From NCBI RefSeq assembly GCF_026210795.1, contig NC_089435.1, forward strand, positions 1,550,001 to 1,614,000: DNA of 64,000 nucleotides. Reading direction: 5' to 3'. The DNA is from Rhizophagus irregularis (lineage: Eukaryota). Position 1 is the first letter of the stretch. Every line of letters begins with the position of its first letter. Below the pieces are notes generated by a model, which had not been told where the DNA came from, searched no databases, and was given only the letters and a program-made list of their open reading frames with translations. Made by a program: the position numbers and the translations under genes. This document shows positions 1-64,000 of this stretch, one piece after another.

Positions 1-1529
1 GAATATAATAAATTTTCTACTGGAAGATTATTTGCGGTTCATGCCGCAATTGCCGCATATTCGTGATTAAGAAATTTAATAAAGTTATAAGAGAAATCAA
101 TTGATTCAACTCTGTTATTATTAATAATATCTTTATTATAGTTTCGGGTGAAACTATTTTTTCAAAATCTGAAATATTTCGCCGAAAGTATCTGAAACTT
201 CTGAACCCAAATTAAACCAAAATTATAAAAATCTAACTTTATAAACTATAAATCGGTAATTCTACAATTTGCTGTATATTTGATTGATGACTCAACTGGG
301 TATTATATTAAAAAATTACTCATCTATATACTCTGTGCAAAGGTCACACGTATGTTCGTCCGGTGTACAATATATGAGGTTAAATACAATTACTCACATC
401 GGTCATATGAATAAAATGTTACTCACGCGAAAAAAAATCAAAAAAATTGCTTTCTTATGGTGAGTTTCGTCATGAGTAAATGATTACATAATTTAAATAA
501 TATAAATATATCTCAATATCTTTATTCTTTTCTTTAGGTTTTCTTTATTTTCTTTTTTTTTTAGGTCTATCTTCTAGGTCTTCTCTTTATCACCTTTTAG
601 GCCCTTTTTCTTTACGTCTTCCCTCAGGTACTTGTATGTGGGTTGGGAGTGTGGGTTTGTGTGTAGGTGGTGTGTGTATATTTGTGTATTTCCTCGCTCT
701 TTCCCTTCTGTCGCTTTCTCTTTCCCTTTCTGGATCTTGCAATGATTAAAAAACAAATCCAATTTTTGTTACATTCGGTTATTTGACATTTGGATTATTG
801 CAAGACGAAATTGCCAAATGATTATGGACGATATTTTGATCAAAAAACTCCCAGCCTCCGAGATTAAAAAATGATCAGGTTATTCCAAACACTGTAAAAG
901 TATTCAATCATTTTGTACTTGGATTGTTTAAATCAAATTAAATAAAATGGTCACTAAAACAAAACATAATAAAATTTCTAATATTTATCTTAATTTATAT
1001 GATTTGATCATTAATTTTGATTGTTATAATTTTTATGCCATGGATATTTGCAATTTGGATTGGCCTCGTGTAATCAAGTCAAAATTTTTTTATCCTGTAC
1101 TTTGACTTGAATTCTGGTTTAAGTGATCGTTCTCACTCTATTAACTCATGTCTCTTCATATAATTAAAAACAAAGCTTACAATTACTATGGCCATATAAA
1201 TTTTACTTGTACATAAATGTTTCAGCTATATATATTCAATATAAAAAAAATATTATACCAAATCAAAAAATTGTTTACATACAATTGAAAATAGGATATG
1301 TCTATTACCTATACTGTGGCGCAGTAGTCACGTGAAAATCTAGGTGATCGCAACTTGGAAAACGGTAACCGTTAAAGTCTGTCGCGTTTATTTACTCACG
1401 AAAAATAGCAAATTCAGTGTTACAAAAAAAAAGGAATATGATTGAAAGGGTTTTAGAAAATAATTGTTTAAATTTGAATGTTAAAAATTTCTTCAACGTG
1501 CTAATCCTAAGAATGTTATTATGGAAAAC

Positions 1530-1678
1530 TTTGTCCGGAGCGAAGCGAAGGACAATATATGTCTACGCACTATGAAAAAAAAAAATCGATTACGTGAATT
1601 TCTCTGTCCGCCACGTGATCGTCGCCCAATGAAATTGACAAATTTTAGTTTTTCGCTCCGGGTTCCCGTTTCCTAGTT
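1530..1678. mobile_element. Short non-autonomous Helentron/DINE-like element
   Basis: Subterminal inverted repeat CCGGAGCGAA (1535-1544) / TTCGCTCCGG (1652-1661), GAGCGAAGCGAAG motif, ends CTAG-TTT. Same architecture at 31691-31820. Confidence 0.45.
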
Positions 1679-1753
1679 TAGTTATGTTTATATGAAATCA
1701 ATTAATAAATTAATAAAGTGAACAAACCGATTTATAACTTATAACTTATGTAA

Positions 1754-1862
1754 TATTTGTTGCTGACCTAGCAAAGTCTTTTAAATAAAACTTGTTGTCA
1801 CCTGATCACCACGTTGAGGTGCAGCAAGGGGTGAAGGGAAACGAAAGGGAAAGGGGAAAACG
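1754..1862 (+). repeat. Dispersed repeat copy A (inverted relative to 5752-6037)
   Basis: TATTTGTTGCTGACCTAG...CACCTGATCACCACGTTGAGGTGCAGCAA followed by a GA-rich tract. Its reverse complement matches 5966-6037. Confidence 0.85.
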
Positions 1863-3074
1863 AGTAAGAAATAACAAATAATACTATCAATTATAATATT
1901 TTCTATTCTTAGTAAATGTATATTTATCCCCACACACATGATACCTTATAGAATCCTTACTATAAAACGCCGCACCACAATACCTTAGGTTATTACAAAA
2001 ATAACTCTTCCCATTTGAGACTCCAAAACTAGCCCTCCATTCTATATCCTCTATGATCTGCCCATATGTAGGTGGTGGTGCATCTGGTACACCCTCACCG
2101 TCATTATTAGCATTACCTATAATTAACAAATATTCATAAGTGTCTGCAGCCACCAGTATACATACGTCATCATTGAGAGTTCACCAAACCTATACAACTG
2201 GAGTGGCAAACTATCAACCTGACCATAACAGTTTACTATCCGGAAGACTTTCGGCTGTAACCTTGGATGCACCAAGCATGTCTCATGCGAGGCGTGAACC
2301 CTGCAGTGCGCACCTACTCATACGTCCGTCCGGCAAACTAGTTAATTTATACGTACCGCATAATGCCCGATAAGCTAGACCTCTATTATAAATAGCTATC
2401 AGATTATTTTTGGAATGTCATTTAGACGATTTCTTATGTCGTGGCATTTGGGTGAAGTTGGATTTTGTATAATAAAAATTTATTTCGTAAAATTTTTCGT
2501 ATCATAAAAATTTATTTCATAAAATTTTTTCGTATTAAAAAAAAATTATTTGGATATTTAAGGCCTTTTTATATATTTTTTGTTGTACAAACTTTTTATA
2601 AATAAATACACGAAAACGCGAAAAATAATCAGTTTTTCGCGTCTATTAAATAAAATTAACTCAGATAGTCTAGTCTCACGGGTTTACACATGAAAACGCC
2701 AAAAAAATCTTTAATACACATGAAAACGTGACTCATTATCTGTTATGATTATATTGATAAATATTATGTAATTCATAGTAAACATAAAGTATACAAACTA
2801 TTTGAATTATCATGTGTGTTGAGTACAGCAAACTTCCGATATAATGATATGTCAGGTCCCATATGAAGATCAAATTATTAATAATTTAATATCAATTGCG
2901 CCAAACAAGACCATATAATATTATAGAAGAGTATATAAAAAGTAAGGATTAATCGAAATATAGTTGATCATGATTAACTCGAGTCAAATATATATCATCA
3001 GAGAAAATTTTCATCCTTTTCCATTCGTGCTTCTCCCCATATAGTACTTAACTCACTCATAATATAAGTCTCTT

Positions 3075-4098
3075 ATGATTACACTGAATTACCGCCGTTT
3101 TCAAAATGATAACATTGATGGAACTTTTGGTATCGATATTGACAAAATTAAGTCAGTAAAAGAACTGAAAAAAATCATCAAGCTTTATTTAGATGAGAAC
3201 AACCTTTTACTTCAAAAAGCACTTCTCTTGATAAATACAAATATTATCAAATATGGAATTATCAAAGGATCGTATTCATATTTCCCTGTATATATCTGGT
3301 AAGAATTGGATGATATTTTTATATCGCTATTTATTTACTTATGCTTAATATATATATTTTATTTTATAAAGTTGAGGGAGAAATTGCACATAAATTAAGC
3401 GAAATTGAATCGGGAGATAAAATTATTCAGGTTTTGTATTCAACATTCTCTTAGATATTCATAATATTTTTTATATTTTCTTATATTTTTTAACTTATCA
3501 TTATTATTTTTGGTTGCGTACAAAACAGGGTGTTTGATTATAGGAGACAAATAGGAGATAAAGCATAAAGGCAAGGAAATATGATGCAGTGTTTAAAACC
3601 ATCAACAATAAATTACATTTAGTTTATGTTGATCATGCGTGTATATCCTTTGCTGAGTTTATTCGAAAAGTGACAGATTATACAAAACCGGTACCAGATA
3701 TTCGAAATTGAAAATTAATTATGTATCTTGGAAAGATTTTTGTGAAAAGGTAATATTTATAGAATCTGTAATGTCCATCAAGAATGCCCTACAATCTATT
3801 CTAAATGATCTGAACGTGCGAGATATTTTCTTTGGTATCGAATCTCCACGTCAAAAAACGGTGAGTAACACTCCGGCAATGAAATTACAAGTGATCGGAG
3901 ATTCAGATCATTTATATTGTATGGAGAACATTTACAGAAATAATTCCAAGAAATCTCTCTCCACGGAGTATATAGTTACACCAGCTATTATTTTTCATGT
4001 AATCCGTAAGGGTGTGATTCCATGGATTTAGAGATGCATTGTTTTGTCAAGAGTATATGGAAAGAATTGAAAAATATATACCAAATATCGAGTGAAAT
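3075..4098 (+). pseudogene. Degraded gene fragments of unknown function
   Basis: Protein-like ORF pieces 3075-3302 and 3708-4031 with GT..AG-like gaps and interspersed stops. No recognisable domain. Confidence 0.3.
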
Positions 4099-5751
4099 GA
4101 TCGTCGGGTAAAATAAAGATTATCGGTGAGACGATTTCGGCAAAATAAATGCGTCCCATATGAATGAAAAAACTGTCCAACTAAGAAGTTTCAAATTGAT
4201 GAAAAGTTTAAGTGTTATTAAATATTTTTATTATTATTGGTTTATTATAACGTTTAAAATTTATAATTTTAACCATATTTTTAACGCTTAATAAATGAGT
4301 TTTTTTAAGTATATGGTATTCAGAAAATATAGAAAATATATAAAAGATTTTTACTTTCAAAACTATTTGTGTATTTGTGAGTATAACAGAATTTTTGAAT
4401 AAAATAAAAAATAACCAGAAAATCAAAAGCTGAAATGGCTCTACAGTCTACATTAACATGTTTTTATAATGGAAATAGTGACTATTTTTAATTCCGATCA
4501 CATAAGATGGTGATGACACAGGTATATTTTTATTTCTGAGTGGTGACGACACGGGTAAAAATCTAACCAAATAATTAGCTATCACGTGATATTTTGCCAA
4601 TCTTTTTGAGAACGTATTAAAGGTTTCTATCATTAAAAGAAGTTTATTCTATGATCTTGTATTAATTACACATTTTTTCTTGTATTTTGTCACGATCGTC
4701 ATCAATTTCAACCATTTTGAAAACGATGGACGCCGGACAGGTATGGAGTGCACTCAGTGCCGTAATTATTTAACTCATAAAAGGAATTTTTTGCGAAAGT
4801 TTAAATGCGACTTGAGTAAATATTAAATCATAAACAAAGTCAATAAGTAAATATTTCTTTTTTATCCTAATGATGTCATATATCCAATATGGCTATATTA
4901 ATTGCATACCAAGTTGCAGATTAGGCAACTATAATTTTCTATTTTATAAATTTTCCTAATTAGAGCTTCAATCATGTCAAACTATGGAAAATCGTCTCCT
5001 TTTTTTTCTTTATAACCACAGATCCATAATCGAAACCGTAGATTTTCATTCAGATTTTCAGTTTAATCTGAAACATGGGTTATTGAATTAGTGTGATCAG
5101 GTGATTTTTTATTCAATTACAGTATAACGAAAAAACCGAAAATAACCAAAAATAACCAAAACCCCATACAAATTATATTCAAAAAGTTATTCCAAATAAT
5201 TAATGGTCAATTATTTTGTGTTCTGGTCACTTTTTAATACAGTAACCACTAATGTAATAATAAGAATTACATGAAAATAAGTTGGAAATCGATTATAGCC
5301 ATAGTTTATTCGTAATTTGCAAACCAATGTTTAATTATGAGAATAATGAGATAGTATTTGGTCGCGGGTGCATAAAAAGCGTGCTTAAATATTTCAAAAA
5401 CTACAATTGAAAAAAAAAGTGAAGAAATCTTGAGGAAATGAAAAAAAAATTAGTAACTTCTCATAAACATACATTGTTATTAGTTCTCTTCAACGTCTTT
5501 ACATTTATTAAAAAAACAACTGAACATTTTCAATATTATAGTATATTAGAAAATTATTATCTATTAGGCTTAATTATAAATAAGGGTAGGGAAAATTCTA
5601 GAAACAAACGTAATTTAAGTGATCATGTGGACATATAAACTCGCCACTGTATCACGTTCAAAATATTTTTTTGCTGTTCGTTTCGTATTTTCGCTAGCAG
5701 TATATAACTTGGTGGTTTCGATTCCTACGATTTCTATAATCGATTTCTACC

Positions 5752-6037
5752 TCTCGTTCTCCCTTCCCTTTCCCTTCCCTTTCGTTCTCCCCTTCCCTTT
5801 CGTATTCCCCTTTCCCTTTCGTTCTCCCTTTCCCTTTCGTATTCCCCTTTCCCTTTCGTTCTCCCTCCTAGCCTCCCTTCCCCTTTCGTTCTTCCATTTC
5901 CCTTTCGTTCTCCCCTTCCCTTTCTCATTCCTTTTCCTTTCGTTTCCCTTTCCCCCTGATCAATGTTGCTGCACCTCAACGTGGTGATCAGGTGGCAACA
6001 AGTTTTTAAAAAGACTTGGCTAAGTCAGCAACAAATA
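5752..6037 (-). repeat. Dispersed repeat copy B with CT-rich (TTCCC/TTTCG) minisatellite
   Basis: Pyrimidine tandem tract 5752-5956 followed by ~72 bp that is the inverted copy of 1754-1827. Confidence 0.85.
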
Positions 6038-7517
6038 CTTAAACTAAAAAAAAATATAATACAACTATTAAGAAAATTCAAGTGTCCCTCAATCGTTCTT
6101 TTTTTTTATAATAGAAAAGGATCTCAAGTGGGTCTCGCATAATTTGCTGATGTTACTATGATAAGTACACTTCGATATTTTTTTTTTGTCGATAGAAATG
6201 AAATGTTGAAAATATTGAAGAATGCCGGTTATCATCTTTCTAAAAGGTCATCATTTTTGGAATCTACTGCTAGTAGTCGACATCAACAAACGAAAATTCT
6301 TTTCGTTAAAAGAAATTCAAAATATATTAATAATCATTATTACTAAAAGCGACTGATTATAATTATATTTTATTTTCAGCAATCTATATTTATAATAGTA
6401 AAATATTTATTCGCGTTAAATAGTCATTAAAATAGTTTATAGGGTTTATAGGCTATTGACTTAATGTTATAATTTAAGTGAAATTGCATTGACTTTACTT
6501 TTTCATAATGATAAAAAGTGAGATATTTTAACAAAAAATCTGTACGATGGTTTCATTCCGAAAAGTTGAATAGCTTGATGAAAATTGTTTTTTAGCCGGA
6601 ACCCTATTTTTTATTCTATAAAATTATAATGTTATGTATTGCGCTTTTTCTCTAGTCAATAAAATTAATTCCACACTTTAAAAAAAATTTATTCTATTTG
6701 CTTATGGTATTTCTTAAATTTGTAGTAGTGTCTTCATTTTTCTCTAAGTTAATTTAATGATAATAGCTAGCATAATTCGATTTTATGTAATTATGAAATT
6801 AAGAGGTATAGTACTAAATGATAAACGCATGTGATATTAATTCTAGACGAACGAATCGAATAGAATAAAATTACTCGTTCGTTATTGAATACATAGACGG
6901 CGGGACATTAGAAAAACATTTAAGAACCAATGTTAGAACTTTAATCAAATGGGAAATTCAATTAAAAGTACGGAAAGAATAAGAAAAAAAATAAAATAAA
7001 AACGGTATACTATAATAAAAGAATTGCTACAATAAGAAGTTTTACATTGTTAATAATTATGAAGATATTATTAAATAAAGGAATGTTATGAGAAAAATAG
7101 TGAATAAGAGACATATAAAATTTGAACCATCCATAGATTATCTGAATTTTCAATTTTCGTTATTATAATAATAAAGTATTTAAAAAATTATTTCGGGAAA
7201 ATTATTTAACAATTAATTCGTAATATACCTTATTTCATAATAGTTGAACCAATTAGATAGGAAAAAAAAAAAATAAAACTAGCCAGTACAGTTTATGACT
7301 CACGATTGCATCTTTTATATATTATTTGCATCATGATCAGACATTCATCATACGATATTTTTTTTATAATCACCCATGGCATGACTAATATTGAGTTGAT
7401 TGTTAAATAAAAAATTAATAAAAATCTTTGCGTAAATAATTATACACAAACTACGCCATAATCATAAATTTATAAATAAATAAGGACGAATTTCTCGTCC
7501 CCCCATTTTAAAAAAAA

Positions 7518-8978
7518 ATGATGTTGCAACTCAACGTAGATATACTTTTCCTAATATTTGAAGAATTAAAAAATGACATGAAATCCTTCTATTCATATCT
7601 TTTAGTTAACAAAACTTGGTGTATAATGACGGTACCAATATTATGGAGAGATCCTAATATAATTTCTTTATCTGACGAAGCAAAAAGTAAACTATTTGAT
7701 GTAATATTTTTACATTTATCAAAAAAATCAAGAGATATCTTGAAGAACTGTGGGATTAACAACCTTTTCACATAGACATATCAACATCCTTTATTCAACT
7801 ATATTAGTTTCTGGAAACATTTAGATCTACGTTTTATAGAAGGTCTAATGTTTCAAGGAAATATAAAAGAGTCTAACATTTTTATTATAAAAAATGAGAT
7901 AATGAAATTGTTTATTAATGAAAATACAAGAATTATTCATCTTTATATATCACGAAATTTTAATTACAAAGTACATAGTATTCCAGGAGCTGAACATTGC
8001 CTTTCAGGACTTGAATCCTTTAGTTGTCGTAGCTGTGTTGATCAAAGTATATTAGAAGGATTATCCAGTATATGTAAATCAATTAAAAGACTCAAATTTT
8101 TTGTTGATTCTTCTAACGTTAATATTAATTTTGGGATAATTAAATTAATTGAAGCCCAGAAAAATTTAAATGAAGTCTATTTATTCAATTATTCGGTAAC
8201 TAAATCATTTGAAGGATTAATTGAAAAATCCTTAATTAAACATGCAGATACTATCCAATATTTGAATATTAGATCGGCGCCTGTTACGAAATTTCTTTCA
8301 TACCTTGTAAATTTATCAAGTTTAGAAATTGAATTCATGGATCCATGGAATAATCTAAATAATTTTGAGAATTTTTCGGTACCTAATTTAAAAATTCTAA
8401 GAACAAAACATGTTCCATTTAATATTTTAGTAAGTTTAATTGAAAATACAAAAGGTCATCTTACCGAAATTAATACATTTTATAATTTTAATTATGAAAT
8501 TGTTAATACTGAATCAATTATTCAAGCAATTTATAAAAATTGCCTAAATTTAAAATATCTTTTATTCTCATCAAATAATTCTAATTCAATAATTCCAGAA
8601 TTTGAAACTTTATTAATTAAATGTCAATTTTTAAATGAATTAATTCTTCTTATACACGATCATAATGATTATGCATTTAGTTGGGATAAATTATTTATAA
8701 TATTGGCTAAATCGTCACCAATCAGTTTATTAAGGTTCAAATTTTATTCCATTAGTATGTTTAATTTGAAAAACATAGCATTATTTTTTTATAATTGGAA
8801 AAATAGGAACCCTATGACATTAGGAATATGTAACAATAACTCTTATTTTAATAAGAGGAGTAAAAACAAACCTTTGGAAGATTTATGTGAAAAATATAAA
8901 TTAAAAGGAATAATTAAAAAATACATCATTGAATATTCTAAATTAGTAGATTATAAAGATTTTACGGCATTTAATTAA
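7518..8978 (+). pseudogene. F-box-like / LRR(RNI-like) family gene with one in-frame premature stop
   Basis: N-terminus LNVDILFLIFEEL..SYLLVNKTWC..VPILWRDP. ORFs 7518 and 7848 share a frame. After TAG 7773-7775 the frame continues TYQHPLFNYISFWKHLDL into the second ORF. Confidence 0.75.
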
Positions 8979-10130
8979 ATCATAGAAAGTCGAAAGCGTT
9001 CTATATAAACAAGTCTTTATATATTAATTGATATTTATATTTGTTAATAAAAAGAAATTATTTTTTGCGGCAAATTTGGTTGTAACTTGTAAGACATAGT
9101 AATGTCCTTTATTTCGAATAAAAATGATTCATTAATAAATTCTCTTAATATTTATCAAGAAAAATTTTTATAGATACTAACGCGTCATGATAATATAATA
9201 CATTTTTAAATAATTTTATGATTGTTGAATGTAGTTTAATTTCTCTACTAATATCTTATCCATTGCCAATTACAATTATTAATTTAAATTAATAGAGATC
9301 TTGAAATAATTAATAATTGCAAAATATATACAATTTATATTTTGTAAGTTTGTATAATAAAAAGAATACAAAAAGGAAAAAAGAAATTTAATAATTTAAT
9401 ACATGACAAAAAAACATTTGTTTTTTTAAACCTAATCTTAACAAAAAATAAAATGGAATGCAGTGAAATAAAACGAAATGAAATAAATGAAATAAAATAA
9501 ATGAATTAAATAAGTCATTACTTGAGAGTCATGCACTAGAAAATAAAAGAACGATGCCAAAACGTGGCAAGGGTTATTAATAATACAATATGTTGGGAAA
9601 TAAATTAAACTTGAAATAAAAAACTTTTGAATTCTTTTATATTAAAAATTACAATTATAATTGAAATTATTTAAATTATTTGTATAACTGATAAATTCTA
9701 TTGCCTTTTTATTATATAATTTTTATCAAAATAAAGAAAAAATTGCGATTTTACCAACGTCAATTATGTAACTTGCAAATCAATCCGGATACTATTTTTT
9801 CTGGGAGACGCTAGGGTTGTTAAATCGTAATTTAAATCATGTACTAAGATTATGAATGGGAAATGATTTTTCCAAGGGGTTAGGATAATGAAATTTTATG
9901 CAAATCTGCGGCAATCTCCAACAAGAAAAAAAAATTAGAAAGTAGAAACATATATCAATATATTTTCCTTTTTTTGGTAATGAGGCGACTGAGGCGTCAA
10001 ATACTACGCCTAAAGGTTACAAATTTATGTGTGCACAACATGAAGTTTGATCAACAATTTGCATTTTATTAATTTATTACGGTTTGAATGAACGAACTTA
10101 AAATAATTCTTTCTTTTCCCTTAATTTATT

Positions 10131-12448
10131 ATGTCCACTCTTCGATATGAATTAGTTAATGCAACATATCATAGGGCAATTTTTTTGACTGATACTAGTA
10201 TTTACAATGATATACACAAACAATTTGAATTTCAAAAACAAACAGTCCTTGCTGATAAAATTCTTACAAATGATGAAAAAATTTATGGAATAAGAAAATT
10301 AACTAAAACTTATGATCGAAATAAAGTTATTTTAAATTCAGGAACAAGAAGAATTTGTGAAAATTGTAACCAAGAATGTTTAGCCACATTATATTGTGAA
10401 TATTGTGTCCGAAATTATTTAAAAGAAAATTTTTCAAACTGGACATCTGGGAATGATGATATTGACAATTTAATACAGAAATGTCAAATGGAATCACTTA
10501 ATCCACAAAGGATAGTTGAATGGATTCCATATAACAATTTGAAAAATATTAATTATTTAACAAAAGGTGGATTCTCTGAAATCTATACAGCGGGTTGGAT
10601 TAACGGATATTATGAAGAATGGGATTCTGAAAAAAAAACAATTAAAAGAGTTAAAAGACTTGGAATACAAAACTTTGTAGGATATGTAGCACTTAAAAAA
10701 TTAGAAAATGTTGAAAGTGCAAATCAAAGTTGGTTTGAAGAGGTTTGTATAATTTTATTTGAAATTTATTTATAAAATCCTGTTTTTTTGTATTAACAAT
10801 AGCATTGTTGTCATTTAGGCTAAATCACATTTAACTATAAGTAATAAATGGTCAGGTGTTGCTCGATGTTTTGGTTTAACACAAAATCCATCAAATGGAT
10901 ATTATATGCTTGTAATGTGTAAAATGAATATAGATTTAAGAAAATATTTACAACAAAATCATAATCAACTTACATGGAAAGATAGAATGAAAATTATTAA
11001 TGAAATAACTCTTGCGCTTTATTATATTCATAAAGAGAAAGCAATTCATAGAGATTTGCATTCTGGAAATATATTGTATTCACAATTTAATGATAAGTGG
11101 TATATTAGTGATCTTGGATTTTGTGGACCTGCTGATAAATCTTCAACAAGTATATATGGAAATCTTCCTTACATAGCACCCGAAGTTATTGTTGGAAGAG
11201 AATATACTTTTGCATCTGATATTTATAGTATTGCAATTCTTATGTGGGAAATTTCATCTGGACAAACACCATTTATAAATTATGAACATGAAAATGATAT
11301 TGTAATGAATATTATTAACGGTATAAGGGCAAAAATAGTGCCAGGAACTCCATTAGAATATAAAAATTTAATGAAAGAATGTTGGGATGCTGATCCATTA
11401 AAAAGACCTGACGCTGATGCACTTGAATCCAAAATAAACCGAATTAATTTATATTATCAAAATATGTCAGATGAAGTATTCAAATCAGAAATGGATAATT
11501 TAGAAATGAATAAAGTAGAAGAAAATTATACAAGTAGCAGGTTATTTACAAGTAAAATTCACAACTTTGGAAATCTACCTGAACCAAGAAATGCAACAGA
11601 AGGTATAAGCGTATAATATTTATTAATGAATGTATTTATTTTAAAATACATTATTATTAATGTTATCTCTTATTATAATAGAAGAACAAGAAGGTATAAC
11701 CATATAAATAATAATTTCTACTATTTTATTTGGTTACTAAAATAATTCACTTTATTTTGCTACTAATAGCGTTTCATAGTAAATTGTATGATTTTAACAT
11801 TCCTAACAATAGTAAGTATTTATTAATATTACGGCATTAAATTACCATATAATAATGTTTAATTTAATAATTGTCATTTATTTCAGTTAACGATTTTAAT
11901 AAATCAAATAAGCAGAATAGTAGTAACAAATCATCAAAAATAGTTACCATTTTTAGAGGTAATGAATCTTAATTATTGCCAAATCAAGATTGAATTTTAT
12001 AATTTTTATATTAAATCAATATCATAAATTTTAGATAGTAATAAAAAATTATCTAAATTATTTAAAAAGTTGCAAATAAATTCAAATGGTAAGAATAGTA
12101 ATAAATTACTAACAAATTAAACTCATTATTATATCAATTTCATTTATTTATTAAACGCGACTTTTATTTAAATTTAGATGATGAAAAAGAAATAACTCAA
12201 CAACGAATAAAAGGGAAAAATATTAATGTTGATGGTAGGTGAAAATTTTACGTAATAACAAATAATCCTTATACTATTTTAAGTATGTTTATTTTCTTAT
12301 AGATGATGACGAAATATATAATAATCCAAATTTTCATTCAAAAGAACAAGATGAACTGGAAATTCCCGATGGTAAGTTCTTAAATAAATAAGGTTTCTTT
12401 TTAAAGCAACTTAATTAATTTAATTTTTTATCTTTAGATGGATTTTAA
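10131..12448 (+). CDS. Tyrosine-kinase-like protein kinase with N-terminal Cys-rich (CxxC..CxxC) region; multi-exon
   Basis: Exons 10131-10742 and 10819-11602, a 12-nt exon 11682-11693, further short exons, stop TAA 12446-12448. Motifs KGGFSEIY, VALK, HRDLHSGN, DLG, APE. Confidence 0.9.
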
Positions 12449-13273
12449 ATTGACTTTATAAATCAAAACCAAAACCAATATTATATTATATTCCAAATTG
12501 TTATCATTTATTTATACTTTATTTTAAGTTATTTAAACACTAAGATTAGAGTAGTTAAAATGTTTTACAAGATTCTTAGTTTGTAATTTAAATAATTATA
12601 TAATAAAGTTATTAAAATTATTAAATGTATAAATTATCAATAAAAAATTTATAATAAAATTTTTTAACCTTTACAATAATTATTCGAATTTAGGCGAAAA
12701 TAATAATATTATGAAAATAAATTTTACATTATTGAATAATATTTAATCTTTTGTTCAATCTCCGTCAGATGAATTTTGTCGTTATTTATTCTTATCTAAC
12801 TTTATATCTTATATATAAAAAAAATGACAGATCGAGCATAAGGTCCAGATAATAATATCTAAAACAGCAACATTTCAATTTTCCATATGATGAACTTATT
12901 TCAACTATTAATAAGATTTTTAGAATTTTAATCTAATGTGTTTGGAAAATATACTATATTTTATTGTTTAAAACATTATAATAATTATTTATAGAAAATT
13001 TTAATCAAAATTAATCATTTATCTTTTTGGCTTAAATGGTATGGTTTGAATGTAAATTTCTGGCTGAATCAGGGATTTTGTAAAGTAAACAAGTTAGTAT
13101 TCTAAGCTTGATAAAGATTAAGTAGAAAAGGTCATATCTAAGTAAAGTGATTAATTAATTTTATAAAGTTTAATACATTTCAATCAATTTATATAAATAT
13201 GGCGAATACGATAATAAAACAAATAATAAACAATAAAAAGAAAAAAATAATATCCAATATTGCAAAATTGGTT

Positions 13274-14764
13274 TTAATTTAGAATTTGAAATACTTCATA
13301 TTCTTCCACATAAAAATCATCATCATTTTCTCTGATTTTCTTTTCGTAATCATAATTATAACAATTACCAAAGTCTCCAGATAAAACAAGATCGTCACCA
13401 AATCTTGGACCACTAGCATTATAGTTAAATATAGCACAATTTTCATCTCTCACGCGACTTAAAATATAACTTTCAATATCATCACTGCTCATAAAAGAAA
13501 ATATAAAACTATCGTTAGTAGTGCCAAAATTACCATCGTTATTAGATTCCCATTCAATTGGATTATACCCCCCAAGAATTTCAGTACTATCTTTCACTTT
13601 AACAATTGTTATAGTATTAGACTGATTGTCACAGATTTCATGAAATTTTTCAACCGTAAATCCATCACGAGATCCACGCAGTAACAAATTGAATTTGTAC
13701 GCAGTTTTTATCTCATCCGTAATTTTTATTCTATCGATCCATTTCGAGATTAATTCAGCATGTTGAGTTGTAATGATTTTGGAATCAATATTATTTTTCT
13801 TAGTAGTCATACGAGATTTTGATTGTTTAATTGATTGGTTGTTAGAATCCAAAAAATATTTTAATAAATCTTTATATAATTCTTTTGGTAAAACTTTTTT
13901 ATAAGGTAATATTTCTTTTGAAAATTCATCAGAAGTTAAATTATAGAATCTAATAAATGGAATACACTTATGTAAACTATTTTTCAAAGTATTAAAATCT
14001 TCTTTTGAAAAATTTGCAGGATCTGAAGAAAGTTCTGGATTTTGAGCAAGTCCCCATTTAAGCACATGTTTCCATATTTGAATTTCTTCCATTTGAAAAT
14101 TATCACTTTGAATAATTGTGATCAAAAGTTTTTCTGGAATTAAAGCAAAATTTAGAGATTTGAATATCTTATCTGGCTCTTCGGAGGTTAAATTAGTACA
14201 AAAATTTTGAAGTTCCAAGAAAGAATCGTTCTCAAAGCATGTTTGATATATCAAATTAAAATTTTGTTCCATCCAATTTGCCTTAGTTTTAATTAAGAAG
14301 GATTGTATATAAGTGATCAATTCTTGAAGACCAAGTTCACTTCCGGCAATCAAGATTTTAATTATATCCGAAGTATCATACTCCTCCAAGGAAATTCTTC
14401 CACTATAAATATATCTAAAAATAAAAAAGCGTAAACTTAAGTATGTTGTTATACAGTATATTCATTTTTGTAATTTTAATTTAATTCTTTTTTCTTCTTA
14501 ATTATACCTTAAGATTATTTGAAAAATTTCAGGTAAAATATTTGGTAATTTTATATGAACCAAAGCCCCATCATTATTCTTTTTATTTGTTGATAACATT
14601 CTTCGTAGATACGTGGAACGATAATGTAAGATAACCATATGAGCACGAAATATCTTTATATAAGGATCATTACCAACTTCAATAGTAACATCATAATATT
14701 CTTCATCATTTAAAATTTCAAGTAAATTCTGAAATAATTTTGGTAAAAGATTATTATCATCCAT
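13274..14764 (-). CDS. BTB/POZ-BACK-TLDc domain protein
   Basis: Exons 14764-14508 and 14414-13274 (GT-AG intron). BTB YDVTIEVG..FRAHMVILHYRS; BACK-like EEIQIWKHVLKWG; TLDc LLLRGSRDGF..FHEICD..ILGGYNP..GPRFG..VEEYEVFQI. Confidence 0.93.
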
Positions 14765-15298
14765 AATTTATAAATTTTAAAAAAGAAATAAAAAGAAATA
14801 AAAGAAAATGATCGACAATTTTGTCGGTTAAACCCTATATATACTTTAAATTGCCGCTGCAGTTTGTTGATCCGAGACTCCTATCATGACATGGTTATAT
14901 TGTAACATTTTATCGGGACAAAAATTTTTAGTATAGGTTTTCTTCAAACTAGCTAAAATAATGGATTAAATAATGGAATTCTTGAAAGACTCTATAAAGT
15001 AGAGTTTAATAGGAGTGAAGGACTAGACGGTTTTATGATAAAGTAGATCCATAATGGTGTATTTAGCCGAAAAAGGCTCGAGCGTAGATCGTCGTGGATT
15101 CCAGGGGATTTTCTGCGATTAAACCGGGTCCGGATGATCGGCCATCAGGAATTCGGCTCCGTTTTTCGGTTATAGCAAAATTGCTGCGCCTCAAAATTTC
15201 ATAAATTATCTTGCGTGAAATTATAATAATTAGTTATTTTCTCCTGTCTAATTACTGTGATACAAATATACCTCTTTTTTTTCTCTTCGCTCAACAAT

Positions 15299-16919
15299 AT
15301 GTCATGTTCAAAAATATTTTCAGGAGATTTACCTGAAATAACATAATATTAAAAATATTTTAAGAATGATTTTTCAACTTTATATTCATGTATTTTAATC
15401 AACAGATTTTGGTGTCGTCTAACGATTCCATTATTATGGGAAATCCATTTATAATTTCTACTGGAAATTATAAATTTATTGAAATATACTTGAATAATTT
15501 AAATAGTGATTTAAAGTCAAAATTAAAAGAATATAAAATTAATTATAATTTATTACCATCAAAAACAATTTTCAATTATCATAATTTTATAAAATCTTTG
15601 GATACGCGAAAGATTAAATCTTCTACTGTTAAGTGGACTAATAATATTATTAGAACTTTAAAACTTGATCTTTTTAATGATATAGATTTAAAAACTGATT
15701 TTATTGGATTGATTCAAACGTCACTATTTAAAATGTTTATTGAAAATGAAGTAATTATACATACTTTAAGCATTGAGATCTCAAATTATGATTTCTATCA
15801 AAATGAAATGTTTGAAATAATTTTACAAAATCAAAATTTCATCCACAATATTGGAAATTTAAAACTTTATATTGATGATACTTTTGATTATTCATATTTC
15901 GATAATTATAAGGATATATATATATTAAAGATAATTTATTACAAATAATTAATACACATCAAAATCTTAAAAAAAATTGTATTAGCTCACAATCATTTTC
16001 CTTTATTTCAATCATTATTGTTATCAAAAGTTGGTAATTGTTCAAATACTTTAAATACGACCATACTATATGAAGTCAATTTTAATGATATGATCGATTT
16101 AAACAAAATATTTGAACAATTAAATGTTTTGAAATCTGTTCATATCATTTATTGTATTTCTTTAAATAGTAGTTTTATTCATCAAATTTTTAATTTAGCT
16201 AAACCATTTAAATTAAAATCTTTATTTATAGATGAGAAATCACAAATTGATGAATCATTAAAATTATTATTGCAAAAATTTGGTGGTTATTTAGAAAATA
16301 TTGGATGCAAATATTCTCATAGTATTATCAGAACAACAAATACTAAAATTATTATTGCAAAAATTTGGTGTTTATTTAGAAAATATTGGATGCAAATATT
16401 CTCATAGTATTATCAGAACAACAAATACTTAATAACATTATAATACAGTATATTGTAAGAATACCAAATTTCTTGAGTTATATGAATTTAAAGAACATCA
16501 TAAACATTATCTTTCCATTGATTTAATTGAAAACATAAAACAAAATCTTAATTATCTTTCTATTAATGCAAATTCAATTATATTAAGAAATTTAGGTCAA
16601 GCTCTTCCTTTTAAATTAAAATATTTAAGTTTAAATCTTATCAATAATTTAATTGATCTAGAAATATTTTTAAAAAATTCTCAAAATACCTTAATTGAAA
16701 ATTATTAATTAAAGGAGATAGTATGATGGCTACTATTTTATCTTGTATAAAGGAATTTATAATGAAAAGGAAGAGGGTCAAAATATTTGGCTATTATGAA
16801 TTTTAAAAGTAAAGATTTTATTTTCTTTAAAGAATGAAGTAAAAGAATTTGAATTGTATAATATTAAAATTCGATATTATGATATTAGAGTTCATGAATT
16901 TATTAAAGAAATGGATTAA
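15299..16919 (+). pseudogene. F-box-like / LRR family pseudogene
   Basis: Starts MSCSKIFSGDLPEIT then stop. Frameshifted LYSCIL.NRFWCRLTIPLLW motif, fragmentary ORFs 15388 and 16018, internal tandem duplication at about 16260-16430. Confidence 0.75.
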
Positions 16920-17614
16920 TCTGGATCAACTAGAATGTAGTCATGCAAAAACTTTTTCAATTTTAAAATATTGAGCTAACTTAGGAATATTTTTTGAGTA
17001 TAAATAAAAAAATTATTATGGCAACATTAGTACTTAGTTCAGTTGATAGCTGACGTGCGTCAAACGTAGTTTGATGCCTGACGTGTCACATAACATTAAG
17101 GCAGAATAAATATTGAATTTTCAGTATTATAAATTTTTATAATTAACCATTCTTTTCTTCTATTTATAGGATGCCAGGGCTGCTCGAATAATTAGATAGT
17201 CTGAACTTTCAGTTAGCTTCAGGTAAATAATAGAGAATTATTCAGTTTTTTTTTATTCAAGAAATATACTAATGTTTATTTTCTTTTTTTGGAACCCTTA
17301 ATTCTTATTGTTTGAAAATTTTACCATATTTTTAACAGCTATGATGTTCTTAAATTCCTAATGATAGTTCTAACACCAATTAACAATATTTATTTGCAAT
17401 TGAAAATTAAATTTATTTATACAATATTTTAAAGCAAACTGAATTTACAAATTTATAATATTAAATAATACTTAATTAAAATTATATAAATTCGTCTGAA
17501 TTTTAAATAAAAATCTATACAAAACAAGAGTTTATTATTCATAGGGAACTGTGAAATTTATAATAAGAAATAGTATTTTGTTTATTTTTGTTTTCAAAAT
17601 ACAGTAGTTAGAAC

Positions 17615-17967
17615 TAGAGGTCTGCATTGACCACTATTTTACAACCCGGCCCAGCCCGCACTTGGAAATTAATATCAAGTGCCCGGTCCGGCCCGGCCCG
17701 GACTGGACTGGACTGGACCCGGACTTTTATTGTATCATATTGTTGTAAAAACACAAAAATCGGCCAACTTAATTTTGGCCAGTTTAATTTCGGCCGGAAT
17801 TAAGACGATTTTGGCCAGAATTACGAAAATCCGGGTTTAACGAAAATTTATGTTCCGGCCTGGACCCGACCCGGGTGAATTTTAAGGAAAGTTTGCCGAC
17901 CCAAACCCAGATCCGGGTCCGGGCGGGTTAGGGTTTCCAGGTTCAGGGTCCCATTAGTAGACCTCTA
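17615..17967. mobile_element. hAT-type MITE
   Basis: TIR TAGAGGTCT...AGACCTCTA; exact 8-bp TSD GTTAGAAC (17607-17614, 17968-17975); internal CCGG/CCGGA-rich repeats. Confidence 0.9.
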
Positions 17968-18524
17968 GTTAGAACTGTTCTGTCAGTCATTTTATATATA
18001 AAATGGTGGCTATAAGTTGTACTAAGTTAGCTGTCAATTTTAGATTTGACATGAACATTGCAACTTAGAGCATTTAAGTTTATACTTTAGTGTATATATT
18101 ATTATGAAAATTTTTATGGTTTCAAAATGATTACAAGCAATTATAAGCAATTTATAGGCTTTATTATAGAATTATAAAAATTATTATTAGTTTGTAATTT
18201 TTGTATTTTCTTTTTTTATTATTTTGTACAAGTTCTTAGTAAATTTACAAACAATTTATTCTAATTGAAATTTTCGATTTTTTATAATTTTTTAGGAAAC
18301 CATTCATTTATTAGTAATTTGTATTTATATTATATTCAAAAATCGCGCATATTTGTTAAATATCAATTTTTATATTAACAATCTGCCATTATTTATGAAT
18401 TCAAAGAATGAATTTTTACCTAAATTAGAAATCTTTGAGTTTAATGAAATTTTAATTACTTTAATGTCATCAACTTTTGATGTATATAAAAGTTCAAATT
18501 TTACACATTAGATTAGTTTTGTAT

Positions 18525-19051
18525 CCCTATAAAAAGTATTTATATTTAAAATATAATTAAAAACTTTTTAAAATATATTTAAATTATACTTAAAATATAT
18601 TTAATTTAAAAATTGTGAAATACTTATAATATACTTAAAATGTATTTAAAATTATCTTAAAATATATTTCTAATATATTTAATTTTTGCCAAAATACTTA
18701 AAATATACTTAAATTATACTTAAGTCAAAATTTAAGTATATTATAGATATATTTTTTACATACTTAAAATATACTTATAATATATTCTATAATATATTTT
18801 AAGTATATTTTAAATACATAAAAAATATACTTATAATAGTCTTATAATATACTTAAATTTTAATTTAAATATAATTTAAATATATTTTAAGTATATGGGC
18901 AAAAATTAAATATATTAGACATATGTTTTAAGATAATTTTAAGTATATTTTAGATATATTAAAAATATATTTTAAGTATTTTGCAATTTTTAAATTAAGT
19001 ATATTTTAAATATATTTTAAATATATTTTAAGTATAATACTTTTTATAGGG
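18525..19051. mobile_element. AT-rich fold-back MITE
   Basis: TIR CCCTATAAAAAGTAT...ATACTTTTTATAGGG with long imperfect internal palindrome; TAT on both flanks. Confidence 0.8.
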
Positions 19052-19376
19052 TATATTTATACTTTTAATAAATTATATTTCATAATTGGATAAGTTACAA
19101 AAGAAAAAGATTTATTTAAATTACAAACTAAAGAACTTATAAAATATTTACTATTCTGGCCTTAGTGTTTAAATAATTCTAAATAAAATAAAAAAATAAA
19201 TATACATATTTGGATAAAGGAATTATTCAAATTGCAAACTAAGAAACTTGTAAACATTTAACTGCTCTAGCCTTAGTGTTTAAATAAATCTAAAAAAAAT
19301 GAAACAAAAAACAATTTGCATATCAAATGTAGCTTTAAACAATATAAAATTTTTTACAAAAAGTACAAATAATTAC

Positions 19377-22300
19377 TTAGTTTTCATCTGTTTCAATATC
19401 TAGATAATTAATTAAATAAAATTAATTACAAATAAACAATTTGCAAATTACTTTGTTTTGTGTAATATAATACATACCTAATGAATTAATATCATTACTA
19501 ATTCTACAATTGTCCAAACATTCACTTTCAAGATATTTATTCAATTTTTTACTAGTAAAATCAAGTACACGACTTGTATAACATGCTTGTGGATGAGATT
19601 CTGTAACAAGGTTGTTATTCCCAATTGGTGTATTTATAAATTCCATAACATACCTTTTTAATTCTTTACTAATATCTTCAATTTCCTTTTCATAAGGAAG
19701 AATAATCCACTCTTCAATAATATTTAAAACTTCTTTAGAAGATGGCCTTTTTAATGGATCTTCATCCCAACATTTTTTCATCAAATCTACATAACATTGT
19801 GGAGTATTTTTAATGATTTTAGGACGTCCACCTCTACAAATACTTAAACTAAGTTGAAAATCATGTGCTTCATCATTAAATGGTGGCACTCCAGATGTAA
19901 ATTCCCACATAATCATAGAAAAACTATAAATATCACTAGCTGGAGTAAAATGCTTGCCTCTTAAAATTTCAGGTGCCATAAATGGTATAACACCATAAAT
20001 TTCATATTTTTTCAAAAATGATTTTATAGGTTGACATAATCCTAAATCACTAATATAGACTTTAACATTTTCATAGTTTTCACTTTCTTCATTTTTTTCA
20101 CTTTCCTTATTTTCTTCACTTTCATTTTCCTTATTTTCTCCATTTTCTTCATCTTTATGATTTAAAATGTTGCCATCATGAAAATCACAATGAATAAGCT
20201 TTTGTTTATGTATCTCATTAAGCCCAGAAATAATTCTATGTAACATATGTAATTTTTGCTTCCAATCATTTTTGATTATTTTTGTCAAATTTCCTCTAAA
20301 ATTACCTTTGTTTGCATAATCCATTACTACCATATAACGCAAAGTATCTGGGGATCTTGTAAATCCATAAAAATTAATAATATCATATGAATTTAAACAT
20401 CTTTCATGATTTTTCCACTAGTAAAACATAATAATAATATATTAGTATAAATAAATTATAATTTAGTAAAGTTAAAAAAGAAGAAATAAATAATATATTA
20501 TCATACTTCATTTAAAAATTGGTTTGAATTTTCATTTAAATTATTGTGACATTTGAGAACTACTTCTTTATTTCCATTATTGTTTAACCAAGTAGCTTTG
20601 TATATAATGCTAAATCCTCCTTTATCAAGATATACAATATTTTTAAACTCATTATAAGGAATCCATTTTAAATTTTTTTCAAGAATAAATTTGTCTATAT
20701 TTTCATCTCCACATCTCCTAAATCTATAAATTTAAATAATTAGTAAAATTATATTAAAGTTTATATAGTTTATATTAAAATTTACACTAAAATTTAAAAT
20801 TAGAATTAACACTTACCCTAAAATTTAAATAAGAATTTAATATAATATAAATCTTAGTTTTTGTACTAAAATACATATATAATAAACTATAATTTACAAC
20901 TTACCGACTAAAGTAACAGATATTTTTTTAAAATAAGAATTCAGTTGATTAAAACTATAACTGAAATTTAACATTACTATATAACTTATAACTTACTTGC
21001 TATATTAATAAATAATGTTTTAAATAAAAATTTAGTTTAAAATTATATAAAAATATTATATAAACATGTAATAGTAAAATTAAATAAATAACTTACTCTC
21101 TATATTATTAAATAATTATTTTTAAAAAGGAAATTAAGTTAGTCTGAATTATAAGAAATATCATATAAATATATAAGTAATAAAATAAATAACTTACTCT
21201 CTATATTATTAAATAATTTTTTTCAAACAAAAAATTTTAGTTAGTCTGAAAATATTTTATAATAATCAAATTAAATAAATAACTTACTCTCTATATTATT
21301 AAATAATTTTTTTAAACAAAAAATTTAGTTAGTCTGAAAATATTATATAATAATCAAATTAAATAAATAACTTACTCTCTATATTATTAAATAATTTTTT
21401 TTAAATAAGGAATTTAGTTAGTTTAAATTATAAGAAAATATAATATAAATACGTAATAATAAAATTAAACAAATGACTTACTTCCTGTATTATTAATATT
21501 TTTTTTTTTTTTTTAAACAAGGAATTTATTAGTTTAAATTATATGCCATTATTATATAAATATATAACAATAAAATTAAATAAATAACTCACTCCCTATA
21601 TTATTAAATAATTTTTTGAATGAAAAAGTAAATTAGTTTAGATTGTATGAAAATTTACGTAAATATATATAATAATAGAATTAGTTAAATAACTTATTAC
21701 TTCCTATAACTTACCACCTATATTATTAAATAATTTTAATAAAAAATTTAGTTAGTTAAATTATATGTAATAGTTATGCAGCCTAATTATTTAATAAACT
21801 GCAAGCATAATGATACAGTTATTGAAAGGGGAGTAACACCCTGTAGGGCGTATCTAATAACTGTAACATATTGTATAAATATGTAATAGAACTAAATAAA
21901 TAACTTACAAACTATATTAATAAATAATGTTTTATATAAAGAACGTTAGTTTAAATTATATACAGTAAAATATTTTGTAAATATATAATAATATAAATAA
22001 ATAACTTACGCCCTATATAATTAAATATTTTTTTTTAATTATTTTAATTAGCAATTTACTTAGTATAAATTATATGTAAAATTATATAAAAATAACTTGC
22101 ATGCTATATTATTAAATAAATTTTTAAGTAAGAAAATTATATGTAAATATTATATAAATATGTAAAGTAATAGAATATAATAAATAACTTACAAGCTATA
22201 TTATATTATTAAATATATTTTTGTTTAAATAAAGAATTTAATTAGTTTAAATTATATTTAAATATTTAAATAAATATGCAATAACGAAATTAAATAGTAA

Positions 22301-25300
22301 ATAACTTACTTCCTATATTATCAAATAATTTTTAGGTAAAGAAATTATTTAGTTTAAATCATATGAAATATTATAGAAGTATAATTAAATAAATAACATA
22401 CCCCCTATATCATTAAATAAAGAATGTAAGTATTATGTAAATAGGTAATAATAAAATCGAATAAATAACTTACATGCTATATTATTAAAATAAAGGATTT
22501 AGGTTAATTATATATAAATTATATAAATATTATAAATGTATAATAATAAATTAAATAAATAACTTACTCCCTATATTAATAAGTAATAAAGAATTTAGTT
22601 ATTTTATTTTATATAAATATTATGTAAATATGTAATAATAGAATCAAACAAATAACTTACAAGCTATATTATTAAATATTTTTTTTTTTTAAGAATAAAG
22701 AATTTAGTTAGTTTAAATTATATATATATAAATATGTAATAATAGAACTAAATAAATAACTTACGAACTATGTTATAAATAATTTTTTAAATAAAGAATA
22801 TTTTAGTTTATATCATATATAATAATTGAATGAAATAACAACTTCAATTACCCCCTATATTATTAAGCAGTATTTTTAAATAAAGAATTTAGTTAATTTA
22901 AATTTTATGCAAATATTATATCAATATATAATAATAGAAATAAATAAAAACTTACAAACTATATTGTTAAATAATTTTTAAATAAAGGAATTTAGTTACT
23001 GATTTAAATTATATATAAATATTGTATCATAAAATTAAATCAATAATTTACCTACTATGTAATTAAATAATTTTTACAAAAGAAATTTAGTTAATTTAAA
23101 TTATGTGTAAAATAATATAAATGAAAAACTTATAACTTACATTCTAAAATAAATTGCCAAATAATTTTAAATAAAGAATTTAGTTAATTAAATTATGTAT
23201 ATATTATATAAATATGTAATAATAGAGTTAAATAGATAACTTACCCCCTATACAATTGAATAATATTATTTTAAATAAAGAATATAAATATTATATAAAT
23301 ATGTAATAAACTAATAATAGAATTAAATAAATACTTACAAACTATGATATTGTTAAAAAAATTTAATTAGTTTAAATTATACAGTAAATACTAGTGTATA
23401 AATATGTAATAATAATGATAGAATTAAACAATACTTACAAACTATATTATTAAGGAATTTTTCAAAAAATTTAGTTAGCTTATCATGTTATATATAAATA
23501 TTATATATTAGGATAAAATAACAACTTACAAGCTATATTATTATTTTTAAATAAAGAATTGAATCAGTTTAAATTAAATGTAAAAATTATATAAATAGTA
23601 AATAACTTACCCACTATATCATTAATAATATTTTAAAAGAAGAATATGAGTATTATATAGAGATATAGTAATAGAATCAAATAAATAGCTTACTTACTAT
23701 ATTATTAAATAATTTTTTAAATAAAGAATTTAGTTAGTTTGATTATGTATAAATATTTAATAATATAAATAAATAAATAACTTACAGGCTATATTATTAA
23801 ATAATTTGGTTTAAATAAAAAATATGTTAGTTTCAAACTTTAAATTATGTATAAATATATATATAATATACATATAATATGTTATTACTTACCCACTATA
23901 TTATTGAATAATATTTTAAAGAGTTTAATTAAATTATATAAAAATTGTAAATTTGTAATCACCATAAATATAAATAAATAACTTACAAACTATAATTTTT
24001 TAATAAAATATTTAGTTAGTTTAAATTTATATAAGCATCATACAAATATGCAATAATAAAATTAAATAAATAACTTACTTCCTATATTTTGAATGATTTT
24101 TGAAAAAAAGAATTTTGTTTAAATTATATGTAAATGTTTGGTATTAGGACATTTCACTAAAAGCCATTTTGTCAAAAAATAGTCTCTAGCCTGAGTTTTT
24201 CATAGCATAATATTAATTATTGACCCTATTTTTTGGTGAAACATCCTGGAAATAGCTTTTGACAAAATATCCCATAACCATAAATGTTATATAAATAATA
24301 ATAAATTTAATTATTAACCTACCCACTATATTATTATAAATAATTATAATAATTTTTTAAAGATTTCAGTTTAAATTATATGCAAATATTATGTAAATAC
24401 ATAAATTATAAAATTAAATAAATAACTTACAAACTGTATTATTAAATAATTTTTTCAATTAAAATATTAATTAGTTAAATTATATTTAAATATATATTAA
24501 ATAATTAAATTATAGTAACTTACCAACTAAGAGTTTAAATAAATAATATAATTAATTAAATTATATGCAAATACTATTATATAATAATAGAATTAAATAA
24601 TTTGACTTACCCACTATATTATTATTAAATAGTTTTTTATAGTTAATATAAATTGTATATAAATATATATTAATAGAATCAAATATATAACTTACATGCT
24701 ATATATTAAATAAAAAATAATTGAGTTAATATAAATTATAAAATTATATATAAATAATTAGAATATAATGCAATAATAAAGTTAAATAACTTACATACTG
24801 TATTATTAAATAATTTTTTAAATAAAGAATTTAATTAGTTTCAATTATATATAAATATTATACAAATATAATAATAGAATTAAATAGGCACTTACAAACT
24901 ACATAATTAAAGAATTAATTAGTTTAGATTGTATATAAATATTATATAAATATGTAAATATTAACTTACAAGCTATTATTAAATAATTTTTAAATAAAAT
25001 ATTTAGTATAATTATATGTAAATATTATATAAATAATAGAATTAAATAAATATCTTACAAACTATATTATTAAATAATTGTTTATAAAAATAAAAATTTA
25101 GTTAGTTTAAATTATAAATAAATATATAATAATATAATTGAATAATAACTTACTCCCTATATTATTAACCAATTTTAAATGTAGTTAATTTAAATTATAT
25201 GTAAATATCATGCAAGTTTATAATGACAGAATTAAATAAATTACTTACAAACTATATTTTAACCAATTTTTTAGACAAAGAATTTAGTTAATTTGAACAT

Positions 25301-28300
25301 GATATAAATAAATAATAGAATTAAATAAATGACTTACATGCTATTATAAAATAATTTTTAAATGAAGATTTTAATTAGTTTTAATTATATTTATCATATA
25401 AAAATGTAATAATATAATTAATAAGTAAATGATTTACTTTCTATAATTTTTAAATAAAAAAATTTAATTAGTATTATAAATATGTAATAATAGAATTAAT
25501 AGAATTAAATAAATGACTTACTTTCTATATTATTACATAATTTTAAATAAAGAATTTAATTAGTTTTAAATAATAAATAAATATATAATAACAGGATTAA
25601 ATAAATAACTTGTAAGTTATAACTTACCAGCTAAAATAAATTATAAAATAATTTTTTAAATAAAAATTTGGTTAATTTAAATTATATGTAAATATTATAT
25701 AAACATATAATAATAGAATTAAATAACTTACGAACTATATTATTTTATAAATAAAGAATTTAGTTAATCAAATTATATATAAAATTATTAATAGAATTAA
25801 ATAAATAACTTACAAACTATATTATTATGTAATTTTTTAAATAAGTACTTAGTTAAATTGCATGCAAATAATATAATAATAGAATTAAATAAATAATTTA
25901 TAACTAACCACCTAAAAGATAAAAAACTTAGTTAAGTCAAATTATATATGTGAGTATATAATAATAGAATTAAATAAATAACTTACAAGCTATATTATTA
26001 AATAATTTTTTAAATAAGGAATTAAATTAGTTTAAATTATATAAATATATAATAGGATTGAATAATAACTTACAAGCTATATTATTAAATAAAAAATTTA
26101 TTTAGTATAAGTTATATGTAAATATGATGTAAGTAATGAAATTAAATGACTTACAAGCTATATTAGTAAATAGTTTTTTAAATAAAAAATTCAGTTGATT
26201 CAAATTATATGTAAAAATTATATAATAGTAGAATTAAATAAATAACTTACCCTCTATATTATAAATAAGTTTAAATAAAAAATTTAGTTAACTTAAATAT
26301 GTGAATATAATTATAGTACTAGTAAATATTAAAATATTAACTTACTTTCTATATTATTAGTTAATTTCCAATAAAGAATTTAATTAGTTTAAATTATACA
26401 TAAATATTATATAAATATATAATGATAAATAATTAACTCACTCCCTATATTGTTAAGTAGTAAAAAATTTAGTTAGTTTAAAATATATGCAAATATTATA
26501 CAAATATGTAATACCAGAATTAAACCAATAACTTACAATCTATATTATTTAATTTTTAAACAATGATTCAATTAGTTTAAATCATATGTAAATATGTAAT
26601 AGTAATAGAATTAAATAATAACTTACAAACTATTATATTATTAAATAATTTTTTAATTAAGAATTTAATTAGTTTAGATTGAATTTGTAATATATGTAAT
26701 AATAGAATTAAAAAAAAATAATTTACCTCCTATATTATTAAATAATTTTTTAAATAAAAAATTTAGTTAGTTTGAATGAGTAATAGTACAAATATATAAA
26801 ATAACTTACTCCCTATATTATTGAAAAATTTAGTTAATTTGAATTATATAAATATTATATAATAATATTATTATATAAATTAATAATAGAACCAAATAAC
26901 TTACTTTCTATATTATTGAATAAAAAATTTAATTAATTTATATTATATATACTTATATTATGAAAACAATAAATAACTTATAACTTACTGACTAAAAGAA
27001 ATTACCAAATAATTTTTTTAATAAAGAGAATTTAGTTAGTTTAAATAATAACATATAAGTATTATATAAATATGTAATAATAGAATTATTCAAACAACTT
27101 ACCCCCTATATTATTAAATAATTTTAAAATAAAGTTAATAAATATTATATAATAAATATGTAATAGTAAAATTAAATAAATAACTTACGAGCTATCATAT
27201 TATCAAACAATTTTTTGAATTTAATTAGTTTAAATTAAATATAAATATGTAATAATAGGATTAAATAAATAACTTACAATCTATATTATTATTATTAAAT
27301 AATTTTTAAGTAAATAATTTAATTATATTAATATTATATGTAAAAATGTAATAATAATATTAAATAACTTACAATCTATATTATTAGTAATTGTTTAAGT
27401 AAAGAATTTAGTTAATTTAAATTCGATGTAAATATTATGTAATATATAATATTATGATAAATAAATAACTTATAACTTACCAGCTAAAAAATTTCAAATA
27501 AAGAATACTCAATTTAGTTAATGTACATGTAAGTATTATATAAATATATAATAATAGACTTAAATCGATAACTTACAATCTATATTATTAAACGAATTTA
27601 ATTAGTTTAAATTATATATAAATAATATTGACTATGTAATATTAGAATTAAATAAAATGTTAACTTACGAGCTATATTATTAAATAATTTTTAATTTTTA
27701 AGCAAAGAATTTAGTTAATGTAATTATATGTGAACATAATAAAAGTATATAATAAAAGAATTAAATAAAGCAATTTCCATTTATACACGGGATGTTCAAG
27801 CAAAAAGGGGACGTCTAAAGCGGAGCAGTTTTGGCCGGCATTACGGCATTAAGGAATTTACTATGATCACGTGATTCTACTCCGCTTTAGACGCCCCCAA
27901 AAAAAGTACGTAAATTTTTATGCCGATCACTTAATGTTGGCTGAAAAAAATAAAAAATTTTTTGTTAAATAAGTCTAAAAATGATATATTTTCAGAGATA
28001 CACTTACCGTCCATTTTTTTAAAGTTATATTTATTTTTGTTATACTGACACGTGATATGTGCTTGAAGTACCCGTGTATATTAAAATTTTCTTAAATAAA
28101 TATCTTACGAACTATATTATTAAATGATTTTTAAAATAAAAACTTAGTTAGTTTAAATTATATGTGAATATTATAATGTATAATAAATAAATGACTTACT
28201 TTCTATGTTATTAATAAATGATTTTTAAGCAAACAATTTAGTTAGTTTAAATACATGCAAATATTATATAATTATATAACAATTAAATAAATTACCCCCT

Positions 28301-29216
28301 ATATTATTATAATTATTTTAAATAAAAATTTCAGTTAACTTAAATTTATAAGTATTATATAAATATGTAATGGAAAATAACTTACTCTCTGCATTGTTAA
28401 GGAATTTTTTAAATAAAGAATTTAATTAGTCTAAATTATATATAAATATTATATAAATATGTAATAATAGATTAAATAAATAATTTACCGCCTATATTAA
28501 TAGATAATTTTAAATAATAAATTTAATTAGTTTAGATTATATAAAATATCATGAAATAAATTAGCTCATACTTACGAACTAAAATAAATCATCAATAATT
28601 TATTAAGAAAAGTATTTTAGTTAGTTAATTTATATTACCGTATATGCAAATGCATGTAATAATAGAATTTAATAAATAACTTAGAACTTACCGACTAAAA
28701 AAAATTGCCAAATAATTTTTTAAAATAAAGAATTTATTTTTGTTTAAATTACTGTACATAAGTAAGATAACATACGACTTACACCCTGTAATATTATTAA
28801 TTGTTAATTAGTTAAATATAAATATAATACAGATATATACTATAAATAAATAATATATATCTTACAATCTAATAATTTAAATAAAGAATTTATAATCAGC
28901 GTTAGTCGAGTTTTGTAAATTATCAAACAATAAATATAATATTATTAAGTAATGTAACTTGCCATCTGGAATATAATTAATTATTAAGTAGTTATTTAAA
29001 CAAAGAACTTCAGTTAGTTATTTGAAAATAATGTGAAATAAAGTACTAAAAGTTTAACTTACTAACTATAGTATTGTCGATCATTAAATGAATTATTTAG
29101 TTATATAGAATATGAAAAAATAAGTAATTTCATTATTATTCAATTTTAAGATAATCTATTGACTTACGAGCCAAATATTTAATGTGCCTTTTATCTTTAT
29201 CATCACTGTCAGCCAT
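19377..29216 (-). CDS. Predicted membrane-anchored tyrosine-kinase-like kinase (490 aa, 86 exons) with microexon-encoded N-terminus
   Basis: Exon 1 29216-29168 (MADSDDKDKRHIKYLA+C); 81 3-nt exons (29065 down to 20905); 1-nt exon 20817; exons 20723-20507, 20417-19478, 19399-19377. Total 1473 nt = 491 codons with no internal stop. Kinase motifs DKGGFSIIY, VVLK, HCDFHDGN, DLG, APE. The kinase part is high confidence; the microexon chain is my manual reading. Confidence 0.85.
24139..24280. mobile_element. Small MITE inside an intron of the microexon array
   Basis: Imperfect TIR TGGTATTAGGACATTT / AAATATCCCATAACCA; 8-bp TSD TAAATGTT (24131-24138, 24281-24288). Confidence 0.7.
27786..28076. mobile_element. 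Tc1/mariner-type MITE in an array intron, with a nested GGGCGTCTAAAG-TIR mini-element (about 27807-27898)
   Basis: TIR CACGGGATGTTCAAGCA / TGCTTGAAGTACCCGTG flanked by TA. Inner inverted repeat CGTCTAAAGCGGAG / CTCCGCTTTAGACG. Confidence 0.8.
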
Positions 29217-31690
29217 TACTATATAATTATATCAAATGAAAAAGATAATGTATATATATATATTTTTTTTTTATTTACGTGGGTATATATTTATGCAAAA
29301 ATGCATTATGTCGATCAAAAGATGCATACAATGAGCATTTGCAATAAGATCACGTGACTAAACATGGACGTGTTGATTGGAGAGATCACGTTGTTTATAT
29401 TTATCTCATCGACTGAGTTTTTTTGAATGATATGATGCCTATTCGTCACAACCTATAAGTGTATGCAAATTGTTAAACTTTGCATGCCCTAAAAATATAA
29501 CTTCTAAACTTAATTTAGCAAGTTTGCTTAGGTGATGAAGTTAGTTTTAAATTTTATTTTTGACTTATTTGGTTTTTTCGTTAAAACCATATTAAAATGA
29601 TCAGCAAAGACGATATTATTAGTTTTCTATACTTGTTTAATAATCAAAACCAAACCAAACTTTAGAGCAGTTAATAATACATCCAGTTTAGGATTATAAA
29701 GCTTTATTTTTATATTTTAAAGGAAAATTTTAATTTAATTTTCCTGAAAAGTGCTACACTACAAGAATCTGATGATACACATTCGGACATTTTCACACAA
29801 ACGACACTAGAAAGAAATTATAAATTGTTTAGTAAAGAAAGAATTTCTAAAAAGAAAGGCACTTTAGAATTTTCTTTTTAAAAATTAAGCCACTTAAAAA
29901 TATTTGAAACAGAGTTGATTATAAAAAAGTCCACCTGATTATGGGCTATATATCTTTCTTGTATTGTTAGTATCTTTCTGAAAAACATTATCGTGTAGTT
30001 AGCCGCGAAACATAACTGCATTATTTCTGGTTGGTTGATCATCTGCACCTAGTTTAATCGCAAAAATTTAAACATTTATAATACGGCAAAAAAAAATTTA
30101 AGGTTCACCCCATTTTTATTCAGTTAATTTTGTCATTTTGCCAAGAGTTCTTTTAGGTTGAATAGATTAAGGGACTTCGGGTTAGAGAATGTCAAAACGC
30201 CAACATATCCTAGTTTAAAATAAAATGTATCACAGGATTAAAAAACCATTGATTCAAAAGTATTTTTTGTTAAATAGCGTAAAAGTTTTCTTAATTGCTT
30301 GCATATTATTAGATCACTATTCAAATACTAGATTTCGCATTTTATGTACTATTTTAATCATTTTAATTATTTTAGTCTTTAAATGAAGTTTCTCTTTTAA
30401 TTTTTTGAATAAATGTATGAATATGTAATAATCAATTAAAACTCGATGATAATTATGGAAATGAATTATATTACAATATATACTTATGACTCGTGTTCGA
30501 TTTAATAATTGTTATGAAAAGATCCTGCGGTAAATGTCCTATAATATTATTAATCGAAGGTTGATGAGATTTTAGATCAAACTGTCTTTCATGACGCAGC
30601 AAAATTTTGAGACCTAGAAATCCTACTGTTGATGTAAATTTCTCTAGTATTTCACAAATAAGCATATTTCATTTAAACCTTAAACTCAATAATCAATATA
30701 TGTTACTTTGAATTTGCTTTCATTTATTTTATGTATTACATAAAAATAAAATTCACCCTTTGCACAAAAATATTATCATATATTTATTCGTATGCTTATT
30801 TATTGACCTCATTTGAAGCACTGATATCTCGCGAAATACTTTTGCAGGTGTACATATTCTTACGTTTGAAGAATCAAAATCTCGTCCAACCATAGGAAAA
30901 TAGCATATATCTACGCGTAATTTATCATCATTCCATGTTTCCTTTCATCATATTTGGATCAATAATATGGTTACTTTCAAAATATTCAATTGCTAATTTT
31001 GGTTCCTGAATATTTGGATGAAATCAAAGTAATTTATAAATAATATCTCGAATTAGTTTTGGTGCCATTGCATCAACTTGTTCTTTTCTATTAATATCGT
31101 TGATTTCACATTGAAAAAACCAATTTTTTTTACTAATTGTAAAAATTTAATTAGATCGTTAATTCAGTCAAGGCTAAATTCAGTCTTCATTAAGATTCAC
31201 ATGACTGCACTAAAAATTGATATGACTGAACTCAGAAAGATCGTTGGACCAGACTCCGCAAAGATATACTCATAACAAAAGATGTTATAATTGTCTGTTT
31301 GCGTAAAATGGATTATGTAGTTCTTGCCTTTTTTGGATAATTCCGGTCAAATTTATGTTACCTTTTTATATACTGTTTGACATTATCTTAGTTCTGGCCC
31401 TGAAGAAATGCGTACAATCCATTAAATGATAGGCTAGAGCAAACATGGAACATTATACAACATTACACAACATGATATTTATCCTTTTTAGATCTGGTTC
31501 TGCAATACAGTTACTTATAGTTAACTAAATATAGATGCAAAAACCATTTGATATAATATTAATTGTTATTTCTCAAATATAATTTTCATAACTAAGGAAA
31601 ATCACCTCATAAATTTTTATTTGAAATATGAAATAAAAATTTATACTTTTTCAAAATAAAATGTGATGCGCTTTTATAATACAGTATATT

Positions 31691-31820
31691 AGTCCGAAGT
31701 GTAACGAAGGACTATATGCTATTCGTATCAGTTTCACAAATGTCCTGTTGTCTGTCCAGCACGTGATGATGTGCAATGATTACTGCGCTTCGGACTTTTC
31801 CGTTTCGCTTGGGTAGTACA
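31691..31820. mobile_element. Short Helentron/DINE-like element
   Basis: Inverted repeat AGTCCGAAG (31691-31699) / CTTCGGACT (31788-31796). Shares CGAAGGAC.ATATG, TCTGTCC.CACGTGAT and CCGTTTC blocks with 1530-1678. Confidence 0.45.
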
Positions 31821-31963
31821 TTTTTTGATTTTACAGTATGTAACGTTCATTAGGTTATACGACTAACTTGATAAGTCAAGGGCTATGATGTTATGACTTC
31901 CGATTTTTTTCCTTTTGTTTTCTTTCTTTTTTTTTTGTTTCAAGATCTTAATAAGGTTCAAGC

Positions 31964-34089
31964 ATGACTGATATTCGTAAAGCTAATGCTGCAATTAAAA
32001 GAGCATATACCTTAATAGATTTTAGTATTTACAATGATGTACATAAACAATATGAATTTAAAAGACAAGCAATTCTTGTTGATGATTCACTTATAGAAAA
32101 TGAAAAATCTGAAGCAATAAGAATTTTGACTGCAAATTATGATGAAAGCAAAATTATTTATAATGAAGGAATAAAAAGAATTTGTAAAAATTGTAACAAA
32201 GAATGTTTGGCCACATTATATTGTGAATATTGCGTTCGAAATTATTTAATAGCAAATTTTTCAAATTGGACATCTGGAAATGATAATATTGATAATTTAA
32301 TACAAGATAGTCAGATGAAAGCAATAAGCCCAAATCTAATACCAGAATGGATCCCATACAATAATCTTCAAAATATTGAATATCTAACAAAAGGTGGATG
32401 CTCTGAAATTTATATAGCAGAATGGGTTAATGGAAGTTATGATGAATGGGATTTTAAAGAACAACGATTAAAAAGATATGGTGAACATTTAGTAGTACTT
32501 AAAAGACTAGAAAATATCGAAAATGCAAATCAAAGTTGGTTTGAAGAGGTTTGTAATATAGAAATATTTTAAAAAGTAATAACTGAACTTTGTGCCTAAA
32601 ATTTTAATATAATTTTTGTAGGCTAAATCACATTTAACTATAAGCAATAGATGTCCAGAAATTGTACAATGCTATGGATTAACACAAGATCCATCAAATG
32701 GAAGTTATATGCTTGTAATGAATAAGACAGATACAGATTTAAGAAAATATTTACAACAAAATCATAATCAACTTGCATGGAAGGAAAGAATTCAAATTGT
32801 TGCTGATATAATTCTAGCACTTTTACGAGTTCATAATGAGAATGCAATTCATAGAGATTTGCACTCCGGGAATATATTATTCATGGTATTTGATAGTAGA
32901 TCTTTTATTAGTGATCTTGGATTTTGTGGACCTGCAAATAAACCGTTAAAAAGTATATATGGAAATCTTCCTTATATAGCGCCTGAGGTTATTATTGGAA
33001 AAGAACAGACTTTTAAATCTGATATTTATAGTATTGCAATGCTTATGTGGGAAATTTCATCTGGACGACCACCATTTATTAATTATGAACATAATTACGA
33101 TCTTGCTATGAATATTGTTAATGGTATAAGACCAAAAATTATACCAGGAACTCCTTTAGAATATAAAGATTTAATGATACAATGTTGGGATGCTGATCCA
33201 TCAAAAAGGCCTGATATTATAACACTTCGCAGTAAAATAAGAGAAATCAATTATTTTTATCAGAGTAAATCAAACCAGTCAGAAGAAAATAATGTAAGTA
33301 GCCTGGAAAATTATACAAGTACAAGCAAGCTTTATCAATTTGGAACTTTTCCTGAACCAAGAAATGCAACAGAAGGTAATATCCCAGTTTTTACATTTTG
33401 GTCAATTATTTGAAGAGTATTGTTATTAATAATATTATTTTAATTAAAATAATAGAAGAACTAGAAGGTAATAAATTATTTTAAATTTTCTTAATTTAAA
33501 TGATTGTGATAATTAATTATTTTTTGAACTCTTAGCATTTTACAGTAAACCTTTTAACTCCTATATTCCTGATAACAGTAAGTATTTTAGATTAATATTA
33601 AATCTATTAACTTATTTAATTTGATACTGTTAGTTGATGATTTTGATAAATTAAATAATGATCAGAATAGAACATCAAGGATGAATAGTATATTTAAAGC
33701 TAATTTGTTCAATATAAATTTTATTAACTTTAAGAAGTAGTCAAATCAATAAGTAATAATGTTTATTAAATTATTTAGTAAATAGTAATAGATTATTCAA
33801 AATATTTAAAAAGAATTTTCAAGATGGTATATTATAGAGAAGAAATAATGCAACAACAAAGAAAGAATATTTATATTAATAGATTATTTAATGTCATTTT
33901 AATGATTGTTTTTATTCATTAATTCTAATTTATTATAATGTAGATGAGGATGAAGTATACAATAATCCTAACCTTCATTCAGAAGATCAAGATAAATTGG
34001 AAATCTCTGATAGTAAGGGAATTTATTTTATACTAATGTTGAAACTTTAAATAGCTATTAACCTTATTTTTTTAATGTATTTAGATTAA
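31964..34089 (+). CDS. Tyrosine-kinase-like protein kinase, paralog of 10131-12448
   Basis: Same domain layout and intron positions (WFEE|AKSHL; PRNATE|EE.E). Motifs HRDLHSGN, DLG, APE. The 3' small exons are less certain because some donors are degenerate. Confidence 0.85.
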
Positions 34090-34284
34090 GGTTGGTCACT
34101 GTAAGTAATATATTACGGCATTTTGGATTACAACTTGTATTACTACCTAATTTTCAGATTATGACTCAAAATTACAAAATTGCCGTATTAAAGTTGTAAT
34201 TATTCTTAATTTCAGCCAAGTCCATAATGCCGGGTCAATTTTTTCGCATTATATCACGTGACATTACACTAGTTTCCATAAAAG

Positions 34285-34690
34285 GGGTCATCTAAAGCCA
34301 GGTTCGATCATGTAACTTGTAAAATTTTATTTTTACAAATAAACTTATTTACCAATATATAAAACTTTTAAGTTACATATAGTATGTGTATTTTAGCCCG
34401 CTTTGCAAGTTTACTTAGTGCGCAACATGGGTTTTAAACACCGTTTTTGACTTATTTGAATTTTTCATTTTCATCATCTATTTTTAGATATGATCGGCAA
34501 AGATTATTCATTTATATGTAAAGTCAAAACCAGTGTTTAAAATACGCTTTCATTCACTAAGTAAACTTGTAAAGCAGGTCAAAATACACTTATTATATAA
34601 CTTTCATACTTACATTAATCCTAGTTCATAAAAAAATGGCTTATTTATAAAATGTCAAGTCACATGATCGAACCTGACTTTAGACGGCCC
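34285..34690. mobile_element. MULE-type MITE
   Basis: TIR GGGTCATCTAAAGCCAGGTTCGATCATGT / ACATGATCGAACCTGACTTTAGACGGCCC; exact 9-bp TSD CCATAAAAG (34276-34284, 34691-34699). Confidence 0.88.
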
Positions 34691-34810
34691 CCATAAAAGG
34701 CAATTTTGTATTCCAATGAAATCTGGAATGAGTTATATAAGTTATACTAATTTCCAAAAAAGGGCATCTAAAGCCGTGTGCAATCACGTGATCCATCTGA
34801 TTTTCTGGGT

Positions 34811-35186
34811 TAGAGATGGCAACGGTCACGGTCATTAACCGGTTATGACCGGTCATGACCATGACCGATATCGGTCGGTCAAAGACCTCTGACCGACCAT
34901 TTGACCGACCATTTGACTGACCGTTTAACTGATCCTGAAAATGTTTGCGAAATGTAATTTAATAAAAAAATATTTCGCAAACATTTTTTTAATTATTTTA
35001 ATAGAAAACGTTGCGAAAATGTTTTTTATTAAGTATTTCAAACGTTTTTTATTAAATTACGTTTTGCAAACATTTTCAGGATCGGTTAAACGGTCGGTTA
35101 ACTGGTCAGTCAAACCGGTCGGTCAAAGGTTCTTGACCGGTTATGACCGATTGATGACTGACCATGACCGACCGTTGCCATCCCTA
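34811..35186. mobile_element. hAT-type MITE
   Basis: TIR TAGAGATGGCAACGGTC / GACCGTTGCCATCCCTA; exact 8-bp TSD TTCTGGGT; TGACCG subterminal repeats. Confidence 0.9.
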
Positions 35187-35657
35187 TTCTGGGTGCTACA
35201 GTATCAGATGGAACGTGATATTTGTATTACTTGTAAATATACGCCTCTTTCATCTCTTTTTTTAAGGGGGAGTATACCATGTAGATCATTTTCATAATAA
35301 ACTATTTGGAACGATCATTACAAGGTAATACAAGATAAACGTGACTATGAAAAAAAAATCAAAATACGCCAAACCGCTTTCATATTTTTTGTGTAAACTC
35401 TCCAGAATTCACGCTTCACATACCATAAAATAAAGTCAACATTATTTTACTAAATAATATTTTGACATATATATAAAGTTTTTAGCGAACTGCCAATTTT
35501 CAAGTAAGAGCTGCCAATTTTCTAGTTTGTTCTAAGTAACCTTTATTAAAACTTTTATATCTTTGTTTAAACGACTTGTAAAAAGTGTTTTTATATTTGT
35601 TTAAAGCAAAAAACTTGATATTATGCTAACTTCTGAGTTTTTAAATTTTTTTAGAAC

Positions 35658-38600
35658 ATGTCATGGTTTGAGGTACTAAGAAAGACTAATGAAAAATATA
35701 TTAGTATTCAACGTACTGATAGAACGTGGCTTGTACGAGATGATACGAAATCACTTCAGATATTATCTTGTCACCACCACACTATATCCAAAAAAAATAA
35801 TGCATATCAACTTTGCGCCATCACATCAATGAAACCTGATCCTGGGCAAAAAAAATGTTGGATCCCCCTTGTTCCTGGCTATTGCATTATGTCTAAAGTT
35901 GGATTGCATTTTATGCGACTTTCCATTACCGAAAATAACAATAATTTACAATTTGAATGGATTGATTATGGTAATGATAGTACATTTATGGGAAATCCAG
36001 TTGCTAGTGGAGTAGATAGTGAATTTTTTCAATCTTTACGGAAATATGCTGAAACGCAAAGTGTTATTAAAGGCAAAATATCAATTCCAAATGTTCTTGG
36101 ATTAAACATTTATGAAAATGCAATATATCTTCGTAGTATAATTTCTCATTTACATGATGGAATCTTTTTATCATTAAAAGAAGCCTATAAAGCTAGTACC
36201 AAAATGAATAAATTTGTAAAATCCTTGAATAAACGTGCTCTTGAATTGGATGAAGAATTTTCTAATGGTAATGATCGTCCTAATAAAAAAGTCAAAAGTG
36301 GGTTGATCTTTTCGCCTTTTGGACACAAACTTACGCCTCAACAAAGTCAAGTACTTGTATTTAATTTTCACTCTATTCAAAGCAAATTTTATCAGGCTAA
36401 TAAACGTTTGAAGCGGGCACAGAGTAACATTGAAAAATTGAAAACATTGCCACCCCCATCTTGTAAACAAAAAGAAATTGAAGCACAAAAAAAATTGATT
36501 GATGAAAAAATTAAGCAATTAAAGGATGAGGAAAACCTTGGCAGTAGCATTATTTGCAGTACTGATTCATTTCTCTCTTTGATTTTGACACAGCAATGCT
36601 CTTGTGGAAACAATGATATTTTACAGAAAAAATGCAAAATATCTTCGGGTGGATTATCAGTTAAAGTAGTAATTAAATGTAAAAAATGCAAAGAAACTTT
36701 ATCTTTTCAAAATGAACCTCAAGATATGAATTATACAAAAGCATTTGCTGCTGCTACATTATGTGGTGGATTGAATCGTCAAGAATTTCAAAATTCAATG
36801 TTAACTCTTGGTATTACCAAATTACCTAGTAAGGCCATTTATCATAGATATCAAAAATCAATAAGCGAAGATATTGAAAATATTGCTTTAGAAAATGCTA
36901 AAAAAGCATTATATGCGTCAATTGAGGATGCTAAAAAAAATGGAAAAAATGCTTTAACAATTGGATTCGATGCATCATGGTCACATGTACGCAATGCAGC
37001 ACAAGCTAGTGGTGAATTCATATATCATGGAATTCCTGAAGGAAGATATTATTTTACTTTATTTAATTACATTTATTTAATAATTTAATTGACATTCTTA
37101 TTATATCCTACTAATAGGATATACTCGCAAACCAGTTGTTGGATTTTTTGTTGTAGAAAAAAGTCATGTTAAAAAAGATAAAAATGGAAACAAAACAATA
37201 ATGCATCAAGGAAACCATGAAGCTAGTTCTAAACAAATGGAACATGCAGTGCTTATTGGAATATTGGAGAAAGTGGTTCCTGTTTTAGAAGAAACTGGTA
37301 TGCTTTTAGATATTGTAGTAGATGGAGATTTTGATAGTAATAAAACTTTGCATGGAGTAAAATGTGTAAATCAAATATTTTCCGATCTTAAGCATTTAAC
37401 ATGCAATATCCGAAAAAAATTAAATGGTAATTATAATTAATTTATTATGCATATATTTCAAAAATAATTAATTTTACTTTTTTATAATAGCTAAAAAATG
37501 GGAGCACTATTCTCGTTATGAAGACGTAATATTACAATATTATAAAAAATGTATATTTGCTGTAGCTGCCCGAAAAGCATCTAATAATGAAGATTAACCA
37601 CCTACGACTGAATTGGTAAAACATTTGCAAATACATGGATTAACCAAACATTTATGTGATGATCATTCGGAATGTTGGCCAGAGGTATGTTGGATGACAC
37701 AAAATCCCGAATTAGTCCTTTCTGAACCAAATCTCTTGAATTGTACATCTGAAGAATGAGAAAAATTTTCTGCAATGCTTGGAGAAATTTTTCAATTAAA
37801 TATTGGACAAAGTCTTATAACAGATGCTAGGACATCTCAAAATGAAGCATTCAATAGACAAAAATTAAGTTTTGTTTCAAAATTAATCGATTATTGGAAA
37901 ACATATTCTGTACGATATACATGCTGCCCAAATTATTTTGGGATGCCATAATTATAATTTGGGATGCCATAATTCATTCGGTTTATATATAATTTACTAT
38001 GTAAAGTGCCAAAATAATTTGGGATGCCATAATTGAATTTGGGATTTTACTTATAATTACGGCAGTCCAAAATAATTTGGGTGGCATGTATACTGTACGA
38101 TATGCTTTAGCAGTTATTCATAATAATTCAGGCCTATTATTAATGTTACAAAATATACGTGCACAAAAGGGACTAACTGTATTTTCTGAAATTGATATAC
38201 TAAATATTGAGCATATTTCTGGTGGGCGTGAATCACAAAGGCAAAGAAATCAACAAGATCTACAAATAAAAAGTGCGGCTAAAGTAGCAAAAATTGCACA
38301 ACAGAAAAAAAATTTGGATACGTTTGACTTTGATCAGGTACGTATATAATTGAATTGACATTATTTCTAGTAGATTTAGAAGTTTAATAATAATATTTTT
38401 TTTAGAGTTTAGTTCCATATGGACAAAAAACACGTATTGCATTAGAATCTAAAACATTTTGTTCTTCTTTTACGGGTCTAATTTGTGAGTTACTTGACAT
38501 TTCAAACAAATGTATCAGTTGTCAATCTTTTCCTAAAGAGTTCCCTAATGGCTATTGCAAGATATGTAATTTTTGGAATTATTTGGGATTTACTCAAAGA

Positions 38601-40579
38601 ATACCCGAAATTAATGTTCAAATGGCAAATAATGAGCCAAATCAGCTATTAATTTCTAATAAAATTCCTGAATTGAATCAAATACTAAAACAAGTGTTTG
38701 GATTTTCAAGTTTTCGTGAAGGACAATATGAAGCTATATGCTCATTCTTAGGAGATAAAGATACTTTAGTTATATTGCGAACTGGAGGTGGTAAAACTTT
38801 ATGTTTTGCAATGGCTGTGCTTGCTTCTTCTCGTTTAACTGTTGTTTTTACTCCCTTAAAAGCATTAATTGACGATCATGTGGTAATATACATTTGATTT
38901 ATAACTTTTATTTTTGGTATTTACCAATATCTTCTATTCACAGAATAATCTTGTTCATATGGGAATTCCTGCTGCAGGACTTTATACATCTACAGGACAA
39001 TCTTTTGAATATTAGGAGCGCGTTTTTTCTGAACTATCTTTAGGAATTTTACCTATTTTATTTATAACACCAGAGAAATTGGAAAAAAATAGATCATTTT
39101 ATCGGCTACTTCAAAAAATATATAGAACACAAGGGATTCAATTCGTCATTGACGAAGCTCATTGTATACTTGATTATAATAATTTTAGGTAAGTCTGTAA
39201 GTTTTTTAGAAAATACTTATTGTTAGACAAAAAAAAAAAATAATATAATTTGAATATTAGGGATTCTTGGACACATTTAGGGAATCTTAAAAGAAATTTT
39301 CCAATGTCTCCAATCATGTTATTGACTGCTACGTGCACATCATCTGACGTTGAAGATATGTGACAAAATTTGAATATTTTGCCAGATAATTTTACTATAA
39401 TTCGTGGTTTATCATTAGCACGGCAAGAAATTGAAATTCAAATAGTAGCAAAATCTTCACGACAAAACTTATATTCTAGGATTCAAAATAATTTAGTTGG
39501 ATTAACTGGAAGATGCATTATTTATTGTTCAGGACCAAATTCTTGCCAAGAAATATTTAACAATTTGCATGGAAATCTTACATTTTCTCTTGGCTTGTAC
39601 CATGGTGAATTGGATGGAGAGCAACGTAAAATAGCAATCAAAAATTGGCAAATGGGTAAGATTCAAATTATGATAGCAACAAATAGTTTTGGTATGGGGA
39701 TCAATGCACCAGACGTATATCTAATAATTCATACAACTATACCTTTATCAATGAGTATGTATGCTTTTAATGCTTTTTGTATAATACATATATATTTATT
39801 TTATTTCTTTAATTTAGCAAATTTTATACAAGAAATCGGAAGAGCAGGGCGTGATGGAACGCCTTCAAAAAGTATTATATTTTATTCAAGAAATGATATA
39901 CGGACTTTGTTTTTAATAATTACACGAAAAGAAGAAAGGTATAAATATTATTTTCTATATATGTATGTAATTAATTTTATAAAATCTGACAATGTATTAG
40001 TTTACCACAAGAAAATGATGTAGAAAAAAGAGTAAGGCATTACGAAGGCCAGCAAAAATTTTTACAAATAGCACATTTTTGCGAAACAAAATATATTTGT
40101 CGACATTCATTGATTGCACAACATCTTTCGTGGTCAGATAATATTTCAAATAAAACATGCGGAGTATGTGATAATTGTATATCAAGTTTAGGTGATAAGC
40201 CTGTATGGAATGATTTTTCAGCTGATGTAATTAGGTTGTTAAAAATTGCAAAAGAAATTTTGATCTCTGGAAAAATACATGAAATGATATCGTTAGATAT
40301 TGCAGCAGTTTTTTGTAAATTAAAAAGAGCAAATGAATTGGGACTTTCAGAATTACCAGTTTATAATGAGCCTTTTGAACGTAAATTGAAAATAAAGATA
40401 ATACATTATTTGTCATAGACGAACTTTGCGCTAAAGGCTTTTTGGTTTTGAACTTTCAACTTCGAAAAACAGCAGCCTTAACTGGAAACTTTTCCTTCAA
40501 GTCAGTAATTATTGGACTAGGAGATAATGCCGAGGAAGAAGCAAAACACATTACATGGAAATATTGTTTTAAACAATAA
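35658..40579 (+). pseudogene. DDE transposase followed by RecQ helicase; intron-containing, disrupted
   Basis: Transposase motifs: Cys clusters, IGFDASWSH, VVDGDFDS, DLKH, SQNEAFN. RecQ motifs: FGFSSFREGQ, TGGGKT, TPLKAL, ITPEKL, IDEAHC, LLTAT, ATNSFGMGIN, QEIGRAGRDG, CGVCDNC. Several in-frame stops and a MITE insertion. Confidence 0.85.
37920..38088. mobile_element. Tc1/mariner-type MITE inserted in the Kolobok transposase
   Basis: TIR CATGCTGCCCAAATTATTTTGG / CCAAAATAATTTGGGTGGCATG with TA flanks. Confidence 0.8.
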
Positions 40580-41284
40580 AAAAAAAAAACTTGTATAATT
40601 TTGTAAATTTTATTTTATTGCAAAGTGTATAATTTTATAAATTTTACGAATTTTATTTGTTTGAATCAGTCACATGATTTGTATGTCGATCATTTTCAAT
40701 TAGCCATTGCCATTAGTAAAAAATGATCTACACAGTATACTCCTCCCTTAAAAATTTATTTCTTTTATTTCTTCTGAATAATGAACGTATTTATAATAAA
40801 AGAATTTTTGTAAATAAAATAATAACCAAATTTTAAAGTTTATTAGTATAATAAATTTGATATAAGACTTTTTTTTAATAAAATAAACATTATTTTTTTG
40901 TTTTTTTTTAAAAAAAACTGTTACCTTTTTTTAAATAGAAAGAGTTTTTTTCTTTTTAAATAGAAAGAACCTTCTTCTCTTTTTTACAAAATGCCTACAC
41001 TATGAATATAAACCTGTCTACTTCTACAATGTCTACAACTTCATCCACTTTAACCGCTAATCAAAAACGTGCTCTTCTTTTTAACATCAATGAACCAATT
41101 TGATAATAATTGGTGGCCTCTTGTTTCAAATATATGGACTGGGTTTAGTTACAGAAACAATGTTAATGGTAACTCATGGAAATCATTTACCTGCTGTTTT
41201 ACCAAGCATAATCAATCAAGTTCATGAAAAGAGGAATTCCACTTGAAAAACATTGAAAAACGAAAACTAGGCTACCTGAATTAT

Positions 41285-41580
41285 AGGACCCCGGATATCT
41301 CCAAAACAGGTCATAAGTCACACTTTCGGCAGATTGGCCCATTTTTCAGGGCTCAAAAAATCGTTTTTTGTAAATATCTCGGCATCCAGTGGTCCAATTT
41401 TGATGAACTTTTTTTTAAATTGTAGAGCTAAATGAGGGCTACAAAATAAAAAAATGTTCATTAAAATTGAATTACTGGATGCTGAGATATTTACAAAAAA
41501 CGACTTTTTGAGTTTCAGCAAAAAGGGGTGTTTTTGGCCAAAAGTCCATTATGACCTTTATATTAGATATCCAGGGTCCT
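41285..41580 (+). mobile_element. MITE, copy 1 (TIR AGGACCCCGGATATCT)
   Basis: 8-bp TSD TGAATTAT (41277-41284, 41581-41588). Near-identical to the reverse complement of 42358-42653. Confidence 0.9.
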
Positions 41581-42357
41581 TGAATTATGCTTTGCTAAAA
41601 TCAAAGTTTCCCAGTTTATTTCAGAACAGAAAGTACGAGTTGAAAAATATAATGACTCACCTGATCATATACATTTATTGGATGAAAATGAAAAACTTAA
41701 ACGCTCACAAGTTGTTCAAACTTTAGTTAAACAAGAAGCTCTGAAAAACTATCAATCACCAGCAATAGTTAGTGCAGTAAAGGAATTTGCAACAGAAAAA
41801 TTGGGTTTAAATGAAAGTGTAAAAGAACTGAGACGTAAAGAAGTTACAAATATCAAGTCTAAAGTTCATGGGTCACTTGATATACATCTTATTGGTAACC
41901 TTAATAGAGAATTAGATATTCAAGAGATGATTATTTTTTTAAAAAAACAAGGATACCTAGTTGAACGTTATGAAGTTATTCACAAACCTACCAGTGGTTT
42001 TATTTTTATACATCCAAATCAAATTAATAATCTTAGACAATATGGATAGTTAACTCTCATTGATTCCACTTACAAAACTAATAGATATGATTTTTGTTTA
42101 TTTACCTTACATATTCGTAATACATATGGGTGTTGGAATGTGGGAGCGCATTTTTTTGTGAGTAATGAGGATTGAGATACTGTCTCAAAAGCTTTAAAGA
42201 TAATTTGAAAGTTTAGAAATCATTGGAAACCTAGATATTTTCTTGCAGATCAAAGTTATGTGAAGGCAAATAGTATTAAAATAGCTTTTCCAGGTCTTAA
42301 ATATGGCGAACAAGAGTGTGATTTTATTTTCTGCACTGTATATGTTATGCAAACATG

Positions 42358-42653
42358 AGGACCCCGGATATCTAATATAAAGGTCATAATGGACTTTTGG
42401 CCAAAAATACCCCTTTTTGCTGAAACTCAAAAAATCGTTTTTTGTAAATATCTCAGCATCCAGTAATTCAATTTTAATGAACATTTTTTTATTTTGTAGC
42501 CCTCATTTAGCTCTACAATTTAAAAAAAAGTTCATCAAAATGGACCACTGGATGCCGAGATATTTACAAAAAACGATTTTTTGAGCCCCTGAAAAATGGG
42601 CCAATCTGCCGAAAGTGTGACTTATGACCTGTTTTGGAGATATCCGGGGTCCT
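42358..42653 (-). mobile_element. MITE, copy 2 (same family, opposite orientation)
   Basis: 8-bp TSD CAAACATG (42350-42357, 42654-42661). Confidence 0.9.
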
Positions 42654-43212
42654 CAAACATGGATGAGTAAAATATATGATTCAAAAACTTGGCAAAAAAA
42701 TGATTCATGCTATGCATAAGATAACTAAGGTCAGTTGTGAAAGCATTATTCAACAAGCAATTGAGTAATGTCCAGTTCCAACTATTAAGCAATATATCAA
42801 AAGAAATTTTATAAAAAACACACATCAGTGGGCTCTTTGGACTCAGCAACATTCCCCTTTACTCTTACAAGTGACTACAACAAATCCTTTGGAATCATAT
42901 CATAGTGAATTAAAAAATCTATCTCTCCAAAATATGGTTTAATTGGTATGAGTTTTTATTTATACTTTTTATTAAGGTGCATGCCATAAAATTATTGCTC
43001 TTGATGAGAAAAAACACTCAGATTCAGAATATGTCTCTTTTGAATTTTGTACCAAAAATATTTCTGCAATTGGTGTTGATCATGTTATTCTTCATGAAAT
43101 TTATAAGTTCCCATTTCCTGTTCAACAAATGCTTGTCAATGAATTTAATGCTGTTCAAGGAAGAATAAAAAAAGGAAAACCAACTCCAGGTCTTATATCA
43201 CTTAATTGTAAT

Positions 43213-43702
43213 TAGGGATGATCACGGTTCACTAACCGATGACTCGAACCTGAGCCAGATTATAGGCGGTTCAGTTCAGTTCAGTTCAGTTCGCGAGTGA
43301 ACCGGGTGAACCATCGACTCAATTAATTTTTTATAGCATTTTAGATCATCTAATTAAATATAGTCAAAATTTAATATTGCTTACCAAAGCTAATTTTAGA
43401 TTTCCAAAACTAAAACCACTTGGCTGAAACTCTGGTCGAAACTTCTGAAACTGGCTGAAATTATCTGTAAATCACGTGACATGCTATTTTGGAATGTTTG
43501 TGTAACACATTTTTCAGTTTTTTGCAAGAAACAAAATTTCCTTTTTTTGAAATTAGTGTAATGTCACGTGATATTAGTTAACTCTGGCCGGAATTACAGA
43601 ATTTAGCCGTAAGTCGATGGTTCACTCGGTTCACTCACGAACCGAACCGAGCCGAACCGCCTATGAACCGAACCGGTTCAGTTCGAACCATGAGCATCCC
43701 TA
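43213..43702. mobile_element. hAT-type MITE splitting the SWIM finger
   Basis: TIR TAGGGATG..CATCCCTA; 8-bp TSD ATTGTAAT; GGTTC/GAACC subterminal repeats. Confidence 0.9.
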
Positions 43703-45042
43703 ATTGTAATTGCTTATTTTTTCGTCAGTTTTTATTACCTTGTTGGCATATCTTTCACAAACATGTATATGGTGTTTTGGAACAATTTCTGGACACAGTA
43801 TCTGGGCATTTACTGGACAATTATTTAGACAAATTTTCCAGACAATTTTTGGACAATTTCTGGACACTTATTTTTATAGGGTGTAACACCTTGTAACTCC
43901 TTGCTTTTTCAAAGATTATTAAAAAATTTTTTATTATAATAATTTATCCATGAGCAAATACTTATTATTGTCAAAACTGTTAGATGCTCTTGCAGAATTT
44001 ATTTTGAAGAAAATAATGAAAAGAATTCAGAGTTTAAGGTAATTAATTTTAATAGGAAAATTAGAAAATTCATTAACAACCTAATATAGTGATCATGAGA
44101 AAAAATCCATCTTCAATAGGCAAATTTTGCTATATAACTCTAGGAATTTAAGAATCACATAATAATCTTGATCTATTTATCAATAATTCACTATCAGCCT
44201 ATTAGTTACAAAATTGAAAGGCTAAACTTGTTTAAATGTTTTGACATTTATTATTAAAAGCTTGTACTTAAACAGTGTTAAAACTTACATAGTTTTATGA
44301 ATTTATACTATACTAGTTTTAATATTGCTTTATATTTCTTTTGCAATAAAATTATAACTGTTAATTTATTTTTCTATTCCAGATCTTTATAATTAAAAAC
44401 TAAAACTAAATGTATTTTTTCAATAGATTAGTAATCATATAACTAAATTTTTGACTTTGATTGGTCAAATAGTTATGTCAAAATTTAGATGTTTAGACAA
44501 CTGTCAAAATTTTTAGGCTTTAGGTGGTTTTAATTTAGATTTTTAATACTACTAGCCAAATATAGCTTTACCAAGTAACTATATATTAACCTATTTGTTT
44601 ACAATAAATATAGTTTATCAATTTTAACTAAAATGGAAATAGAAATAAAGCTGTTTTAAAGGATGGCATCGATGATGCAAATTCAATAAATGAATTTTAT
44701 GCTTATATTTTAAGAATCCATAGTCTATGCAATATAATTAACATACTATAATAAAGGACGGTCAGATAAAAAATTGTGTTACCTTAAAAATGTATTTTTT
44801 CATATTGTTTACCGAATTGCTGGGTCATTTTGTGTAATAATGATTTCCTTTTTCAAAGAAAAATCTTTTTTTATGGCGATTTGTATCACTTAAACGACCA
44901 GCCATTTTTATATTATTATATATTATATATTATATATATTAAGCTACAGATTCTTCCTGCTACAGCGTAAAAACATATAAGTAAAAAATATAGGAAAGAG
45001 AAATTCAAAAAATACATTGTATTTTACACTTTATCTACCATT

Positions 45043-47115
45043 ATGTCTACCTCACAGTCAACGGGTATGACACGTATGACTCGTAGTGTGACTCGTAAAG
45101 GAACGCTACAGCCAGGAGAACAAGTTATTGATATTTCTACAGGGTCAACTTCAACTGCCTTTCAGGATATTGACCCCTTTAAAAAGCCATATAATCCCCC
45201 ACCGGCTACTAATAAAGATGATGAAGGGTTTGAAACAGTTCAATCAAAAAATAAAAAAGCAAAAAAAGAGGATACTGTGACACAAAAACAAAAAGAAGTC
45301 ATGAAGGAGGTCGTCCAAGCAACATTGGGAAGAAAACAGTCTCAACAGAGCGAAACTGCGGCTGCAAATGAGTCACGTGACAATAATCATCCCATTCAGC
45401 CGAATTTAACCAAAAATATCACCCCAATGGATCTTGACCAAAACAATGACGATCATAATGCAGGAGATGAAACCAATGAAATTCCTGATGATGAAGATGA
45501 TATTATTGATATAGCAATTATGGCTGAAAAGCCACAATTTAAAGTTTATTTTGATTTGGCACAAATTCCTGGAAAAAGCCATATTGGAAAAGTAAACCTC
45601 GTGAAAAAACTGCTTGCTCAACATCATATTGCATGTTTTCCAGGTAGAATTGATGCCAAGAATATTGAAATAGATGGAACTATCCAAAAACAGCATTATT
45701 ATGTTTTTAAATGTGCTAATGAAACAGCATTTGAGAAAATTTTACGTGAACCCATTCCAACTAAAATTAAAATTAAACAACAAGATGGTAAAATTGTGGA
45801 ACAAGATTTGAATGTTACGTTTAACAAAATAGAAAAAAAAGAAATTCCGGCTGAAACTCAACAGAATATTGATGAACACATGATTTTTGTAAACAAGATT
45901 CCTGCAGAATTGAGGAATTATCAGATTAAAGGTGTTTTTGGTACATATGGAAATATAGTAAACTTCAAAACTTTTATGAGAGGGCAGTATCAAAATGCTA
46001 TTATCACATTTGATGACAAATCCGCAGTCCAACCATTTTACTATACTTGGGGCATCTTTATTAACCAACATTTGGTTAGGGTTAGACCCAAAGTTATGTC
46101 AGAAGATAAACTACATGAAAGAACAGCATATTACATTAAACTTGCAGGTTTACCACTAAATACATCAGCATTTGATTTAAGAGGATTTATGGAACGGTAT
46201 AATGTTAAATATCTTGACATTCCAAGAAATTCTCGCTTTAATTATCCATTACGCTATTGTTTTGTTTATTTTCAGAACGAAGAAGATTTTCAAATCGCAA
46301 CCAAACAAGCATTCTGTTTTAAAGAACACCAATTATATTGGACTGATGTAGATATGAAAACTTGCCACAGGTGTGGCAGTCCTGAACATCTTGCTATGCA
46401 CTGTGATCATGAAGACAATCGTCCAAGATACAAAAACAGAAAAGAAGTACTTAAAGGTTTTAGACAAGCTAGACAAGAAAGAAATAAAAAATATGGAAGC
46501 TATGCACAAGCAGCTCAACAAGGACGTAATAGAAGACAAAGTTTTAATTCACGAAGACCTTGGAATAGAGCGAATTTATCACATGATAATAAATCACATG
46601 ACCAAAATAATGTATTTTCTATTGACAAACCAAAACACCAGAGGCAAATGTCGATGACTAAGAATACAATTCAGGATCGTAATGTAGCCTTTACCATTAC
46701 TAAAGCAATGGAAAAATTAGACCAACTTTGTAAGAATTTTACAGTTTTACAAAATGAACAACGTTCAATTAGTAATGAACTTAAAAGTATTAAAGTTAAA
46801 CAAAATACCAAAGATACAACTAAACCAAATACAACAGTTAATAAAGCAGTGGGATCTAGTACTAAAGGAGTTACCAGAAATAATAACAAACGCATTCTCT
46901 TAGAAGAATCTTCAGATGATTCAACTCATGAATTATCAGACCTTGAAGAACGCTTTAAACAATCTGAACAAAAATCTCAAAATATGGCTACTGAACTTAC
47001 AGATCTCAAAGGTACTATGCAAAAATTATTACAATTATTCCAATCATCAAATGATAATCATAATGTTGAGGGGGACAACACTTATGATGAAGAAATTATT
47101 GATATTAGTCAATAA
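45043..47115 (+). CDS. LINE ORF1 (RRM-like domains, CCHC zinc knuckle, coiled coil)
   Basis: 690 aa. IFVNKIP..FGTYGNI and IKLAGLP..YCFVYF are RRM-like; CHRCGSPEHLAMHC is a CCHC knuckle. Confidence 0.9.
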   Translation: MSTSQSTGMTRMTRSVTRKGTLQPGEQVIDISTGSTSTAFQDIDPFKKPYNPPPATNKDDEGFETVQSKNKKAKKEDTVTQKQKEVMKEVVQATLGRKQSQQSETAAANESRDNNHPIQPNLTKNITPMDLDQNNDDHNAGDETNEIPDDEDDIIDIAIMAEKPQFKVYFDLAQIPGKSHIGKVNLVKKLLAQHHIACFPGRIDAKNIEIDGTIQKQHYYVFKCANETAFEKILREPIPTKIKIKQQDGKIVEQDLNVTFNKIEKKEIPAETQQNIDEHMIFVNKIPAELRNYQIKGVFGTYGNIVNFKTFMRGQYQNAIITFDDKSAVQPFYYTWGIFINQHLVRVRPKVMSEDKLHERTAYYIKLAGLPLNTSAFDLRGFMERYNVKYLDIPRNSRFNYPLRYCFVYFQNEEDFQIATKQAFCFKEHQLYWTDVDMKTCHRCGSPEHLAMHCDHEDNRPRYKNRKEVLKGFRQARQERNKKYGSYAQAAQQGRNRRQSFNSRRPWNRANLSHDNKSHDQNNVFSIDKPKHQRQMSMTKNTIQDRNVAFTITKAMEKLDQLCKNFTVLQNEQRSISNELKSIKVKQNTKDTTKPNTTVNKAVGSSTKGVTRNNNKRILLEESSDDSTHELSDLEERFKQSEQKSQNMATELTDLKGTMQKLLQLFQSSNDNHNVEGDNTYDEEIIDISQ

Positions 47116-47140
47116 TTTCATATATTTTTCATTTTAATTT

Positions 47141-50100
47141 ATGATGAACAATACTAATAATAATACTCAAACACATTCATTTAATAATAATTCAAATTCC
47201 CCTCTACACAATAGAAAAAATAATTCATCTTTTAACAAATTACCTGATGTTCTAAAAATAGCCACAATTAATATTAAACACCTAACTACGATTAAAAAAG
47301 AAGATATTATAGATTTAATTAAATTTAAAAATATTCAAATTTTAGGGGTTTCAGAAACATGGTTATCACACAAACAGTCAACATTTCAATTCTTGTCAGA
47401 TCGGCAACAATATACCACCTTTTTCAACAATGAACATTACAATCAAAAAGGTAAAGGTGTAGGTTTAATAGTTAAGAAAAATATAGCACAATATATTTAC
47501 AGAAATGGTAGTTACAATGGACGAATAATTTTTATTGATTTTATGTTTAAACATAATAAAAAATTAAGAATTATTCAATATTATGGTGTAGTTAATGCAA
47601 AAGCTTCAACAGAAAAGAAAGAAGAATCAAAAAAGACAATAAATGAACTTTTCAAATTAATGAGAGAAGCATTATCAACTCAACATGAATTAATAGTGAT
47701 GGGTGATTTTAATCAAAAATATGAAAAATATAGTGAAAACAAAACAAAATCTACGAGAAACAAATATTGGAATAATATATTTTATGATTTAGAAGAAAAA
47801 TTTAACCTATACGATCCACATAGAATAATGTATGATATAACACCATCCAATCCAATATATACTTGGACTAATGGTGTTAATTATAGTCGTATTGATTATA
47901 TTTGGATTACAGAAAATCTTATGATGAATTATGAAGATACTATGTTTACTGATATCAGTCAAGACTTTCGTACAGATCATAAAATGCTTTCATTTTCTTT
48001 ATGGACGGAAGAATTATGCAGTACTCATTTGGTTTTCAATCATAAACAAGAAAAAATTAAAAAGATAATTTATAAATATGATGAAATGAATAATGAAAAA
48101 TGGGAAGAATATCAAAACATACAAAAAGATTATCTATCAAATACAATAAATGAACAATTCAATTTTGATGATATTGAAAAACATTGGGATGTTATTAAAA
48201 AGGGTATTTATAAAAGTAATGAAATTATAAAAAAGGAAAAGAAAAAAATTAATATAAAAAATAGAAACCCTAACCAACAAACAGAATCATATCAAGGACG
48301 TCAATTCTTGATTAATTTAAGAAGACAAATAAAAAAGAAACATGGACGAAAATATTTAAAAGACCATTGGAATACAATAGGAGGTCAACTTAACAAATAT
48401 AGTTCAAATAAAATAGAGTTCATGTGGGAACCACCAAATGATCAAAATTATCAACGTTTATTAGATAAGATAGAAATTTTATATAATATATATACAGATA
48501 GTTACAAAAAAGAATTAGAAATTTTAAAAGAAAATAAAATTGAAGATGCAATTAATAAACGTTGTGCAGATTTATACAATAATCAAAAAAGAATGATAGA
48601 TAATATAATTGATCGTGAAGTCAAAACAATAATTTTAGATAGAGTTTTGATTGAAAAACCAGGAGAACAAATTAATCTTATTACCGATCCAAAAGAAATA
48701 AAAAAAGAAGTTAATTTACATTTTCAAAAAGTTGCTGGAACAACTAATAGACCTAAAGAAATACCAGAACAATGGCATAATCAATATGCTCCTTTAAATC
48801 ATGTGGATAATAATATATATAAACATTTAATGGATGATATAACTGAAGATGAATGGAATAATCATATTCAAACCTTACCCAATGGTAAGGCATGTGGTCC
48901 AACTTCAATCTCTTATGAAATGTTAAAACACTCATCATTAGAAATGAAAAAAGAATTACTTTCTTTAACAAACAATATTTTAAAACAAGGAAAACTACCA
49001 TCTGATTATAAATTAGCAAACATTTATCCTATATCAAAACCTAAGCCCTGGGGTTGTAAACTCATTAACACCCGTCCAATAACCTTGTTAGAAACTTCCA
49101 GGAAGCTCATGGTATCCATTTTGAATGAAAGACTCGCCAAGATATTAAAAGAAAATAATGTATTAAAAGGAAATCAATTTGCAGGCTTACCAGGAAATTC
49201 AACCTTTGAGCCTATACGTATCATTAATGAACTTATACAAGATGCCAATGAAAATAATAAAGATCTCTGGTTTCTTGCTCTTGATATGAGTAAAGCATAC
49301 GATAGAGTGAATATTTGTATGCTTGAGAAAGCTTTACAAAGAATCAAAGTACCACACAACTTTATCCATATAATAAAAGAATTATTCTTGGGATGTAAAA
49401 ACCAAGTATTTACTGCAGCAGGAATGACAGATCCATATGATGTTCAAGTAGGAATAGTACAAGGTGAGATAATTTCTCCCCTACTTTGGTGTATTTACTA
49501 TGATCCTCTCCTCTGTGAAATTAAAGAAAGAAACTTGGGATATAAATTGAAAACAAAACAAATACTTAATATTTATGAAAGAGAAGAAAAAGAAATCATA
49601 ATTAGATTTCCAGGAATGGCATATATGGACGATACAAATTTTGTAACAAATGATCAGAAACAATTAGAAGAAATCTTAAATATTGCAGATGAATTCTATG
49701 ATTTGAATGATATACAAATAAATAAGGAAAAGTCAGAATTGTTATTAAAAAGTTCAAATCATGATTATGGAAAACAAATTAATATACATTTTGGCTGTCA
49801 AGATATTAAGATACGTCCAACTTCTAAACAAGATTCAATTCGTATTTTAGGGGTCTGGTTTAATGCTTTTAATAAAAGATCATTTGTTTTAAACCAAGTT
49901 AAAACTGAAATTCGTAATGTTTGTAATGTCATGGCAAAAAAAAGAATAACAGATAAGCACATCAAATATATATTCAATCATGTCATTATACCAAGAATAG
50001 AATATAGATCACAAGTTACAATTTTTACAGATAAAGAAACAAACCAAATGATGGTACCAATAAGGAGATTATTTAAAAATAAATTGAAGTTTTCTAAATC

Positions 50101-52603
50101 TGCTCCAAATACTATTCTAGAAAGCAACTTAATATATAACTTACGCTCTATTCATGATAATCAAGTTCAAGCAAAAATTACCAATTTTTTTATACAAATT
50201 AATGATATAGGAATACTTGGTGAAATTATGAACTTACGTTTAATAGATTTACAAAATCAACTTTGGAGTCATGAGAATCCTGTTATACATATCCCCTTTA
50301 AATTAGAAAAAAATATTAAAAAATTAAAAAAATTAAAAAATAATTTTATATTGAATAATCTTTTATTAATGGAAAAAAATAATATTTCAATTAAAAAAGA
50401 TAATATTCAAATAGAAAAAAATAAAAAAATAATAGGAGAAGGAAAAACTATTGCAGAAATTGTAGGAGAAACTATATTTTTTAAGCATAGAAAATTTTTA
50501 CGTTCATTAAATTTATTATATATAGATCAAGTTCTTGATATGGATGGAAAAACATTATTAACCTGGTGCCAACTTTATTCAAGAAAATTTATACAAAACA
50601 CAGTATCAGGAAATCAACATATCCAACCAGCAATTTATAATATAATTAAAGAAATTATATGTGAAGAAAATTCTCTTTCTTTAAAATCACAATTTATTCA
50701 ACAACCTGTTACATCACATCTTAAAGGATTTAATTTAATGCCAATTATTTTTCCAAATATTGAACAATATCAAATAGTGATGTATAAAGAAGGTTCTTCA
50801 TTAGCCTTTGGAAGATTTTTAAATATTAATGAAGTTAATCAACAGATAAAAATACAACATTTAGTTAGAAAATCAGACGTTAATGAAAAAAATTTAATAT
50901 TAGAGTTTTGTAAAGGTTGTAATAGAGGAATATTTTCATCATCATTGTCGAAACCCATATGTTATTTATCTATTTCTTCACATAATGTATTTTTTATTCG
51001 ACATAATTCTTTAAAGAGAAATTCATTTAAAGAAGGTTTTAAATTATTGGGAAATCAATTTCAAGAACTTAACAAAGTATTAGAATTACATTTACATTTC
51101 CAACTCCATCCACATTTATATATACCTCCTGATATTCGTCATCATGAATATATGTGTTTATATAAATTTAATATTATAGATAATTATATTGATTTATCAA
51201 TTGACAAACCTCACTTATATTATATCAAACAAAAATTAGAAACTTATGTTGAACGAGAATTCCATTGTTATACAGATGGTTCAGTTAAAGATTTAGGTAA
51301 ACCTTCTGTAAGTTTAGTTTATGGAACAACATTTTACACACCACAAAAACAATTTATAGATCAATTTTATTCAAGTGGAGAAAATAATATTTCGGTAGTA
51401 AAGTCTGAATTATTACCACTTTTAATCAGCCTAATAGTAATGCCGAAACAATCAACAGTTCATATTTTTACAGATAATGATCAAAATTTTTCAACATTCC
51501 ATAAATTACAGTCAAAAAATTTTAAAATAACACCAAGACAATATTTTAAAATGATAAATAATGGAATCCTTTGGCAAATAATAATGGAAATAATAGAAAT
51601 TTTATCTTTAAATATAACCTTATTTAAAGTACAAGCACATGCCGAAGATATATATAATAATTTTGTTGATCAACAGGTAGCACGTATTCATGATGAGGTA
51701 GATCTACATAGTATTAACATAAGAAACCAACCACTTCAGCTAATACGATATATCCCTAGTTGGAATAATGTTATTATTGAAAAACCATTAAGAAAATTTT
51801 TAAGATTAACAACAAATGTCACCAATTTAGAAAAATTCCTAAATCTTAATAGGAATGCGAAATACCGACAACTGGATATAGATATTAAAAATACTTTTTC
51901 TCTTTTAAAAGGAGAAGAAGGATCTTTATATACTACATTTGCTGAAAATAAAATAAGACGAAGGAAAATACAGTTAATGATAGAAGAACTTCCCTGTATT
52001 CACCAAATCCAAAAAAGTCTGAACAGCCTTTATAAGGATAGATTATGTCCAATATGTGAGAATGAGGAAGAAGACTTTAATCATATATGGTTGTGTGTAG
52101 ACCGATCATTAGATATGTTAACTTTAGTATCATCAACTAAAACAGCATTGAAAGAATCTATATTATCTCATATAGATAACAATGAAACGCATATAGATAA
52201 TCAAGAAATTAATGATCTGGATATTTGGGATATAAATATAGATAATAACAAATTTACATTTATAGACTTAATAAAAGGCTTTATCCCAAAAAATTTGTCA
52301 CATTTTATAGATCGTTTCAGCAAACAAAAGAAATTAACATCAAAAATTTTATACCAATTTAGAATGAAAATGGGACATCATATTTTCCATGAATATTGGT
52401 TGAAACGTTGTCAAGAAATGGAGAAAAAAGACAAAGATTTAGGAATTAATAAAAATCTAAAGAAAAGGCATTATGGTGTTGATTGTTTATATAGATTAAG
52501 ACAACAGTCAACAATTAATAAATATGAAGATTTAATAGGAATTAGGAACAATATATATTATGGTAGTGATATATTAGGATACTACGATAGTTGTACTCCT
52601 TAA
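47141..52603 (+). CDS. LINE ORF2 (AP endonuclease - reverse transcriptase - RNase H - Zn knuckle)
   Basis: 1820 aa uninterrupted. APE: IATINI, VSETW, MGDFN, SRIDYI, TDH. RT: RPITLL, LDMSKAYD, QGEIISP, YMDD, LGV. RNase H: YTDGS. C-terminal CPICENEEEDFNHIWLC. Confidence 0.96.
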   Translation: MMNNTNNNTQTHSFNNNSNSPLHNRKNNSSFNKLPDVLKIATINIKHLTTIKKEDIIDLIKFKNIQILGVSETWLSHKQSTFQFLSDRQQYTTFFNNEHYNQKGKGVGLIVKKNIAQYIYRNGSYNGRIIFIDFMFKHNKKLRIIQYYGVVNAKASTEKKEESKKTINELFKLMREALSTQHELIVMGDFNQKYEKYSENKTKSTRNKYWNNIFYDLEEKFNLYDPHRIMYDITPSNPIYTWTNGVNYSRIDYIWITENLMMNYEDTMFTDISQDFRTDHKMLSFSLWTEELCSTHLVFNHKQEKIKKIIYKYDEMNNEKWEEYQNIQKDYLSNTINEQFNFDDIEKHWDVIKKGIYKSNEIIKKEKKKINIKNRNPNQQTESYQGRQFLINLRRQIKKKHGRKYLKDHWNTIGGQLNKYSSNKIEFMWEPPNDQNYQRLLDKIEILYNIYTDSYKKELEILKENKIEDAINKRCADLYNNQKRMIDNIIDREVKTIILDRVLIEKPGEQINLITDPKEIKKEVNLHFQKVAGTTNRPKEIPEQWHNQYAPLNHVDNNIYKHLMDDITEDEWNNHIQTLPNGKACGPTSISYEMLKHSSLEMKKELLSLTNNILKQGKLPSDYKLANIYPISKPKPWGCKLINTRPITLLETSRKLMVSILNERLAKILKENNVLKGNQFAGLPGNSTFEPIRIINELIQDANENNKDLWFLALDMSKAYDRVNICMLEKALQRIKVPHNFIHIIKELFLGCKNQVFTAAGMTDPYDVQVGIVQGEIISPLLWCIYYDPLLCEIKERNLGYKLKTKQILNIYEREEKEIIIRFPGMAYMDDTNFVTNDQKQLEEILNIADEFYDLNDIQINKEKSELLLKSSNHDYGKQINIHFGCQDIKIRPTSKQDSIRILGVWFNAFNKRSFVLNQVKTEIRNVCNVMAKKRITDKHIKYIFNHVIIPRIEYRSQVTIFTDKETNQMMVPIRRLFKNKLKFSKSAPNTILESNLIYNLRSIHDNQVQAKITNFFIQINDIGILGEIMNLRLIDLQNQLWSHENPVIHIPFKLEKNIKKLKKLKNNFILNNLLLMEKNNISIKKDNIQIEKNKKIIGEGKTIAEIVGETIFFKHRKFLRSLNLLYIDQVLDMDGKTLLTWCQLYSRKFIQNTVSGNQHIQPAIYNIIKEIICEENSLSLKSQFIQQPVTSHLKGFNLMPIIFPNIEQYQIVMYKEGSSLAFGRFLNINEVNQQIKIQHLVRKSDVNEKNLILEFCKGCNRGIFSSSLSKPICYLSISSHNVFFIRHNSLKRNSFKEGFKLLGNQFQELNKVLELHLHFQLHPHLYIPPDIRHHEYMCLYKFNIIDNYIDLSIDKPHLYYIKQKLETYVEREFHCYTDGSVKDLGKPSVSLVYGTTFYTPQKQFIDQFYSSGENNISVVKSELLPLLISLIVMPKQSTVHIFTDNDQNFSTFHKLQSKNFKITPRQYFKMINNGILWQIIMEIIEILSLNITLFKVQAHAEDIYNNFVDQQVARIHDEVDLHSINIRNQPLQLIRYIPSWNNVIIEKPLRKFLRLTTNVTNLEKFLNLNRNAKYRQLDIDIKNTFSLLKGEEGSLYTTFAENKIRRRKIQLMIEELPCIHQIQKSLNSLYKDRLCPICENEEEDFNHIWLCVDRSLDMLTLVSSTKTALKESILSHIDNNETHIDNQEINDLDIWDINIDNNKFTFIDLIKGFIPKNLSHFIDRFSKQKKLTSKILYQFRMKMGHHIFHEYWLKRCQEMEKKDKDLGINKNLKKRHYGVDCLYRLRQQSTINKYEDLIGIRNNIYYGSDILGYYDSCTP

Positions 52604-52879
52604 AATAGTATTGTTACAGAATTTATTGTATTTTATTAATTTATTTTATTTGGTGCCTTTCAATTACAGTACTATTTAAGGTGGGTCTGGCCTTTTTTCT
52701 GCGAGAAAACTGGATGGATTTGAGGGTGTAGCTAGTGATTCAACTCACGTTTGCTTATCCTGATTGCATGCCCTTTGTCGTAGATCTTAGTGTAGCTAAT
52801 TTCTATTAATTTTGTAGTATTGTAATTTTTATTTTTATTTGTATTTTATATCTTATTTAATAAAGTTAACGTTGTGTAC

Positions 52880-52917
<38 letters not shown>

Positions 52918-53872
52918 TTATATATATTAACAAGTTAACATTAAACATGGCAGGGAGCTATAGTCATAGTATAATTAGAACTGTAATAATTCTGACTTTT
53001 TTTTTAATTAAGTTGGTTTATACTACCATACAGTATCATAATTATGATAAATAGTTTTTAAGATTTAAAGAGAATTTCTAAATTTTAACTGGTGGAAAAA
53101 TTACTGGTAGATCATGTGATTGTGTATTAAATATTCATGTGATTTATTATGATGATGCAATTTCATTTGGCTCGCTTCGCTCGCCGGGCTTTTCTAGCCA
53201 AACCATAACTTTCACTTTATTTGCAAAATTTTTGATTATATTTAACATATCTATAAAAAAAAATGAGAAATTACTCTTAACTAGCTATTAACATAATTTT
53301 TTTCTCATTTGGTAAAGGATGATCATTTTCGGTTTATTTTACTTGTTAATCATTTTTGGCTTAGTTATTTCACTTGTTAATCATTTTAAGGTTAATTATC
53401 TTGATTGTTTATTTTTTGGTTTAAAAATAAAAAAATATATATATCAGAATATGTGATTAACTTTAAATAACAATACAGAAAGATTGTTTATTACTTGATA
53501 AAGCATTTATTTAATATTTACTATCATCATTTTTGGAATTACGGCTCTGGAAAAAAATTTTTCACGATTATATTGTAATAAAACAATTCTACTATCCGAT
53601 TGCTGATCATTTTTAGTTCTGGAAAATTATGATAACTGAATATCATAATAATAAGACAATGATAATGAAATTTTACCATTTAGTTGTTGTTTATTGTTTT
53701 GTTTCAAAATAAAAAATTACTTGATATAACATTTATTTAATTTTATCATCCAATTGTTGAGAAAAAAAATTTTATGATAACATTATAATAAAACAACAAT
53801 TTTATTATCTGATTGTTAATCATTTTTAGAATTACTACCCTGAAAAAATTTTCATGATAGCATTATAACTAA

Positions 53873-54581
53873 AGTTGCCTGCCAAAACTCTACAGGCTAT
53901 TGTCGAAATGTTGAAACTAAAACCTGTAGAAATGCCGAAATGCCGAAATAGTTTTGACATGTCAAAATTGTCGAAACCTAAAAATATTACGTTTCACGTA
54001 ATAACTCGGCATCCAATGATCGTAGAAAGATGCACCATAGCTCGTTGGAATCGTCTCATAACGACGGGTCGAATGGTGGCTAGATCGTCTTTATACGATC
54101 ACTGGATGCCGAGATATTGAGCGAAACGTCAAAAATCAGCATTTTGTATTTTGCGATACTGCGCCATTTGACGTTTCACTTAATAACTCGGCGTCCAATG
54201 ATCATAGAAAGATGCACCATAGCTCGCTGGAATCGTCTCATAACAACGAGTCGAATGGTGGTTAAATCATCTTTTTACGATCATTGGATGCCGAGATAAT
54301 AGATGAAACGTCAAACGGCGCAGTAGCGCAAAATACAAAATGCCGATTTTTGATGTTTCGCTTAATATCTCGGCATCCAGTGATCGTAGAAAGACGATTT
54401 AACCAACATTCGACTCGTCGTTATGAGACGATTCCAACGAGCTATGGTGCATCTTTCTACGATCATTGGACGCCGAGTTATTACGTGAAATGTAATATTT
54501 TTAGGTTTCGACAATTTTGACATGTCAAAATAGTTTTGACAATTTTGACATGCTAAAACTCCCTTATTTCGGCAGGCAACT
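53873..54581. mobile_element. Fold-back non-autonomous element with internal ~180-bp repeats (two direct, one inverted)
   Basis: TIR AGTTGCCTGCC / GGCAGGCAACT with CTAA/TTAA flanks (Kolobok-like). Units at about 53990 and 54170 direct, about 54355-54490 inverted. Confidence 0.7.
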
Positions 54582-55089
54582 TTAATTATAACGATAATGT
54601 AATGACGACGATAATGAAAATTTACCATTTGATTATTGTTTATTTTTTTGTTTAAAATAAAAAAAAAATGTATCTATATTTAAATAAGTAATAATACAAA
54701 CAAATTGTTTATTTACATAATATTAAAATTTGTCATCCGGTTGTTGATCATTTTTGGCTAACAAAAAAATTATTCAGTTTTCACATGATTTGCTAAAAAT
54801 TTTATCCCATAATTATTAAGCAAGAAAGATCATTCTATATAAGTGCAATATCACCCTATGGGTGGGTGGGTGGCGCGTCACGTTATTGTTATGACTTGAA
54901 ATGATTGACATGTCATGATAGGTTAACGTTAACTTAACGTTAACATAAGATTAGTTTTTGAGTGATTTCCATTTTAAGATGCTGATCCCCCATCTTTGGT
55001 ATTGATTTGCTGATTATATAAATACATTTCAAATCAAGCTTTTCTATTTTAGTACGATCGGCAACCAACAAATCTTTTAGTGTTTTAAT

Positions 55090-57067
55090 AATATTTTCAT
55101 CATCATTGTCGAAACCCATATGTTATTTATCTATTTCTTCACATAATGTATTTTTTATTCGACATAATTCTTTAAAGAGAAATTCATTTAAAGAAGGTTT
55201 TAAATTATTGGGAAATCAATTTCAAGAACTTAACAAAGTATTAGAATTACATTTACATTTCCAACTCCATCCACATTTATATATACCTCCTGATATTCAT
55301 CATCATGAATATATGTGTTTATATAAATTTAATATTATAGATAATTATATTGATTTATCAATTGACAAACCTCACTTATATTATATCAAACAAAAATTAG
55401 AAACTTATGTTGAACGAGAATTCCATTGTTATACAGATGGTTCAGTTAAAGATTTAGGTAAACCTTCTGTAAGTTTAGTTTATGGAACAACATTTTACAC
55501 ACCACAAAAACAATTTATAGATCAATTTTATTCAAGTGGAGAAAATAATATTTCGGTAGTAAAGTCTGAATTATTACCACTTTTAATCAGCCTAATAGTA
55601 ATGCCGAAACAATCAACAGTTCATATTTTTACAGATAATGATCAAAATTTTTCAACATTCCATAAATTACAGTCAAAAAATTTTAAAATAACACCAAGAC
55701 AATATTTTAAAATGATAAATAATGGAATCCTTTGGCAAATAATAATGGAAATAATAGAAATTTTATCTTTAAATATAACCTTATTTAAAGTACAAGCACA
55801 TGCCGAAGATATATATAATAATTTTGTTGATCAACAGGTAGCACGTATTCATGATGAGGTAGATCTACATAGTATTAACATAAGAAATCAACCACTTCAG
55901 CTAATACGATATATCCCTAGTTGGAATAATGTTATTATTGAAAAACCATTAAGAAAATTTTTAAGATTAACAACAAATGTCACCAATTTAGAAAAATTCC
56001 TAAATCTTAATAGGAATGCGAAATACCGACAACTGGATATAGATATTAAAAATACTTTTTCTCTTTTAAAAGGAGAAGAAGGATCTTTATATACTACATT
56101 TGCTGAAAATAAAATAAGACGAAGGAAAATACAGTTAATGATAGAAGAACTTCCCTGTATTCACCAAATCCAAAAAAGTCTGAACAGCCTTTATAAGGAT
56201 AGATTATGTCCAATATGTGAGAATGAGGAAGAAGACTTTAATCATATATGGTTGTGTGTAGACCGATCATTAGATATGTTAACTTTAGTATCGTCAACTA
56301 AAACAGCATTGAAAGAATCTATATTATCTCATATAGATAACAATGAAACACATATAGATAATCTAGAAATTAATGATCTGGATATTTGGGATATAAATAT
56401 AGATAATAACAAATTTACATTTATAGACTTAATAAAAGGCTTTATCCCAAAAAATTTGTCACATTTTATAGATCGTTTCAGCAAACAAAAGAAATTAACA
56501 TCAAAAATTTTATACCAATTTAGAATGAAAATGGGTCATCATATTTTCCATGAATATTGGTTGAAATGTTGTCAAGAAATGGAGAAAAAAGACAAAGATT
56601 TAGGAATTAATAAAAATCTAAAGAAAAGGCATTTTGGTGTTGATTGTTTATATAGATTAAGACAACAGTCAACAATTAATAAATATGAAGATTTAATAGG
56701 AATTAGGAACAATATATATTATGGTAGTGATATATTAGGATACTACGATAGTTGTACTCCTTAAAATAGTATTGTTACAGAATTTATTGTATTTTATTAA
56801 TTTATTTTATTTGGTGCCTTTCAATTACAGTACTATTTAAGGTGAGTCTGGCCTTTTTTCTGCGAGAAAACTGGATGGATTTGAGGGTGTAGCTAGTGAT
56901 TCAACTCACGTTTGCTTATCCTGATTGCATGCCCTTTGTCGTAGATCTTAGTGTAGCTAATTTCTATTAATTTTGTAGTATTGTAATTTTTATTTTTATT
57001 TGTATTTTATATCTTATTTAATAAAGTTAACGTTGTGTACATCTTAAAAAAAAAAAAAAAAAAAAAA
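55090..57067 (+). mobile_element. 5'-truncated copy of the same LINE (RNase H to poly(A))
   Basis: Near-identical to about 50929-52913, with a few substitutions (protein R>H, Q>L, R>C, Y>F). Poly(A) 57046-57067. Confidence 0.95.
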
Positions 57068-57190
57068 TATATTATATATATTAATTATATATATATATAT
57101 ATATTATTGTTTTGTTTTATTATTTATAATTATAAATATGTTTTCTATTTATATTTCTATATTGTTTTATATATTGTTTTATATTTATAA

Positions 57191-57220
57191 CTAGGTGTAA
57201 CCCGTCGCGCTGCGCCGGGG
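57191..57220 (-). mobile_element. Helitron-like 3' terminus
   Basis: On the minus strand, a GC-rich hairpin (CCCGGCGCAGCGCGACGGG) shortly before CTAG-T. A similar + strand end is at 53169-53198 (GGCTCGCTTCGCTCGCC..CTAG). Confidence 0.5.
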
Positions 57221-57649
57221 ATAAAACTTCTTAGTATTTTGATAATAAATATTTACAATATGGTAAGGTTAGACTAATAAATTTATATAATTTATATAAT
57301 TTACATATTTAATTCTATTTCATCATTTTTAGGTCCTTTAGTTCTTCCAGTAAGGTTCAGTTGTTTTTCACTTTACATTTCGTTTTTTACTCATTTTTTT
57401 ATTTTTTATTTTGTTTCTGTTTCATATTTCGTTTTTCACTAATTTAATTTGTTTTTTTTCAGATATTTTAGTTCTTTCAGTTCTACAATCAATAAAGGTA
57501 TTTTTTTTATTTTTTTTTATTTTTTTTTATTTCGTTTTTATCTTATATTTTATTTCTTACTAACTTCATTTTTTGTTTACTTTATGGTTTATTTTTTACT
57601 TTGTTTCCTCATGATCACTTTTTATTTTTGTCTCTCATCATTTTTACTT

Positions 57650-58450
57650 TATACTACTTCTCATTATTTGTCTCCCATTATTTTCTATTACATCTTCATT
57701 TTCCATTATTTCATTTTCTCTCCTATTTACTTCCCATCATTTCTTTTGTCTCTCAATCACTTCTTTTCATTTCCATTACTTCTTTTCGTCTCTCATCACT
57801 CCTTTTTATCTTTCATCATTCCTCTTTGTCTTCCATCACTTCTTTTCGTCTCCCATCACTCCTTTTTGTCTCCCATTACTTCTTTTGTCTTCTATCACTT
57901 TTTTTCGTCACCCATCACTTCTTTTCGTCACCCATCACTCCTCTTCGTCCCTCATCACTCCATTTTGTCTCTAATCACTCCTTTTTGTCTCCCATTACTC
58001 CTCTTCGTCATCCATCACTCCTTTCCATCACCCATCACTCCTCTTCGTCCCTCATCACTCCTTTTCGTCTTCCATCACTTCTTTTCGTCTCCCATCACTT
58101 CTTTTCGTCACCCATCACTCCTCTTCGTCCCTCATCACTCCATTTTGTCTCTAATCACTCCTTTTTGTCTCCCATTACTCCTCTTCGTCATCCATCACTC
58201 CTTTCCATCACCCATCATCCTCTTCGTCTCCCATCACTCCTTTTCGTCTTCCATCACTTCTTTTCGTCACCCATCACTCCTCTTCGTCTCTTATCACTCC
58301 TTTCCACTCCTCTTCGTCTACAATCACTCCTTTTCGTCTCCCATAACCCCTCTTCATCTTCCCATCACTCTTTTTTATCATCCATCATGTCCTATTTTTC
58401 CTTTTTGTTTCCTATCACTTCTCATTACTCTTTTTTACTCCCTTTCTTCT
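57650..58450. repeat. CT-rich ~22-bp minisatellite (CCCATCACTCCTTTTCGTCT-like) with a 180-bp higher-order duplication
   Basis: Tandem degenerate units; 57911-58037 recurs at 58091-58217. Confidence 0.9.
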
Positions 58451-59854
58451 TCTATTACTTTCCATTACTCCATTGTTATTTCATTTTTTTTATTAGCATC
58501 TTTCTCCTTGATCATTGTCATTTACTTATCTTTTTTATTTATTGTTATTGTTTTTTTTATTGTATCACTTCATTAAAAATAAATACAGTGATTTTTTTCT
58601 TTAAAATCGAAAATGTGGGACTTAAATTTTAAAAAATTTCATTTAATAAGATTATTTTGAATAAATATGTTTGCAAAAAAAATTTTTTAAGAAATATCTT
58701 CGCAATAAAATTTTGTTTAACCGATCAAAAATTAGCTAAGTTAAAAAAATCTATACGTTTGCCGATCAAATAAATGGCCTTAACTTTTAAGTTTAAATCA
58801 GGCACTGAATCATGCTACACAATTCAAGATTATTTATACAGACTTAATCTAAACGTTAGAAGATCGACATGTATTTTTTTATAGAAGATGATTCGGGGCA
58901 AAAATTTCCCCTTGCGAACAAAGGTTGTTTAAATATGTTTTTTACTTTAGGGTTAAATAATAATAAATAATATAATTAAATAACAATAGAAAAATAATAA
59001 ATATTACTTCTGACTAATGATAAAAATTACCAAGAATACTGCGGATGGTTCGGTAGATCAGTATTGTTTACTGCTGACAAGTTTTTTTTTTTTAAAAAAA
59101 AAACTAATCATTTTTATTTTAGTATGATTGTACAAATAAAAAAAATATATTCGAAATAATTTCTCAACATTTAATTCCAGTTAATTAATTAAAATAAAAT
59201 AACTGTTTATAAAAATTTCCATTTAGTCTTTTTAAATTAATCTTTGGACAAAATTTTTATTATAATTCTTTAGAAACGAAAGATTCAAAATGATCAGCAA
59301 CCTTACTGCGGAATATTTTTTATTATTGATCGAACTAACTAAATAAAATAAATTCTGCGCATAATCTATTCCATATTTATTTATTTGATTGATTATTAAT
59401 GTATTTTTTAGTTAGATTTGTTTGGCTAAATTCTTTTTTACTGAGAATAAACAATTTTTTATTTACAATTTTTTTTTTTGCTTTTTGCTGACATTTTTTT
59501 TTTACCGAGATTTTTTTTTTTAATAACAATTCCTTTTTTGGTTTATCGCCGTTTTCGAATTACTGTGATCGGCAATTTTTTAATTTTAATAAAAAAAATT
59601 GATTTCCAGAATTTCAAAAAAAAATTGATCACGTTATACATATAAAATTGTGTAAATTTGATCTACGTAGTGTTAAGCCATTATTGTATCACATTCGTTG
59701 TATTTTTTTGCTATTCGCTTCGTGTTTTTACAAGTAACTTAGAGACCGATTTTAACTGATTCCTAATCGGCTCCAACCCTTCTATCCGATTTCAAAATAT
59801 TTACAGACAAAAACCATAATAAATATATTTTTTTTTTGCTAAAAGACCTCAAAC

Positions 59855-60943
59855 ATGCCTCAAGAATTTAGCGAAGATTTATGCTGGCGTATTATTTATC
59901 TTCACATTGATAGATTTTCTACTGCAGATATTGCTAATACATTATACGTGAGTAAGGGTTTTGTAAATAAGATAATAAGGAGATATAACCGTTGGGCATG
60001 TGTTAAAAATCCTTTCAAAGGTATTCCTGGTCGTAGAAAACTATTTAGTAGAGCAGATATGGCTGTACTTAGAAATCTTGTAGCAGAAAAAGCAGACTGG
60101 TATTTGGACGAATTAGTATATGAAATGGAGTGTCTAACTGGAAAAAGAGCATCTATTGCAGCTCTTTGGCGTTCACTTCAATACATGGGAATTACTCGAA
60201 AAAAAGTAAGTAATTTATTTATATTATGAATTTTTGAAATAAATATTTATTTTTTATTCAATACAGTTACATAAGGCAGCACTGGAAAGAAATGATATTA
60301 TACGTGCACATTATTTAGGTGTTATTGGTGAACATTACACCCCAAACCAGTTGATTTTCCTTGATGAAAGTGCTAAAGATGAGAGGAGTCTATCAAGATT
60401 ATATGGATATTCTCCTCGCAATATACGCGCACATAAAAAAGTTGTGTTTGTACGAGGAAAAAGATATACAATTTTACCTGCTCTTACATTAGAAGGATTT
60501 GTTGCTGTTGATATATTTGAAGGAGCATGTGATAGAAAAAGATTTGTTGATTTTGTTCTTGATCAAGTGGTAAATAATAATTATACAAGTTTATTTATTT
60601 ATTTATTTTATATTCTAATTGATAAATTTATCTTTAGGTACCAATAATGAACCCATATCCAGATAATAATAGTGTAATTATTATGGATAATGCAAAAATA
60701 CACCATGACGATGAATTAATAGCACTATTAAGAGGATTAGGATGCCATGTTGTTTTTCTTCCACCATATTCACCTGATTTCAATCCTATCGAAACTGCAT
60801 TTTCAACTATCAAATCATGGATCAGGCGTAATCGTGATTTTATGGAAGCTTATAATGATCCTATACATGCATTATTAGTTGCATGTAGTCAAATAACGTC
60901 TCAAATGGCACAAGCATTTTTTGAAGCATCAATTTATATTTGA
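59855..60943 (+). CDS. DD34E transposase (IS630/Tc1/mariner superfamily), 3 exons, about 319 aa
   Basis: Exons 59855-60205, 60267-60569, 60638-60943 splice in frame. HTH-like N-terminus; IFLDES, IMDNA..H, LPPYSPDFNPIE with 34 residues between the second D and E. Confidence 0.92.
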
Positions 60944-61070
60944 TAATCAATTTAGAATAAAAAAAATAGAAATATAACCAATTTAGAATAATAAAATAAA
61001 AAACTGGAACAAGAATTTATATTTGAAATATTATCTTTATTATATTATATGATAATCAAAATACATTAGG

Positions 61071-62840
61071 TCAATATTGTTGCGCTGCTTGTTTAATATT
61101 TTTTTGCCATCCAATTTTCACCACGCCTAACTTTTGCAATTGCTCATCTGTTAAATCTTTTATAGCATTAACTGTAATTTCTTCTTCAAGAAATGCATCT
61201 TCAAATTTAGCATATATATTATTACAATTATATTTCAGGTCTAAGTTATTAAGAAACTCACCAATTGATGGTAATTTGCTTGATGAAGGTAATTCCAAAT
61301 GAGTATTTGTCGGATTTTGATAAACTTGACTTGGTAATTGAATAAAAATAGGAGTAGGCGTATTGGATGTTTGACTATTTTGCATTTGCGTTGCAGAATT
61401 ATTTTTATTGATAAATACACTTGATTTCATATCAAATACTGGATAAGATGGAGGAATATCATAGGTTGTTCCTTTGTTTATCTAAACAAAATTAATAATT
61501 AGTAGGTATCATTTTTCATTTGAATTTATAAAAAAGCATACTTTACATACAATTTCACGAGCCCAAAGTTGTAATCTAGAAGGATTAAGCTGCAAATGCC
61601 GACCATCTTGAATAAAACATGGAGTAGAATGTAAATCACATTTATACATTTCAACCAAATCAGCAATGACTTCAGATCTTCTTTTCTCCTCTTTTGATAA
61701 ATCATCTTCTCTTAGTGAACGAGATTTCTTTTTCTTTTTGGTTTGTATTTCAATTTCTTCAGAAGATGATCTAATATTATCATCAGAATGCTAAAAAATT
61801 ATAAATGTTAAATATTTTTGCCTATTATCTCGCATTATACATAAAATACTTTACCTTTTTATGTTTCCTATTTTTTTTTCTGTCACGTTATTCTTCACAA
61901 TTACTACCACTATCACTGACATTTTTTTCCCAGTTAATGTTACCTTTTGATATTCACTAATAAATTCCTGAAAATCCAATTTATCTTCAAGTGTATTTGA
62001 TGGTCCACGTGCATTTACAGCTTTATACGAAATAGTATAACTGTATTTTGATTTTGTTTCTTTTTCTAGAATTTTTTTAGTTGCTAAATTTATTTTTTCT
62101 GTAAAATTTTTATAACTAGCAGGCCGAATAGTTAGAGTTTTTGCTGTAGGGATTTTTATATTATTATTTTTTACAACTAATTGTATTTTTATTTCCTCAA
62201 TAATATCAACTTCTTCATATTTTTTATTGTCATTATCACTTTCTTCATCATAATCTCCATTATCATCGTCTTCTTCATAGTTTTCATCATTAACATCACT
62301 ATCTTTGTCATAATAATCATCATCTTTATTATTAAAATCTTTATCATCGTCTCCTTCATCTTCTATTTCATTATCATTGTCTTTTTCGTTTTCTTTCTTA
62401 TTATTATAACTTCCCACTTTTCTTTTACTATTTTCTGTTGGCAAATCATCTATTGAAATGATTTCTTCATTGTTTATCTGAGCTTTCCTATTGCTTTTTT
62501 TGTTACTTTTTAGTTGAGATTTTTTATCACTAGTTTTTAATCGTTGAAGTTTACTATTACAAGCACTGCAAGTAGTATAGGAAAAGTTTTTTTCAAAATT
62601 ATTATTGTAACCAAATTTAGTATTTATATCTAGTAAAAAATTATTGAGTTTTGGAAAAATTTGGTTTGTAGTATAAGCACGTTGATATATTTGTTGTCCA
62701 TGCAGTGGTTTTTTAACTCTTGATATTTTATCTTTCTGACACTTGCACGGATTTTCTTGTGGAAGTTTGAAACAACGCAAACACTTTTGACATATATAAC
62801 AAATACCGGGAAGGTAATTGCAAGTTAAATTTTCCGCCAT
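61071..62840 (-). CDS. Transposon-borne accessory gene: Cys-rich N-terminus, acidic tract, CxxH..C..H motif, C-terminal SAM-like domain
   Basis: Exons 62840-61855, 61790-61551, 61481-61071. C-terminus FLEEEITVNAIKDLTDEQLQKLGVVKIGWQKNI is SAM-like. The exon 1/2 join needs one extra A in the A9 run at 61871-61879. Confidence 0.7.
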
Positions 62841-63754
62841 TTAAATAACTCCAAACGCGAAAAATTACTTCAACTTCTTTTTCGCGTAAGTATTATATAA
62901 TCTATTTACTAATTACTATATTAAGTAAATGACCAGTTTTATAAAAAATTGACCAATAATTATTTAGAAAATTTTACAAGGAATATTTGCATGTGTTTTG
63001 GCTTATTTTTAGGTTGTTTTCGGTTATTTTCGGTGTTTTCAGTATTTTTTAATTATAAATGATCGACATCACCTGATCACAGTAATTCGAAAACGGCGAT
63101 AATATTTTTCTTAGATTTATTTTTAATAATTTTTTTTTAGATTTTTTTGGTTAAATTTTTTTATCAACAATAAAGCATTTTTTTATTATCAATTTTTTTT
63201 TTTCTTAACATTTTTTTTCGCTGACATTTTTTTTTAATAACTAAATTTCTTTTTAAGGTAATTTTTTTTACTTAGATTTATTTTTTAAGTTAATAAGCTT
63301 TTTCTGTTAGATTATTTTTTTTCGGTTAGATCTATTTTACCAAAAATAAACTATTTTTTAATTTTTTTTTTTTGCTTTTTTGGCTTACATTTTTTATTTT
63401 TTTGATTTCTTTTTCGGGTTTAATTGTTTTTTTTTTTTTTAAATAATTTTTTTTTGTTGGATTTTTTTGATTAGACTTTTTTTACCAAGAATCTTTTTTA
63501 CCAAGAATTTTTTTTAATAATAATTTCCTTTTTTTGGTTTATTTTACCGAGAATCTTACAAGATATACTTTTTTTCTGATAATAAATAAACAAATGAGAT
63601 CTTTTTTTTTTAAATAAATAAAATTATGACATGTTAATTTTTTTGTTTTTTAGTAATTTTTTTATTTTTTAATAATATAGATTTAAATAAAATATAATAA
63701 CCAATGATTTTTTTATTTTTAAATTAAATCTTCAGGTTGCATCTTTGGTTTTGA

Positions 63755-63865
63755 AACGGAAGATTCAAAAGGAGCAACCTTGCTGCGGGTGATAGTATAT
63801 TTTTTATTATTGATTGAACTAACTAAATAAAATAAATCCTGCGCCTAATCTATTCCATATTTTTA
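63755..63865. repeat. Direct repeat of about 59273-59380 (unit of a T-rich repeat array into which the Tc1 element inserted)
   Basis: Shared GAAACG.AAGATTCAAAA..AGCAACCTT.CTGCGG..GAACTAACTAAATAAAATAAAT.CTGCGC.TAATCTATTCCATATTT. Confidence 0.75.
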
Positions 63866-64000
63866 TCAGATAGAGCTATTTATTTGATTGATAAATTATG
63901 GCGCGCCAATGTGGACAGATTGGTATTTTATTAATACCAACTCCTGCTATTTAAATAATACTAGCTCTTGTATTTTAAAATTACTGATTTTGCCTAAAAT

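What the first reader, a model, noticed from the sequence alone, without database searches (positions are those of the whole stretch)
21097..25251. The microexon-spelled peptide is a coherent membrane segment followed by RKKKK
Seen after virtual splicing: FWISFLSLVVLGILALMAFFW is 21 uncharged, mostly hydrophobic residues from 21 separate exons. It is followed by Trp-rich ELVWVPWTWGTSWLCG and then RKKKK just before the kinase. Established: a hydrophobic helix with interfacial Trp, a juxtamembrane Cys and a basic cluster fits the positive-inside rule. This ordered chemistry is independent evidence that the triplets are selected as protein. Inference: a membrane-anchored or receptor-like kinase without a signal peptide. 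The upstream side is also basic (RVKRRVYWKK), so a re-entrant hairpin topology is possible.
Basis: partly seen in the sequence, partly recalled or inferred. Interest (0 to 1): 0.85.

Follow-up and report, generated by a model that had tools for sequence, protein, structure and literature searches.

The report
Kinase anchor spelled in one-codon exons
A kinase gene of a root-symbiotic fungus carries 81 three-base exon slots in a row that, if spliced in order as the sequence statistics strongly suggest, spell the front of the protein, including a predicted membrane-spanning helix; related kinase genes carry the same arrays with different letters, so this is likely a way to vary kinase front ends that gene annotation has missed.

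Summary
Observation confirmed. The locus is a Rhizophagus-type kinase gene on the minus strand. It has exon 1, then 81 AG-NNN-GT slots about 95 nt apart, a 1-nt slot and three ordinary exons; the virtual CDS gives 490 aa. The in-order phase-1 reading has 0 stops in 80 junctions (6 expected; shuffle P 1.6e-4). Caveats: one Lys of RKKKK comes from a recent unit duplication; topology is open; 'receptor-like' is untested. The array is a family trait: 20 of 33 related metagenome loci with at least 500 nt upstream carry it, with 1 stop in 193 junctions (11.4 expected). The helix is not a family trait, because the other arrays read as hydrophilic D/N/Y/W-rich peptides. RNA data show that the kinase exons are spliced; no spliced microexon junction was seen. 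Codon-sized exons are known from Tuber nank genes, and this scan noted short arrays earlier in kinase-HET genes of other fungi. My searches found no report of them in arbuscular mycorrhizal kinases.

The parts
29168..29216 (-). Exon 1 coding part (ATG at 29216; 49 nt; phase-1 donor)
   Evidence: its N-terminus resembles those of public paralog models P0060 and P0076
20905..29065 (-). Array of 81 three-base exon slots (AG-NNN-GT, phase 1), median spacing 94.5 nt; slots 37% GC, introns 12% GC; residues 17-97 of the model
23245..25340 (-). Slots encoding the 21-residue hydrophobic stretch (residues 54-74), predicted membrane helix
21593..23143 (-). Slots encoding the Trp-rich segment (residues 75-90), possible re-entrant or interfacial segment
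   Evidence: KD 0.69; interface-scale sum -7.7; scale recalled
21097..21484 (-). Slots encoding RKKKK (residues 91-95); two intervening introns are 97% identical
20817..20817 (-). One-base slot (AG-G-GTAAGT) that converts phase 1 to the phase 2 of the next exon; without it the frame stops within about 10 codons
   Evidence: 7 related loci have a 1- or 4-nt last slot before a phase-2 acceptor
20507..20723 (-). Exon with the kinase N-lobe start (Gly-rich loop, VVLK)
   Evidence: 100% identical to P0001 over 72 aa; a spliced contig with 0 differences ends at its acceptor
19478..20417 (-). Main kinase exon (PF07714/PF00069; HCD, DLG and APE motifs; acidic insert)
   Evidence: joint 20417/20507 seen in 4 of 4 runs
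19377..19399 (-). Last coding exon with stop
   Evidence: gives the same C-terminus as P0001
27782..28080 (.). MITE-like insert with 21-nt terminal inverted repeats inside one array intron

Best explanation
This kinase gene carries 81 three-base slots and one one-base slot between splice signals, which are likely spliced in order as exons to spell the first hundred residues, including a predicted membrane helix that would anchor the kinase on the cytosolic side of a membrane. Shown: slot anatomy, the stop-free phase-1 reading, frame linkage to the kinase, clustering of hydrophobic codons, splicing of the kinase exons, and the same arrays in related genes. Inferred: splicing of each slot; membrane insertion (hairpin or re-entrant with both ends cytosolic about 50%, single pass with the N-terminus outside about 40%); and evolution of the arrays by gain, loss and exchange of whole intron-plus-codon units, so that each paralog gets its own N-terminal peptide (localisation or sensing part) on a conserved kinase.
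For: Window: 0 stops in 80 adjacent junctions v 6.0 expected, P 1.6e-4, while lags 2-8 give 4-11 stops as expected. Slots 95 nt apart can only be coupled in this way through splicing and translation (inference). Related loci: 1 stop in 193 junctions v 11.4 expected, none depleted at lags 2-4; phase 2 gives 39 stops in 197. 271 slots on the sense strand in 51,409 upstream bases v 4 antisense and 9 in 106,785 downstream bases. In 34 of 40 loci with a rule-based call, the last slot and the kinase acceptor are in frame with a phase-1 array: 27 with a 3-nt slot and phase-1 acceptor, 7 with a 1- or 4-nt slot and phase-2 acceptor. Contig X3 record 14 is spliced, has 0 differences over 20507-20724 and leaves the genome there with 62 unaligned letters; that end fits a G joined to 20723, as the model predicts, and not the C of exon 1 or the T of the P0001 junction. 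Slots differ at 80 of 150 bases between close paralogs v 308 of 3228 in flanks.
Against: No read or contig was seen that spans slot junctions; the 62 loose letters were not displayed, and the G argument rests on one base in one contig from a run only guessed to be RNA. No public protein among 291 fetched shows the spliced N-terminus, and the model for this locus (P0001) reads through intron instead. No TM predictor or structure was run; the hydropathy scales were recalled. 0 of the 9 longest related arrays (8-30 slots) has a hydrophobic stretch, and 2 of the 9 show a stop under relaxed slot calling. 6 of 40 loci fail the frame rule. The related loci share ancestry, so their P values are overstated. 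Slot divergence may partly reflect unit mis-register, and flanks were filtered to 15% or less difference. Slots that are themselves stops are mildly depleted in related loci (4 v 9.7, P 0.035), which a pure phase-1 model does not predict.
Confidence: 0.72

Rival explanations
1. The slots are real exons but are used as cassettes, as reported for Tuber nank genes. The gene would make a population of isoforms, and the full membrane-anchored form would be only one of them; skipping all 81 slots gives an in-frame soluble kinase.
For: All 3-nt slots are phase 1-1, so any skip keeps the frame; exon 1 + 1-nt slot + kinase exon is open. Precedent: alternative splicing of codon-sized exons in Tuber (passages in PMC4986451 and PMC10197012).
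Against: Junctions made by skipping one slot are not depleted of stops: 4 of 79 v 6.0 in the window and 11 of 150 v 8.9 in related loci. Selection therefore acts on the in-order reading. This does not exclude some skipping.
Confidence: 0.15
2. The array is a non-coding satellite inside one long intron, or a row of recursive-splicing points. The real mRNA would join exon 1, or a P0001-type first exon, to the kinase.
For: The units are repeats about 73% alike. The public model ignores them. No spliced slot junction was seen.
Against: Stop avoidance is specific to adjacent slots and to phase 1 in the window and in 43 other chains. A frame-fixing 1- or 4-nt slot appears where the kinase exon needs it. 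Slot length is held at 3 (271 v at most 29 for other lengths).
Confidence: 0.06
3. The peptide is made, but the hydrophobic stretch is not a membrane anchor; it would be a buried, aggregating or partner-binding segment, one draw from a fast-varying array.
For: Related arrays are hydrophilic (183 junction codons: D 12.6%, N 10.4%, Y 9.3%, W 7.7%). Flanking charges do not fit a simple single pass with a cytosolic kinase.
Against: KD 2.36-2.49 over 19-21 residues and a summed insertion scale of -2.7 (scales recalled) are typical of membrane helices (own knowledge). 80 upstream residues are too few to bury it in a soluble fold (inference).
Confidence: 0.07

Closest known systems
Codon-sized microexons of Tuber melanosporum nank (NACHT-ankyrin) genes (Iotti et al. 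2012; original not held; seen only as passages in PMC4986451, PMC10197012 and PMC13449251)
   Same: Fungal expanded gene family with tens of 3-nt exons that vary part of a signalling protein.
   Different: Here the host is a PF07714 kinase in a Rhizophagus-type genome. The array has 81 slots plus a 1-nt slot, lies at the N-terminus and spells a predicted membrane helix. The statistics favour in-order use, whereas nank is described as alternatively spliced.
Schistosoma mansoni micro-exon genes (abstract and outline of PMC10526429)
   Same: A variable protein part is built from runs of very short exons.
   Different: MEG exons are 3-81 nt with introns up to 5 kb and encode secreted proteins. Here the exons are uniformly 3 nt, the introns about 90 nt, and the array is fused to a kinase.
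Expanded PF07714 kinase family of Rhizophagus irregularis (passages in PMC6123716, PMC10234402, PMC8647823)
   Same: The kinase exons match it: best hit P0001 at 91%, 100% over the N-lobe exon.
   Different: The passages read mention no microexons. Public models start in intron sequence or at a downstream Met. Other members, including two in this window, have a continuous Cys-motif N-terminal exon instead of an array.
Earlier notes of this scan on kinase-HET and HET genes with 4-7 one-codon exons (e1-7577901, e1-7124557, e1-9906124; unchecked AI notes)
   Same: One-codon exons next to a kinase or HET domain in fungi.
   Different: Those are other genomes with short arrays in a linker or before a HET domain. 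This array is more than ten times longer and has no HET domain.

Membership tests
Codon-sized microexon genes (nank type) | Run of many 3-nt exons with canonical splice sites | tested here: met
   81 slots; coding constraint
Codon-sized microexon genes (nank type) | Exons shown spliced in transcripts | tested here: inconclusive
   one search shows kinase splicing and a contig leaving at the acceptor; the loose letters were not shown
Codon-sized microexon genes (nank type) | Diversification by alternative splicing | tested here: inconclusive
   skip junctions are not depleted of stops; no isoform data
Codon-sized microexon genes (nank type) | NACHT-ankyrin architecture | tested here: not met
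   Pfam finds only kinase families in the large exon
Rhizophagus PF07714 kinase expansion | PF07714/PF00069 domain with close Rhizophagus relatives | tested here: met
Rhizophagus PF07714 kinase expansion | Catalytic motifs intact (Gly loop, Lys, HxD..N, DxG, APE) | tested here: met
   motif positions; activity not tested
Receptor-like kinase (single pass) | Hydrophobic helix upstream of the kinase | tested here: met
   hydropathy only; depends on the virtual splice
Receptor-like kinase (single pass) | Signal peptide and folded ectodomain | tested here: not met
   only 53 residues precede the helix, charged and net +4; the single hydrophobic peak is at 54-74
Receptor-like kinase (single pass) | N-out/C-in topology with basic residues right after the helix | tested here: inconclusive
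   +2 before, -1 after, +6 at 16-30 residues after
Receptor-like kinase (single pass) | Ligand-dependent activation | not testable with these tools
   needs experiment
Schistosome micro-exon genes | Secreted protein almost wholly from micro-exons with long introns | tested here: not met
   about 82 of 490 codons come from slots; median spacing 94.5 nt; kinase domain present

The most novel reading that the evidence does not exclude
Arbuscular mycorrhizal fungi run a codon-by-codon diversifier on a large part of their kinase family. Arrays of dozens of one-codon exons, closed by a 1- or 4-nt frame-setting exon where needed, let single residues be added, dropped or swapped by unit recombination. 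This writes a private N-terminal peptide for each kinase, and in this gene it has produced a membrane anchor from scratch, giving an immune-like or symbiosis sensor repertoire that current annotations miss or read in the wrong frame.
Probability: 0.4. Interest if true: 0.92.

Novelty: new variant of a known kind. Interest (0 to 1): 0.8.

Why it matters
If spliced as modelled, one gene removes 85 introns and joins 81 consecutive 3-nt exons and a 1-nt exon in order. That is an extreme test case for how a spliceosome defines exons. It would also mean that many members of the largest expanded gene family of the main plant symbiont have N-termini, some of them membrane anchors, that are absent or misread in public gene models. 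The open question of what these expanded kinases sense could then be tested on defined, variable N-terminal peptides.

Tried and rejected
No whole genome is held for this window, so strain comparison and dN/dS on the orthologous array could not be done. The run search listed no holder on record as RNA; this blank is not used as evidence. The array beyond 23100 and exon 1 were not covered by any read lay. Searches for a transcript-derived protein with the spliced N-terminus found none: best 120 of 1239; 12; 18; best 150 of 2021. Hydrophobic N-termini in public paralog models (P0004, P0048, P0060, P0117) were considered as support for a family-wide helix and rejected: their residue patterns resemble phase-0 and phase-2 readings of arrays, their DNA could not be fetched, and so the frame is unknown. 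Prokaryote genomes gave nothing. Viral contigs gave no kinase relative and 7 single, unclustered motif matches. General T-richness and local duplication were tested as causes of the helix and not supported. No structure or complex was predicted for the spliced model. Literature: 10 searches showed no paper on microexon arrays in Rhizophagus or Glomeromycotina kinases. The library lacks most subscription papers, I read only passages of six papers and one abstract, and I did not open any supplements, so a mention there is not excluded.
Full report
Setting. The window is AT-rich fungal DNA. The large minus-strand ORF at 19422-20417 is a PF07714/PF00069 kinase. Its named best hits are Rhizophagus proteins, led by P0001 (R. 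irregularis OCT59_027144, 91%; 100% over the preceding 72-aa exon). No whole genome is held.

Anatomy. Upstream of the kinase, from 29065 to 20905, lies a repeat of median period 94.5 nt in which each unit reads acceptor AG, three variable bases, donor GTAAGT. There are 81 such slots on the minus strand inside the array and 6 outside; other slot lengths give at most 7 inside. Slots are 37% GC and introns 12%. Exon 1 (ATG 29216) has 49 coding bases, which fixes phase 1: each codon takes its first base from one slot and two bases from the next. That reading is stop-free; the other offsets have 2 and 7 stops. A one-base slot at 20817 is needed to enter the 20723 exon in frame. Three longer gaps in the array hold inserts with inverted repeats; the clearest is 27782-28080. 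P0001 instead begins with 26 residues read through intron at 20974-20897.

The observation. The best 21-residue hydropathy of 2.36 is reached in 0.055% of exon-order shuffles, 0.19% of shuffles that keep identical runs together, and 0.06% of residue shuffles. A looser helix plus basic cluster occurs in 0.27% and 2.6%; the uncharged-run statistic is weaker, 1.8% and 5.7% (20,000 shuffles each). T is enriched in the stretch at the slot position that is codon position 2 (14/21 v 13/60), not at position 2 of the slot and only marginally at position 3. Introns in the stretch are no more alike than elsewhere. So neither T-richness nor local duplication explains it. The basic cluster is less independent: two of its introns are 97% identical. 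Flanking charge is +2 before the helix, -1 in the next 15 residues and +6 in the 15 after that. The kinase must face the cytosol (own knowledge), so either the Trp-rich segment turns the chain back (hairpin or re-entrant) or a single pass is set by the distant basic cluster. I could not separate these. The hydropathy scales were recalled, and no trained predictor was available.

Are the slots exons? In the window, adjacent slots form 0 stops in 80 junctions against 6.0 expected (P 1.6e-4 in 200,000 shuffles); slots 2-8 apart form 4-11. A scan of metagenome contigs with an alignment of the N-lobe exon returned the best 80 of 148 related loci; that they are Glomeromycotina is my inference from similarity. 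Of 63 loci with 250 nt or more upstream, 40 have at least two slots; of 33 with 500 nt or more, 20 have at least three. There are 271 sense slots upstream against 4 antisense and 9 downstream, and length 3 dominates. In 43 distinct chains, phase-1 junctions hold 1 stop in 193 (11.4 expected), with no depletion at lags 2-4; phase 2 holds 39 in 197. With a fixed rule, 34 of 40 non-duplicate loci link to the kinase in frame: 27 through a 3-nt slot and phase-1 acceptor, and 7 through a 1- or 4-nt slot and phase-2 acceptor as in the window. Six do not fit, at least one through a mis-picked overlapping slot. These loci are related, so the P values are overstated. Several array-free loci have a continuous Cys-motif N-terminal exon at the same place, as do the two other kinases of the window. 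The array therefore seems to replace that part (inference).

RNA. Laid on 19400-23100, 4 of 4 runs show the 89-nt intron 20418-20506 removed (14 reads in X23; contigs in X2, X3 and X4, which are only guessed to be RNA). X3 record 14 has no difference over 20507-20724 and then 62 letters that fit nowhere listed; these letters were not displayed. Ending at 20724 fits a G joined to the exon, as the one-base slot predicts, and not exon 1 (C) or the P0001 junction (T). This is one base in one contig. Splicing of the slots themselves remains unshown.

Is the helix general? No evidence that it is. The 183 junction codons of related arrays are rich in D, N, Y, W, E, K and R, and the 9 longest arrays have negative best hydropathy; 2 of them show a stop under relaxed calling. 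These 9 belong to the other subfamily and cover at most 30 slots next to the kinase, whereas the window's helix lies 24-44 slots upstream. Loci of the window's own subfamily had too little upstream DNA to test. Between close paralogs (41 tree edges, 3 identical pairs dropped, 50 slot pairs kept) slots differ at 80 of 150 bases and flanks at 308 of 3228. In L018/L026, two slots differ at 5 of 6 bases in a 97% identical alignment. Register shifts among similar units could produce this, which would itself be unit-level reshuffling.

Mechanism. Most likely the slots are spliced in order and give a kinase with a membrane-anchoring N-terminus (0.72). The arrays likely evolve by gain, loss and exchange of intron-plus-codon units, which always keeps the frame. 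Cassette-type skipping (0.15), a non-coding repeat (0.06) and a non-membrane hydrophobic segment (0.07) are the rivals.

Comparison. Codon-sized exons are known from Tuber nank genes. I saw this only as passages in PMC10197012, PMC4986451 and PMC13449251; the original is not held, and the lead came from earlier scan notes. Schistosome MEGs are a looser parallel (abstract). Keyword passages of three Rhizophagus genome papers describe the kinase expansion without microexons. Ten searches showed no report for Glomeromycotina; supplements were not opened. I class this as a new variant of a known kind: the exon type is known, while the length, the one-base closing exon, the spread through a kinase family and the membrane anchor were not found in print. 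Interest 0.8.

Noticed in passing
window 20974-20897 (minus): The first 26 residues of public model P0001 are an exact read-through of intron sequence across the last 3-nt slot, so the public model probably has a wrong N-terminus.
   Followed up: yes
proteins P0004, P0048, P0060, P0117: Public paralog models have low-complexity hydrophobic N-termini that look like arrays read in the wrong phase; these could be false membrane anchors in databases. Inference only.
   Followed up: partly
window 27782-28080, about 24145-24270, about 21780-21870: Three inserts with inverted repeats lie in array introns and leave the slots intact; the first has 21-nt terminal repeats and an inner 22-nt palindrome.
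   Followed up: partly
window 20055-20160: Acidic E/N/K-rich insert in the kinase between the catalytic loop and DLG; relatives in the RNA runs have shorter, variable versions (joints of 84-106 nt).
   Followed up: no
window 44971-52603 and 55022-56764: LINE-like element (RRM ORF1; endonuclease-RT ORF2) with a second, near-identical copy of the ORF2 3' part about 4 kb downstream.
   Followed up: no
window 10125-11616 and 31955-33413: Two other PF07714 kinases with an ordinary Cys-motif N-terminal exon and no array.
   Followed up: partly
window 35655-40418; 59843-60943: Mutator-like transposase next to a helicase-C ORF, and a DDE_3 transposase.
   Followed up: no
L018:1-560 and L026:80-640: Near-identical loci whose array units are strongly homogenised but carry different triplets, suggesting recent unit shuffling.
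   Followed up: partly
proteins P0220, P0167: Proteins with tandem repeats of the kinase N-lobe region whose models start with a strongly hydrophobic stretch (KD19 2.9 and 2.7); gene structure unknown.
   Followed up: no
window 57443-58632: Strongly skewed pyrimidine-rich tandem repeat giving long ORFs in several frames.
   Followed up: no

What the first reader, a model, noticed from the sequence alone, without database searches (positions are those of the whole stretch)
20905..29065. Symmetric 3-nt exons allow combinatorial, frame-preserving diversification
Seen: all 81 exons are phase 1-1, so skipping one deletes a residue and recodes the junction codon without a frameshift. By my count only 4 single skips (exons 25, 48, 58, 67) create a stop. 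Established analogy: Schistosoma micro-exon genes generate variants from symmetric short exons. Inference: this may be a system for producing variable sensor/anchor regions on a kinase (non-self recognition or symbiosis signalling), either by splicing or by DNA-level gain and loss of units.
Basis: inference. Interest (0 to 1): 0.72.

Follow-up and report, generated by a model that had tools for sequence, protein, structure and literature searches.

The report
Kinase anchor spelled by one-codon exons
A kinase gene of a root-symbiotic fungus carries 81 three-base units and one single-base unit between intron-like repeats; they likely act as exons and are predicted to spell a membrane anchor one amino acid at a time, but no evidence was found that they are routinely skipped to make variants.

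Summary
Joined in genomic order they give a stop-free reading (1 of 20,000 shuffles). It encodes residues 17-98 of a 490-aa Rhizophagus irregularis non-RD kinase, including a predicted membrane segment flanked by basic clusters. The public model lacks this part. Selection is visible on the complete ordered product, not on tolerance of skipping. Related kinases in metagenome contigs carry the same arrays. Their last unit is 3 nt or 1/4 nt according to the next exon's phase (21 of 21; 8 of 9). One recent unit duplication and dead-looking units in relatives show frame-neutral DNA gain and loss. RNA reads were inconclusive, so splicing and skipping are untested. The closest precedent is the alternatively spliced codon-sized exons of Tuber nank NLR genes. 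This scan noted shorter one-codon arrays in other genomes.

The parts
29168..29216 (-). Predicted first coding exon (49 nt, 16 codons + 1 nt, phase-1 end)
   Evidence: its peptide matches the start of annotated paralog P0060 better than any of 300 shuffles (score 39, shuffled maximum 37), with P0076 second at 35
20905..29065 (-). Array of 81 three-base phase 1-1 units (predicted exons) with ~92-nt AT-rich introns; encodes residues 17-98
21593..25340 (-). Units 37-74: predicted membrane segment, residues 53-90 (hydrophobic helix ~53-74, one Glu, then a Trp-rich stretch)
   Evidence: maximum 19-residue hydropathy 2.49, P about 3e-4 against stop-free shuffles; 38 residues with one charge, P=0.007, statistic chosen after seeing the sequence
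21097..21484 (-). Units 75-79: basic cluster (Arg plus four Lys) after the membrane segment, with four consecutive AGA units
21198..21378 (-). Recent tandem duplication of an intron+triplet unit (introns 76/77 and 77/78, 96.6% identical against about 70% background)
20817..20817 (-). Single-base unit (G), predicted 1-nt exon converting phase 1 to phase 2
   Evidence: same position held by 1-nt or 4-nt units in 8 of 9 related loci
20507..20723 (-). Kinase N-lobe exon (glycine-rich loop at residue 132, catalytic Lys motif at 152)
19478..20417 (-). Main kinase exon: HCD catalytic loop (non-RD), DLG, APE, acidic insert
   Evidence: Pfam PF07714 E=7e-30
19377..19399 (-). Last coding exon and stop
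   Evidence: matches the end of P0001
27782..28080 (.). MITE-like insertion with 21-nt terminal inverted repeats in the intron before unit 12 (437-nt intron)
24082..24322 (.). Enlarged intron before unit 49 (241 nt) with a GC-richer insert and a 12-nt inverted repeat
21718..21908 (.). Enlarged intron before unit 73 (191 nt) with a hairpin-like insert

Best explanation
The 81 three-base units and the single-base unit lie between intron-like repeats and are likely true exons that, all included in genomic order, are predicted to encode an N-terminal membrane anchor of a non-RD kinase. Shown: the units, their phase, the stop-free ordered reading, the hydrophobic segment, the frame-fixing last unit, and the same layout in related kinases. 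Inferred: each ~92-nt intron is recognised on its own and removed one after another; the selected product is the full 490-aa membrane-attached kinase; the array grew by tandem duplication of an intron+triplet cassette and changes slowly by one-residue gains, losses and triplet substitutions, all frame-neutral. Some skipping is likely as a by-product of 83 small introns, but the sequence shows no tuning for it. The diversity that matters is most likely between paralogs and alleles of this large kinase family rather than between isoforms of one gene.
For: Stop-free in 1 of 20,000 triplet permutations (mean 6.5 stops); 0 of 80 adjacent junctions are stops. AG and G invariant in 81 of 81 while triplet positions carry 0.03-0.24 bits. 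Triplets are 37% GC against 9.9% in intron cores. CTRAY branch-like motif in 42 of 83 introns against 14.6 in shuffles. Hydrophobic segment P about 3e-4. Phase rule in relatives: acceptor 38-41 nt before the SGN anchor goes with a 3-nt last unit in 21 of 21 loci; acceptor 4-10 nt before goes with a 1- or 4-nt last unit in 8 of 9. Three insertions sit in introns. Skip stops are not depleted. Intron identity is flat at about 70% at all distances, with one recent duplication.
Against: No spliced read through any unit was seen. In one search most reads were paralogs (47 of 1550 and 50 of 1763 at 99% or more), only 15 of 273 joints and 24 of 1026 loose ends were shown, and only units 64-81 were covered. 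No database protein with this N-terminus appeared among the 120 listed of 1236 hits. In relatives the stop-free test is not significant alone (0 of 36 junctions, P=0.18), one locus (L002) has a stop just after the conserved acceptor, and the two phase classes are each a group of kin, so the counts are not independent. In Tuber the analogous exons are reported to be extensively alternatively spliced. A membrane segment is shown for this gene only, because related contigs reach at most 9 units.
Confidence: 0.58

Rival explanations
1. Regulated or stochastic skipping is the purpose of the layout: one gene yields many kinases that differ by single residues in the sensor or anchor, as reported for Tuber nank genes.
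For: 77 of 81 single skips keep the frame open and all 81 give 71 distinct products. 17 of 81 donors depart from GTAAGT. At 99% inclusion per exon only 44% of transcripts would be full length (arithmetic). Skipping all 81 units still reads in frame and would give a soluble kinase. Precedent in Tuber. The kinase is non-RD, like plant pattern-recognition kinases.
Against: No depletion of stops for single or longer skips; random skipping at 5% per exon puts a stop in 19% of products. The order encodes a coherent membrane segment that many skips would shorten. HCD is the rule in this subfamily (107 of 120 homologs) and also occurs in three relatives whose kinase exon is preceded by Cys-rich coding sequence, so it does not single out array genes.
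Confidence: 0.27
2. The repeated introns act as recombination substrates that swap or convert single codons rapidly between units, alleles and paralogs, making a DNA-level diversity generator.
For: One recent duplication. Intron units are more alike within a subfamily than between subfamilies (window against own-type loci 0.69, against other-type 0.63, other-type among themselves 0.75). Thousands of contigs in two runs fit the laid part of the locus, many at two places (not a copy number). Dead-donor units sit beside open main kinase exons in L041, L050, L057 and L078.
Against: Units within the array are only about 70% alike against a shuffled baseline of 63%, with no neighbour effect beyond one pair, so homogenisation is not recent. 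Listed contig pieces over units 71-74 and 80-81 in two other runs differ from the window by 0-1 letters, though these may be the same strain.
Confidence: 0.1
3. The units are not coding exons: the region is a satellite-like repeat or a long intron with recursive splice signals, and the kinase starts near its N-lobe as in the public model.
For: The public model P0001 starts inside the last array intron. No transcript support was seen. Many annotated paralogs also begin at or near the N-lobe exon.
Against: The stop-free order, GC-rich variable triplets, hydrophobic segment, homology of exon 1 to paralog starts and the phase-matched last unit are not expected of non-coding repeats.
Confidence: 0.05

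Closest known systems
Codon-sized microexons of Tuber melanosporum nank (NACHT-ankyrin) genes, Iotti et al. 2012 (not held; seen only through passages of PMC4986451 and PMC13449251)
   Same: [quoted passage not shown]
   Different: Here the gene is a TKL-type kinase of a Glomeromycotina fungus, not an NLR of an ascomycete. The array has 81 units plus a 1-nt unit and encodes a predicted membrane anchor. Alternative splicing is reported for Tuber and is untested here.
Schistosoma mansoni micro-exon genes (passages of bioRxiv 10.1101/2023.06.21.545858)
   Same: Runs of very short exons, mostly multiples of three.
   Different: MEGs have 10-20 exons of mostly about 15 bp, introns of 0.1-5 kb and signal peptides, and encode secreted proteins with verified isoforms. 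This gene has uniform 3-nt units, ~92-nt repeated introns, no hydrophobic N-terminus and a kinase domain.
Rhizophagus irregularis expanded kinase family (2,533 kinases, passage of PMC10234402); public model P0001 (OCT59_027144)
   Same: The kinase part is identical to P0001 apart from 27 residues that P0001 lacks.
   Different: P0001 replaces exon 1 and units 1-80 by a reading through the last array intron, so it has no membrane segment.
Plant non-RD receptor kinases XA21, FLS2, EFR (passages of PMC3411088)
   Same: Cys in place of Arg before the catalytic Asp; predicted membrane segment upstream of the kinase.
   Different: No signal peptide and no LRR domain here; only about 52 residues precede the membrane segment; topology is unresolved; relatedness was not tested.
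Isolated 1-3 nt exons in Coprinopsis cinerea (passages of PMC12230235) and the 1-nt exon of Arabidopsis (PMC4674806, search listing only)
   Same: Show that fungal and plant spliceosomes can use 1-3 nt exons (13 one-base exons in 13 Coprinopsis genes).
   Different: Those are one or two per gene, not a tandem array.

Membership tests
Codon-sized microexon arrays (Tuber nank type) | Run of 3-nt exons with splice signals | tested here: met
   81 units, (sequence level)
Codon-sized microexon arrays (Tuber nank type) | NACHT-ankyrin NLR host gene | tested here: not met
   Pfam finds only kinase domains in the window's main exon and in P0001
Codon-sized microexon arrays (Tuber nank type) | Extensive alternative splicing of the exons | tested here: inconclusive
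   one search showed no junction into the array
Schistosoma MEG | Symmetric short exons | tested here: met
   all phase 1-1
Schistosoma MEG | N-terminal signal peptide, secreted product | tested here: not met
   hydropathy is negative over 19-residue windows starting at residues 1-40; hydropathy scan only, no dedicated predictor
Schistosoma MEG | Long introns (0.1-5 kb), 10-20 exons | tested here: not met
   median intron 92 nt, 81 units
Glomeromycotina TKL-type protein kinase | PF07714/PF00069 domain with Lys, HxD, DxG and APE motifs | tested here: met
Glomeromycotina TKL-type protein kinase | Catalytic activity | not testable with these tools
   motifs present; no assay
Receptor-like kinase (single pass) | Transmembrane helix upstream of the kinase | tested here: met
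   hydropathy 2.49 over 19 residues, (prediction from a joined model)
Receptor-like kinase (single pass) | Extracellular ligand-binding domain | tested here: inconclusive
   52-residue charged N-terminus, basic clusters on both sides of the membrane segment; a hairpin anchor with both ends in the cytosol fits as well
Non-RD kinase | No Arg before the catalytic Asp | tested here: met
   HCD at residue 246; HCD in 28 of 28 curated array loci

The most novel reading that the evidence does not exclude
A large part of the expanded kinase family of arbuscular mycorrhizal fungi are hidden membrane-bound non-RD receptor kinases. Their sensing ends are written one codon per exon and diversified at single-residue resolution by skipping and unit exchange, forming a fungal counterpart of a variable immune or partner-recognition receptor repertoire.
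Probability: 0.2. Interest if true: 0.92.

Novelty: new variant of a known kind. Interest (0 to 1): 0.74.

Why it matters
If the model holds, an 86-exon gene builds 82 consecutive residues from 1-3 nt exons, a direct test case for how the spliceosome handles splice sites 1-3 nt apart. The public model of this gene lacks the region, and many annotated paralogs begin at the same exon boundary, so membrane-anchored kinases may be widely mis-annotated as soluble in the model mycorrhizal fungus. That would supply candidate membrane signalling proteins for symbiosis or non-self recognition. A single amplicon long-read experiment separates constitutive use from combinatorial diversification.

Tried and rejected
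No whole genome was held, so arrays could not be counted genome-wide. Run search: no RNA holder listed. Read laying covered 19300-22700 only (units 64-81 and the kinase) and showed no junction into the array; units 1-63 are unchecked against reads. Protein searches for transcript-derived full-length relatives found none among the listed hits (in one search I read the N-termini of 27 of the 150 listed). The paralog alignment found no relative in viral contigs and only two weak prokaryotic matches, not used. Higher-order periodicity among introns: none at lags 1-40. Longest fully uncharged run was not significant (22 residues, P=0.105). The Fisher P for the phase rule (1.5e-6) is not relied on because loci are kin. 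Dropped rows: 6 of 87 relaxed matches failed the donor filter; L030 and L033 were dropped as near-duplicates in the junction count but are included in the 21 of 21; L064 and L071 were false unit calls; 38 of 80 loci had no anchor, of which L007 and L008 were counted; my hand-set acceptor for L002 was wrong and one search gives the right one. Literature: no paper describing such arrays in Rhizophagus or mycorrhizal kinases surfaced; the library lacks most subscription papers and I read no supplements.

Full report
Observation. The minus strand from 29065 to 20905 holds 81 units of the form YAG-NNN-G(T/C) with donors within one mismatch of GTAAGT, separated by AT-rich spacers of median 92 nt. 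64 strict matches stand against 0.03 expected in shuffles, and no other run of units lies in the window. AG and the donor G are invariant, the flanks carry about 1-2 bits next to the unit, and the three central positions carry 0.03-0.24 bits. The triplets are 37% GC against 9.9% in the spacers. A CTRAY branch-like motif lies in the last 60 nt of 42 of 83 spacers against 14.6 in shuffles.

Gene model. A 49-nt exon (29216-29168), the 81 triplets, a single base at 20817 and three ordinary exons (20723-20507, 20417-19478, 19399-19377) give one open frame of 490 residues. The single-base unit is not in the finding; without it the frame closes within about ten codons. The kinase part (PF07714) is identical to Rhizophagus irregularis protein P0001 except for 27 residues that P0001 lacks. 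P0001's first 26 residues are a read-through of the last array intron, so the public model does not use the array. The exon-1 peptide resembles the start of annotated paralog P0060 more than any of 300 shuffles did, which supports the start site.

What selection acts on. Only 1 of 20,000 permutations of the triplets is stop-free. Among stop-free shuffles, the observed 19-residue hydropathy peak of 2.49 has P about 3e-4. Residues 53-90 hold one charged residue (P=0.007, post hoc), and basic clusters lie on both sides. The complete, ordered product therefore looks constrained and predicts a membrane anchor. Whether it is a single pass with a short outer domain or a hairpin with both ends in the cytosol is open. 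Skipping shows no such signal: 4 of 79 internal single skips make a stop against 5.3 in stop-free shuffles (P=0.32), and 276 of 3160 longer forward skips (8.7%) against 7.6% for all pairs.

Relatives. An alignment of 14 named paralogs fetched 80 metagenome loci; none is this gene. Their organisms were not determined; kinase similarity and AT-richness suggest related mycorrhizal fungi (inference). Of 42 loci with an anchor, 32 had at least 200 nt upstream and 27 of these had a unit within 320 nt; two of the 27 are false calls. Chains reach 9 units before contigs end. The last unit fits the phase of the next exon. Where the acceptor lies 38-41 nt before the anchor, the last intact unit is 3 nt in 21 of 21 loci. 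Where it lies 4-10 nt before, as in the window, the last unit is 1 or 4 nt in 8 of 9; the exception, L050, has a 1-nt unit with a non-GT donor. The two groups are kin, so this is consistency rather than 30 independent trials. Junction codons in relatives gave 0 stops in 36, not significant alone (P=0.18). All 28 curated array loci have HCD in the catalytic loop, as do 107 of 120 database homologs. The two other kinases in the window have HRD and no array.

Change at DNA level. Introns are about 70% alike at every distance (shuffled baseline 63%), so the array is old and not recently homogenised. One pair is 96.6% alike and lies in the AGA run, a recent duplication that would add one Lys. Three introns carry insertions, one with 21-nt terminal inverted repeats. 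Four related loci show units with dead-looking donors beside open main kinase exons; for the three with 3-nt units the loss would be frame-neutral, but pseudogenes or assembly errors are not excluded.

RNA. Two poly(A) runs and two contig sets were laid on 19300-22700. Most reads were paralogs at 90-95%; 47 of 1550 and 50 of 1763 were 99% or more alike. None of the 15 joints (of 273) or 24 loose ends (of 1026) shown links the kinase to the array. Listed contig pieces over units 71-74 and 80-81 match the window with 0-1 differences, which argues against a local assembly artefact. Splicing is therefore inferred, not shown, and units 1-63 are unchecked against reads.

Mechanism. Most likely (0.58): each short intron is defined on its own and removed in turn, the full-inclusion message is the selected product, and the array evolves by slow one-residue steps. 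Some skipping is probable by arithmetic (44% full length at 99% per exon). Adaptive combinatorial skipping (0.27) and rapid DNA shuffling (0.10) remain open and are not exclusive of the first. A non-coding reading is unlikely (0.05).

Comparison. Passages of PMC4986451 and PMC13449251 report alternative splicing of tens of codon-sized exons in Tuber melanosporum nank NLR genes (Iotti et al. 2012, not held); the lead came from earlier notes of this scan. Schistosoma MEGs differ in exon size, intron size and signal peptide (passages). 1-3 nt exons are documented singly in Coprinopsis (passages). Non-RD kinases are linked to pattern recognition in plants (passages), an analogy only. The Rhizophagus genome paper counts 2,533 kinases (passages) and was not among the three papers holding both 'microexon' and 'Rhizophagus'. 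Searches surfaced no description of these arrays; subscription papers and supplements were not seen.

Verdict. Observation confirmed and extended; interpretation partly supported; new variant of a known kind; interest 0.74.

Noticed in passing
window 29306-29279 and 29218 (minus strand): A possible extra upstream exon and 60-nt intron would add 10 in-frame residues before the chosen start; not a signal peptide.
   Followed up: partly
window 23054-23052 (unit 60): The triplet is itself TAG, so use of the second AG would give a zero-length exon, a built-in skip.
   Followed up: no
P0048, P0060, P0004, P0061, P0117, P0116: Annotated paralogs carry Gly/Ile/Leu/Met-rich pieces before the kinase that resemble an out-of-phase reading of array triplets; they may be predictor-stitched microexons or real membrane segments.
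   Followed up: partly
window 20064-20155: A 90-nt acidic insert in the kinase; paralog reads and contigs lack it (joint), and P0002 has a longer version.
   Followed up: partly
L017, L035, L036, L058, L071, L072, L079: Related kinases with a Cys-rich coding segment directly before the kinase instead of an array; possibly the ancestral front end.
   Followed up: no
window 44971-52603 (+) and 55022-56764 (+): Two-ORF non-LTR-retrotransposon-like element (endonuclease, reverse transcriptase and RNase H motifs recognised from recall) and a truncated near-identical copy of its 3' part.
   Followed up: no
window 10125-11616 (+) and 31955-33413 (+): Two HRD-type kinases of another subfamily with ordinary exon structure.
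   Followed up: no
window 57732-58375 and 5760-5954: Pyrimidine-rich tandem repeats of 20-nt and 6-nt period.
   Followed up: no
window 38406-40418 (+) and 59843-60943 (+): RecQ-like helicase pieces and a Tc1/IS630-like transposase in pieces (names recalled from motifs, not searched).
   Followed up: no
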